From the NCBI GenBank assembly GCA_900088475.1, contig FLMG01003693.1, positions 1 to 57,970 of the forward strand: 57,970 bases of DNA, in the 5' to 3' direction. The DNA is from Hyphochytrium catenoides (taxonomy: Eukaryota; Protista; Hyphochytriomycota). Below, piece after piece: positions 1-57,970 of the stretch; the stretch's first letter is position 1; each line of letters starts with the position of its first letter. The notes beneath the pieces were generated by a model that had not been told where the DNA came from, did not search any database, and saw only the letters and a list, made by a program, of their open reading frames with translations. The position numbers and the translations under genes are program-made.

Positions 1-795
1 CCCCCCCCCCTTTTTTCTTCTTCCTTCTCCTGATTGTATTACTGTCAACCATGATTCCTCTTCTTCTTTCTTCCTTCTTTCTCTAATATCGAACGTGGTG
101 AAGAATGAAGAAGATGATGGAGCGGATTGATGAAGAGATAGAAAACCAAGACAGAAGCGCTTGCCTCTCCGTTCTTTTCTTGGACTAGTACCAGCTTTTA
201 TGAGGTCATTTTTATATAAATAATAGGAGTAGTATAAAACGTTGAATAAACCGACAAAAAATACTCCGTATTACAATCATTCTCTAGGAGAACTATACTT
301 GGGAACTGCCTACCCAATCCAGCACAGGTGTACTTGAAAGTACTTGAATTCCCCTGTAAATACGACTGCTTGTTCAGTGGCGCGACAACAACACTCAACG
401 AGGATTAGAGAGGAGAGTGTTCTGAATTCTGAAGCTTTTTCTCGATTATTATGGGGCAAGCTCATGAGTGGATGATTTTGGTTTCAAAGATTCCTCAGCT
501 GGGCACCTGCGTTGTACCTGCTTGAAAGCCACACTAAAGCTATTCACGCCTTTCAACGTTTAGTATGAGAGTGATCTAATCAAGTGCTCGTCTGCAACCC
601 TAGAACAATGCTATCGAAACGATGAAGGTTGAACCTAAATACACACTCTTGAGTCGGGTCCTCCAGTACCTCGCTGACTGGTGATAGCATGAGGCAGGGG
701 CCATGTGTTCGCAAGCTATCACCTTACTGCTGAGATTGGCCAGATCGGAGTGTAGAAACTTGCTGAAGTAACAGAATCCTAAGGGCTAAGAGGCT

Positions 796-3223
796 ATGAG
801 TCAAGTGGTGAGGCAAAGCTTGCCAAAGCAGCAACGGGCCCAGCATGAGGCCTTGAAGAGGAAACCTTCGAAAGAAACACTCATCCGACACATCGAAATC
901 CGCCAGGTCACCGGACAGCCTTTGGGCTTGGAGTTGGTGAAGCAACAGGATGGCATATACGTCCTGGGCGTACAACCCGAAAGTGTTTGTGTAAACCAAG
1001 TCTTTGAGGGTAGGTTGCTCAACAATCACTAGGGCTTCTTCTGGAGCAACTGCCTTTCTGCTACTTGTCTTCTCCAAGTTTGCTTCCTAGCCTCCGGAAG
1101 TTGTTTCTGCTTTTCTGCATCCTTACATTACCATGTCATCTCTTTCCCACCAAACTTCAAAGCTTCTGTCGGCCTGGTCCCTTCCACCTTCTTCTCAAAC
1201 CGCCTTACCTCAACCTGTCCGTCGCCCTTTAGATAAGTGTGTCTCTTTGCTTTATAAAACGACGACCTTATATGTCCACACGACGTAAACCCTTGTCTGC
1301 CGCTGGCTAATATCGACTTATCAGGTGATAGGATAATCTTCGTCAACGATGTCGCCGTTAACTGCGATATGAGCTTGACCAAGGACTGCTTCTATAAAGG
1401 ACGATTGGCTCCCACGGTAGCATCAACATTTCTTCAGCTTCAACTCTGACAGAATCCATTCAGCTCTACTGTCAATCAAGCCTTTCATATAGTCTTGGTT
1501 TCATCGTTCATCTCCACTCTAAAACCTTCTGCTCCTTTTGACGTTGATGAGAGTAATACCTGATAATTGACACTTGGTCTATAGATCAGATTAGGGCTTG
1601 AGCGCAATAGGAATCAGGTTTCCCCCAGTCCACTTAAGCAAGCTAGAACTCCAACCACTCCCAGTCCCTCCAGTAGTGCTCCGCTATCAAGGCCGACCCC
1701 ACAAAACAATACCCTGGCTTCCTCCCCACGTCCTACGTCAGTTGGACTTGCAACTTCGGGTTCACTCTATTCCTCTCCCTCCCCTAAGCCCGACAGCAGC
1801 TCGATTTTCTCTCCTGCTGCCGGAAATATTGTTGCTTATGGCAGAAGTGGAAACCAATCACCTAGTATTCAGCCTCAGCTATCGAGCACTCCTACGTTCA
1901 TGCCTCCAGCACAAACCGCCCCTGCTCCGGCCAGGAGTGCACCTTTCACCTCTCCCGAACTTCCACCCAGGAGGACTGCCCCTTTCCATGCTGTTTCACC
2001 AAGAACCCCATCTGGCGTATCCCCCTCTGCCACCCGCCCACCAAGGGCTGAGCAAGCAACTACCCAGAGAGCATCTTACGCCTCACCTATTGCAAGTCTA
2101 CAGGGCCAAGCTACATGTCATTCTCACTTTATGCCAAAGGCTGCAGAGGGGCAGTATGGCAGATCTCAACACCCCCAGTCCACCGCGCGGCCTAAGTCTC
2201 TTCCGAATGACCACAGCAGCTTAAGAGATACCAGCCGTAATTCAACAAAACGTGATTCTGGGGTGCCTCTTACCTCTCCAAGTCCTATAAGTTTTCCCTC
2301 TCCTAGGTCCTTAGCGTTCGGTGGTGCGTCCTTTGAATCGCACCCAAATCCTCATGATGGAATAGATGCGGAACTGACGCTGGAGCAGAGAGCTATACTA
2401 AAGGAGCTCTGCGACCAAGGTTTTACGCGGGAAGAATGTCTGCCTGTACTTAGAACTTGCCATTGGAATATCGGAGACTGTCTCGGCCAGTTGATAGCAC
2501 GAATGGAGGAGGAGGAGTTTCAAAAGCAACTGGCAATAGCTTCAATCCTCTCTGAAGAGGCAAAGCGTGCCGATGAAGAGAATCGACGGCGAAGAGAGCA
2601 GCAAATGCTTCGGTCTGAGTCGGACCTCAGCAGTTTGTTTCCAAAGGTACGTCGCTGAAAACCATACACACAACAGCTTGCGGGCCTCTGCTGAATAGTG
2701 GCTGTTACCTGAAAAGGCACTTTATGCTGAGCATTCATCATCAAAGCTCTGTATCTGCTCTTCTACTCTCGCTGACATCAGTTTGTTGATATTTACCCTT
2801 TCTCCTCCGACTGTTTTCCAGTCCGTGCTTCTGGAACTGGATACCAAGACGGCGCATCTACGTTCCTATGCATCGAATGTTCCACTTGACCAGGACCAAA
2901 GATGTAGGGAGCTCCTTACCCTTCTACTGCAGCATGAGGGAAAGGCCCTTAAATGGTATCCAGCAACAGCACCTTCCTACATGAAAGAGGTAGCTCTCCG
3001 CCTGGAAAGTAGTATGACGAAGCTCCAGAAAGCATCCAGGCCACAAATGGACTTAGAGTTGCTGGATCAGGAGGTTAAGACATTAGAACACCTGCTGTTC
3101 GGAATGCCTGAAGTGTCGGGCGGCGTACCTCTACTTTTTCTGCAGGCAAGCAAGGCACTTAAGCTTCACGTGGATGAGAGAACAGGGGCTGAGGTCATTG
3201 AGATAAATGATGATGACGACTGA
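796..3223 (+). CDS. PDZ domain + Pro/Ser-rich linker + UBA-like domain + UIM-like/helical C-terminus (multi-exon)
   Basis: Splicing ~1009>1324 and ~1416>1584 joins QPLGLELVKQQDGIYVLGVQPESVCVNQVFE-GDRIIFVNDVAV...GRLAPT-IRLGLER, a PDZ pattern. It continues through ORF 1900-2658 (LKELCDQGFTREECLPVLRTCHWNIGDCLGQL is UBA-like; EEEEFQKQLAIASILSEE is UIM-like) and a last exon in ORF 2783-3223. Confidence 0.7.
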
Positions 3224-3538
3224 CGGAGTGTCCCCATTATCTGGGCCCCCTAAAGTTTGTTTCCTTGTGGCGGCTACGATGTTAATTGCCGACTGATATT
3301 TAACAAGCATGGATCCTAATGTATTTACCACCTGTCGAAGTTCTTTAACCTTTAAAACTGGCTTGGCGCATTTATCTCTCCTCGTAAGCTCACCCTGGAC
3401 CGCCCTTGCCGGCATGTCCATGGACTTGCGTCCTCTTACACGAACCTCTCTAATCTAAGGATATCTCCTTTCTCCATACTCCCCTTCAAATGGCAGGTTC
3501 TGGAGTATAAGTACTAGTCTAACCGGCTTGTGTTTGGT

Positions 3539-4406
3539 CTAGTCCACTGTGAAGTACATCCCGTCGTCCGCGTACCAGTGATTGTCTGCACTACTCTGCT
3601 TGAAAGCAGTCACCTCCTGCTGACCCATGATGGGGCAGCTCATTCCGCAGTTACGCCGGTCAAATCGATGGGATGCATGAGAGTGGAGATAGGCTCCAGT
3701 CTCTGGATTTTTCAGCATAATCTTTGAAGCTCTCATCCAAGCTTTCTTGGGCGTCTTCTCGAGGCAAACAACCTCCCATTCATCCAGTTGATCACCTTCG
3801 CCTTCTTCTCCGAAAGCGCTAACTTCTTGCTGATGGGAGAGTGGCGATAGGTAGTCATGAGTATGGAGGTTGCGTCGTGTGAGCACATGCTCCAGACGGA
3901 TAGTAGAGCCACATTTTATGGGTTTGCCTGCAAAAGATCTCACTGATGAGCCGGCTATAAACCCTACAAGTCCAGGTATGAGAATGGACTTACCCACTGA
4001 ACACCATTTTTTGCCATGAGCTTCCTTTACCTAAAGAGATAGAGGCTTTGCCATGAGCTCGCGATACCGTGCTAGATAAAAAATCCTATATCGGAGACAC
4101 TTACAATCCAGTTACTATTCATATCATTATCACTCTCCGTGGCTGTCACTGACTGCTGATGGCTGCCGCTGCCCCATTGAATCTCATGGGAATGAAGCCG
4201 ATAGCCAGTGCTATGATGCACCAACTTAATCATGCTGCCGCAGGTCACACGCGCAAAGTCTTCCGGGACTACGTGAAGAGCATGTTGAGAGAACCAATAC
4301 ATGTCATGAGTTCCTAATGAACTCTACCTTGTTGGCCAGCAGTAGTGCCACCGAAGACTGCAACTGCAAGTAGCAAGCATAATCGTCCGATGCGGCTGGG
4401 ATTCAT
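3539..4406 (-). CDS. SDF2: Stromal cell-derived factor 2-like ER protein (MIR domains)
   Basis: Signal peptide MNPSRIGRLCLLLAVAVFGGTTA. Motifs VTCGSMIKL, YRLHSHEIQWGSGSHQQSVT, IKCGSTIRLEH, NLHTHDYLSPLSHQQEVSAFG, GQQEVTA. Confidence 0.92.
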
Positions 4407-4696
4407 CTTTTATTGATACGTTGACCTCTTGTAAACCCGCTCAGACTTGATCCCGCTGTAAGCTCCTTCCGGAGCTGGCTGCAGGGCTCCTTGCTAGAAG
4501 TATAGTGCTTATGGGTGCCTGTGACGCTTGGCCGGAACCAAGTCCTAGCATAAGCCTCAAAGAAGTATTGCTATCTTCAAAGCTCGTTAAGATGGAAGAG
4601 AAGCTGGTCTGCGATCTGGGACCGATCTTCAATCTCCACGTGGCTCAAGATGAAGAAGACAAATAATATACCTTCGTTCCCTTCATCAGCCCTCTC

Positions 4697-6167
4697 CTAC
4701 AGTCCGTACAGCGGGTGCTCTATGGATCGGCCATATTCAGGATATTGCTGAGTTAGTATGACTCTATCCTGAATAGGATTCAGTTTTGTAACCTTCATTC
4801 TTTATACGTCGGCTAGTGTAGACCTATTTGACACCCCCCAGGAGTCAGAAACCAAAGGTCATCGAAGAGGTTGCAGGCTCATCGACCAACCAGTCACACC
4901 GGCAAGTCTACTCATTATGTGCTTTTATCATAAAGATGTAGAAGAAGTAAGAGTCTGGAGACAAAATTAACGTACGCGAGCGATGAAGACGGAGATGGCA
5001 CTCTGTGTGCATTAGGTATGCCAATGAAGAAGAGAGAGATTGGTAGTGGGAGGGAGAGGTGGTAGGATACGTTGCCACGGAGTGAAGGATTGAGATAGAA
5101 TCACTTTGTGGCCTGGAAGACACTATGCGCAAGCTGAAAGTGAAGTCGAAGCTGAAGGGGAAAGCCTAATACGCACCACCGCAGTCACGTGTAATACGCA
5201 TCACTAATCAAGGCTACCGTACCAGCCATATCTGCCATGGCCCAAGACGTAGTCATGGGCTAGCGTGAAGGTTTCCTGCAGCTGGAGCTCTTTCGACATC
5301 CGTTGTAGACCCTCCACATTTGGAGTGTAAGCCGCGTCACGGATTAGACTGAGCGAGGTAAGTGACTCCAGGAGAGAAGAAAGACTATTGTACCCCTGCA
5401 CTCAGATTGTGGGAGCTCTGAGGTTGGACAAGAGCACACTGGATCGCCACTGGGCTTGAAAGTAGCACGTTGGAGCTTATAGCGGCCGCCTTTTGTCGGC
5501 TTGAGCTGAGGACGACCAGGTCCTCCTCCAGTTCATGTCCTTCACTCCCTGACTGGGGGGATATCTTGAACCCATTCTCTGCCTTGTCAGCTGCCTCAAC
5601 AGCTGTTTCATAGCGTACAGATTCCGATGCAGCTGTTCTCGCTTCATTCTCGGAAGGCTGAGTCGCTGGTGTGGCCTGTCTGGGATGTACCGGAGAAGTC
5701 ACCGAGACCGTCAACTGGCCAAGTCGAGCCTTTCTTGCCGATAGATCCTCATCGCCCTCATATATAACTTTGTCATTTACCTGAAAGGATATAGAATCTA
5801 GAAGGGGCGATGACGAGGTCAACTGCGGCTGCACATTCGGAAGAGAGCGCACCGGATGCCATGTTTCAGAAGCATTTGCACGATACTCGTCCAATAAAAA
5901 TCTGAGCTTTTCTCTCTTCTCTTCAATCTGGTTGTCTAAGTAGCCCAATTCTCGGAGCAGCATCCTCCTTCTTTGTGTCAATATCCGGATGTCATCCTGG
6001 AGTGCTTCAAGAGATGCTTCTCTCAGAGCCAATATTTGGCTTATGGAAGAGCTGATTCTCTCATCGCTCTCTTCCACTGCTTGGAAGACGTCCTTGATAA
6101 GGCGATTCACAGACTTTGGATGAAACGTCTCATCCGTCATTGCAATGATCGAGGCTCTTTTCTCCAT
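4697..6167 (-). CDS. Hypothetical coiled-coil protein (multi-exon)
   Basis: 263-aa ORF with a heptad-like region (LEALQDDIRILTQRRRMLLRELGYLDNQIEEK). Downstream short exons with GT/AG boundaries can be joined to a stop near 4697; the 3' structure is uncertain. Confidence 0.5.
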
Positions 6168-6677
6168 CTTGCACAATAACTTGCTACTTTAACCACTTTT
6201 TCGCAAGCAGCGCGGCCCGTTCTTCATCTGCAAGATCATGACTCTGGTCGTTGGAGCAAAAATGCAGACATCTGAGGAGGAAGGCAAGTTTTGGGTTGCA
6301 CCTTCTTCAATGATCTAACGCCTCACCGCAATCTGACTGTGCCTTGATCCGCAAGCAGGTCCGAGGTTAGGGCTAGAAAAGGTATGCAGGCGACCCTGGC
6401 CTTGCAACACAGAAGTCTACTCTAGACAGATGATGCACTGCGGCTCCGAAGAAGGGTAATGGGCATTGTAAAAGCAATCCCAGTCATCTACAGGTCGTGT
6501 CACCTTGTAGATGATGCTGATCCCTCTGTTTCTCAACAGCACGTTGTATCGTACATACAAACAACTACGACTACGCACTTACAAAGCACCTGTTTTTGTT
6601 TGGCGGGAGAATTATTGACACCAAAACTCAAACACTCGTTTTCAAAAGAAGTCTGGTAGTTCTAGTTGCTCACAGGA

Positions 6678-7429
6678 ATGGTGAAGTCCCTCGTCCCTCG
6701 ATGGGGCGACATCGCGATATCGCGACATCGGCTGCATCTTGAACGACCTCCGCTCCCGCTCTGAAGAACTCCGCCGCCGGTTGAAGGTCCTGTTGTCCTT
6801 GACGCCCCCGGAGGCCTGGATTACTACCTCTTCTTGTCCTTAGAAGTAAAAGCTTTCACGACGCACCTCTCCCATTAGCTTTGCTGGCTCCTGGGAATTA
6901 TCTGTAAAAGACTTGGGGGCCGTAGTTCGAAGCTCTAGTAGGAAGCACGTCGTCAGGGATCCACATTCCTTTCGTCATGCCGCGATCTACCAGTCGCCAA
7001 CCAACAACAAAGCTTGAGGCGTATGAAGAGCTCGCGAACCAGCTTTCGCAACTCCATGCCGACATTGCAACGTTCTCACAACGAATGGAGTCCGTTCTGG
7101 AGACCAGCCAGCACACGACTCAGCTGAACACAGTGTTTGATGCAATGTAAGTGTTATACATTCAATAGGTGTTTGAGGTACAAGCTGCATTATTGTTTGG
7201 CACTCTTTTGGCTCAGGCTGATTAATTTACGTGGCCTTAGATTGAGGACCGCGCCAAGCGTAAAATCGCAGCTGCCGGATTGCTAGAAGAGAGGATCACA
7301 GGAGGGTATGCGACTGTCCACTTTACGAAAAGACTGTGCAATATGTCCATCTCCATATCCTCGTTACGGCTGGAAGTGTGAGACAGTAGGGCTCCCTATA
7401 TTCCACATAAAGGGCTAGCACCACTTTGA
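6678..7429 (+). CDS. Small hypothetical coiled-coil protein (multi-exon, start uncertain)
   Basis: Open segments ILNDLRSRSEELRRRLK, TKLEAYEELANQLSQLHADIATFSQRMESVLE and IEDRAKRKIAAAGLLEERITGG, separated by GTAAGT/GTATGC...AG introns. Confidence 0.4.
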
Positions 7430-7503
7430 ATCTGCCCCTTAGAGACAAATATCTGCGAAGTGCATAAATAAGGTTTCGGCTGTCAGAGACTTTGCCCGGC
7501 CTC

Positions 7504-8086
7504 TTAAATCTCGTTCTTGGAGACCGGCCAGTAATAAGACCGGGAAGCTGGTGTTGGCTCCTCCAGCGAACGACTGAATTGCGACGAAGAGCCTGATGAT
7601 GTTTCGTCGTCTGCAGCTTGACTGGAGTGAGAATCGTACTTCTGAAGTTCACCGCGCTCATTGCTGTTCCGAAGCACATTGCTTGCTAACCCCTGACGTG
7701 CCACTCTGTCCTGAACCGATCCCAAACTATAGAGGTATAGGAGAGCCTTCAGGTCTGTAGATATATCAGTTTCATCTGCCGTTGGCTTGGGTGACTCTCG
7801 GGCGGTTCTTCTTCTCGCCATGCGCTGCAGTCTCTCCTATAATAGAGGTATCAATTAGGTACACATTGAGGGCACACGTTCCCAGTAGACGACGTACAGG
7901 TATTGACGGCTCAAAGAGTGTTGGTTCCTTACTGGCTCCCGATTGGCCCCGCGATAGATCTTCCTTTTCTGGGTCTGCATCACTGCAGAAGCAAGTTCCC
8001 AACCCTAGCTGAGAAAAGAGGGCTAATGGCTACTTAGTCAAACTTGTAGTCAGAAGGCAGGACCATGTTCAGGTGCACTCACCCAT
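7504..8086 (-). CDS. Small hypothetical protein with predicted N-myristoyl/palmitoyl terminus (MGLGTCFC)
   Basis: ATG-G|GTGAGT micro-exon near 8083-8086 splices to GG TTG GGA ACT TGC TTC TGC, then continues via ORFs 7772-8002 and 7504-7821. Confidence 0.5.
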
Positions 8087-9402
8087 CGGGCACCCTAACT
8101 AGGAAATATGGACGTACAGACAATCTCTAGCCGACGGACTTGGTCCAGGCTTCACGGAGACGGAGTAACGGCTCCTCCTGCTAGAAGGTCATTCGCTTTG
8201 AAACTGTTCGAAGGTAGCTTGGTAGAGATGACAGAGAGATCAGCGCTGCAATCCACAGCAGTAATTAGAGAGGCATAAGCCGCAGAAGCTTATGGGAAGG
8301 GGTTCTCACAAAGAGCTTCAACGTCTCTACGCCTTGAGGAGAGAGAGAGAGTAATCTCCTTGATGGCTCCTTGGCCGATTAACTTTCACAACTAAGTGAT
8401 AAGACGTTCAGGGACCAAGCAAACCACTCCTTAGCCGCGATCGTCCCCTTGAAGCGTTAGAAAACTGGAGCAACAGGAACTCAGGATTATCTGGGGATGG
8501 CTGCTAAGCTTCTGTCTCTGACTCTGATTCTTCCCTTGCGCCTGCCAGCCCGAAAAGCTCCAAAATAAGGTCCAAAAGCTTCACAAAGAATGGGGGACAA
8601 AAAACTCCCTGATTTATTTCCCAAGCCGTAGAAGGAGCGCTCAAGGGAAGAGAAAGGCTAGGTTTGGAGCTCACGTAACTAGCTAAAGGGCGACTAGAAA
8701 CGCCAAATGAGTGTTATTTTTGGAAACTGGAGTGAGTGTTGGCTCTCTGTGTTCGGAACCGACTTGACCACTTTCCTTCGATCCATGTTCTGCTGTACAC
8801 TCTGTAAGTGAACAGTAGTGTACAACACGTACAGCAATAAATCTGTGCAACTGTTCCCCTCTCGCTTCTGTTGCGGTGATGAAGATCTGCATTGCCAGTT
8901 CTTATATGCTTCTATTGCTGTCTGCTTCTGTCCAGAGGATGATCAAGCATCACCAGAAGGGAGGCCAGCCGTGACTTGTCAAAGAGTCGTTCTTTTGGGG
9001 CATTGAAGCAAACGAAGACCGATGACAAATCTTGTAGGTGGGCTTCCTGCCTAAGTGGCGTGCGCTGCGAGGCCTGACTGTTGTCGTCATTGGCCTGCGG
9101 TAGGAAGAAGAAAACCTCCGTGTGGCGGGCTGAGAAAAAGGAGGATAGGGAAACCTTAGATGCTCTTCTCTTGATGAGATGAGCTGTTGCTCGTGTCCTT
9201 CCTTCCATACCACTCTTCTTTGACCTCTTAGCAGGAAATGGTTTCTTGGGGCCATGACATCTGTGCCGCTAGTCCTCAAAAAAGCTTTCATTACTTTGGC
9301 TTTTAACATGTGTAAGCCGCACTAAAGCAGTTTTATGTAAAGGCGTTTACGAAAGCACGCTGGCCTATCTTTTTGTCCCTTTCCATTTAGACGGAAAGGC
9401 AG

Positions 9403-9989
9403 ATGACGGGGAGCGGGCCTTCACTAGCAATGCGCTGCCTCCACAGCCACTTCGGCTACAGACGGTCATGTATGCTCTTTTCAGCTTCTTGCTGGTACCG
9501 CTTGCTGCGCAGTGAAACTAACTAAAAATTCCGGTAGCTCCAAAACCAAGGTATTACCGATCACATAGTTCTATAAGTGGTCTTGGACCAAAGCAGTCAA
9601 TTGGAGGTTCTGCATGCGCAACAATTGTGGAGCAACTTCCTGATGCTGATGTTCTGAAGAGGAGCCTAGGTCACGATATCCATAATCAATTCGACGGTAG
9701 GCAATAAGCACGGATGGCCGTAAGCTCATCGACACTACGAAGGCCTTTCAGCGTTCTTGGTGGACAATAATTTGAGAATGCTAACGTTCGGAAACTATCA
9801 TCACAAGCACTCTAGAGATTTGACGGCGAATTCGACAATGACGGCGCAGGTATTTTGCAGATAATCTTGCCACCTCCAGCAGTTCTGCCTCTGACTCCGT
9901 AAGACTAGTATGGCGGGAATATTATGTCGTCATCTAGTGAGAATAGAGATCAAAACCAGCACAACAAGCGATCGTCCAGTGGGACGTAG
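9403..9989 (+). CDS. Hypothetical small multi-exon protein (may extend 5' to ~8900)
   Basis: Four exons joined by GT-AG introns keep frame: MTGSGPSLAMRCLHSHFGYRRS-SPKPRYYRS...HNQFD-AFLVDNNLRMLT-DLTANSTMTAQ-YGGNIMSSSS...SSGT*. Absent from the ORF track. Confidence 0.4.
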
Positions 9990-10095
9990 ACAGGCAAAGC
10001 TACATCAGCGCAAGGTAAGGAAGAGAAGGAGGAGGACCTGAAACTGCGCAAGTTGATGCCAGCAGCCACTATCTATTGAACTCTTGCTTAGATAG

Positions 10096-10596
10096 GAGGC
10101 ACCGTTGCTTGTTTTTGAATAGTTGAAGCTCAGACGAGTCACCTATTATCCCAAGACACCAGGAGATCTTGTTAAAATTGCAGCAAAACGTCTCTCAGAG
10201 ATGGGCTTCTCCAATGTGAACCTTATTGGTATAATATTAGTGGTAGAGGGACTTTATTACCTTGAGCCAAGAGCCTGCTCCCGCTTGATCCAGCCAGGCG
10301 GCAGGAAGGAAAAAGCTCCCAGGCCAGAAATGGCCAAGCGCTAGTGTAAACCTCAGCTAGAACCGATTACATTCTTGTCACCTTGCCACGACATTCGGGT
10401 GAGCAAAAGGAAAGGTATAATATCCGTGGCATATTAGCTTTTCCCTGGCGCGGTTAAACATTGAACTAAAGGTTCACGAGGGAGTGTCCATCTCCGAGAG
10501 ATTTTTGCTGCAGTTCCACAAGACTTCCCCTCTGTCCTGCATTAGCCTTTAGTACCTCTTCTGAGCTTCAACTATTCGCAAAACCAACTTTGCCTC
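10096..10596. repeat. Long imperfect inverted repeat (arms ~10096-10224 and ~10469-10596)
   Basis: Nested reverse-complement matches: 10117-10134 with 10560-10577 (18/18), 10179-10188 with 10503-10512, 10191-10204 with 10488-10501 (13/14), 10216-10224 with 10469-10477. Confidence 0.85.
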
Positions 10597-11494
10597 GGAT
10601 ATGTCATTCTCCCGTCTCATCTTTAGAAACCTGTCTATAGCGGCTTCTGCTGTCATCAATTTGCCCAGTTCCGGGGTCATTCTTCTCTTACGTCTGACGC
10701 AAGCTTTGCCTCTTTAGGTTTCGATTAGAGGAGAGCTCGTGCTGCTTCGATCTCTATTGTTTCTAAATGACTGTGTGTCATCTCCTGTCATAGTTCTCTA
10801 AAAAGTTAAGAGGCAAAGCTGCTGATTTGGCAGGACTCTCTGTGAAGCTGTCGGTCAGCGTGGTCAGGCGTCAGCCTCCGATAGCGTAGTAGATTGGTAC
10901 GAATAGGACTGGTGTGTTGATGGCGAAGATGCGTGAAGAGATGATGGGCTCTAGAGAGAAGAAGTTGAAAAGGGGTTCTTGGTAAACATAATGTGCGCAC
11001 TTTGATACCATTTCTTCTCTTCCAGGCGCACCTTGTTTGGACACCCTCATCTGTGTTAGGGGCTCAATGGGGCAATTGACACTAATAAATGATCACAAAA
11101 CCCACCCATGCAATAGTGCGCACTCCTTGTTGTAAATAGCGTCATTCTATGGGCACCAGGGCGCTTGCCATGGCGGCAGGGCCTGCTTGCTGAAGCTTGT
11201 CTCCATTCTCCATGCAGTTCCAGTGATCTGTACAGTACATATGAATACACAGACGAACTGCCTTCGCCAAGGTGCAGCACCTGTCTTCGCCTCTTCACGT
11301 ACGTAAGGTGAAGCTTGTCAGGAGTATGACTCCGGGGAGTATATACACACAAGCTGGGGATTCATTCTAAGAGCTCAGCTAAACGACCTGTGTAAAGACC
11401 CCATTGCAAGGAAGGTCCTTTTGCGGCACACAGCTGCCTGCCCGTGGGAGGCTGGAGGGAGGGAAGGTGGTCAAGGGCTGCCACGGCCGCCAAG

Positions 11495-11916
11495 ATGTCA
11501 AGATTTGACAAAGCTCTGCCACTGCAGTACTTCATTCATCGAAGCAAGGTTCTTCAGCAATATCGCAAATTTTTGAGAATTGCACGACAGCTTGATGAAA
11601 GGGATGAGGTGGTGGCCAGAATTAGAGAGTCATACAAGCGTAATGTGCACGTGACCGACCATACTCGGCAAAAGGACTTGCTGGCTACCGGCCAAATGGA
11701 GGTGAGACCTATATTTACAAAGGGGCAAGTGCGTAAAAGTCTGACCATGTTCGACAGCTGGAGGGCCTAGAGTTTCTGGCGTCCGCCGCATCAGCACGCC
11801 CAGTGGCTGCTCCAAGTCCTGAAGCGGCCTCTGGAATTAGTCATGATGGGCGTGACGATGTGGATGTTGTTGGACGCCTTGGAAAGGGTTGGCCCTGGAG
11901 CAGGACGACCTCCTAG
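11495..11916 (+). CDS. LYR-motif mitochondrial protein, LYRM2-like
   Basis: LPLQYFIHRSKVLQQYRKFLRIARQL...IRESYKRN...LLATG. One intron (~11702-11757). C-terminal GRLGKGWPW. Confidence 0.8.
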
Positions 11917-12021
11917 AGTGGACCACCATCGACTTCGCTTCACTAGTAGAGAGTGGACATAGTCGACTTCTCTTCGGCTCAGTTTAAAACTCCAAAGAGC
12001 GCTAAGGGCGACATGCTCACG

Positions 12022-12985
12022 TCAAGTATCCAGCATGTCGTCAAGCCAGGCCTCAAGGTCCTCGTCCTCCTGTTTATCTTTCTTCTTCACCGACGCCGTC
12101 ACCAGTCGTGGTGCCGAAGTCGAGGCTCCGGTGGACGAAGGTATTGATAGCGCTGAGGATCGCTCCACGTTAGTGCTATACCTACCGTTCTGTCCTTCGG
12201 CAGGTGAAGTCGTGATAGTGGTTAGAGATAGCAGGTGTTCCAGCTCCTTCTCCTCTTCCTGAGGTTGTAGTTGAGCACTCTGATCGCTGGTGGGATGAGC
12301 CGAGGAGGAGCTGAGTTGAGGCTCAGACAGTCCTCCCTCAGACAGCAGAGAGCTTATCTGGATCTGTTTCGGCGGTACACTCTTAAGTAAGGCTGGATCA
12401 ACGCCATCCTAGGTAAAGATTGTAAGCGCTAAGCATGATGCTAATGGACACTAGGGAGGTGAGACATACACAATACTTCAGATCAATCCCCAAGCGTATG
12501 TGCAAAGGAATGGTGCTGAGTGCACTCTCCAGCAAACCCATATCCTGTACCATTGATGAAGGAAGTGGGTCAGTTGTTTCAATAGACCTTAGGCGTACGA
12601 TGCTGTCCGAGTACCAGGACTAAAAGATCATCAGGATCTGTGGTCTGTTGACTCTCTTCACCTTCCCAGTCCTTTTCCTCAGAAGTCTGGAAGTAGTGAT
12701 GGCCAGAGTCGGTCTGACTGTATTCTCCAGAGTCCATGGCTTGCCCTTCAGCTTCCTCATGTTGATCAATCTCGGACCTCTCAAATCGATAGGCATTGGA
12801 AGGCAGAGCTGAAGTAACTGTTAGATGGGCGCATATATATCCAGCATTTCTTAGTGGATGTGATGGGATAACCTACATTCTATTTCAGCTGAATTGATTT
12901 GGCCTACGAGCTCATCCTGGCCATGTCTCTTTGCACCCCTGTTCACGGGGCGCCGACGGCCGCCTCTGGTTTCCTTGCGAACCAT
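12022..12985 (-). CDS. AVEN / RIPR(CER16)-like protein (4 exons)
   Basis: Spliced product: RG-rich N-terminus (TRGGRRRP), LPSNAYRFE, YFQTSEEKDWE, LVLDMGLLESALSTIPLHIRLGID, C-terminal EDLEAWLDDMLDT*. This is the motif order of AVEN. Confidence 0.75.
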
Positions 12986-14824
12986 ACTCTACCACCCACG
13001 AACGCAGACCGCTTGTAAGCCAGGTAGCGATGTCTGCTGTATCATCGTTGACAATGTCACTCCATGGATTATTGGGCCTAGTGGGTAGCAGATTTCTTAG
13101 CTAACAGGCAGCAACAAAGCTTGATTTCTCTGCGAGGCTTCTGGCTGTTGAAACGCGCCTGCACTTACTGGGAGCAGAGTGATCTGTGTCTAGGAGACCT
13201 GTCAACAGTTATGATAGACCACCTGGCACGTCAACAGAGGGCGGCGGCGGTGTGCACGGTATGAGTACTCATCACTTTGTGACGAGGATCGTCTGCTCTG
13301 CTTGTGCAAGTTGTACGATAGAGGAAGAATGATGAGAGAGCTGATGAGAGTGTGATTCGATACAGCGCTATCAAGAATGGCTCGGTCCGGATTCCCGAAG
13401 AAGGGAAATAATTATTAGGCTTTATTGTAAATCAGCTACATCTGCTGTCGCTATGCTGTTGTTCTGATGATGAGCTCACTCATCGACTCCATCATGCTCA
13501 TCAGATTGATCATCTCAGCATTCTCTCATTAGCGCAGTCGGACAGTGGAACGCTTAGCGCCATCCCTCTTGCATGCGGAGACGACAGGACGGACCAGATG
13601 CTGCTAGGAGTAGCTTATTGCTAATGCACAGAGTTCACCACCATGGCGATCGGCGAGCGGCTGCTTCCGCGACAGGAAGGGAAGCAGCATGGGAGGAAGG
13701 AAGTAGGTAGACTACAATGAATATTGAGTAGGGGCAAAAGGGAACTACTTACCTTTCGGTGGACCCGGACCCGAATCCCATCCTGGCTGACGGTTATCAG
13801 AGAATAGCTGCCTGCTGGCGGATGCTGGAATGAGGTGCTCAGCGTTAGCCGAAACATCCTTCTTGCGTCTCAGAGAAGTCTGCCTAGAAGAATCTGTGGG
13901 CATTGTCGATTGCATTCCCTTCTCTATTTCAATGCTTCACTTCGTTCACAATCTGCGTTTCTGCAAAAGGACCTACCCTATCTATCGGGGCTTTCTAGTT
14001 ACCAGCTTCTTACTCACCTATCCAAATGCTGATAGGATCTTTAATTGCCTCGATCGATGGTGGAGTCAAGATTACCTGTCCTGGCTACTAACTTTTTAGA
14101 TGATTTGAGTTCCTTGAAGCGCAGAGTATGGTTCAGATGATGGCTCGATCTGGGGTCGCTACCCCGGCTGGCTTCTATTTACATTACACCTATCATCTCT
14201 TCCCTCCCGGAGAAGGCTGACCATGCCCATGTCTTGAGCGATTGTCTACCATGCATAACTGCATTGCTATGACTATATCGAATCCCGCCGCAAAGTACAG
14301 CTAAGCGCGGTTAGGGCTGTCAACTCACTCTCCTCTACAAGTTCAATTCACCCTCAGCTGACCATAAGAAGGGTTTTAGAGCCATTGTAGGTGTCACCTT
14401 CCTACTGGAGAAGGATTGGGCCACTTAGCTGATCAAAGATCTATGAGATTCCAAGCGTCGTAGCAAGGCGCAGACTAGAAGAGGTTCTGATCATCCTTCA
14501 CAGCAAGGGGTAACAATATGAAGGGTGAGCAACAGGTAGTAGGCTCACTCGACCAGTTTATTACCATCAAAGCCTCCACTCCGCCTCCTCCATGTCACTC
14601 AGGCTGGCCGAGTGGCATCATTGTGAGGAGAAGAAGCATTGTCTGACATGGTCAGTAGGGCAAGAATTTGAATTAAAATAGCGCTCTGCTCATTGTAGAG
14701 ATAATGCTCCCAAACTGCATAGGTAATAGCATACTAATACCCTTAGGTTTCTGCATCTCGATACCTGCCTGTGGTACCATGAACAGCAACGACGGCGCTC
14801 ACGGCAAGAAGGGCTACCAACTTA

Positions 14825-16096
14825 CTAGTTTATGCGAGAGAAGAACTTTCCAAGATAAGTTAGCAGATACAGAGAGATGAGGAGTTGATAGCAAGTGAGT
14901 AAATGGGATGTGGTCATGGGAGCTGAGCAACTTTTCTCTCCGAAGTCCCCATCATCATGGGGTCCTGAAGGTACCGATGGCGGCAGAGGCGACGGATCCT
15001 GACCGGTAGCGTACCAAATCGTTGGGACCGCCCATAGAGAAGTCCCAGGAGAGTTATCTGGGTCATCTCTATCAATTGACTCAAAGACCACTCGACACCC
15101 TCCTTTAGGTTCCCATCCAGGAGCGCCATCATACCACTTAGGTTGGTTCGTGACTGCGACCGCTTGAGGAGGAACGTCGTTGACACTTTTATCTCCATCG
15201 TTTCTTTTCCATTTGGTAGCAAGCAAAGTGCCTTCACGACCACTGTAGAGGATGTATTTTCCATCGGGAGAAAAGCTTACATCCGTCCCGTTGGCAACTA
15301 CCTGCGGGGACTGCAGAGAGGCATCGGCTATTCTCGACCTACCACCGGATTGCCCAGGGGAGAGAACCGCTATGTACACGCTCCATTCATCAGGCGATTT
15401 TAGTGTTCTCCCCTGGTATGCTAACACTCCGGCATCCGTAGGTGAAAAGCAGGGTTGTCTAGCGTCAATGACTTCAGGATCCGTGAGCTTCTTAACCTCC
15501 TTTTTCTGGCCGCTAGACCCCGGACCGGCATCGACGATACCTATAACACTAGGGCTATCCTCATCGCTCCCGCTAGAATGTACCTCAAAGGACAGAGTAG
15601 AGTTATCGCACGAGAACGTAGGCTCAAAGTAGACATCGCTGTTACTTCCCGGTGTTAGCCGTTCTTCTTCTGGAACTGATGCCCCCGATTTCTCATCACT
15701 ACTCATTGAGGAAGTTGATGATATACCATAAACCTGCTCGCCAGCAGCGTCAGAAGTGCCTTCCCTTGTTCCAGCGTAGGTAATTAAGCTCTGCTTCAGA
15801 TTCCAGGGGCAGTTGCCTGGCAGATTGATGTTGATATCACCTCTCTTGGTTACTTTCTCAAGCTTCTTTGTGGCTAACTCCATCCTCCATATCTCTGAAG
15901 TTCCCTTGTTATAACCGCTCCGGAATCGCGTGAAGTAGAGAAAAGCTCCATCTGGAGAAATAGATGGATTCTGTAAAGAGCCATCCAAGTTGATGTCAAA
16001 CTTACAAGCGCCATCCCCGCGCGTGGTCTGACCGCAGCCTTTCGTTAGTTCTGAGACTGGACAGCGCTGATCGGCCCCCGTCAAACCTGCTGCCAT
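14825..16096 (-). CDS. TolB-like (PD40) beta-propeller with C-terminal hydrophobic tail; intronless
   Basis: Repeated PD40-type motifs NPSISPDG, EPTFSCDN, QPCFSPTD, VSFSPDGKYILYS, APGWEPKG. Pro-rich linker, then LLTCYQLLISLYLLTYL. Confidence 0.8.
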   Translation of the reverse strand: MAAGLTGADQRCPVSELTKGCGQTTRGDGACKFDINLDGSLQNPSISPDGAFLYFTRFRSGYNKGTSEIWRMELATKKLEKVTKRGDININLPGNCPWNLKQSLITYAGTREGTSDAAGEQVYGISSTSSMSSDEKSGASVPEEERLTPGSNSDVYFEPTFSCDNSTLSFEVHSSGSDEDSPSVIGIVDAGPGSSGQKKEVKKLTDPEVIDARQPCFSPTDAGVLAYQGRTLKSPDEWSVYIAVLSPGQSGGRSRIADASLQSPQVVANGTDVSFSPDGKYILYSGREGTLLATKWKRNDGDKSVNDVPPQAVAVTNQPKWYDGAPGWEPKGGCRVVFESIDRDDPDNSPGTSLWAVPTIWYATGQDPSPLPPSVPSGPHDDGDFGEKSCSAPMTTSHLLTCYQLLISLYLLTYLGKFFSRIN

Positions 16097-18072
16097 TTTT
16101 CTTGCACTCCTTTCCTTTCTCTTTGGGACGCTTTAGAAAGAACCAAAACAGCTAAGTGTTGTTGACCCGGTGGCAGCATCGACCAGTGCCAAGGAATTGG
16201 CCCATCAAAAAGTGGCGATTCCAGGCAGTGGAGATCTCGACTACGGAACGGAGATGTCAGTTCCAAGAAAAGGCTTTATCTTCTTTCACTCCTCATTGAA
16301 GCTGCTCTTCTGCCCTGTCGCACAACATGAACGGTGCTTGAAACGTTGGTGTCAACCCGTTGCACTTGTGCATGCTGCCCAGGTAACAAGATCCTGCTAT
16401 TTTTGAAAAAAACGTCTACTCCAACGATTCTTCATCCCGTCCGAGAAAATCACGAGGTACCAAAGAAAACAGCAGAGAATTCTGTCTCACAAGAGAGTTC
16501 ACACTTTCAACAAGAGTAAAAGAATATCAATAGCTACTAGTAAGGGAACTTTGCCACTGGCATCCGTGACGGCAGTCTCGCATTGTGCATGAAGATCCAG
16601 TGGACTGGGCCCAAGAACTATAAAAACTATAAGAAGCTCTCACTAGTGCAGAATAATGGAGAACGGCAAAGAGATTCATCGTCCGGGCTCGACAAAGAGG
16701 TGAGGTAGTAAGAAACAGGGGCGAGCAGGAAACCAGGGGCAGCAGGGGCAGACAGAATGTGGGATTAATTTTTGGCCTCGACAACACTTTCCTGCTATCT
16801 TCGTGGCGCCAGATTATTGTTTGTAGGAGTAGAGACCTATGCTAATAACGGACAAGGTTCTAGAACAGAGCCTTCCCTTCTAACTTTCTTGTGCTCTATC
16901 CTCTTTTCTGCAGGAAGATAGAATATTTGGACCGAAGCTCTTCACTGTCTTCATATAAATATAAGATAGAGTAAAAACAGTGTGACAAAGAGTAGTGCAA
17001 GACACTGGTCCTAAATAGAGCTCCCTGATCCTATTTTTATATATTGTTATTATTATTACAGGTAGCTCTGAACAGTTTGGGGGTTGTTCTACTTCTTTCT
17101 ATTTCCTATTTCTATCTGTCTTCGTAGCTGTGTGAGTGACGGACTGACCGACTGACACACTGCTGCAGCTGCCCCCAGTTCCCGCCTACATAAAAACGGT
17201 TTGTCATCCCAGGGAGTAGGACATTCGGCTTTTTATTTCTGTGCACAATACAATCTTATAGCCAAGGTTTGTGCCAAGTGGTTGGGGCGACGATGTGTCA
17301 GGCGCCCTGCTTGGCCGTAGTTCTTATTCTGGACCGGACCTGCGAGAACGAGTAATAAGCTCCAAGCTTGCATGGTGTACGAAGCCTTTCTGTCAGGTGT
17401 CAGGGTGCTCAATGCTTTCAGTGACAAGAAGGTCAGGTCAGGACAAAGCCAATGCACAGTCTAACTTCGCCGCCATCATTGCCCACCAGCGGCCCCATCA
17501 CCTCGTTGGCGCCCGCATCTTCTTTCCTACTTTGTTCTATGTACTGTACCCTTGAAGAGTAGAGGGAGTGATGCGAGTCTTGACACTTGTGAAGGCGGAT
17601 ACTGCTCTGATTTTAGTAAATATCTATGCGCCTCGTTGTCCGACCGCCCACAACCGTTCTTGCCTGGCTATTGATGCTGATCAATGATCAGCAACAGCAA
17701 AACTCTGTCTGTTTATATAGAAGGTTAATAGATGATACGATCGTTTGGGCCCAGCTGCTGCAGATAGCAGATAAAGAGACCAAACTTTGGAGACAAAGTC
17801 CAACTCTCAGTCGCCATAGACAATGCACCAAGACTTTGGGTGGGTAAGATACTCAAGTAGTATGCAGCTTGATTGCTGGTCTCTACCGGCCTTGACATAG
17901 TACGAGTGGATTTTGTCTTTAAGAAGTAATGCATGGCGGCCCCCACATGTTCTCATCTGGAAGTGCCCTGTCCTAGTCAGGGACCTGCCTCACTATCAAT
18001 TCTTCATTATCAGATTGGCCACCTAGCCCTCACACTCAAGCATCGGAAGAAAATACCCTGGTTCGCTGAGTC

Positions 18073-20586
18073 ATGAAGCCTGTCTCCTTGAAGAATGTTG
18101 CTTGTGCAGTCAGCATGCTTGTGCTACTGTGCGAGCCATTGGCGCTGGTGAGGGGTCAGACCGCCCCTAAATGTAAGGCCAACGAAGAGCTTCACAAAGT
18201 CAAGATCTATAGAGCTAGCGACAGAAAGCCTTCGGGCAAAAAGGCGAGCGTCTGCGTGAAGGAGAATGGCGACCTATGCGAGTACGAGTTGGTTGGCCCT
18301 TGTCCTCCTGCACAGAATGGGCTGCCGTACGGTTCTACTTGCGGAGAGATCGATTTCGACTCTCACGACCACGGATGTATCGAAGTCGCAGCTCCAACAC
18401 CTGCTCCGACACCGCCGTCCTTTCCTCCAGCTCCATCTCTACCTCCTGCCACTTCGAATCCTATTGACATTCCAACATGCAATGGTGGTCCTTGCTGCGT
18501 CGCTTTACCTCGCGGCGCCTCTATCGTCACACCATCCGGACTCTTCCAAGACTGGGCCATCAAGGCCCGTGTGGGTCCAGCTTACTTGACCACATATGAG
18601 GGTGCGATAGATGCAGGCTCCATCGCAACTGTGAAAAAGCTTCAGGACCAGGGTGTGACGGTGATTGAGCTTGACACTGAGTTCTCCTATTATATGAACG
18701 ACACCGAATACGCAGACCTTGTCCAATCTACTAAGGAAGTTGCAAGCTACATCCACACTCAAGGCCTGAAGATGGTCGTGTACTTTCCGGCAGGTGAAGT
18801 GATCACGAAGCAAGCTATCGGAGTCAACAAGGGAAAGACGATTTATGATCATCACCCGGATTGGGTCCAGCTTGATCTTGATGGCAAGACTCCAAACGTC
18901 TTCTATGGTGATAAAGTCTTCTGGATTGAAAAGGATGAGCAGAGTGCTTGGATGAATTTCAACTCTGGCTTTAGAGACTACTTCACCAAGCGGGTCGTAG
19001 CCTTGGCAAACGCCGAAGTGGATGGACTTTGGATGGACGTGCCGCTCTACAACGAAATCATTTCTCTTTGGACAGATGCATCCCCCAGCGCAGCACAAGC
19101 TTTCACTGCGGACACCGGGCTGACGGTACCTAAAAAGCCTGATTGGCAAGATAAGAACTTTAGGGTGTGGCTCTCTTGGAGACATAAGAATATCAACAAA
19201 TTCATCACTGACGTCTGTGCCGCCGCTAGAGGTGTAAACCCTAACTTCCTCTGTATCATTGAGACTGTCACGATGGACTATTACTACGCCAGGCGAGCAG
19301 GGCTGGATGGCGCTTCGCTGCTTGCAGACGGTGTTACCCATGTTTGGGAGGTGGATGTGGTCAGCTTGGACAATAGCATGCGGACGGCATATGAAGACGA
19401 TTGGGTCTCTCTCATTGGGATGTACAAGTACTCTCGGGCTGCAAGCTATCCTTACCCTGCATGGGCCTTTTCCTACGGTGCTAAGGAGGATGACGCTCGC
19501 CATGTGATGTCCGTAGTACTGGCCACGGGTTGCAATGTTTATGAGGTCAAGTCCCCAAAGAAAGAGGGCTCTGTTAGCGAGGCGATGAGGGGCAAGATGT
19601 ATGCTTGGATTAAGACGCATGAAGACCGCATGTACAGATCAAAAAGCATCGCGAAAGTTGGTCTCTTCCACTCAAGCGAGACTAGAGATTATGTCTTTGG
19701 ACCTTCTGAAGGCAATGGCCTTCTTTGCACCGTTAAGCCGCCTTCTGCTGATAAGGGCTGGTGGGCCTATGGACCCGAAGACTCTTGCTACACTAAAGAA
19801 TGGCTTGGCGAATACCGCGGCGTGATGAAGGCCCTACTTCACGCTCATATTCCTTTCGACGTCATTACGAGTCCAAGAATGAGCACCATTTCCCTAAGCC
19901 AGTACGGAACAATCTACTTGCCCAACACGCAGGCGCTAACAGACGAGCAGGCTGCAGCTATCAGAACCTACGTGAAGAGCGGCGGAAATCTTGTCGTCAC
20001 GGGTCCTAAGCCGGCAGCCCTCGACCTCTATGGCTCTCTTCGGGACGAGCTTGCTATTAGCGACATCCTTGGCTTTGGGATGGCTGCAATCCCTTCTTCA
20101 AAGGTCAATGCCATTGAAGGCGGTGGCAAAGTTTTTTACCACCAGGATTACCTTGGCTGGAGGTATCTTAACAAGACTTCCGATACTGCCGCTGCACAGA
20201 CGCTTACATCTCCATCTGGAGTCACTATGTCCTTCTTTAGCACCAACGCCGACCGTAGAGTCCACTTCGAAGCCAAAGCTTTGGAGGAGTGGAAAGAGGT
20301 TCACTTGCATATGATCAACTACATTGGCGTCAATGGGAAATACCAGAAAGTCAAGACTTCCTTCAAGGTTGATATCGATCTTCACCTTTTAGCTGCGGCT
20401 TTGCCAAGTCATCCACAAGGACTCACTCTCCAACAAGTTGCCGTTATCTCTCCTGACACATCGTTCTCATGCACAGTGGGAGATGGCGGATACACCCCAG
20501 CCTTTTCTTTCTCTCAGTCCTTACTTAGTGTACAGATTCAGGACTTGGACATGTACCAGGTTCTTGTCATCAAGTATGCCTCGTAA
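18073..20586 (+). CDS. Secreted glycoside hydrolase-like protein (TIM-barrel GH-like domain + beta-galactosidase trimerisation/GAT1-like domain) with Cys-rich N-terminal module; intronless
   Basis: Signal peptide; Cys module GPCPPAQNGLPYGSTC...HGC; PTPAPTPP linker; IHTQGLKMVVY, HHPDWVQ, VDGLWMDVP, FRVWLSWR; then LLHAHIPFDVI...LSQYGTIYLPN...IRTYVKSGGNLVVTG. Confidence 0.85.
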   Translation: MKPVSLKNVACAVSMLVLLCEPLALVRGQTAPKCKANEELHKVKIYRASDRKPSGKKASVCVKENGDLCEYELVGPCPPAQNGLPYGSTCGEIDFDSHDHGCIEVAAPTPAPTPPSFPPAPSLPPATSNPIDIPTCNGGPCCVALPRGASIVTPSGLFQDWAIKARVGPAYLTTYEGAIDAGSIATVKKLQDQGVTVIELDTEFSYYMNDTEYADLVQSTKEVASYIHTQGLKMVVYFPAGEVITKQAIGVNKGKTIYDHHPDWVQLDLDGKTPNVFYGDKVFWIEKDEQSAWMNFNSGFRDYFTKRVVALANAEVDGLWMDVPLYNEIISLWTDASPSAAQAFTADTGLTVPKKPDWQDKNFRVWLSWRHKNINKFITDVCAAARGVNPNFLCIIETVTMDYYYARRAGLDGASLLADGVTHVWEVDVVSLDNSMRTAYEDDWVSLIGMYKYSRAASYPYPAWAFSYGAKEDDARHVMSVVLATGCNVYEVKSPKKEGSVSEAMRGKMYAWIKTHEDRMYRSKSIAKVGLFHSSETRDYVFGPSEGNGLLCTVKPPSADKGWWAYGPEDSCYTKEWLGEYRGVMKALLHAHIPFDVITSPRMSTISLSQYGTIYLPNTQALTDEQAAAIRTYVKSGGNLVVTGPKPAALDLYGSLRDELAISDILGFGMAAIPSSKVNAIEGGGKVFYHQDYLGWRYLNKTSDTAAAQTLTSPSGVTMSFFSTNADRRVHFEAKALEEWKEVHLHMINYIGVNGKYQKVKTSFKVDIDLHLLAAALPSHPQGLTLQQVAVISPDTSFSCTVGDGGYTPAFSFSQSLLSVQIQDLDMYQVLVIKYAS

Positions 20587-21861
20587 GGTAGTCATCAAGG
20601 GCCCTAGGTAGCCTCAGTGTAAGGTCGTCTGCTCAGGCAAACTAATAGAAGCGAATGATCCCTACAAAGTTTATACTGACGTTAGCCTCTCAAGAGGGAC
20701 ACAGAAGAACGATATGGACCATGGGCCAATGACTATCCAAGATAAAGACCTGTTTGCCGTCTGCATGCACCAACCCACTTCTGTTACATCCCGTGGATAA
20801 CTATAAGCAAGAAGCGGTTGGACTACCACTTAAGGTACTGTCAAATGCATTGAGGCAGCCATATCACTTGCCAATGGCTCCATGTCAGACATCGGTCGCT
20901 GCCAAAGACTAAGCCAACTTTGCACTAACATTTAGCAGTAAGGCCACCTTGGTTAACAAACCATCAGTGTTCAGTCCTGTGCCTACTTGTCTGAAGCAGT
21001 CCTTCCGAGCGAGAGAAGGATTGCGATAATTTAATACACCGCTGACCGGGCTTGGCCTCCACTACGATTAATTGCCTCTTCCCTTCTAAATGACACCTCT
21101 CGTCACGCCTAGCTGCCAGGGTTTGTTACACAGGAGAGAGGCATCCAGTCATCTGTTGAAGCTCACGTCACAAATGCCCAGCTTCACATCTAGAATGAGA
21201 TTTGGTTCTTTCTAGGCAATGATACTTCCCAGTATACTGTGTCATTGTAACGCTATATGCTGCGTGCGATGCCTGAACAAAGTGGCGATGTTTCTGGTAC
21301 AAGTGACTCTTCCTCCTTTGCTGCGTTCCTATGACAAGGGCATGGCGCCTTAGACGACCTTGATCAGTGTTCAGATGTTCAGAAGCAGAAACTATGACAA
21401 ATGCAGAGCTCTGAGAAGTGTGAGACGGCGCCGAACTCAGTCAGATCAACCTTTGCGAGAGCCTCTAAAGGCTGTTCCTGCGCCTCACACAGGCAAAAGA
21501 GATGTGCATGCATCATCATCAGCTGTCAGATAACAGTACTGTACAAGTACTGTACGGCTTCCAAATTTGACGCGGTCATTCATCTCCTCTCAGGAATAAC
21601 AACTGTATATTGGCATAATATTCCCAATGTTTCACATGTGGAGGAACCGAAACAATTCTCAGCTTTTCAGATCATGAGAATTCTAATTTTTCGCGCGCTT
21701 TTTTCCCTCTCTCCTCCCTCCACAACTTCCACGACCGAACCTCCTCTCCAAAGGCCACACCTCTCTCTTGGCAACAAACACTACTACGGCTTGTGCTTTG
21801 TAGAAGTAATTCTACTGATACCGCATGTCGTATTACATCTCAACAAACACCAAGGACCGTT

Positions 21862-22633
21862 GATGACTGGGGATCTTGACATCACAACCACCGCAAGATC
21901 TCTTCATTTGTGATTCATCCGGCTTCAGCGACACACCTAACTCAAGGGAAGCTGGCACGTCTATCTCTGGTCCTTCAACCAGACCATTTGCAAAGGTCTC
22001 TCGCAAGGCTGTCGCTGGTGCTTCAGCGGGACTTTCTGCAGCCGCACGAACGGTGACTTGCCCCGTGGGAAGGCAACATCAGCGCACAATATTTTGAACT
22101 CGGCTCTCTTAGAAACGAACAATAATGCTTGAATTGCCTCCATCCATCTTCCCTTCCATTCTTGCGAGGTAAGGTCATCAAACTAGCCTTCCATCCTCAT
22201 TGATGATCTAAAAGACTCGGCATCCCTTCCCCTACGTATTGTGACATTCTCAGGAGTACTTGGGGTAGCGAAGTGCTGGGCCAATACATACGGAAGGTCG
22301 CCACCTTTTGCGAAGAAGAGATTCGGGGGCCATCTCTGAGCTCAAAGGTGTTCCCACAGCGGAACATTGATACCATGACAAAGAAAAGAAAGCGCCGAGA
22401 TAACGGTAAGACCAAACACTCTCGACTGTACGCCTTTGTCGCTTATCCCTTCCAACCCGTCTACAACGCTCTGTAGGTGACTCTGAGGCTAAGCGGCCCC
22501 ACTTCGATGAACATAGCTTCAGTTTCGCAAGCAATGAAGATTGCGAGATGTCTGACGCCAGTCCGCCCTCCGTGGTACAAGCACCCCGTCGACACATAGA
22601 TATTTCTTTGAGATCATACAGCGGTTACCAATA
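21862..22633 (+). CDS. Hypothetical multi-exon protein with NLS-like KKRKRR (start uncertain)
   Basis: GTAAG...AG introns (~22169-22253 and ~22406-22476) join MLELPPSIFPSILAR-STWGSEVLGQYIRK...MTKKRKRRDNG-DSEAKRPHF...YSGYQ* in frame. Confidence 0.4.
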
Positions 22634-22805
22634 GGTGGTCGCCACTCTCACCCTTATGTAACCTAACATTGTACATTGTCAAGGCTGCTGTGGCCCGCCT
22701 GCTAACCTCAAACGATTCGAGTTAGCCTTCTGTCTCATATAGGTCATGGCCTCCTCTTGATCTGTAGAGGGGCCGCACAAATGGGAAGTGACCATCCTCC
22801 TAGCT

Positions 22806-24027
22806 CTAGACCGTACAGTCTGGTTTTTCGTCTCTCATGGTGTCCATTGCTGATTCCCACTCCTTGTAGCGAGCAGCTCTTTCCAGTATTCCCTCCTCAT
22901 CTTCATCCCATACAATGGACAATCCTGAGATCCCATATTTACCGAACTCGAGCTCCTGGCGCTGATGGCCCTGCTCTGAGGAGGAGTGGTGATTCTTCTC
23001 CTTTGCCCAATGTCGTTTGTGCCGCCGGTTCGCANNNNNNNNNNNNNNNNNNNNNNNNNNNNNNNNNNNNNNNNNNNNNNNNNNNNNNCATCGATCACAT
23101 CGCGGCGCAGATAAAACCTAATGCTTCGAGACTTCGTGTTCAATGGGCTGTGCAAACAGAAGAGTCATGGCGTTAAGCAATGCTTTACAGTCTGAGCTGG
23201 AAGCGAACTCTGCACACCTTTCTCTATCAATATGGGGCAAGTGCTTGAGATGCGCATTTGTCAGGAGAAAGAACTCCTTTGCATCGGACCGTGATATCAG
23301 TAAATACTTCTTCCTCTGTCTCTCACAAAACTCGCACTATCCACATGAGAGAGATAGAAGTAATAAGGAGGCCAGTTAGAGAATGCCACATGGAATGCCG
23401 GGATGTGCTTACAAGGCGAATACTGAGTAGTTCAAAAATGTACTTGGTAGGACGTTTGCATTCCACACAGCAAATGCTTCTCCAGAGTAAATAGTTATCT
23501 CTCAGACTCTCATCACTGAGGCGGACAAAGCCGTATCTGTCGTAGAGAGTGGACCACAATACGTCACTGCTGGCTTCTTTAAGGTTTGACCTGAAAGGAC
23601 GTAACGTAGTCATAGCACGACAGCACATGACAAGTCAGTTGGTTCTCAGGAGATAAACGGCCGCAGCTAGAGCATGCTCTTACTTGCAAGATGCTGAAAA
23701 TGAGCCGATATCTTCCAATGGCAAAAGTTTTAGAACTATGAGCATAGCTTCAGAGGAGACAGAGTGAAGATTAGCTGCAGAATTGTGCCCTCCAGATACC
23801 GTGGAATTGGCATCATTGACATTCAGCGACCCCGTAGGGTGAGAGGCAGATGAGTTGGGTGGACCTTCGTCGTCGTCAAAGAATCCATTGCTTGAGTAGC
23901 CGCTGCTTTCGTCGTCTGACGGTGGCCACTCAGGAAGGGGGTTTGGCTGGAGCAGCTGTAGAAGGCTGTCATTATGCCGCTTTACGCGTGCCTTCCATGA
24001 CTTCCTAACTGACTCTTTCCGCCTCAT
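22806..24027 (-). CDS. F-box protein with XPA-like Zn finger and XPA_C-like domain (crosses N-gap 23035-23088)
   Basis: F-box: VSSEAMLIVLKLLPLEDIGSFSASCK...ASSDVLWSTLY. Then CVECKRPTKYIFELLSIRL-CEFCERQRKKYLLISRSDAKEFFLLTNAHLKHLPHI...IRFYLRRDV. Confidence 0.7.
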
Positions 24028-24737
24028 CCTTCTGGACCCTCTTACCTCACTCACAGTACTACGCTATCAAACGTTCGGGTCAAATCCACCATTCCAATAG
24101 GAGGTGAATGATGATGGTGACCCTTGGCAACTATTTCTACTATTGGTAAAGGAACAAGTAGTTTGCTGGAGTGTCAGCTAAGAGTTAATTGCGAGGGCCA
24201 AGAAGGGCATAATCTTGTGAGGAATGACTTTGAACAACGGCAGAGGAGAACCGCTTCTTCTTCGCGTGGCTTGCTACGCTGTGGTGCAACCCACAGCAGG
24301 TGGCAGGGCGCGGCGCAGCAACCTCAAGAGCGCGGAAAGCGGCTGTGTTTGCTGTCAATCAAAGATCCATACAGTACTGTAAGTGCTTCCATAATAGCGG
24401 GGTGCTAGCGTATCATTCGGAGGGGACCGGTGAGTTCTGCATGCGTTAGTGTTCGTCAGCCCCAGTAAGCCCAAGGATGAAAAGAAGTTTCTTTGTGGGA
24501 TAGTCCAATAGATTGATCAGGAATAAGGAATTCTCTAGAGTCAGTTATCCCTTTACAGCGATGCAGTACTGTTGAGGGCACAGGCGGCTTTCTTGTATGG
24601 TGTTCTTCTACAGCAGAAGAAAGTTCAGCACAACCTTCTGAGGATGGGATGATGATGATGCGTGCCTTGGACAGCGGCAGCACCCGTCGTTCAATTTTAA
24701 GATTGTCCTCCTTGCTGTTGGAAGGAAGATGTGGCAA

Positions 24738-25176
24738 TCAAGGAGACTCCTGATAGATAATATCGATGCTAGCAGATAGAATAGTTCCTACTTACGAAGG
24801 AGCTGGCGCGACAAGAGAGAGTTACAGCGGAGGATGCTGCACTGGAAAGATCCTCCTCCTCCTCCGCCGCCAGCCGTTCGTCCGCCGTCATCGGCGCCTC
24901 CTCCAATTCCCGAGGACCTTCTTCACCACCTACAAGTACTGATCTTCTCTCCCAGACTTTGTAGCTGAACCATTTCCTTCCGAGCCCGTCAAAGGCAGAT
25001 GTTCTTAAAAGAACGATGCGCTTTCGTCGCGGTGCACCACCGAGAGAAGCGGATGCCTTATTATTATTAATTAGCGAGTTAGACTTGCACTGTTAGAGTG
25101 ATGGAAAGGAGAAAGGACAAGAAAGAGGAAGAAGAACTGTGACGAGCTTGTCTATTATATCTCTGTAGGCGCTCAT
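24738..25176 (-). CDS. Hypothetical small protein (3 exons)
   Basis: An open exon of about 100 codons (APRRKRIVLLRTSAFDGLGRKWFSYKVWERRS...LAAEEEED) bounded by CTAACAG and GTAAGT, with short first and last exons. Confidence 0.35.
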
Positions 25177-25612
25177 TTAGAAGTATCACTCCAACGAGTG
25201 GCATGGCCGGAAATTTCAGCTTATTATTAGTCGCTGTTCTGTCCAATTATTGCTTCAGATTGGGGCTAGGGCTACGTATGAAGTACCATGAGTTCTCGTT
25301 TGCTGCCTCCTTTCTCTAAGGTTGAACTGATGAGAGATAGAGAAACTCTCTTATGAATGCGGCGGTACTGCTTTATGTTCCTTATCACTATTGATTGCAT
25401 AAAGGACTTACAGCAGCAAGGAGTCTATATACTAGATAATAGAGCTTGAGAGGCACAGCAGCTTAAGCTATCGCTTCCTTTGTTTACTATTCCGCAGGCT
25501 AGACTTATAAAAGTGGGCTGAGGTTTGTCTCTGGATCCGTTCGTGACTATTGAAGGCTGCCTGCTGAGGCCTCGAATTTTTTCGTATCGCGGGATAGTCA
25601 CAGGCGTAGGTC

Positions 25613-26883
25613 TCATTCTTTGCAATGCGTTGTGAGGAAAGCTCTGTAGTCTTCAGTAGATCCTCTGGCATACGGTAAGCATTTCTCTGCCTCCTTAAGC
25701 AGGGGCACGTATCTATCAGGGGAGAGTAAGAATGGCGAAGGCGGAGTGATTTGATGATCGAACCCTTACCTTACACCCCCTCTTATCAAATACGTCTCAG
25801 AGGCAACCCCGTCGACTTTGTCCACCTGTAGTAAACTCTGCATCTCGTTATAAGGTCCCAATGGAGTTAGCAAGCGTCCGTTAGGTTTGAGCTGCAATAA
25901 CGAGTATCAGGTTTTAGTCGAATAGTCGATCCTAGCCACATCAGCACTCTGGCTCCTCAAGTGCCTGATACCTGGGCAATTAGCTCATGAGGGATACTGT
26001 TGGCAGCAGCGCCAACGTGGATGGCATCGTACGGTCCAAACTCGGCGACTCCCTTCCAGCCATCCCCAACTAATTGGAGAAAGTGCAGCTGAGTTAGTTG
26101 ATCTTCATAGTATGCTGAGAAGAGCCGAAGTGTCAGCACAACCTACCAACAAATTTTACTGCCCCAGAATCAAGCAGGTCGCCATCTTTCTTGCGGCAAT
26201 TGGCCTCAGCTAGTTCAACCAGCTCTGGGACGTAATCGATACCTACGACGTATCCATTTTCTCCGGTGGTTTCATTCGTGCCCGATACCACCCTGGCTAT
26301 GCAGGCAGTCAGATAGCCAGAGCCACACCTGCAGCCAAGTGTTGACTTGCTGGTTAGAACGGAGAAGCTCAACGTGCGTCGAGAGACAAAATGCACTAAC
26401 CCAACATCGAGCACTCGAGCTCCTGGGTGCAGGAATGGCTCAAGTGTGCTAATCGCGAAGGCGTGCTGTACGGCATCGACATAGAGAAAGAGATACTACT
26501 ATTAGCAGCAGTCAGTTGGTGGAGAAGACATGAAGAAACAATACTCGAAGTCGTGATGAAGTACCATATGCGGAGCAGATATAGTTGCTTTCATGCCGAT
26601 GCTGACTGGGTTATCCACATAAGCTTCTTCTTCCCCAACATAGTTCGCTCTGTCTATTGCGAGTAGGGACGGCTTCACACGAGGACTGGTAAAGAACTTG
26701 GGACCTGACATACATAGGATGCGGATGTTAGCTTCCGCACCCTAAAGTGATAGTACGTCTTCATACTAGCATGCGACGTTGTTGCAGGGCCGCACACACA
26801 ACCATCATTTACGCACGTTTCTCTGCCACAGTGTTGAGGAGGTCCTCCCAATTGGTTGCTCTAGGAATATCTTGAGGGGGCAT
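25613..26883 (-). CDS. PCMT1: Protein-L-isoaspartate O-methyltransferase (multi-exon)
   Basis: [84 protein letters not shown]. Confidence 0.93.
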
Positions 26884-27361
26884 GTTTCTGGTATTCCGCG
26901 TTGCCTAATATGGCGTCTTTCGAGTCTGTTCAACCTCGTTGCTTCGGTTGGATTGTATTGGACTTCCGCTTGTTGTTGGCGAGGATAATTGAATAATGAG
27001 TAATGTGGCCCTGTGGGCCGCTTATGATCACCCCAGCGTAGTGCTTGAGCAGGTCGTAGACCAGCAAGTAGCGTAACTGGTGCATGTGCATATTGAGAAA
27101 GCAGATGCGGCTATGCTGGTCGGTCGCTCACAACACGAAGTTATCACTAGGTTATTGCAACGAATTCCCGTTTTCTTACGTTCATTCAGAGGAGTTGCCA
27201 GTGATCAGGCAATGTCAACTCGTACCTACCATCTCAACTAGCACCTTTTCCTAAGTACGGTGAGTGTAACGCGCCGGCAGCAGCAGTGAATAACTTTCAT
27301 TTAGGTGCCTATCCCATCTCATCTGCTTAGAAAGCGACTCCATCCATGCAAAGTTCAACTT

Positions 27362-27638
27362 TGAATCGAGAGTGAAGGTCACCAGCTTCCTGGCTCTTTT
27401 TGCTCTTCCGATCCTCCATTCTTTCCTGCGTGCCACGAAGAGAAGGAGCGCCAGATGTTGGCAGCTCGAGGAGCTTCCAGTTTAGATACGGCGCGTCATG
27501 ACCTTGCGGTCCAGAGCTCCTTCTGGCTCCTAGACGCACATCATCTGACTCTCCCTTGTGATGCAGACGAGAAAGGGAGGAAGAGGAAGAAAAAAATAGA
27601 GCTCGAGGAAACTTGTTGTGACCTTCACTCTCCATTCA
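27362..27638. repeat. Long imperfect inverted repeat / fold-back (~280 nt)
   Basis: 27362-27382 pairs with 27618-27638 (20/21, perfect 15-bp core GAGAGTGAAGGTCAC). The inner pyrimidine tract pairs with a purine tract, and CAGATG/CATCTG and AGGAGC/GCTCCT continue toward a loop at ~27480-27520. Confidence 0.8.
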
Positions 27639-28715
27639 TAATTGATCTTTAGGACGGATAAAAAGAACAAGTCGGTGCATCAACCCATAAACCCATAATC
27701 CAAGCAATCGAAAGGAGCAACTCTTGACGCAACCACAAGCGGATCCCTCTAACAATGAGAGGATGCTTGGTGAGAGTGGTAGGTGAGCAGCTTAACAACC
27801 TTGAAAACCCTATAGGAGAACGTAAACCCAATTGCCATTGGCTAGACTTAACCCTATAACCATTGGCTCTCGAGCATTAGCCCTAAGTCCCAGTTTGGCC
27901 AATCAGAGGTGGGGTTTTGTAAGGAGAGGGTTGCGGTAGAGTAAAATTGATCTCGCGGAGTCATGCCAACATTTTCACAATGAGAACATAGACTACTCGA
28001 TGCAACTTTTTCAAGGTCGGTCGGTCTGATCCTCCCTAGGATTCCCTACTTGTTCCTTGTTTGGCGAACCCCACACTCGACCATATATAGTCATGCAAGT
28101 CCAAAACGATCTAAAACGGTACTTGCTTTAGAGCTATTGGCTATTGATGAGTACCTAAACTCACCCACCGCGTTAGATCAACTGCACTTTTTTGGACTAA
28201 CAGGGAGTACACGGATGTCATCCGTTCACCTTGTAACCTGCAGGCGAGTAGTAGTAACGCATCATCGTGGTCCGTTATAGCACTGCCGCTTTCTATTATA
28301 CAACAGGGCACGCATGAAATTGCATCATCTCTTTTACTCGTTCCTTAGAGATTCATATGCACATTCCGATGATCTCCTTTATACTTTTTGGACCCTCATG
28401 CACGTCTTCTAATTATCTCCATCTGCAGCATCACCTGCACCTCAATAGATTCTCCGCCAAAAGAAGTGACGAATGGCACTACTGCACAGTTAGAGGTGTA
28501 TCCATCTTTGATAGATTAGTAGACAACAGCACCGCCGCGAAAGCAAAAGTCATCAACTGTGCGGCGTTATCATCAAGCATTTCCTGGTTTCCTCGTAAGT
28601 AATGGAAGGAGGATACTTGTTGTTATAGAGTTAGTGCTATCTTTTTGGCTAGAAGAAGAAGTCGCTACAGACGACGAGTTTGTTGTTGGAAGAGGAGTGC
28701 TTCAAATTTGCGATT

Positions 28716-31039
28716 TTAGGTGGCGAGCAAGGATTCTTGAAGATCTTCATCATAAATCTCAAGTCTCTCAACCCGATATGAATCAGATGCCTTCAAGCGG
28801 ATGCAGCGGTTCTCAATACTTAGTCGGGAAGCAACAACAGAGATAATTGCGGCGAAGGTTGATGGATGTACCTCGCCTGCAATGCCTATTACAAAGCGAA
28901 TATTTGTATGTAGAATACACCTAGACTACATAGTGGTGACTGTAGGTGCAATAGCCAGCATCTTACTTGTGGTCCTCCAGAGATCATCATCCTGGTGGTC
29001 ATTCCGAACCTAGTGCATTCGGGACTCAGGTGGTTGATTGACTCCTGGAGGTAGTGGCTGAGGGGGAAAGTGAATCTCAGGAAGTCGTTGATCATCAAGC
29101 ACTTCTGGCTACTAGCATATGTCATGACTTTCCTTGTTGGTCCGGCGCTTCTTTCAGTAGTAAGGAACCGCACTACTAGTAGGTATAGGTAGGACTAATA
29201 GTCTAAGATTTATTACTACTGGAAGTTAGTAGGTTGACTAACGGTAAGTATCTTAGGAGGCCTTGAACGGAACCAGGTGGGTTTAAAGATGATAGAAGGA
29301 GTGGGAGGAGGTGTCGGTAAGAGTTATGGTACTTTAGCCTTGAGATAATCCCATGGTTTGTTGTCACCATGCAGTTATTATGGTGATACCGTCGTCATTC
29401 CCGATATGCCGCGATCCGCTGTTTGCACGGCTTTGTTATCACCTGATAATACTCCTCTAGTCTATGCAGCCCTTCTTCCCAGATGTATGAGGGACATATT
29501 CCAGAAGACTCGTGTATGAAAGCTCCTTGAACGCCCATTTGTTTGCTCCTTCTGACAGTGTCTTGCCGCCTGCCAGCATCAAATCGAGACCGCGACAAGG
29601 CTTGGCCTGGATGGTGGTGTCGTGGTAGTGCATTGTTCCTCCCGACTCCTTACGCAGGTCTACTAGAAACATGCGCCCAAACTTTCCACTGTGACTATTT
29701 GAATGGTGGTCCCCTCTGCTTTTGAGCGGAGGCGATACAGGAGGACACAATTGAGACAAGGTCTATAGGGAATGAAGGTTAACATTAGATTCACCGGCTA
29801 AGAAGTACAACTTGCAATATAATTCCTCTTGATTAAGAGTTATTTCTTCTTCCGTACGGCGCGGATCAAATGCCTGGTTTGGCTCCCCTCCAGCACGGCC
29901 ATAGAGTGACGTCCATTCCGCACCACGAGAAAAAAAGCGGTAGTTCTCTCATATTATTAGACCTAGAAGTGGTTATATATTACGATAAAGCTATCAGTTG
30001 GGGAAAGCTTACGAAGCACCGTCGCCAGCATTGTAGCAAGATTTTTCACCTTCTTCGTCTTCTCGAAAGAAGTTGCTCTCGAGCTCTCCTGTATCAAGCC
30101 AAGAGGAAGACTTCTTGGCGGTAAAAGTTAGCCTCGCGGGCAAGAGGAGAGGAGAAACAAGAGTGAAAGAGTGTTACGATGACGGTTGAGGCTGATCCTC
30201 TGGTGGTGGCGGGTGATGACGATAGAGGCAGCAAGAGATCCTTGTTCCTAGAACTATGTAGTTCTAAAGGAGCAGTAGTGGACCGGTAGATGCTGCTGTT
30301 TGCTGGCGGAAGGAGGAAGAGCTGGAGGAAACGTCATCGCGCCACCATCTGTCTGACATCTGGAAAAGGCAAGGAACAGGTACTTTGTTGTTTGCCAAGC
30401 TCTCTGTCTGAATGTGGAAAGTTCCCTGACCATCCCCAGGACCTTCTGAAATAAATCTCATGGATACCCAATCCTTCATGAACTTTTCCACTTGTTTATT
30501 TGGGAACGCTGGAATAATACCGCTCGCGAATAATTCAAGGAAACCACGTCCGTTTCGCGGTAAGTTCTAGATGGAACAAAACTAAAGGTATTACTACAAC
30601 ATTTTATTCCGCTGAATAGCTCTACAATCTTGGGCATATTACTATATGGATCTGTCATCGAACGCTGGATGGCTCTGTGGAAATCTAGAGGCTTTTCTCC
30701 TACTACTAACGGTCTAACCCCCTTTAGCTCTCTACATATCTGTATATTATTACTTACAGCCATCAAGAGTCCTCCCTAAACCTCATAGTAGTACGCCATA
30801 GGGATGAGCTGCAGAATCTTCACTTGTTAAGGAAATACCATTCCGACAGAAGCTTTATGAGAGAGTAGTAATATATGTCGGTCTGATTCCTGTGGTGTGT
30901 GGCTGTGACTGCTGGCAGCTGGAGCCGCGCCCTCCTGCCTGGGGACTGGAGGACATGGAATGGCACCTGACCAGAAGACCTTCATTTCCGAATCTTCATC
31001 ATCGTGATCACCGGGCTTTACCAGCACTGCCAGGCTCAT
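28716..31039 (-). CDS. Uncharacterised multi-exon protein divergent from Hsp90
   Basis: A run of minus-strand ORF segments (30827-31039, 30476-30766, 30264-30491, 29457-29759, 28889-29173) flanked by GT/AG sites. No recognised domain, and the exon phase is not fully resolved. Confidence 0.45.
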
Positions 31040-31102
31040 CAGCGATTATATCTTGGACTTAGCAGTATCACCAGTTAGTTCCTTCCATCTCTTAACGGAA
31101 CA

Positions 31103-33211
31103 ATGGCAGCAGAGGCTGAGACCTTCGCCTTCTCCGCTGATATCAATCAGCTTCTTTCCCTTATCATCAACACTTTCTACAGCAACAAGGACATCTTCCT
31201 CCGTGAACTTATCAGCAACGCCTCGGATGCCCTTGACAAGATCAGATATGCAGCCCTCACGGACCCTTCTCTCCTGGAGACTGAGAAGGAGTTGGAGATT
31301 CGCCTCATTCCTGACAAGGCCAATGGCACCCTTACCATTGAGGACACTGGTATTGGTATGACCAAGGCTGACCTCATCAACAACCTCGGAACTATTGCCA
31401 AGTCTGGCACCAAGGCTTTCATGGAGGCACTCCAAGCTGGTGCTGACATCAGCATGATTGGTCAGTTCGGTGTCGGTTTCTACTCCGCATACCTTGTGGC
31501 TGATAGGGTCACCGTTCACTCTAAGCACAACGATGACGAGCAGCACGTCTGGGAGTCCGCAGCTGGTGGCTCTTTCACTGTTACTCTCGACAAGGAGAGT
31601 GAGCCCCTTACCCGCGGCACCCGCATTGTCCTTAAGTTGAAGGAGGACATGCTTGACTACCTTGAGGAAAGGAGGATCAAGGATCTTGTCAAGAAACACT
31701 CCGAGTTCATTGGCTTCCCCATCAAGCTTTGGGTAGAGAAGACTACCGAAAAGGAAGTCTCTGATGATGAGGAGGAAGAGGAGGCTGATGCTGACAAGCC
31801 CAAGGTAGAGGACGTTACGGAGGAAGATGAGAAGAAGCCTAAGAAGAAGAAGACCATCAAGGAGGTTACCCACGAATGGGTCCACCTCAATGATCAGAAG
31901 CCAATCTGGATGCGTAAGGCTGAGGACGTCACCACTGAGGAATACGCTGCCTTTTACAAGTCTATCACAAACGACTGGGAGGAGCACCTTGCAGTCAAGC
32001 ACTTCTCTGTGGAGGGACAGCTTGAATTCAAGGCTCTACTCTTCTGCCCAAAGCGTGCTCCTTTCGACATGTTTGAGAGCACCAACAAGAAGAAGCTCAA
32101 CAATATCAAACTCTATGTCCGCAGAGTGTTCATCATGGACAACTGTGAGGATTTGATGCCTGAGTTCCTTTCCTTCATCAAGGGTGTTGTCGACTCTGAG
32201 GATCTTCCACTCAACATCTCCCGTGAGACCCTGCAGCAGAACAAGATCCTTCGCGTCATCAAGAAGAACTTGGTAAAGAAGTGCATTGAGATGTTCAATG
32301 AGCTCGCTGAGGATGCTGACAAGTATAAGAAGTTCTATGAGGCCTTTGCCAAGAACATCAAGCTTGGCATCCACGAAGACTCTACCAACAGGGCAAAGCT
32401 TGCTAAGCTCCTGCGTTACCACTCTACCAAATCTGGTGAGGACATGGTCAGCCTGGATGACTACATTGGTCGCATGAAGGAGAACCAGCCTGGTATCTAC
32501 TACATCACTGGTGAGAGCCGCAAGGCTGTGGAGAACTCTCCTTTCCTTGAGAAGCTGAAGAAGAAGGGCTATGAGGTGCTTTTCATGGTGGACCCAATTG
32601 ACGAGTTCGCAGTCCAGCAGCTCAAGGAGTATGAGGACAAGAAGCTCATCTGCGCTACCAAGGAGGGTCTCAAGCTTGAGGATGATGAGGAGGAGAAGAA
32701 GGCGTTCGAGGAAGCGAAGGCAGCTTCTGAGGGTCTCTGCAAGCTGGTCAAGGAGGTCTTGGATGACAAGGTTGATAAGGTCGTTGTCTCGGCACGTATC
32801 GTTGACTCACCTTGTGTCCTGGTCACCGGCGAGTATGGCTGGTCCGCTAACATGGAGAGAATCATGAAGGCTCAGGCTCTTCGCGACCCATCTCAGTCCA
32901 TGTACATGAGCTCCAAGAAGACCATGGAGATCAACCCAACTCACCCTATTATCACTGCCCTTCGTGAGAAGGCCAATGCTGACAAGGGTGACAAGACCGT
33001 CAAGGACCTTATCTGGCTGCTCTATGACACCTCTTTGTTAACCTCTGGTTTCTCCCTCGACGAGCCCACTACTTTTGCCAACCGCATCCACCGCCTTATC
33101 AAGCTTGGTCTCAGCATTGACGATGATGTAGAAGTAGATGATAAGATCGATGATCTTCCTCCTCTTGAGGAGGCAGGCATGGAGGAGTCCACCATGGAGG
33201 AGGTTGACTAA
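31103..33211 (+). CDS. HSP90: Cytosolic heat shock protein 90, intronless
   Basis: [68 protein letters not shown]-terminal MEEVD. Strong codon bias. Confidence 0.99.
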
Positions 33212-33456
33212 GCTTAGTGAGCAATAGTAGCGCACAGAGTAATGATCGTGATGCGTATTTATTTGTTTTAACGGACTAACAGAGCTGTTGATTGTCTGTT
33301 GATGCAAAGTGAAGTGCCTAGCATCCCTTTACGGCCTCTTTTCTCTTTAGTCTACGACATACAGCTTGCCGATTAGACTTCTACCTTGTTACATTCTTCG
33401 ATCGACATCACGGGTCACTTTCATAGGACGTATTGCATGCTTGAATAAATAAGAGC

Positions 33457-34837
33457 TTAGTGAGGGACCTTCTCTTCCTCTCCTGTGTCCTTCTCTTCCT
33501 CTCCTGTGTCAGCCAAAAGGGCCGTGTAGTACCGGCTTCCCACATCCGTGCTCTGTACGGGTATCTTTCTCTGATAATGCAGCAAACTGAGAACGGGCAG
33601 TAGCTCTGTAACGCCAAAGAAGACAAAGATATAGAACGTCGGCCTTCCAGAATGCAGCTCCACGTGCTCAAAGGAGAGAGCAACAAGAAGGACTGCCCTC
33701 AGAACAAAGGTTGCGCTCAGCAGCACGGTAAGAACTTGAATCTACGGTAGTTGATCAGAGTTAGCGTTTGGCATAACTAGAGGCGGCAATGACAAGGGCA
33801 CTCAGTGAAGCACTAACATGACGACCTGAGACAAGGGTACCTGCGGTCTAGTTAGAAAAGAGGGGTTTCTGCCATAGGAAGTAGCTGTGTAACAAATAAG
33901 GATCAACCAGCGGTAGGGTTTCCGTCACTCACCTCCCGGAGCTTGGACCGTCTAATCTGTAGCTCCACAGGGACAGACTTCAGCTCTCTATGCGCAAGAT
34001 TCCCATACCAGCAGAGCGCTGCAGCCACGGCCAGCGATACAAAGCATGTGAAGATTGAGTACGATTTGCCTGTCACAAACATCTATCCGTCATCTACCGA
34101 GTACATACATAGAGCAGTTTGAAGCCTTACCCACGAGCTTAGCATCCTCAACCCAGACGAAAGCGTAGAGCGCCCAAACAAAAAAGAAGCATGCCGCCGT
34201 TACAGCGCTGAAGAGCTTGCCGATGGGCAACACCAAATCTGCATAGTACTCTGTGCTGCCGATGGCAGTGTAATAAATCTCAGCCAGAAACAGGATGATA
34301 AGCACGTATGTGGAGGCAAACAGCGGACTGGAGACCTGACAGAGGCGTGAGACAATCGCTTAGCTCACCAGACCACAATGCATACATATGGCGGTCAGCA
34401 AACCTGATCCACTGCGTAAAATAAGCGGCGCTCTCTCAGAGAGCACTCCGAGGAGATTGAGCCCTCTGTTATCTGACACCAATTAGTTCCCAAGAGGTAG
34501 AGCAGCCAGCATCGAACTATGACGGAAAGCGAGGATAGAGACGACATGAATCACTACTATGAGCTGCCATATAGAAATTCTTAGAAGCCCCTACCTGCTC
34601 CGATAGCGAAGAGGTGCGCATGAATGAGCTTCTGCCGAGTCCAGAGTCGGTAATTTAGAAGATTTCGAGCAAATTGCACGAGCGCCACTCCAGACACTAT
34701 GGCAAAGGCTCCCGCCGCAATTTTAAAGGTGCGTTGAAGGCCTTCATTCTCAGCTATGAAGAGTGTCATTGCTCTGTACCAGATATAGGATCAATAAAGT
34801 TCTTCAACTTACCGGCAATTGCCAAGAAGCTCTCCAT
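33457..34837 (-). CDS. Multi-pass membrane protein, TOM1/THH1 (DUF1084)/GPR137-like
   Basis: LVQFARNLLNYRLWTRQKLIH, LFASTYVLIILFLAEIYY, VLLSATFVLRAV, FFGVTELLPVLSLLHYQRKIP. About 7 hydrophobic segments over several exons. Confidence 0.75.
33469..33510. repeat. Perfect 21-bp tandem duplication encoding DTGEEEK x2
   Basis: CTTCTCTTCCTCTCCTGTGTC repeated twice at the 3' end of the TOM1-like CDS. Confidence 0.95.
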
Positions 34838-35785
34838 GTCTCAAGATCAAGCTAAATAACCACGAGATGTACCTCTAAGGCCGAACGTGTGAGCGCCAGT
34901 TGAACCTCGAGCAGGTTCAAGCCTTCCGCGTGATAAGTACCACTCCCCCTGCTATAAGGCCCTTGGGACGATGCGCAATAAAATCTGGAAACTCCAGAAA
35001 ACTTCCTGTCTTGCCCTTGCTTCCTGGTAGAAACTCTGGAGAAAGGAGGAACAACACCGAATGCGAATCTTCTGAAGAAAGGAGTCGGCTCTTTGATAAT
35101 CACTCACCAGTTACCTCGGGACCTAAGTTGAAGTTTTTATCACACACCACACTCTGCCTCCTCTATAATCCAAGGAAATATCGACTGATTACATCTACTC
35201 GGAGGGTGGCGGCCAGTTGCAGCTCAATGGAATGCGATGCACTGCGCTAGATCTACTACTACTTATTGTTGGTTGATCCGCATTGCAGACTGCAGGGGTG
35301 TTCTTAGAGATGTCCGATCGAGCTTCCGCCTAGTGTCACGTGTGAAAGAGCTCCTTGCTGCAGTGTTTACGTAAGTTTCGGTCGACATCAGTCCATGATG
35401 GCCCTGCTCAGAGGCAAGATGGGCAAACTTGGGGCTGATGGCAGAGGGGAGAAGGATGTGACAATATTTCTATATGCGGACGTTGCGGGCATCCCACATC
35501 ATCCCGCATCTAATAGTAGCCAGCCTCAAGCAGGTTGACCCGACTCAGATATGGTAGATGACACTGAAGTGCGTTAGAGGCAGCCGCCGCCAGAGGAATC
35601 AAGTGCATTGGCTTCATTTCGGCTTCACTGTGCTCCTGGCCTATCAACGGCTCCGTGGCGACCCGGAACCCCGCAAGTAGTTAGATGCCCTCCAAGCAAG
35701 AAATTCATGTTGGACGTTCTCACTGAGACGTTGACACACGCGTGGTTCCTCTTCATCTGTCCACCACGTCCACGATGTGAGCTGG

Positions 35786-37208
35786 CTAGCGCTTTGGCAC
35801 CTTGTCTATCACCTCCCGATACTCGAAGGGCCAGCGGTAGATACAGCGCCCGTGCTCGTTGACCAAAGACTGGCACACCTCATCAGGCTCACCTAGGAGA
35901 TGCATTAGATAAATCTTACGGCCTCGGTTGGGTTAAGAGAACGCTCCCACCTCGCCTTAAGCAGCTCTCCCATTGCCGGAAAAGGTTACCACACCGTCTA
36001 CTGCGGTAGTACTGGCACATTCGGCATCCTGTCTTATCGTCAATCATGCACTCGTGTCGCCTATCATCATAACTGAACAAAGGTCGTGGAAGTAGCATAG
36101 TTCATAAGCTTCGACAGGAACCATAACAACGCTCTCAGCCAACGGTAACTCACTGTGAAGCTGCGCATAATGTTCCGGAGAGGCGGTAACCCTCAGCGCT
36201 TATCCGCTTCGCTACAGTGGGCAAGAAGAGATATTTTGAGACGTGCCCTTTCTCTGGAGGCAAGGAAAAGAGAACGAAGTCCTACCAGCGGCAGCGCCTT
36301 CATTGGTTTCCGATATCTTTTTCGCAGCACATTTCAAGGCTTCAATGTTACGTTGCATGGATATCTCGTGGGAAGAAACAAACAAAAGCCCCAGCTGGCG
36401 TTCAGGGGACTCAAGCTTAAGCGCTGCCTTCGTATCCTCGGGCAGTTCAACCTCAGTGACAAACTGTCTAATGCAACCAGCCAGAATATAGGACAAAGCT
36501 CTTGGTCAGCAAAAGGTTGACGAGCGGCGGAGGAGCACCCCACATCCGGAAGGATCATGACGACGTGTACCCTACCACTTGAAGCTTTCCTTCGTCAAGA
36601 ACTCCAGTCACTCGCAACTGTACGCTTTGTCCAAGAATGGACTCTAGACGTCTTAACCTCTCCTACAAACCTGTCTGTCAAATGAGAAAGGTCAAGGTCG
36701 GTAGTAACAGTCATCACTCCCACCTTGCTCTTTACAGTTTGCAGGTATATGTAGGGTGCTGGCGCCTTGTGGGTGTCTGATTCTGGCAGATATTGCCGCC
36801 GGAGAGACTCAAACTCAGACAGAGACTTCTTGTCAATAAATATCCCGACGAAGTTAGCCTCCTCTCCAAGTACTTCCCAGTGTGAGGTTGTTCAGATTAT
36901 TGTTCAGATTAGTGAGGGACGGGCTAGAGCATAGTGTATCCAGTTCTTTTACCCTGGGAAACTGGAGAAGCTCCTTTCGCCTTGATCTCGCGGCTATGGG
37001 TTGTTTGCTGAACGTCTTCACGCGAGCTAATCCCCGTCGAAGGTCGTACAGGCATCTCCTGAGCGCGTTTACGGTCAGTCTCGCCGGAGCCGTTATCAGC
37101 GGCTGCAAGACACAAGGATGATGACAGAGGGCTATTAATAAGACTGGCAAAGACCACCGCAGCTCCGCATATCGCAAAGGCCCATCTTGGGCGTCCTGCT
37201 TGGGACAT
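35786..37208 (-). CDS. Protein with N-terminal hydrophobic leader, central alpha/beta region and C-terminal GCK (twin CX9C-like) domain
   Basis: Exons join in frame: MSQAGRPRWAFAICGAAVVFASLI...FVGIFIDKKSLSEF...ILGQSVQLRVTGVLDEGKLQV-FVTEVELP...GYRLSGTLCAASH-YDDRRHEC...CRMCQYYRSRRCGNLFRQWESCLRR-GEPDEVCQSLVNEHGRCIYRWP. Confidence 0.65.
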
Positions 37209-37627
37209 TATGGTCCGCTAAACACTGTGCCACCACTATACTGCACACCACCACATGCAGCAGGACAATGACTGACGATACAAAGCTTGGCCTAGAAGAA
37301 AAAGCTGAGAGTCTCAATAATTAAGCGGGGCGGACTGTGATCTGGTCTAGAAGAGCATCTTGATACAACGTGATGCATTCCTATTATGAAAGCCGTTAGC
37401 ACCTCCGTCACAGCTGTCTTCAAGAGGGACACTCCGTATTTCATACTAGTAAATTTGTGTGAACTACAAATCAGTCTCGTAAGGCAGACAGCAGACATAG
37501 CCGGCGGCAGTCAAGGAGGACACCACCGACTCTTAGACGGTGGCGATGTTGGCGACTGCTTTATAATCAAGATAAAGTAGTACTGGGCATGTTGGGACAC
37601 GCCCCGGAACCCCATCATTTTGACTGA

Positions 37628-37998
37628 ATGGCGTCACCTTCAGGATCACAATGGAGAGCACCCTACCTCGCTAGCCGTCAATTGTAGGGACATGATGAAT
37701 ACCTGCCACCACCCAAACAACGGCCATCGCCGCCTATCTTCAACATGCTTAGAAACAGGATAAAAGTGAGGACGGTTCGAATCCTTTACCTTCAATGGAC
37801 GTGGCACTAGAAATTAAACGAGCAAGCAGGAGCGGACCGCGAAATCGCGACAGAGCAGAGCTGCAATACTTTATCAAGCAAGGGTTTGAGGTGGTGAGCT
37901 TTGGGAGAAGGTGACGGGAGGCGTATAATTTTTGCATTCAGATCATTAAAATGGGCGGAGGCCGGATGTTCGTGAGGCTCACACTTTCCTCTATGTAG
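37628..37998 (+). CDS. Possible small multi-exon gene
   Basis: Open segment KQDKSEDGSNPLPSMDVALEIKRASRSGPRNRDRAELQYFIKQGFE bounded by AG/GT. No homology recognised. Confidence 0.25.
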
Positions 37999-38161
37999 CA
38001 TGGGACGAACATCACGCACTTGCTTGCTGAAGAGTTTCTGACTAAGTAGTAATAAGGAGAGTAGCAGCCTGTTTGAGATGGAGATGGGTAAAACTTCCGT
38101 AAGTCCACCAGGCCTCCTCTAACCCGACATGCTTCTTAAGACTGTGAGGAGGACTTCAAGT

Positions 38162-38575
38162 CTACTCGTCACCTAGCCGAAAGCCCATTGGTAGTAAGTC
38201 TCTTATGGTAAGGTCTTTGTCAACGCCGTCAATGTAAATCGTTGCATCTGGGGCCAGGTCGGAGATCCACTGAAGGCAAGCGCCGCAGATGGTTCGCTGA
38301 TGCGCCGGTGCATCGGCAGGAACATCAATGCATGCCACGGCAAGATGTGTGATGGGTCCTGCACCATCTGCAATTGCTGCTGAAAGAGCTGACCGTTCGG
38401 CGCAAAGGGTCAGCCCGTAGCTAGAGATCTCAACGTTGACCCCGCGGTAGATCTTCCCGTTGGCGTCTTGCAATGCACAGCCTACATGGAAGTTGGAGTA
38501 TGGGCAGTAGGCCCTCTTGGCTGCGAGTTCCCTAGCGATAATAAGAAGCTCGTCTCTAATATTGCTGGAGGACAT
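38162..38575 (-). CDS. CDA: Cytidine deaminase, homotetrameric (three-Cys Zn) type; intronless
   Basis: AYCPYSNFHVGCAL, GVNVE, LCAERSA, ICGACLQ, DLLPMGF. Confidence 0.93.
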   Translation of the reverse strand: MSSSNIRDELLIIARELAAKRAYCPYSNFHVGCALQDANGKIYRGVNVEISSYGLTLCAERSALSAAIADGAGPITHLAVACIDVPADAPAHQRTICGACLQWISDLAPDATIYIDGVDKDLTIRDLLPMGFRLGDE

Positions 38576-39447
38576 TTTGTATGGAAGGAGCGCGGAATAC
38601 TGACAGCTAGGCTTTCTTCTTGAAAGGTGGACAGAGAACCAGGGCTTAGATCTTGCTGTCTAACTGGTCGGGTTGATGAGGTGGGGACTTTCTCTTCTTG
38701 AGGAGTGATGATAATGTTGAGACGAGGACATGGCAGAGTTCAAAGGAGCCCGGACCTTGTGCTGGGCAACCTGAATGGACTGGATAAGAGTCCCAAGTAC
38801 CATCCGGTGTCAGCGCAGCGTGACAGAGCAGCATGCCGCTAGCCTTTCCTTCCTTGTCAAGCTGCGTCTCTGTCCCTCCAAGGAAAGAGAGCACTATCAT
38901 CGGCTATATCATTGATCCTGTCCGTCATAGGTGCCCTACATCAAGTTGCTTGATGTCCAACCTTTCGAAGTCTGCACAACATGTTGACCTCTAGGAAGCA
39001 GTTGGCGTTAGCGGCTATTATTAGTTCTGAAGGCGCATAGACATCTGCCTCTATGAAGGATATGTAGTAGGGTACCATGCGGATTCTGAACGCTGCATGC
39101 CTTCTGATGACGTGTGTGTCGAGTACAAACTATTCTGTACAGCGCCGTACAGTAGTTCTATGGAGCAGTCAGAACTCACAACTTTGGGGAAAGCTGTCAG
39201 ATTCTGATCCATCAACTTCCTCACCACTCTGGTGAGAAACTTCATCGATCTGTTGAAGAGTTAGCTCCTCGCTCCACCTCCTGTGGCTGGAAGTTCCTAT
39301 TCTGACTGCTAAAGGCTTAGCTGAGCTGCCATAGGAATCTCCAGGCTAGGTTCCACCAATGTCGTCGAACTATTGAGGACGCTGAGCGACACAGGAGCTA
39401 TCATAATACCAGCCTCTTCGAAGACGGTGACTCAAACTGTCGACGAC

Positions 39448-41364
39448 ATGAACACGGAACAGGAACCCGGTGGCATGCGTCCAGAAGGTCCTCGGACTTA
39501 CGACCCAGTGCCAGCGGTTATCGAATGGTTCCTTGCAAATGGCGGAAAGCTCCAGGGGTTGGAGGTTATCCACGCATCGGCCGAGGAAGGTCATGTAGTT
39601 AGAGTGACAGAGGATATTCTTCAAGGTGCCTGTTTCATTCAACGATGGCTCTCCACCTCTATTTGCCTCACGGACCATCCACTATGCCGCTCATATAGGG
39701 ACAATCTTGCTAGCCGTGCCTTTTCGGCTCATGATGTCCAAAGACAAAGCAGAAAATGAGCCCCTTATGGCTAAGGTCGTGGCCTCTCTCCCTCCAAATA
39801 CGCTTGAAGATGACATTTTGGCCCTGCTCTTACTGTACGAAAGATCGAAGGCAGCTGCCTCGTTCTGGAACCCTTATATCAGGTAATGCAACACCTCTTG
39901 AAGCTCGGCCGATTGACCTTTGTAGTACTCAGCAAAACCATAACCGTGACTGGCAGGAGCCTACCAGCTGAGTTCGACCTTCCCATATTTTGGGATGAGA
40001 CAGATTATGCTCTTTTAGAGGAAACTCAAGTCCATCTGCTGACCAGTAAGCCACCTTATCATCCATTATATTATCGTCGGAGGCTACTGGTCGTCTTATA
40101 GGTCTCCCTTCACCTCTGACCGTTCCCGCCAGAGATGATGAAGGCGCAGATGGAGAAGGACTATCAACATCTAGTAATTCCAGCATTCCAGACGTTGTGC
40201 CCCGATCATGTGAGCCTGTGGGGGATTGAAAGCCGTGCAAGGGCTTGTCATGTCTAATGTAACACAGCAGATCCCTTCGTATAGCGATTACCTTTGGGCC
40301 ATGTCTGTCATTTGGAGCCGTGCCTTCGGGCTCGAAAGAAATGGGCGATATGTCAGGGCTCTCGCACCTGTAATGGATATGTTCAATCATCACCCGCTTG
40401 CTGGCACCTCTCTAGACGACCATGTACACTTTGAAGAAGATAGCGATGTGAGTGTTCCGGAGTGCTCTTTCAACGTTTGTCAAATTTACATTCTAACGAT
40501 AGCCCAAGGCCTTGCTAGCAGTCACCAATGCTTCCCAAGAACAGGGTAGCATCCTTAACATCAATTATGGCCCCTATCCTAATGCGAAGCTACTATACTC
40601 GTATGGCTTCACCATAGAAGGTAAGGAAAGGCGCAATATGTTATTCAACATAGCACCGTGATACTGACCCAAGGGAAAGGTAATCCTCATAGAGGCGTCG
40701 AGTTTTGGCTGCGTTTACCTCCCACAGACCCTTACAGAACGGCCAAGGAGGATCTCCTAAAGTCCTTAGGAGCAACTTATCAAAACTTTGACCTAAAGGG
40801 GACCATTCGTGGAGGTAAAGCCCATCCTATCGCGACGCTCTTGGTGCTCACTAACGTGATATCGGAGTGCAGACAGTCTTTTAGATAGCTTGATGATTGC
40901 GCTTCGAGTGCAATGTATGAATATTGAAGAATTTCCTCTCGTCACCAGGGTAGGTGAACAGCCCAGCGGCAGCCGCTGTGTACTTACCCTTTTCTGTGCA
41001 GCTAAATGAGAGGAGACCACTATCAGTGAGGAACGAGTTAGCGGCATACAAAGTCCTGCAATCAGCACTTCAATCGAAGGTAGCCAAGTACCCCTCGAGG
41101 TAAAGCAGCATAATGATTGTACTGTTACTTTGTGAAAGAATTACTTGTCGTCTAACGTTTCTGTATTCCTGCGGTAGTATTGCCGACGACCTGAAGCTCT
41201 TGAGAGCTACGGACCTCACCCGACGACAAAGAAGCGCAATATTAGTTCGCCTGGAAGATAAAATGGTTTTGACACAGATGGTATCTACACTGTCCACCTG
41301 GATCCGGAGGATAGAAGTAGAGGGTCTGACGGAAGATGTCCCAAGAGTGTTCTCCTATCCCTAA
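39448..41364 (+). CDS. SET-domain methyltransferase, SETD3/Rubisco-LSMT family (intron-rich)
   Basis: LALLLLYERS...SFWNPYIRSLP, YLWAMSVIWSRAF, LAPVMDMFNH, INYGPYPNAKLLYSYGF, C-terminal SIADDLKLL...AILVRLEDKMVL (substrate-binding domain). Confidence 0.88.
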
Positions 41365-42530
41365 GTGTCGCGATAAAAGGCTCCTGCGAAGTGTGAATTG
41401 CGAGGATGCAGGTTCGTCAACGACGCACTATCGATTATCTGACACCGATATTTTAGCTTTCCTGACCTTTCAGGATCACGCTTGGTTGAAGGTATCACTA
41501 TGTAGCTTATGAGGCTTGGGACCGTACACGTTATAGGTTTGACGCGATCAAGAGGAGGAACAAGGAGGGACAGACGAGGAGACTTTGTCTTTTGGACTTC
41601 CAGTGAGGCTGACAGGCGTACACGGGAATGAGGCAAGCTTCAAGGGCCTTCAACAGCAGTGAAGAGTTATCATAGGCGGATGGAGAGAGCGATGCAGGAG
41701 GCGGGAACAGGCCAAAGTGAAGTGAGGCGAGGGAGAGAGGATGATGATGGTGGAGAGACAGGCGATAGAAAGAGAGCAGAGAGAGAGACGAGGAACCCGA
41801 ATTCTCAACAGATTGGTTACGTTGGTTTCGGGGGTGGGTGGGCCCGCAGTTCGCAGCAGATTACAAGGTTCATAAGAATGCCAAATACCCACGAAAAAGT
41901 ACACTGCGAATCGCTACTTCTCTCAATCTGCCGTGGTTTATCTGCTGGTTTGGACTTGAGCGGGCCCATCCGCGCCTTGGCCTGCCTCGAAAGGCCGTTA
42001 CACTTTATTGCGATGATTGGCCGGATCGATCAGGCAGAGGACAGACAGCAAGCCAGGGCAGCCTTAGAGCAGGAACAGAGCTAAAAGGTTAGGGCAATGC
42101 AAGCGAAGAGTTCACATCCGCGTACCCACACTTCCTTCCGCCTCCAGAGTGGGGTTTCGTAGGAGATGGCGCTGTTGAAGGAACAGCAACCAAGCTCCTT
42201 TCTGGCAATAACTGATCACCTTTTCTGCTCGTCACATAGTAAGTGAGAGAAAGCATACAGGCTATATTGCGCGGCGGCGGACGGCAGCAGAAGAAGAATT
42301 TTAGCATACATATGCCGGAATTGGTAAGCTAGAGCTTCTGGCTGCAAGTTGAGGTTGCCTCCTGTAGCTTTCTGGACGACTAGCTTCATATGTATCCATA
42401 ATCACATCGTGAGAAGAGCTTCCGGCCGCTCCACTTACCACTGTATACACCGGGCGGCGACTGGCAAACAGCTCGCCTTAAAAGTGTCCTTGCATTGAGA
42501 TCTCGGCGCTGAGCAGGGAAGGTCGCAGCA

Positions 42531-43656
42531 ATGGGAAGGAAGAAGATCAAGATTGAGCGCATTGAAGATGACCGTAACCGCCAGGTATTAGAGCTGCTTG
42601 CTTAGAAAGCAGCATAGACCCGCCCTTTATAACCCGACATTTACACAGGTCACCTTCGTGAAGAGAAAGAACGGACTATTTAAGAAGGCGATGGAGCTTT
42701 CCAAGCTTTGTGACTGCGAGATCGCCCTCATCGTGTTTGACGCCAATGACAAGCTCTATCAGTATAGTAGCAGCAGCGTAGACCAGATCCTCCTAAAGTA
42801 TACTGAGTACGGAGAGCCTCATGAGCAAAAGGACAATGCCGATGTGAGTACCATTCCTTTAGGCATGGCTCCTCCAGTACTTAAGATGCGGCTTCCATTT
42901 TTGCCTATAGTATGAGATACTCTTTGGTGACAAGTCAGCCAAGCAAGAGGCGGCAAAGATTACGAAGGCCCCTGCCCTGGCTCCACGACCCATTAACACA
43001 GCCGCATCGCCCAGAATTCTTCCGCCACCCTTATCAACCTCTGGCCTCCCTTCGCCAGGCAATTTCCTACTCAGCCCAGGCACCCCATTCGCACTGGATT
43101 CGGTAAATTTGTCTCTAGCATTCTTCGGAAGTCAGACACCCTTTGTTGACTTGCCCCTCTTCTCAAATAGAATGGTAAGAGTCGCGGAGGACGATCGTTA
43201 ATGCCTCCCGGAATGCTTCAAACAGGAATGCTGTTCCCAACCTCGGTAAGCAAAGGACTTCTCCATTATAGCTTCTCGGCCCGAACTCACTGCCAAACCC
43301 GTGCTATCTGTCCCATGGGCATCGTGGTCGTCTCCAGATGGGCCTCCTCAGTCCATGTCTCTCGTCTGGTTCGTTGCCTCTACCTAGTCCCAGCACTTTT
43401 GCCAGTCATGCTTTTAGCTCGTTAGGAAATGTTAGCGGTAGCTCCTCAAGTGACAGTTTTCAGACTGTAGACTGTTCTGCTGGTAAGTAGCTTCAACTCC
43501 TCCAAGCCATTAGCAAGTGCTTACTACCTTACTGCTTTCCTTCCTCTAATTCGATCAGCCAAAAGAAAAATCTATAAGCAAACGGCTGTAGCTCAATCAT
43601 CATTAGACGGTTCTCCAGAGAGAATGACAGGGAAGAGACCTCGGACGGCAGCATGA
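42531..43656 (+). CDS. MEF2-type (type II) MADS-box transcription factor
   Basis: [18 protein letters not shown]|[30 protein letters not shown]...[19 protein letters not shown], followed by a Pro/Ser-rich tail. Confidence 0.93.
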
Positions 43657-43899
43657 AGTACAAGCTTTCAAGGGGTCAGGGACGGTTTGGTTCTGCCGTC
43701 GCGTTAGTCTTATAACTCTCAGAGCCAGCCATAGCCATAGCCATGACCTAGGAGTCGTAGTGCCTGCAAGTGCTATATAAGCGTTCGCCCAATCTTCTTC
43801 TGACGGTCTTCTTCCCAATATGTCCTGCCCAGAGATCAACTACCACTTCGATGCAATTCGTAAATGATGCGCTACCCTTACAGGGCCACAATCCTCTTC

Positions 43900-44735
43900 T
43901 CACTCGTCTAAGCTCTCAAGCTTCTTGTCCACCTCCTGAATGATGGACTTTAGAGCTTCCCACTGCCCAAGTGTAAGTGAGATTCCTATGCGCAGAGGTT
44001 GGAAAAACTAGTGAGCGGAGGACTAGAGCTTCGCAAAATGCAAGGTCATGGACTGCTCGCAGTCGACAATGGCATATGTGACACCAAGAGTGGTGCCAGA
44101 GGCCAAAAGTCCAGAAGCATGACTCGAACAGGATGACCCTGGAAGAGGACGAACGAGTTTTACCTTTTTTGCCAGGCTTCATCGTCCCATTATCCTCATA
44201 AAACTCTCTTATATCGACCTGCCAAGACAAATTTATAAGGACGAGAACCCTAATATCTGCTTCTTGGTGCTTTCCTAACCTTACCAAGGGCTTTCCGTTA
44301 TACGCTTTGACAGTAACTCTTCGCTTCTTGCTTAGCTGCATGCATGATGAGCAGTAAAGCTGTCACCTAATAACATCGACCATTGGTAGCCGACCTAAAG
44401 ATCGCGGATACCTCGAATGCAAGGCCCTTGCCGCCTTCTACCGAAAATGACTTCACAACTGGCGACTTATTGGAGGAGCTCTCCTCTGAGCGCCGACCTT
44501 CAGGAGAGTAGGCTTCTGCGTCCTCCTGTTGAGTACGTGGCTTCTTTAACATTCGACTAAGACCCTCCTGGCCATCTGTGGGATAGTGTGCGCCTTCTTC
44601 GGCATGTCGGGTATGCCTAGTGCTTTCTTGAGGTTCAGTCTAAAGACACGACAGTGAGCTTTGGTTCATCATATATGCTAGAGAAGCAACGGCAGATAGA
44701 TTTGTTCCGTATTTGACCTTGATCATAGTGGCCAT
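43900..44735 (-). CDS. SUB1: Transcriptional coactivator PC4/Sub1
   Basis: FE|LSKKRRVTVKAYNGKPL|VDIREFYEDNGTMKPGKK|GISLTLGQWEALK. Confidence 0.92.
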
Positions 44736-45737
44736 GCTCTTTCACTGGAGTTCTTTTGGAACTCGGCTGCTGTAAGACAGTGTATCAACGATGAGAGAAG
44801 AATGTCTCATCAAAGAAACAGCTACTGATTCGACGATAGCTCGTCCGAAGATATACCAACAACTTCCTTCGGAGCCGTGTTGAGCACGAGACTCGATCTC
44901 CGCCAGACGCAATCAAACTATTCACTGTGTGAGGGTAGGATTTGCCATAATGCTCATCAGCATAAAGCGCTGCTAATGATAACCTGGACTGTACTCGTAC
45001 TATGAGACTTTTCTCTTCTTCTGCCGGACGCAGTTCTTCCGTGATTGAAGTTCTGAATTCTGAAGAAGTGTGATTCGTGATTCGTTTCGTATTTCGTGTC
45101 AGTAATGTAGTTCTATACTGTAGGAATTCGTACAGCAGAAAACACAGCATTGGAAGGTTCTACAGTACTGTACGAGTACATGGTCAATGTTTAGTTAGAA
45201 CGGGAAACAGAGACAACACTACATTTGATCCCTCCCATACAGTAGTTCTCAATAGCTTTTTATAAAAATGTCTCTGATCTCTGACTGATCATGGCCTTCA
45301 CTGAGTTGTGTCCTTCATCTGTTTCCCCGTTGCTCGTGGTGACGCATTCTTTCCTGCACTCACTGAGTGTCGCTGGCACGGTGGCGTTATCGTGTCTCTT
45401 CCTTCTTCCTCCAAATGGGGACATTCTCAGCCCAATCAGCCTTTCCATAATAGAAAATCATCATAGTTCGCCAGTTAAAAGTCTGGACAGCCGATCCATC
45501 ATTAGTCTAGTAAAGTTGCATCTGTCACGCTTTATGAATCATTCAATGAGGCAGCAAGAAAAGTTTCTGTCTTATACTAGCTAGAGTCCTCTGATAAAAT
45601 ATATGAAAGCCGTCCAAAGCCACTTTTGGAGTACTGGAGCGCTACGGGTGAGAGTGCAAGGCAGAGATGATGAACCACAATCCTGCCAAGAGAGAGGCAA
45701 CTATCTAAAAGACTCCATAAGTCATACTGTACATAAA

Positions 45738-46483
45738 CTATTGAGATCCAGTCTTTCGGGCTCGCTTCCGAAGCTCATTCTGAAGGTCATCTTCAAAACT
45801 GCCATCATCATCTTGGAGGGCCACCGCCGTCTTATTGAGTGAAGAGGGTGGAACCTTTGGGGCTTTGGATTGTTGTTTGCTCCCGTCCTCCATTCTGAAC
45901 TTCTTCTCAGGCATTATTCCCTTCTGTTCAGCCAACTGCTGCTCTTCCTCTCCATCGGTCTCATCTCCACTGCTGTCATCTTCCGCAGGCCCCTTCCCGG
46001 CAGTTCTATGAGTTCCATCGGCGACCTTCAACTGCTTTGAAGCCCTTGCTCGAGCGGCCTTCTTTTTCTTCCTCTTGTCTGCCCGTTTTCTGGTCCGTTC
46101 CTCCGCCTCCATTTGATTAAGTTTTCTTCGCTCATCTAGAAGCTCTTGTTCTGTCTTCTGCTTGTATTCCTGCTCCATACGCTCGATCCTAAATATCTCT
46201 CTAGAAGAAGACGATTTTAGCCGACTTTAGGTTTGGGAAAACAACAGAGATGGCTGGGCAAGGCTTACTTTCTCCTGGCAGCACGGTACATGTGAAATTC
46301 CCCACTACCTGCTCCTGCAGAACTTCCGGAGACATTCTCCACTTTTTGGACTTTAAAGCCTGCAACAGGCTTTTCGGGATCTGCAGCATTCCTCCCTCCC
46401 GTAGCTTGATCATACGGTATCCGAGGCGCGACCCCACGCTCACTATTATCAGTGTAGGTCTGTACAGTCGTATATCGCCCCAT
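45738..46483 (-). CDS. PRKRIP1: PRKR-interacting protein 1 (DUF1168), spliceosome C* factor
   Basis: VENVSGSSAGAGSGEFHMYRAARR, then RIERME...AEERTRKRADKRKKKK. One intron. Confidence 0.9.
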
Positions 46484-47154
46484 CCTCTACAGCTTGGGGG
46501 CAGCACTGCTTAGCCCTAGTAGTCTGTGTTGGAAAGGTGAGACCAGGGTTGAGTTGGTCTCAATCCAATTGACCACCGCTGACGTTATAACCGAGCTCTT
46601 CGTCGCCAAGCACTTGCAGCCGTCCACAAGCTTCTTCCTGGCCTGTGGTGAAAGGATAGTGGGATTGGACGATAATGCAAGCCTAAAGATCGCGGTTCGG
46701 GGATGATGACGGAAACTCTATACTGTCTGCAGTTGCGTTGGGGAAGAGGGGTTAGCAGAGACTGCAGCCCAAGGTTCAGAAGGACACATTACCACGAGGA
46801 AGCATGGCACACTGCTCTTTCTACAATGACAAGAACTCGTTATTACAATAGCAAAAGCACATCGCTCAGACGTCGAAGGTGAGGTTGTTGCTGGCACAAT
46901 CTCAGCTGAAGCACCGTGTGGAGGAGTTACTAAGAGTTATCATAGAGTAGCCAGGTGATAATCAATACTGAAGATCCCAGACCGGCCGCATTGATTCACT
47001 TTCAAATGTCAAAATGTATGGAGAAATGGGAGAGGCACTACAGTGGTCCAGACAGGGAAAGAAAGAGAGCACAGCGGATTCTGTAGAAAGATGAAGTTCT
47101 AGGAATGATTCTTGCGGCTGACCAGCTCCTTTTACTCTACCCAAACTACCGCCG

Positions 47155-48870
47155 ATGGAGACGATGTCAGATGTGGAGAGAAAGCTAGAGTCTCTCTGCC
47201 GATGACAGATGAAACCTCAGTTCTTGTTTACCGCCGTAGCTTTAGTAGCTTAAAGTACCTAGCCACGTCCACTATCTCCCTCATCTTGCATCAGCCATTC
47301 CATAGGAACACGATACTTCTATGAATGCACCTATAGAGCTCTTTCATGGAAGTTATAAGGCGTAGCAGAGTTAGCTGGCCCCCAGTCTACATTGACTTTG
47401 CAGGTGATTACCCACACGTGGAAGTGAGGATGCTTTTCTTCATAAGCCCTAAATAGCTGCATCAGTGAAGGGTCTTAAGGATCGGATAGGCACTACTCTC
47501 AACATTATGCAGGACATAGACGCTGAAACTTCACACTCTACATCAAGCCCTTCACGAGAAACCGAACCGTCAGCCGGTACGAGATCATCATCCCAGATCG
47601 CAGTCTCCCAGAGCCAGCAAGGATCTATGGCTGAGGGACCTAGCATGCGGGAAACTACTTTGGAAGAACCAAGTGGTATGTCAACTAAGCGTACTGGCTC
47701 TGCGTCAGCGCAAGCTGAAAAGAGAAAAGCGTTAGAAGTGAAGAACAAACAGAAAGACATGCCCGGTGCTGTTGTGGCGTTAGGAACGCGGACCACAAAT
47801 GACGGCCATGTGACTGGGAATGCCAACGATTCCAGCACATCCAAGAATCGAAAAGAGCTCCAGAGCGAAAAAGAGCTTAACGGAGCCATTGACTTAGCAT
47901 TATCAGGGTCAGACTCGGATGAACTTTCAGGCTCTGAGACCGGTGACCAGGGTCGAAGACAAAAGGAAAAAGTGCCACTCATCCAAGAAGAAGACACCTT
48001 GGTAGCAGAAATTGGTATGGATCTCGAAGATGCTATCATTGCAAAGGCAAGTGCTGCCGAAAGAGACCAAGTACGCGATCTTGGAAGAGACCCAGANNNN
48101 NNNNNNNNNNGACACCCGATCCGGAGGTAGCGGAAACTGCCAAGGAGAAGCACAAGGCCAAGGAGGGACTTCGGCTACGTACCAAGCCTTCAGATGTTTC
48201 GGCCTCTAGTGCGCCAACAACCACTAATGTCTGCACCTGTTGTGCACTTCCCATCGGAACTGCTGACCGATTCTGGCAAGTTCCTGGCAAAGGCAAGACG
48301 CACCTAGTGCATGAAGTGTGTCTGCTGTGGACTCCCGACATACCCATTCGAGACACTGTGACTCAGTTCTTAGTGATGGAATACGCGGACGTTATTCAAG
48401 AATCTGCCAAGAGATCTCGTAGAATCAAGTGCAATCGCTGTGACACTAAAGGGGCAGGCATCGGGTGTGCGCACACCAATTGCAGGCGGTCTTTCCACTT
48501 CAGCTGTATTCAGCCAGAAGATGGGGAGCTTCTTTTCTCTCCTGACTGCGTATGCGTGAACGAGGAGATCTCTGTTCTTCGCCTTTTCTTCTGCGATAAG
48601 CACCGCGTTCTCCCAGTGAAGGAGACTGACAAAGGACCAGTGAATATTCTGGCGAACTGGAAGCGCTATTCATCAGCAATTCAGAAGAGGTTGGCGACGT
48701 ACTTCTATATCATCGAGAAGGTAAAGCAAGTCAACAAGACCTCTGGGAGAAATATTGTTGAGATTAAATGGCTCGGGTGGGAGGACTCTGAGAGCACTTG
48801 GGAAGACTACGAGTGCTTTCAGTCCAAGAAGACCTTAGAACGCTATTTGAAACGGAGTATAGGGAAGTAA
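47155..48870 (+). CDS. Extended PHD (zf-HC5HC2H) + C-terminal chromodomain protein (start uncertain; N-gap 48097-48110)
   Basis: CTCC...VHEVCLLWTPDI...IKCNRCDTKGAGIGCAHTNCRRSFHFSC...FCDKH, then FYIIEKV...IKWLGWEDSESTWEDYECF. Confidence 0.85.
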
Positions 48871-48965
48871 AGGGCTCCGCGATTCCACTCGTTATGAGTG
48901 AAGCTTTTGGTCCCTGATAACTAGGTAAAAAGAGAGCGAGAGGGAGGCTGGAATGTATGGCAGAG

Positions 48966-50960
48966 TTATGATGTTGCAGCTGCAGCCTTTGCCTCCTGAG
49001 CTGCTTTCTCGGCATCTCTCTTCTCCCTCAAGCCCTTCACACCTTTGCCCTTACCAGCTTTGGCAGCGGGAAAGCATATGATTATTGCGCTGAGATTATC
49101 TCGGCTAACGTGGACGGATCTAGTCAGTTGATACTCTAGCAATCAGGGAGCGAAAAGAGTATTCTACGCACCTGCCTAGCTCCAAACAGTGATCAATAAG
49201 CTCCTCAGCCATGAGTCCACAGTCTTCTTCACCTAATTGTAGCTGTAGAGTAGATAAATTCATGAGTATGTTGATTGCCTCGCTCCCAGCGCATTCTAAA
49301 GGCTGTCAGGCACGATATTCGCCAGCAGCTGTGGCTGTCCTAGCTAATCGCTTTCCACAAGCTTCTGACATTTCAAGTTACCCCAACATCACTTATCCAG
49401 AACTCCCTGGCTGGAAAAGAGCTGCTCTTGACGAAGACCATCTGCTAACACGCTTACTCCACTCAAGTCATGGAATCCCTGCCTTACCAGCGATCGCACA
49501 TATTGAAGCACGTCGTCACTGCTCATCACATCCCATACACCATCGCAAGCAATAACCATGAACTCCTCACTGCCATCCCTGGCCTCGACGTGAATATCCG
49601 GCTCTGCTGACACCTACAGGACAGTAAGGTAGCAGGATGAGGATAAAGGAATAAGTGAGTCATACGGTCAAAACAGGAGGTTGCGTGTCAGAGCTGGGCA
49701 CTGAAAAAAAACACTAGGCGAAGAGGTTGAAGACGCCACATACGGTACGGCGGCAGGCGTTACGCCTAAATATAGATTTATAGGGGAAAGGAAGCCTGGG
49801 AGCAGACAAGTGTTTCTGAACCCTAGCCTTGTGGACGGTAGTACCTGCTGCTCTTCTGGACGAAGATCGTCCCTGCTCTTATATATAAAGTCTCCCAAAG
49901 CTCGTGAGACCTAGTTTCAGGGAATATCAGCTATGAATGGGAACAAAGGCACTGATAGGCATGCAGTGCGCAGAAATTCTCTCCATACCGCAAGATCTCC
50001 ATTTACTCGTTTGTTCTGAACCGCGCCTCCAGCTTTTTCAATTCTAGCTTGCTCTCTTTTCTGTGACGTGGAGAACGCCCAAGCTGAGTCAGCAGCCTTT
50101 CTTGATGCAAGAAAAGAGTGGTAGAGCGAACCGTTAGGAGCCCAAGGACTTACATCATAAGGCTTGTGATCCCATGACAAGGATACGGTCTTTCCTCCTT
50201 TTGCCAGAACAGCTCTGGAGTCGCCTGAAGGTAACAGCGGCGTAGCAGAGCTGAGAGCCCAGGACGGCTGAGGAATTTTCAGAGGCTAACCTGTGTTTGC
50301 CACAATAATGTAGCTCTCAGATACTAATGCAGAGATAGCTGTTGAGCCGCTGTGGTCTTGTCCCGATTCAACGCCTGGGAGCTTGCGCATGTCGTCGTCC
50401 AGCTTGAGATATGCCTCCCGTAATGCTCTTCCCAGCGCTTCAGGAGTCTGATGAAAGAAAAATCCTCATTTTCAGTAGCCGAACACTCCTAAGTTTAGCG
50501 TTAGAGTAGCAAGTGGGCACACCATCTGGCTCGCTTGGTCCTCATGTTCTGTCAGAAGCCTGCCTATCAGGTTTTCGCCACTATAAAGGAGAGCTGACGT
50601 GAGTTCTTCAGAGTCCTAGGATGTCGCGCCACGCCAAGCCAAAACGAGCGTGGGGGATAGGGCTATGTTCCCCATGCTTACCTATACTTTGCAACTAAGC
50701 TTCCAGCATGCCCATCAAAAACTGCAAAGAAAGCGTGTCCAGCAAGGCTGGGAATGTCTGTCACGATCGAGTGTGCATCCTGAGGCATGTCCAGGAATAC
50801 CCGTCAGCTCTAGATACAATGCACTGCTACCTACATCTGCCGAACTCACCTCCATATCGCATCGCCAGCCCTGCATGCTTGAGACGCCATAGCGCAGTCC
50901 GTGAGCAGCATCACTACCGCTGCTCTTTGTGGTGATGGGCTGATCAAGAAAGTTGCCCAT
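48966..50960 (-). CDS. Protein phosphatase 2C (PPM1A/B-like, N-myristoylated), intron-rich
   Basis: MGNFLDQPIT, SSMQGWRCDME, FAVFDGHAG, SGSTA, VANTGDSRAVL, DHKP, RVNGDLAVSRALGDF, VSAEPD, IACDGVWDV, SRDNLS. Confidence 0.95.
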
Positions 50961-51560
50961 CGCTTCTCGGACTCAAGCAACCTTCGGAACCTAATGCAGT
51001 GTAAGGTAGCAGTCGCCCTACCTGCTGCCTGATACAACGATAACAAGCCCTAGAAGCAACGAGATCTCAAGAGCGGGCTTCTCCTAGCAATTCAAAGGCG
51101 TAGCAAAGGGTAACACAGCTCGTGAACCTAGCAGCAGGAAGTCTGAGCTGATGGCAGGACACTTGGTGCTGGCCGATGAGGCAAACATCACCTCACCTCA
51201 GGCAGTCATCAGAGGCCGATCACAGGGAGGAAGACAAGGCAAAAAGACACAAAAAGGAGAGAAAAAGGATGAGAACTCTGCCGGCGTCCTGGATCTGGAT
51301 AAGCACTCTATCCCTAAGCCTTATCAGTAATAAGCTCATTCGGATTCATAACCCAAAGAATAGCTTTTTGCACTTTTGCACTTTCCATCCGCGCTGTTTT
51401 TGTTGTTGGTCCAACGAGCAGCGGCGGTCAAAGAGACGGTCAGGTCACAGCGATGAGAGAGACAGAGATACGGCGCTCGCAAGGTGCTGCCATCAAGCAT
51501 CATCCTAGGAGGGCGAGATCTCATTTGAGAGCAGCATGAGGGAAAGGGCTGGGCCATTGA

Positions 51561-51947
51561 GGCCATGCCATCAGCTTCTAGGGCTGTGTACCAGTAACTT
51601 CAGGGCCATTGCTATTTAGCGTCTAGCCATTTCATACGTCTGAGCCATGCCAGGAAGTCGGTGGCATTCGATCCGCTTCAGGCCACGCTGTCAGCCTCAG
51701 CTCCATGCCATGAGCTTGAAGGCGAGGGCATGAGCGTCAGGCAGTTGTCATGGGTACAGTGCCAAACCACTTCAGAGGCACAATATGAGCATCGGGGCCC
51801 ACATTCAGCGCCGCGGTAGAGCTTCCAGGCTATGCCTGAGTGTTACAGCCACGCTATGAGCTTCGGGGCGAGGCGATGAGTTTTAAGGGCCGCATTGCCA
51901 TGAGCTTTAGGGTCATGCCGGAGAGCTCCAATACTATGCTATGAGCG
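51561..51947. repeat. Degenerate tandem array, about 19 units of ~20 bp, consensus approx. GGCCATGCYATGAGCTTCA
   Basis: Units include GGCCATGCCATCAGCTTCTA, CCATGCCATGAGCTTGAA, GCCACGCTATGAGCTTCGG and TTGCCATGAGCTTTAG. Unit length is variable and no long ORF spans the array. Confidence 0.8.
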
Positions 51948-52271
51948 GGATGACCGTATTGCTATTTATCTTGGACGACACCAATATTGAATAGCGACGA
52001 CCTGTTAGACGTAACCAGCGGTAGGCTAAGTTATGATAAAGATGCATGTCATTATCTGATACTCCCATCATCTATCTTCAGTAGTAAGACAATCGGGAGC
52101 ACCTCCAGCCACGGCATTCCGTGACTGCGCGCAGTGCAACAGGTTGAGGAGCTCGGTAGCACCCGACAAAAGCAAATAAATAGGTGGTTGTGGGTTGGTG
52201 TGCACTGCAATGACGCAGTGTCTGTGGCTTCTCTCTCTTTCTACGGCCTATCCCTCTTTTCCTCTTATCGG

Positions 52272-55200
52272 CTATAGCTTGGGAGCAACAATTGGCTTCT
52301 CTCCGTTGGCCAGCTGCTGTGCAAGGGCAATCTTGTTTACGGCGTCGTCCAACTCAGACACCTTGTCTTTGATCTGTCCGATTAGCGTGTATCCTCGTGC
52401 CTCTGCCTGCTTCCACGTCAGATGATTCCGACGTACATTGTGGAGCATCCCTGTGGCAAAAGTGGATCCCTCTACGAAAATCACCTCGCCCACCACGTTG
52501 TAGAACGGCAGCACGATGAACTCGAAGAAGCCAATTTGGTTCTGTTGAGAGGCGGTACCANNNNNNNNNNNNNNNNGGCGATACGGGCAGGCCTTGTGCC
52601 TTCTCTTCGTCACCTATCAACGGAAGTTGGACGATGACACAGAACTTTAGAACCTTAACGTCGGCGACGGGCATGGAGGACTATAGAGGTAGTAGAAGGA
52701 GAGAGCTCTAGCCTTTCCTTTCACATGAAATGGCAGGCCAAAGACCACCAGGAGGCGAAAGTAAAACGTGAACTGAGCCACGAAAGAGAGAGGACATGAA
52801 GATAGAGAAACGAAAGATACTTCCAGGAGCAAGATAGCCCTTTATCAGGAAGTGCCTAACCATAATTTGACAAGGGCACGCGGGCAGAACGCATAATGAA
52901 AGAGTTATCAGTGTGATACCTTGCTGGAAGAATTCCTCAATAATCGCTGAGGACCACTTAACGTGCAACGCAAGAGTCTTGGCGGAGTGCCCGATGTCAC
53001 AGAGCTTGATGACAACCTTCATCAGCAACATTGGGTCATTGACAATCTCTTCTTTGTGGTCTGACACCGCGAGGGTCTTCAGGTTGGTGATTACTTCCAA
53101 GTGTATCGAGAGATCCGTAGCAAGCACCATCTCAATGATGGCTTTCCGCACTTGGATGTACTGCTTGTCGTTGAGCCCAGAAAAGATGTTGCAGTTCTTT
53201 CTTCGAGAGACAAAGAACGCTTCAGCCACATGCATTCTTTCGAGCACGGCCGTATCGCTATACCGAATCGCCAAATCATGCTTCACTTTGACAAGAAAGA
53301 TGTTAGTCTTTCCCGGGTGTTGATAGTCATGGACAGCGCCTGCAATCACGGAAGCGAAAAACTCCTCCTGAGTCAGCAATTTCGCCATTTTCCCATCATT
53401 GAGCGTTGTGAAAGAGTACTCCATAGAGTTGACGACATCGGCAGCGTGGCAGGCATTATGGTAAGGATTGTTCTGATAGCCAACATCAATGGTATGGAGG
53501 AAGTTTGTGAGAAAGACTTTGTCCACGTTGACACCCTGACACAGATCATGCTTCTCAAAAACCGCCAGAGTGACGTAGAAGAGAGGACGGTGAGTCTGTT
53601 CCGCTAGCTCCAGCATGTCCGTGTTGAACGAGTTCTTCTCCATCTGTTCCATCACATATTCGAGCAGAGTAGGGTTATGAGGTTCAACTCCTGGTTCCAG
53701 TCTCTCATTAGAAATGGGGTGCGCTGCAAGGCTGTCACCACTGTCACTGGCACTGTTCTCATGGATACTTTTAATGTTCCAGTTGGAACGCCTGCTCAGA
53801 AGAATACGTGGCGTCAATGAGGTGATATGTGGAGAGAGGATAGCTGGACTTAGCAAGCGTGCCATCTCCTCCAAGGCTATAAAACTACACGACCTAATGA
53901 ACTGAGAGGTAGAGCCACATCCTCCCTTGATGTTGAAACGTGATGGAGAGCTTCCTTACCTGCTGCGACGATATCTCGAGCTTGATAAAACATCCACGGC
54001 CCAGTTCTTTGTGTCTTTATCAAGTTCGCTGCCACTTGTCTCACTGTCCGGAGCGACAGGAATGGTAGGTCAATAATTGAGCACAACCGGACGAAAGAGC
54101 GTTGTAGACGGCAGTTGAGGCAAGGCGCAGATCAAAGGACCGACTGTCAAAGAGGAAATAGAGTGAAGCCAAATGCTTATCCGTACTTTAGCCGGACCCT
54201 AATATCCGGGGTAAAGAGACTGTCCTTTCGCAGGCCGAGTTGCAAGAATATCTGCTGAACTTTATGGGATACATCAACCGGTATGTCTGACCGGCTGAAG
54301 ATCGCCTTCAAGTCGGTAAGGATTTTGGTCATGGGAGACTCCAGATCCACCTAATGTGCCGGTGAACGGAAAAATGAGTATAAAAACAGCTCAATGGTGG
54401 TCATCGAGGTCAGACAATCAAAGTGAAAAAGCGGAGTGAAAGCAAGGCCCCATCGCGAAGGCAAGGAATGTATCAGAACTGACCGCTGTAGAAGACGAGA
54501 GCAGAAAGATTAAGAGCGGCGTAAAAAGGAGAAGACTAGATCACACTGGGCCTGCTAAGGACCAAAGATCGGAAGACGGAGAAGACTCGATGCCCTCATG
54601 TATCAGCATACCTTGCTCATCTCCGTATTGAGTATCTTCTTCAGGGATGCATTTTCAGTAGCGATAGCATTTTTCTCGTTTATTGCAACCTGCACTTCCT
54701 TCTCCACCGACCGAACCTGCAGGAACTCGAGACGCTCAAACCTGAAAAGGAAGAAAAGAAGCGAAGCCATGTCAGTCACAGAATGCCAAACCCTGGACAA
54801 CAACTTCTCGGCAAGGCTACTGCAGGGATAGCTCTCTTAAGATCTTCGATGGAGCTGACAAGAGAGGAAAGGAGATAGAAAGCCAGCTTTGGGAGTAGGA
54901 ACACGAAGATGTATAATTGAACTCTTCTGTCATACCTCTCCATTGCATAAACTTGAACTGTCATAAAGACTGAGATTATAGGCACTAGTAGGACTACCGC
55001 GATCTTGTAGGGCAACACACTGCGGGAGGTGTCCGGCGCCACAACGAAGAAAACGACGATGGTGAAGAGGAAGTTGATGATAAGCGCGCACTGGACATAG
55101 TTCACAAAGTGGAACCGCATCATCGGTGCCACTGTGAGAAGAACTAACGGTCGGACTACGCTGAAGTCCAAATTGATAACAGGGAGGAAGTCTGTGGATC

Positions 55201-56106
55201 TTCATTAGATACCGCTGAAGTAGAGGTTAGCAGGGCAACGAGGAGGAAGACAGTGGGAGTATAAACAAGCTTCCTGAAAGCAGAGAGTACATCCAGAAAA
55301 AGAGAAGTGAAAGGAATAGAGGTCAGTGCGGCTTCCAGGTTACCGCCATCCAGAGTCAGCGTTTCAAAGAAGCAATGCAGGTACTCCCAAAAAACTGAAG
55401 GGGAAGACATCAAGCCCTTAGAAGCGAAGGATGACACCTAACCTTCTGTAAGAAACTCAGAAAGCACGGCTTGCACCGGACCGCTCACGCTTTCCTCCTC
55501 CCATACCCCTTTGGCATAGCTTTGCATCTTCTCCAGCACGACGGGGCTCCCTCCCTCACCACTTTCTCCAAAGATGACATCCAACGCCCTCTCCAGTCTC
55601 GTATTTCTCGACTGGAAGGTACTGCCACAACTCCCAACGAGAAACGAAAGAGAGAAAAAGAACACGATCATGGTGAGGCAGTCCTGCATCCTTGCAGGGA
55701 ATTTCCGGAAAATGTAGACGAGGAATGGAATGGGAATGATGCTGATGAACATCAAAGGCCCATATCCCTTCGGGAGCGAACTGCCGTCAAACTGCCAGAA
55801 AGGGATGATGAAAAGGAGATAGAGGAACAGGAAGACAAGCACCAGCCGAGTCACGGTAGACATGTGTGAGTCGGCGTGGGCTCGCTGAAATTCTAGCTCT
55901 AGAGCCACATTATTAGCAAATCTGTTAGTTCGCCAGTCAAAGGACGTATGTCGGTAATCGAACATATGGCTCTCTCCACCCTTGCCCCGGTACGGGAGCT
56001 GGTAAAGTGCAGCAATGCTGTTGGACCGACCGGCCCGATTTTGAGTTGCAGGAGCGATTTTTGGCTCGTTCATGGGAGTGATAATGTTAGAGAGAAGCGT
56101 TGCCAT
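52272..56106 (-). CDS. Class I 3',5'-cyclic nucleotide phosphodiesterase with multi-pass N-terminal membrane region
   Basis: NPYHNACHAADV, HDYQHPGKTN, YSDTAVLERMH, VLATD, IKLCDIGH, EEFFQQGDEEK, QIGFFEFIVLPF. Upstream exons encode about 6 hydrophobic helices and a coiled coil. N-gap at 52561-52576. Confidence 0.93.
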
Positions 56107-57088
56107 GGCCACTCGTGTCCAGGTGTAACCTGTGAGTCTTTTTTGGGTACAAAGGCCTCTGCTTTACCTTTGAGAGGAGAGACCCCAAAGTGTCCACTAT
56201 GTGTCTAAGTAGAATGATTTATGGAGAAGAGGGTTTTGCCAGTTTCCTCGGTCTACCAAGACTACAGGCCATCGTAGCGCCGATGGAGGGAAAGAACCGA
56301 GAGAGAGAACATGTGGGCAAAAGAGACTTATAGAAGACTTTACAATGCAGCAGATCCCATGGCTGCCCCTATCAGCCGAAAGATGATGAAGGTCTCTGGG
56401 CCTGTCGGCACAAGAGTAAGGCAGGAGAGAAGGAGAGAAAGAGACCAGAACTAGTAGAGGTTGCGCCCGGAACAAGAGCTGCATTCATTGCCCTACAGTC
56501 AGCATTCCCTTCCCTTGAAGATGTAACTTCTGCGCTAGAGGAAGTGCAATAGGGCCCGAGCGCTTCGGTCACGGTCAAAGCTTCAAGAGTGCAAAAACGA
56601 CGGAGCAGCAAACGCAGAGATGATTCTACAGGAGTACGGCAGCGTGAAAGAAGGGAAACTGTAGACACCAGAGAAAGGTATAGCTTGAAGTAGACAGGAA
56701 GAGGGAAGATAGTAGCGGGACAAAGAGTGAGAGACATGAAGAATGCGGTTGTTACAGATCTATAAGAGCAAGAAAGAGTGTCGGAAGCGAGAGACAGAAA
56801 GGCGAGATATATAGAATTAGACAGTCTCTGTGCTCTGTCAGCTCTTGAAGAGCTTGCCGTCTAGCAGACAGACAGGCAGGCCGCTCTGTGGCCTGTCCAA
56901 GGCGTCAAAAGAGCGAGAGGAAATTGTCGTTACTATCTGGGGAAATACGATCGGGAAAGAGCCTTGAACGGGCTAGACGAAGGGTTCTCCAGTAAAGGCG
57001 GTATATGATCAGGTAGTAGCATTTCAAACAACTGTATATACGTAAGGCTCATGGTCTATGTTTAGATGAGCGTTTCTACACACTTAGT

Positions 57089-57970
57089 TCACGGCGGCTT
57101 ATTATTAGAGTTGCCTGCATGATGGGAAAGTGAATCACTTGAAACGTCCGTAAACTTCACAAAGAAAGCTTCCGAAAACAATGGATCTGTAATATAGCAC
57201 ATCATGGGGAACAGTCCCGTTTGGCGCGAATCTTTCCAAAGGTTATTTTCGATACATGGAAGCCATAGGTGAACATTTGGGACTAAAAGTTCAGTGAAGG
57301 ATTCAGACATGGAAGTGGAGTGGGTTTGTGAAGTTTATGGATTCAGAATCCAGCCGAGAAGTGAACGGTGAGTGCCATTTATCGCTAATAAATAAAGGAG
57401 GCAGTTGGTGGGTCGTGGTATGAAGATCAAAGAAAGACTAGGAAGTGGTGCACCTAAGGCTTAATCGTGTCTAGGTTTTTTTTAGCCACTCTTTATATTA
57501 TAAAATTTACGTGTAAATGCATCAATGTCTTCTTGCGTGCTGGATGTAAAAACAGTAGTAGTACGTAGCGAAATCCATCCTCATATTATTATCCTCGTTT
57601 GTCAGTTTTTTCCGCGATTGCGACTTCAAAATTGCGCTCATCAATGTAGTTCTCGATGATGGACACCTGGCCCGCATTTATCTGAATTCATAACATCAAG
57701 GGTGTTCCATAACTGATCTCGTCGCTTCTGACAACGGGAATAGAGGTGGTCACCTTTTGAAACTCGGCGATGTGTGTATTTCTTGAAAAACCGTGGTGAG
57801 CATGATGATGATTATTAGTAGGACGTTGCTTCATCAGCATTTATAATAATGCTTTGGTGAAACATCTCCATCTTGTCATCCAACGACACTTCCGTCCAGA
57901 AATCTTCAAAGTCATACGATGCATCGATCCTGTTCTTCTTCAAGGCAATCATGCGAGCCACTCTTGCTTG
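57089..57970 (-). mobile_element. Decayed pogo/Tc1-mariner-superfamily DDE transposase relic (runs off the window end)
   Basis: Minus strand: FWTEV...SIIINADEATSY** (resembles the pogo I-N-A-D-E-T motif). Frameshifted remnants follow in the expected order: TSIPVVRSD, LIFIPRPTNCLL, WKDSRQTGLFP. Multiple stops; AT-richer than the genes. Confidence 0.55.

Follow-up and report, generated by a model that had tools for sequence, protein, structure and literature searches.

A divergent pair of intronless bacterial-type genes, encoding a putative secreted glycan hydrolase and a TolB-like propeller, in the genome of Hyphochytrium catenoides

Two long intronless open reading frames (ORFs) stand head to head in a contig of Hyphochytrium catenoides (FLMG01003693.1, assembly GCA_900088475.1; the window referred to below is the whole 57,970-nucleotide stretch analysed). 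They raise the question of whether bacterial genes that belong together have settled in a eukaryotic genome and, if so, what they might do there. A preliminary description, made from the sequence alone, had read them as a co-acquired propeller and hydrolase acting on an extracellular polysaccharide. The layout that it gave is confirmed in coordinates and strands: the ORFs diverge from a shared spacer of 1976 bp. In DNA of approximately 49% GC, unbroken runs of 423 and 837 codons are far beyond chance.

14825 to 16096, minus strand: propeller ORF, intronless, 423 aa; stand-alone PD40 (TolB-like) beta-propeller of bacterial type
16097 to 18072, no strand: shared intergenic region, 1976 bp; putative bidirectional promoter region
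18073 to 20586, plus strand: hydrolase ORF, intronless, 837 aa; glycoside-hydrolase-like, three-domain, of an uncharacterised bacterial family

The intergenic region is free of repeats of 25 bp or longer and is dense in SNPs and indels between the haplotypes. Exons of eukaryote type (PDEase, PHD/chromo and LYR) are present elsewhere in the window, and the statement that nearly all of its genes are intron-rich needs qualifying, as HSP90 (31103-33211, 702 aa) is a third intronless ORF. No Pfam-domain ORFs were found in the flanks at 12.3-14.8 kb and 20.6-24.7 kb, which is consistent with their being gene-poor, as described earlier, but falls short of proof.

The window HSP90 is 84-85% identical to oomycete HSP90, indicating that the host is a eukaryote, namely a stramenopile near the oomycetes. 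Contamination or a chimeric scaffold might have placed bacterial genes in this assembly: both ORFs lack introns and have bacterial relatives, and runs of N interrupt the scaffold at 23035-23088, 48097-48110 and 52561-52576. However, positions 1 to 23034 are free of gaps. Contigs of three DNA runs (possibly the same data that lie behind the assembly) tile 14700-20650 with equal depth across the genes and spacer, and resolve into two haplotypes with SNPs and indels between them, as for a diploid; contamination is unlikely for this reason. The pattern fits the diploid, SNP-rich genome described for H. catenoides (PMC5795050). GC content and GC3 are host-like, unlike those of high-GC Actinomycetota, and the hydrolase bears a predicted signal peptide of eukaryotic type together with a Pro/Thr linker. 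Its orthologue in the chytrid Obelidium has at least two spliceosomal introns and lies amid eukaryotic genes on an 83-kb contig. An artefact is extremely improbable, and the assembly chimera against which the preliminary description had warned was not borne out: the nuclear genome of this diploid stramenopile does carry the two ORFs as resident genes of bacterial type.

The hydrolase can be divided as follows, the two catalytic residues being proposed from model strands and invariant alignment columns.

18073 to 18156, plus strand: predicted eukaryotic signal peptide (residues 1-28; cleavage site inferred)
18157 to 18540, plus strand: Cys-rich module, Pro/Thr linker and second Cys cluster (residues 29-156; lineage-specific)
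18160 to 18405, plus strand: metatranscriptome-covered stretch (246-nt soil contig, run X7; 3 differences)
18544 to 19640, plus strand: (beta/alpha)8 barrel, putative catalytic domain (residues ~158-522)
19036 to 19038, plus strand: candidate catalytic Asp322, at the end of beta4
19348 to 19350, plus strand: candidate catalytic Glu426, at the end of beta6
19645 to 20225, plus strand: alpha/beta domain resembling GH42M and the second domain of GlmA (residues ~525-717)
20230 to 20583, plus strand: C-terminal beta-sandwich (residues ~720-837; from the structure model)

The predicted fold consists of a TIM barrel, a GH42M-like domain and a beta-sandwich, with Z scores of 22-24 to GH42, GH96, GH151 and GH164. 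The GH-like barrel and trimerisation domain proposed earlier are thus clear in the model, though the Pfam scores for GHL6, GHL10, Glyco_hydro_42M and GLMA_2nd are all under their cut-offs and no Pfam or NCBIfam family was found above cut-off for the catalytic domain. Residues ~525-717 match Pfam GLMA_2nd, Glyco_hydro_42M and DUF4350, all below cut-off, and the family profile matches domain 2 of PDB beta-galactosidases and GlmA (6jow, E 7.5e-10). An hhalign comparison with GH114 domains lays D322 over the Asp of the 'FDGxxxD' motif, in a weak match (prob 39%, E 3e-4). The Glu/Glu pair of GH42-type enzymes is absent, because beta7 has no acidic residue.

The signal peptide, Cys module and linker noted earlier are all present: the signal-peptide-like segment reaches a KD19 of 2.04 at residues 8-26, six Cys lie in residues 34-102 and the Pro/Thr linker occupies residues 106-130. 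These N-terminal additions are missing in every homologue, bacterial or Obelidium, and the bacterial N-termini are of Tat/lipoprotein type. Residues 29-156 are modelled with pLDDT below 50, and no match to them was found in Pfam at E up to 10 or in the Atlas above 0.53. In alignment A1, an insertion of 8-10 residues after 'IDL' is common to the window protein and that of Obelidium (P0001) and occurs in none of the 21 bacterial rows. The hydrolase keeps 87 of 99 positions conserved in bacteria, its allelic differences are 12 synonymous against 8 nonsynonymous (P 4e-4 to 2e-3), and its codon use correlates with that of HSP90 (r 0.66). The soil metatranscriptome contig, the one piece of expression evidence, hints that the gene is transcribed in nature, with DNA carry-over as a possible source.

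Three features of the propeller gene and its upstream region bear on its state.

15026 to 16039, minus strand: propeller domain (residues ~20-357; AlphaFold model m02d8990338bf, high pLDDT)
14834 to 14914, minus strand: C-terminal helix, the 'hydrophobic tail' (residues 395-421; predicted helix)
17340 to 17373, minus strand: candidate signal-peptide-like mini-exon MQAWSLLLVLAG, putatively splicable in frame onto the propeller ORF

Its earlier assignment to the TolB/PD40 propellers holds, with a Pfam PD40 score of 39.4 bits (cut-off 20.9) and a predicted fold closest, among PDB structures, to TolB propellers (E 3.4e-10, 15% identity). In the model, the propeller is followed by a disordered linker (364-394) and then by the C-terminal helix, which was found in no homologue. 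The tail described as hydrophobic does exist as a predicted helix, but its hydrophobicity is only moderate (KD19 max 1.27); a weak membrane anchor, an extension free of constraint and read-through into non-coding sequence are all possible readings of it. No signal peptide was found on the ORF as read, so that the propeller as modelled would be cytosolic or tail-anchored, apart from the secreted enzyme. Within the intergenic region, MQAWSLLLVLAG is the only ATG followed by a strongly hydrophobic stretch, and in-frame GT...AG options are available for it (e.g. donor 17339 to acceptor 16038, with CTAAC before the acceptor).

It is conceivable that only the hydrolase works, the propeller ORF being a decaying or functionless foreign remnant outside any glycan system. 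The lack of a signal peptide, unlike the signal or lipoprotein N-termini of its bacterial relatives, would agree with this, as would the longest branch in the PD40 tree (2.8 changes per site), a GC3 of 0.48 (about genome background) and a low correlation of codon use with host genes (r 0.13-0.35). Of 52 positions with a conservation of 90% or more among bacterial relatives, twelve have been lost, and 4/5 listed allelic differences are nonsynonymous. Nevertheless, the 423-codon ORF is unbroken in both haplotypes, the remaining 40 conserved positions (77%) and every invariant motif (GYN, NLPG, EP, RQP, YDGAP and FES) are retained, and the propeller is modelled with confidence. Three of the four nonsynonymous differences fall in the C-tail, outside the propeller (all three listed in codons 385-422 are of this kind), and an upstream signal-peptide-like exon could exist. 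On balance, we regard decay of the propeller gene as unlikely.

In bacteria, the two families proved to be genomic neighbours. In 22 of 90 loci, from about seven lineages, the hydrolase homologue has a PD40 homologue no more than 1 kb away, and 23 of the 27 PD40 matches in the flanks of the loci are within that distance (P 1e-18). These neighbours are small stand-alone propellers, as is the one in the window. This linkage of the propeller and hydrolase families in bacteria is new. The hydrolase family also recurs in pel-type exopolysaccharide loci (pelD-E-F-G, DUF2194): PelG (E 3e-85), PelF, PelD-like, PelE-like and DUF2194 genes surround it in L067, L070, L074, L079, L081, L089 and L090, with a GH114 gene (E 1.7e-78) adjoining the hydrolase gene in L090. 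In the closest bacterial relatives of the propeller, the PD40 part is joined to polysaccharide-degrading domains of GH114/GH191 or beta-helix type, with PD40-GH114 fusions in P0190, P0191, P0052 and P0213. In ~60 of the 90 loci, pel genes and PD40 neighbours are both absent.

Among 5.8 billion proteins searched, the hydrolase has a single eukaryotic homologue, that of Obelidium (57% identity); the others are bacterial and at most 44% identical. The window and Obelidium sequences group with a support of 100 and are sister (99) to a 39-row Actinomycetota/metagenome clade. Because this eukaryotic clade is sister to the bacterial one and not nested inside it, the donor lineage is unsampled. The propeller search returned 312 matches, the named ones all bacterial, with relatives that are bacterial or metagenomic at 28-40% identity. 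Both families are mainly prokaryotic and both genes of bacterial origin, as had been proposed, and no broad vertical distribution among eukaryotes was seen. The hydrolase probably reached eukaryotes from the sister lineage of a Streptomycetaceae-rich clade; its presence in a chytrid fungus as well would reflect either one eukaryote-eukaryote transfer or uptake on two occasions from a single, unsampled donor lineage.

The proposal that both genes were acquired in one event fares less well. In a careful PD40 tree, the window propeller belongs to one subfamily (100/98) and the propellers adjoining the nearest bacterial relatives of the hydrolase to another, and forcing the two together costs 29.8 lnL (AU p 0.055, no rejection at 0.05). 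The tree disfavours a single transfer, although the placement is unsure because the branch is very long, and we put arrival in the same event at slightly below an even chance. The genes might instead have come at different times from different bacterial donors, the hydrolase perhaps through another eukaryote, and have become adjacent later, by build-up of foreign genes in permissive gene-poor DNA or by selected co-regulation. Such a history would account for the named relatives (Actinomycetota for the hydrolase; Chloroflexota, Proteobacteria and Bacteroidota for the propeller subfamily), for the strong contrast in codon adaptation and branch length, and for Obelidium carrying the hydrolase alone (no propeller was found in its 18-kb locus or in protein searches). 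The window gene order and orientation are also unmatched in any bacterial locus. Yet chance adjacency of two families that are linked in bacteria is very improbable, the hydrolase donor is unsampled, and the same propeller subfamily adjoins the hydrolase family in L050 (557 bp) and shares a pel cluster with it in L070 and L074 (6.6-6.7 kb). Separate acquisition is possible, though we consider it somewhat doubtful.

Taken together, the locus is probably best explained as a bacterial-type secreted glycan hydrolase with an accessory propeller, resident in a stramenopile. The hydrolase would be secreted through its eukaryotic signal peptide and may be a retaining enzyme acting on an extracellular alpha-linked polysaccharide, with Asp322 as nucleophile and Glu426 as acid/base. 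That its substrate is some extracellular polysaccharide, as suggested in the preliminary description, is very probable, and the bacterial contexts (pel-type loci, the adjacent GH114 gene and the PD40-GH114 fusions) point there. The propeller has perhaps an even chance of being an accessory module of the same pathway that binds the substrate or a partner. Pel is an alpha-1,4 GalNAc/GalN polymer, and GH114, GH191, GH135 and GH166 cut Pel and galactosaminogalactan via an Asp/Glu pair (PMC7890745, PMC12054363, PMC9135694). The bacterial linkage, the pel loci and the GH114 fusions make functional pairing on a polymer of this kind plausible. The leading candidate substrate, which we advance tentatively, at not quite even chances, is a cationic polymer of alpha-1,4-GalNAc/GalN, for instance the Pel of bacteria or the galactosaminogalactan of fungi; no pel biosynthesis genes were found in the window. 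For a saprotrophic osmotroph, the pair might serve in the breakdown of biofilm matrix for access or food, or in remodelling of the organism's own polymer.

There is also a considerable, if lesser than even, chance that the pair is real and its substrate of another type (e.g. a beta-galactan, a fucoside, dextran, an agarose-like polymer or a peptidoglycan-derived glycan), the pel link marking a subset of a functionally diverse family. The top folds are GH42 beta-galactosidases, GH96 alpha-agarase, GH151 alpha-L-fucosidase, GH164 beta-mannosidase and GH35, so that beta-acting families (GH42, GH164, GH35) are mixed with alpha-acting ones (GH151, GH96, GH66). There are the weak Pfam matches to GHL6 and GHL10, and some family members are named 'alpha-amylase family protein' at NCBI. 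A pel-type gene lies within 10 kb of the hydrolase in 14/90 loci, and in none of the ~30 from Streptomycetaceae. Nonetheless, pel loci with the hydrolase family span at least six phyla and include L089 and L090 of the eukaryotic genes' sister clade, the GH114 adjacency and PD40-GH114 fusions independently indicate the same polymer class, and an Asp (beta4)/Glu (beta6) arrangement with no beta7 Glu argues against GH42-type beta-galactosidase chemistry.

Several known systems resemble parts of this locus. The endo-alpha-1,4-galactosaminidases PelA (GH166), Ega3 (GH114), Sph3 (GH135) and GH191 are comparable in that hydrolase relatives lie in pel-type loci, propeller relatives are fused to PF03537 domains, and a (beta/alpha)8 barrel has a conserved Asp where beta4 ends, with a Glu further along, in line with the Asp/Glu pairs listed in PMC12054363. 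However, the hydrolase has no PF03537 match and its profile-profile similarity is weak (prob 39%); they are single barrels of ~250-300 aa, whereas it spans ~700 aa with two extra domains. The three-domain glycosidases GH42, GH164, GH151 and archaeal GH35 (GlmA) arrange barrel, GH42M-type domain and beta-sandwich in the same way along the chain (Z 22-24 over ~540 residues; Foldseek E 2e-23 to 6tvk), and domain 2 is recognisable by sequence in the hydrolase. Identity to these enzymes is only 9-15%, and the clan GH-A nucleophile position on beta7 is non-acidic in the hydrolase family. TolB, the Tol-Pal periplasmic protein, shares the PD40-repeat beta-propeller and provides the best PDB fold matches. 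In contrast to TolB, the window propeller has no N-terminal alpha/beta domain and scores 26 bits against the NCBIfam TolB equivalog (cut-off 343), and its relatives are beside or fused with polysaccharide-degrading domains, not in tol-pal operons.

Kominek and colleagues reportedly described, in 2019, a bacterial siderophore operon that moved into Wickerhamiella/Starmerella yeasts. There, as here, adjacent bacterial-type genes belong to families that are operon neighbours in bacteria; the window genes differ in being divergent, in not being co-linear with any bacterial locus and in having gene trees that point to no common donor. The acquired secreted CAZymes of oomycetes and other osmotrophs (Richards et al. 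2011; Savory et al. 2015, PMC4447370; PMC13345962) are similar in being bacterial-type intronless secreted enzymes and in the sharing of a gene between a pseudofungus and a fungus of similar lifestyle. The 2026 osmotrophy study (PMC13345962) counts 16 transfers from Fungi to Pseudofungi, with Chytridiomycota as the source of 6.5; term searches turned up no mention of the hydrolase family in these papers, nor of PD40, TolB, Obelidium or glycoside hydrolases in PMC13345962. Unlike those CAZymes, the window hydrolase adjoins a second bacterial-type gene, and the families of the two are neighbours in bacteria.

As the preliminary description had reported, the window contains two long intronless ORFs in head-to-head arrangement, separated by a spacer of 1976 bp. 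The features considered here are as follows:

11444-11770, plus strand: Complex1_LYR ORF (E 5e-8); upstream of the pair, no recognisable eukaryotic coding piece lies nearer
14825-16096, minus strand: propeller ORF, uninterrupted, 423 aa
17340-17373, minus strand: signal-peptide-like mini-ORF 'MQAWSLLLVLAG', followed by GT and joinable in frame to the propeller ORF
18073-20586, plus strand: hydrolase ORF, uninterrupted, 837 aa

The pair is a physical part of the eukaryotic genome and neither an artefact nor contamination, as determined by read depth, haplotypes, base composition and assembly continuity. Contigs from three DNA runs cover positions 14700-20650, with even depth over both genes and the spacer, and represent two allelic forms that differ by SNPs in both genes and by SNPs and indels in the spacer. 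The window has a GC content of about 49% and short N gaps, none of which falls between positions 1 and 23034. These two features and the two haplotypes agree with the published Hyphochytrium catenoides genome (PMC5795050). GC and GC3 of the pair (GC3 0.48 and 0.55) are host-like; the closest bacterial relatives have GC3 values above 0.9. An assembly chimera, raised as a possible objection when the pair was first described, is opposed by these observations. The allelic differences were sampled as the 40 best supported: those listed in the hydrolase comprise 12 synonymous and 8 nonsynonymous changes (P 4e-4 to 2e-3, against a chance expectation of 23-27% synonymous), and those in the propeller comprise 1 synonymous and 4 nonsynonymous changes, with 3 of the 4 falling in the C-terminal tail.

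Eukaryotic coding sequence elsewhere in the window includes exons of a class I cyclic-nucleotide phosphodiesterase, a PHD/chromo protein and the LYR protein. A third intronless gene encodes HSP90 as a single ORF of 702 aa (31103-33211, plus strand), so that the statement that nearly all genes of the window are intron-rich has at least one exception beyond the pair. This HSP90 shares 84-85% identity with oomycete HSP90 and 79-80% with the HSP90 of other stramenopiles, placing the host among the stramenopiles near the oomycetes. Neither Pfam domains in the flanking ORFs (12.0-14.8 kb and 20.6-24.7 kb) nor repeats or transposon ends bordering the pair were found.

Among 5.8 billion proteins, one eukaryotic relative of the hydrolase was identified: a hypothetical protein of the chytrid Obelidium mucronatum (57% identity). 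All remaining relatives are bacterial or prokaryote-type metagenome proteins with 32-44% identity; these protein searches detect relatives through shared words or patterns. Queried with the hydrolase protein alone, a scan of metagenomes gave no match, and a repeat with a three-sequence alignment recovered bacterial-type relatives only (44% identity or less), such that neither scan yielded a relative closer than that of Obelidium. In a tree of 113 rows (111 of them bacterial; LG+C20, quick search), the window and Obelidium hydrolases form a clade with a support of 100, which is sister (99) to a 39-row Actinomycetota/metagenome clade of Streptomycetaceae, one Pseudonocardiaceae genome and high-GC metagenome contigs. 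The eukaryotic clade is safe despite the quick search because its members share 57-60% identity, as opposed to 44% or less with any bacterial protein. A C-terminal-domain insertion common to both members is missing from 21 of 21 aligned bacterial proteins, and the window hydrolase retains 87 of the 99 positions conserved in at least 90% of bacterial sequences. The bacterial origin originally proposed for this gene is thus borne out by its phylogeny: judged by these relationships, it is a gene transferred from bacteria to eukaryotes, among which its distribution appears patchy in these searches. Either it entered eukaryotes once and subsequently passed between stramenopile and chytrid, or it was taken up twice from one unsampled donor lineage.

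The Obelidium gene (L001:9830-12221) is surrounded by eukaryotic genes on a contig of 83 kb and is interrupted by at least two introns, about 47-56 bp long. Its gene model (P0001) is truncated at the N-terminus, as homology to window residues 136-192 extends upstream of the annotated start. The C-terminal tail is Thr-rich and hydrophobic, resembling a GPI-anchor signal.

Pfam matches to the window hydrolase (GHL6, GHL10, Glyco_hydro_42M and GLMA_2nd) are all below threshold, with the middle-domain model Glyco_hydro_42M reaching 23.2 bits where 25.8 are required; the Glyco_hydro_42 catalytic-domain model gave no match in the Pfam search. The predicted structure, which is of high pLDDT from residue 158, consists of a (beta/alpha)8 barrel, a GH42M-type alpha/beta domain and a beta-sandwich. 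Its fold matches are GH42, GH96, GH151, GH164 and archaeal GH35 enzymes (Z 18-24, 9-15% identity); in a search of the PDB by sequence, solved structures were matched by the middle domain only. These results, together with the Pfam PD40 match of the propeller, uphold the initial domain assignments in substance. A literature search on GHL6 (PF14871) yielded nothing of use.

In the model, invariant acidic residues are located at the ends of barrel strands: Asp322 after beta4, Glu397 at beta5 and Glu426 at beta6. In GH42 beta-galactosidases, as in clan GH-A generally, the catalytic glutamates lie at the ends of beta4 and beta7. In the hydrolase, beta4 is followed by an aspartate, and the predicted beta7 (residues 463-466, 'AWAF') by no invariant acidic residue, making GH42-type chemistry unlikely; a GH42-type beta-galactosidase mechanism was considered and rejected for want of an acidic residue on beta7 of this model. 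A search with PF03537 at E-values up to 0.1 gave no Pfam match to the hydrolase. In hhalign, comparison of the hydrolase family with five PF03537 domains gave a weak match (probability 39%, E 3e-4) spanning beta2-beta4 only, in which Asp322 is paired with the aspartate of the GH114 'FDGxxxD' motif.

At its N-terminus, the hydrolase has a predicted eukaryote-type signal peptide in place of the bacterial Tat or lipoprotein leader (signal peptides were assessed from hydropathy alone). It has further acquired a Cys-rich module and a Pro/Thr linker, neither of which resembles anything known: there was no Pfam match to this region and no meaningful match in the Atlas. All three elements were noted when the gene was first described, and all three are lineage-specific. 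A 246-nt contig of soil metatranscriptome run X7, the sole RNA match obtained, is 98.8% identical (3 differences) to the Cys-rich module (positions 18160-18405), indicating that the organism or a close strain occurs in soil; this contig suggests that the hydrolase may be transcribed there.

The propeller matches Pfam PD40 (PF07676) with 39.4 bits (cut-off 20.9) and is confidently modelled as a beta-propeller over residues 20-357, approximately. Its best PDB fold matches are TolB propellers (E 3.4e-10). It is not itself TolB, which combines an N-terminal alpha/beta domain with a propeller: the window protein is a propeller alone and scores 26.2 bits with the TolB equivalog model TIGR02800, far below the cut-off of 343. 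A word-based search returned 44 relatives and an exhaustive search 312, with identities of 28-40% and no E-value below 1e-30. Most matches are unnamed; every named one is bacterial or from a prokaryote-type metagenome contig, in keeping with the bacterial type first assigned to the protein. The propeller sits on a very long branch of 2.8 changes per site. It retains 40 of 52 conserved positions and every invariant family motif.

Bacterial relatives of the propeller carry leaders, whereas the window protein as read has no signal peptide and is preceded by an in-frame stop just upstream. The mini-ORF at 17373-17340 may be a missed 5' exon: it could be joined in frame to several AG acceptors at 16038-16120, where the propeller ORF begins, which is one among many GT-AG pairings that could be drawn. 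At the other end of the protein, the C-terminal tail described as hydrophobic is predicted to form a helix behind a disordered linker; its hydrophobicity is weak (19-residue Kyte-Doolittle maximum of 1.27).

To address the question of whether the bacterial homologues of the two proteins are genomic neighbours, we sampled 90 bacterial hydrolase loci with up to 10 kb on each side. They are: in 22 of the 90 loci, the hydrolase gene has a PD40 homologue no more than 1 kb away, and the linked loci represent about seven lineages (Streptomycetaceae, where the genes are convergent, the L002/L088 group, a Pseudomonadota bin, Caldithrix, Haliangium, Elusimicrobia and Spirochaetes). Most linked loci belong to the sister clade of the eukaryotic hydrolases. 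Overall, 23 of the 27 PD40 matches in the flanks sit within 1 kb (P about 1e-18). In locus L067 the sole PD40 copy is within about 2 kb of the hydrolase gene, in L002 a second copy is 1.7 kb away, and two loci have a further copy 6.6-6.7 kb off in the same cluster. Among metagenomic relatives of the hydrolase, the nearest (P0002, 42% identity) has a gene that is directly followed by two PD40 genes. The contexts of two other top PD40 matches (L084 and L086) contain no glycan genes, and a Kitasatospora locus (L006) with TerD, a GH18 chitinase 3 kb away and unknowns is uninformative. A DUF6259 protein (730 aa) encoded beside a close PD40 relative in L098 was considered as a hydrolase relative because of its similar size and was rejected, having no similarity by BLASTP or hhalign. 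In the Pseudomonadota bin (L050:11935-14430, minus strand), the hydrolase-PD40 pair is directly followed by a gene for an 831-aa TIR + NB-ARC + TPR protein, likely a defence or signalling STAND NTPase unrelated to the pair.

Whether the two genes were acquired together was examined with a PD40 tree of 67 rows (LG+C20). This tree replaced a 150-row quick tree (LG+G4), which was set aside as its constrained version was 55 lnL better than the 'free' one. The PD40 proteins fall into two well-supported groups. The window propeller groups (100/98) with the top database matches, the distal copies of L070 and L074, and the L050 neighbour, whose gene is 557 bp from a hydrolase gene; the PD40 genes beside the hydrolase sister clade (L002, L088 and Streptomycetaceae) constitute the other group. 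Constraining the propeller into that other group is 29.8 lnL worse (AU p 0.055), a placement that is disfavoured but not firmly rejected by this test, and the long branch leaves any position uncertain.

The apparent donors of the two genes differ, which favours separate acquisitions. So does codon adaptation: codon use in the hydrolase correlates with that of HSP90 (r 0.66), whereas that of the propeller correlates poorly (r 0.13-0.35). Gene order points the same way, since bacterial PD40 genes lie downstream of the hydrolase gene (convergent or co-directional) or upstream and co-directional, whereas the window propeller is upstream and divergent, an order matched by no bacterial locus. Furthermore, no propeller was found near the Obelidium hydrolase gene or among Obelidium proteins within reach of our searches. 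Against separate events, it is very unlikely that chance brought together two foreign genes whose families are partnered in bacteria, and the true donor lineage is unsampled. For the co-acquisition originally proposed, adjacency of the two families in bacteria is borne out, but preservation of a donor's gene order and orientation is not. Acquisition of both genes in one event is a tentative reading, plausible though somewhat short of probable.

The bacterial loci also connect both families to genes for Pel, a partially de-N-acetylated alpha-1,4-GalNAc polymer (PMC9135694). Of the 90 loci, 14, drawn from at least six phyla, have a homologue of PelF, PelG or DUF2194 no more than 10 kb from the hydrolase gene. 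In Spirochaete loci, a DUF2194 gene, a TPR protein gene and a PD40 gene are found on one side of the hydrolase gene, with PelG (E 3e-85), PelF (DUF3492 + GT1), two pel-like genes and then a second PD40 gene on the other. Two pel-type loci belong to the sister clade of the eukaryotic hydrolases: L089, with the order pelD-like, pelE-like, pelF, pelG, hydrolase, and L090, in which a GH114 gene (E 1.7e-78) adjoins the hydrolase gene divergently and DUF2194, PelF and PelD-like genes are also present. On the propeller side, the two best relatives of the window protein (P0190 and P0191), as well as P0052 and P0213, are fused to PF03537 (GH114/GH191), and a right-handed beta-helix is fused to the propeller in two further relatives and adjoins P0026. 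The two sets of associations are:

L070:5288-19780, L074, L067, L081, L079, L089 and L090: hydrolase family (about 720 aa) in pel-type loci, with PelD-like, PelE-like, PelF, PelG, DUF2194 and, once, GH114
P0190, P0191, P0052 and P0213; P0196 and P0235; L100:528-3485: PD40 propellers of the window subfamily fused to or beside PF03537 or beta-helix domains

From these contexts, the bacterial hydrolase family has the appearance of an accessory enzyme of Pel-type systems that has yet to be described, and the fusions suggest that propellers of the window subfamily are a generic partner module of polysaccharide-degrading enzymes. Given their occurrence beside pel loci and GH114, the hydrolase family and the small PD40 propeller are candidates for making or breaking Pel-type polymers. 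The window hydrolase would be a secreted retaining glycosidase acting on an extracellular alpha-linked polymer, and the propeller an accessory binding module of the same pathway. Based on gene context and predicted structure, we infer that the likeliest substrate is a polymer of the Pel or galactosaminogalactan type; a substrate outside this class would accord with the fact that most bacterial loci have neither a pel nor a PD40 association, and with fold matches that span alpha- and beta-acting families.

Gene transfer is an accepted source of secreted enzymes in osmotrophic 'fungus-like' eukaryotes. The present case belongs to a well-documented kind, in which oomycetes and their relatives received secreted carbohydrate-active enzymes from bacteria and fungi (PMC4447370). 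A 2026 study counts 16 transfers from Fungi to Pseudofungi, several from chytrids; a search of it by terms gave no mention of the hydrolase family, Obelidium or PD40 (PMC13345962). New here are the specific hydrolase family, the adjoining second foreign gene from a bacterially partnered family, and the tie of both families, on the bacterial side, to pel loci and GH114 domains. In these searches, a single bacterial enzyme family turned up in exactly two eukaryotes, a stramenopile and a chytrid, which are distant from each other and alike in lifestyle. Because the second foreign gene adjoins the first and its family is a bacterial neighbour, the pair is a rare candidate for a functional module kept together in a eukaryote.

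The fullest version of this history, in which a two-gene module of a Pel locus was taken up whole and kept as a divergent pair on a shared promoter, with the hydrolase later exchanged between stramenopile and chytrid, is in our opinion unlikely. If true, unrelated chytrid-like saprotrophs would have gained a bacterial tool for dissolving the Pel or galactosaminogalactan matrix of biofilms, and the enzyme would represent a new glycoside hydrolase family for cationic polymers of this type. Enzymes acting on Pel-type polymers are of practical interest for biofilm dispersal. Current views are not overturned by this case, in which the functional claims derive from gene context and predicted structure.

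The Pel system itself has the synthesis genes pelD, pelE, pelF and pelG, which are present in the loci of only some bacterial relatives and absent from the window, where tblastn with PelF, PelG, DUF2194 and others gave no match. PelA of Gram-positive bacteria has a domain resembling the GH42 oligomerisation domain (PMC7890745). Families GH114, GH191, GH135 and GH166 cleave Pel and fungal galactosaminogalactan using an Asp nucleophile and a Glu acid/base (PMC12054363). In GH114 and GH191 these two residues lie at the C-terminal ends of barrel strands; Asp322 and Glu426 (or Glu397), invariant in the hydrolase family and at strand ends in its predicted model, may correspond to them.
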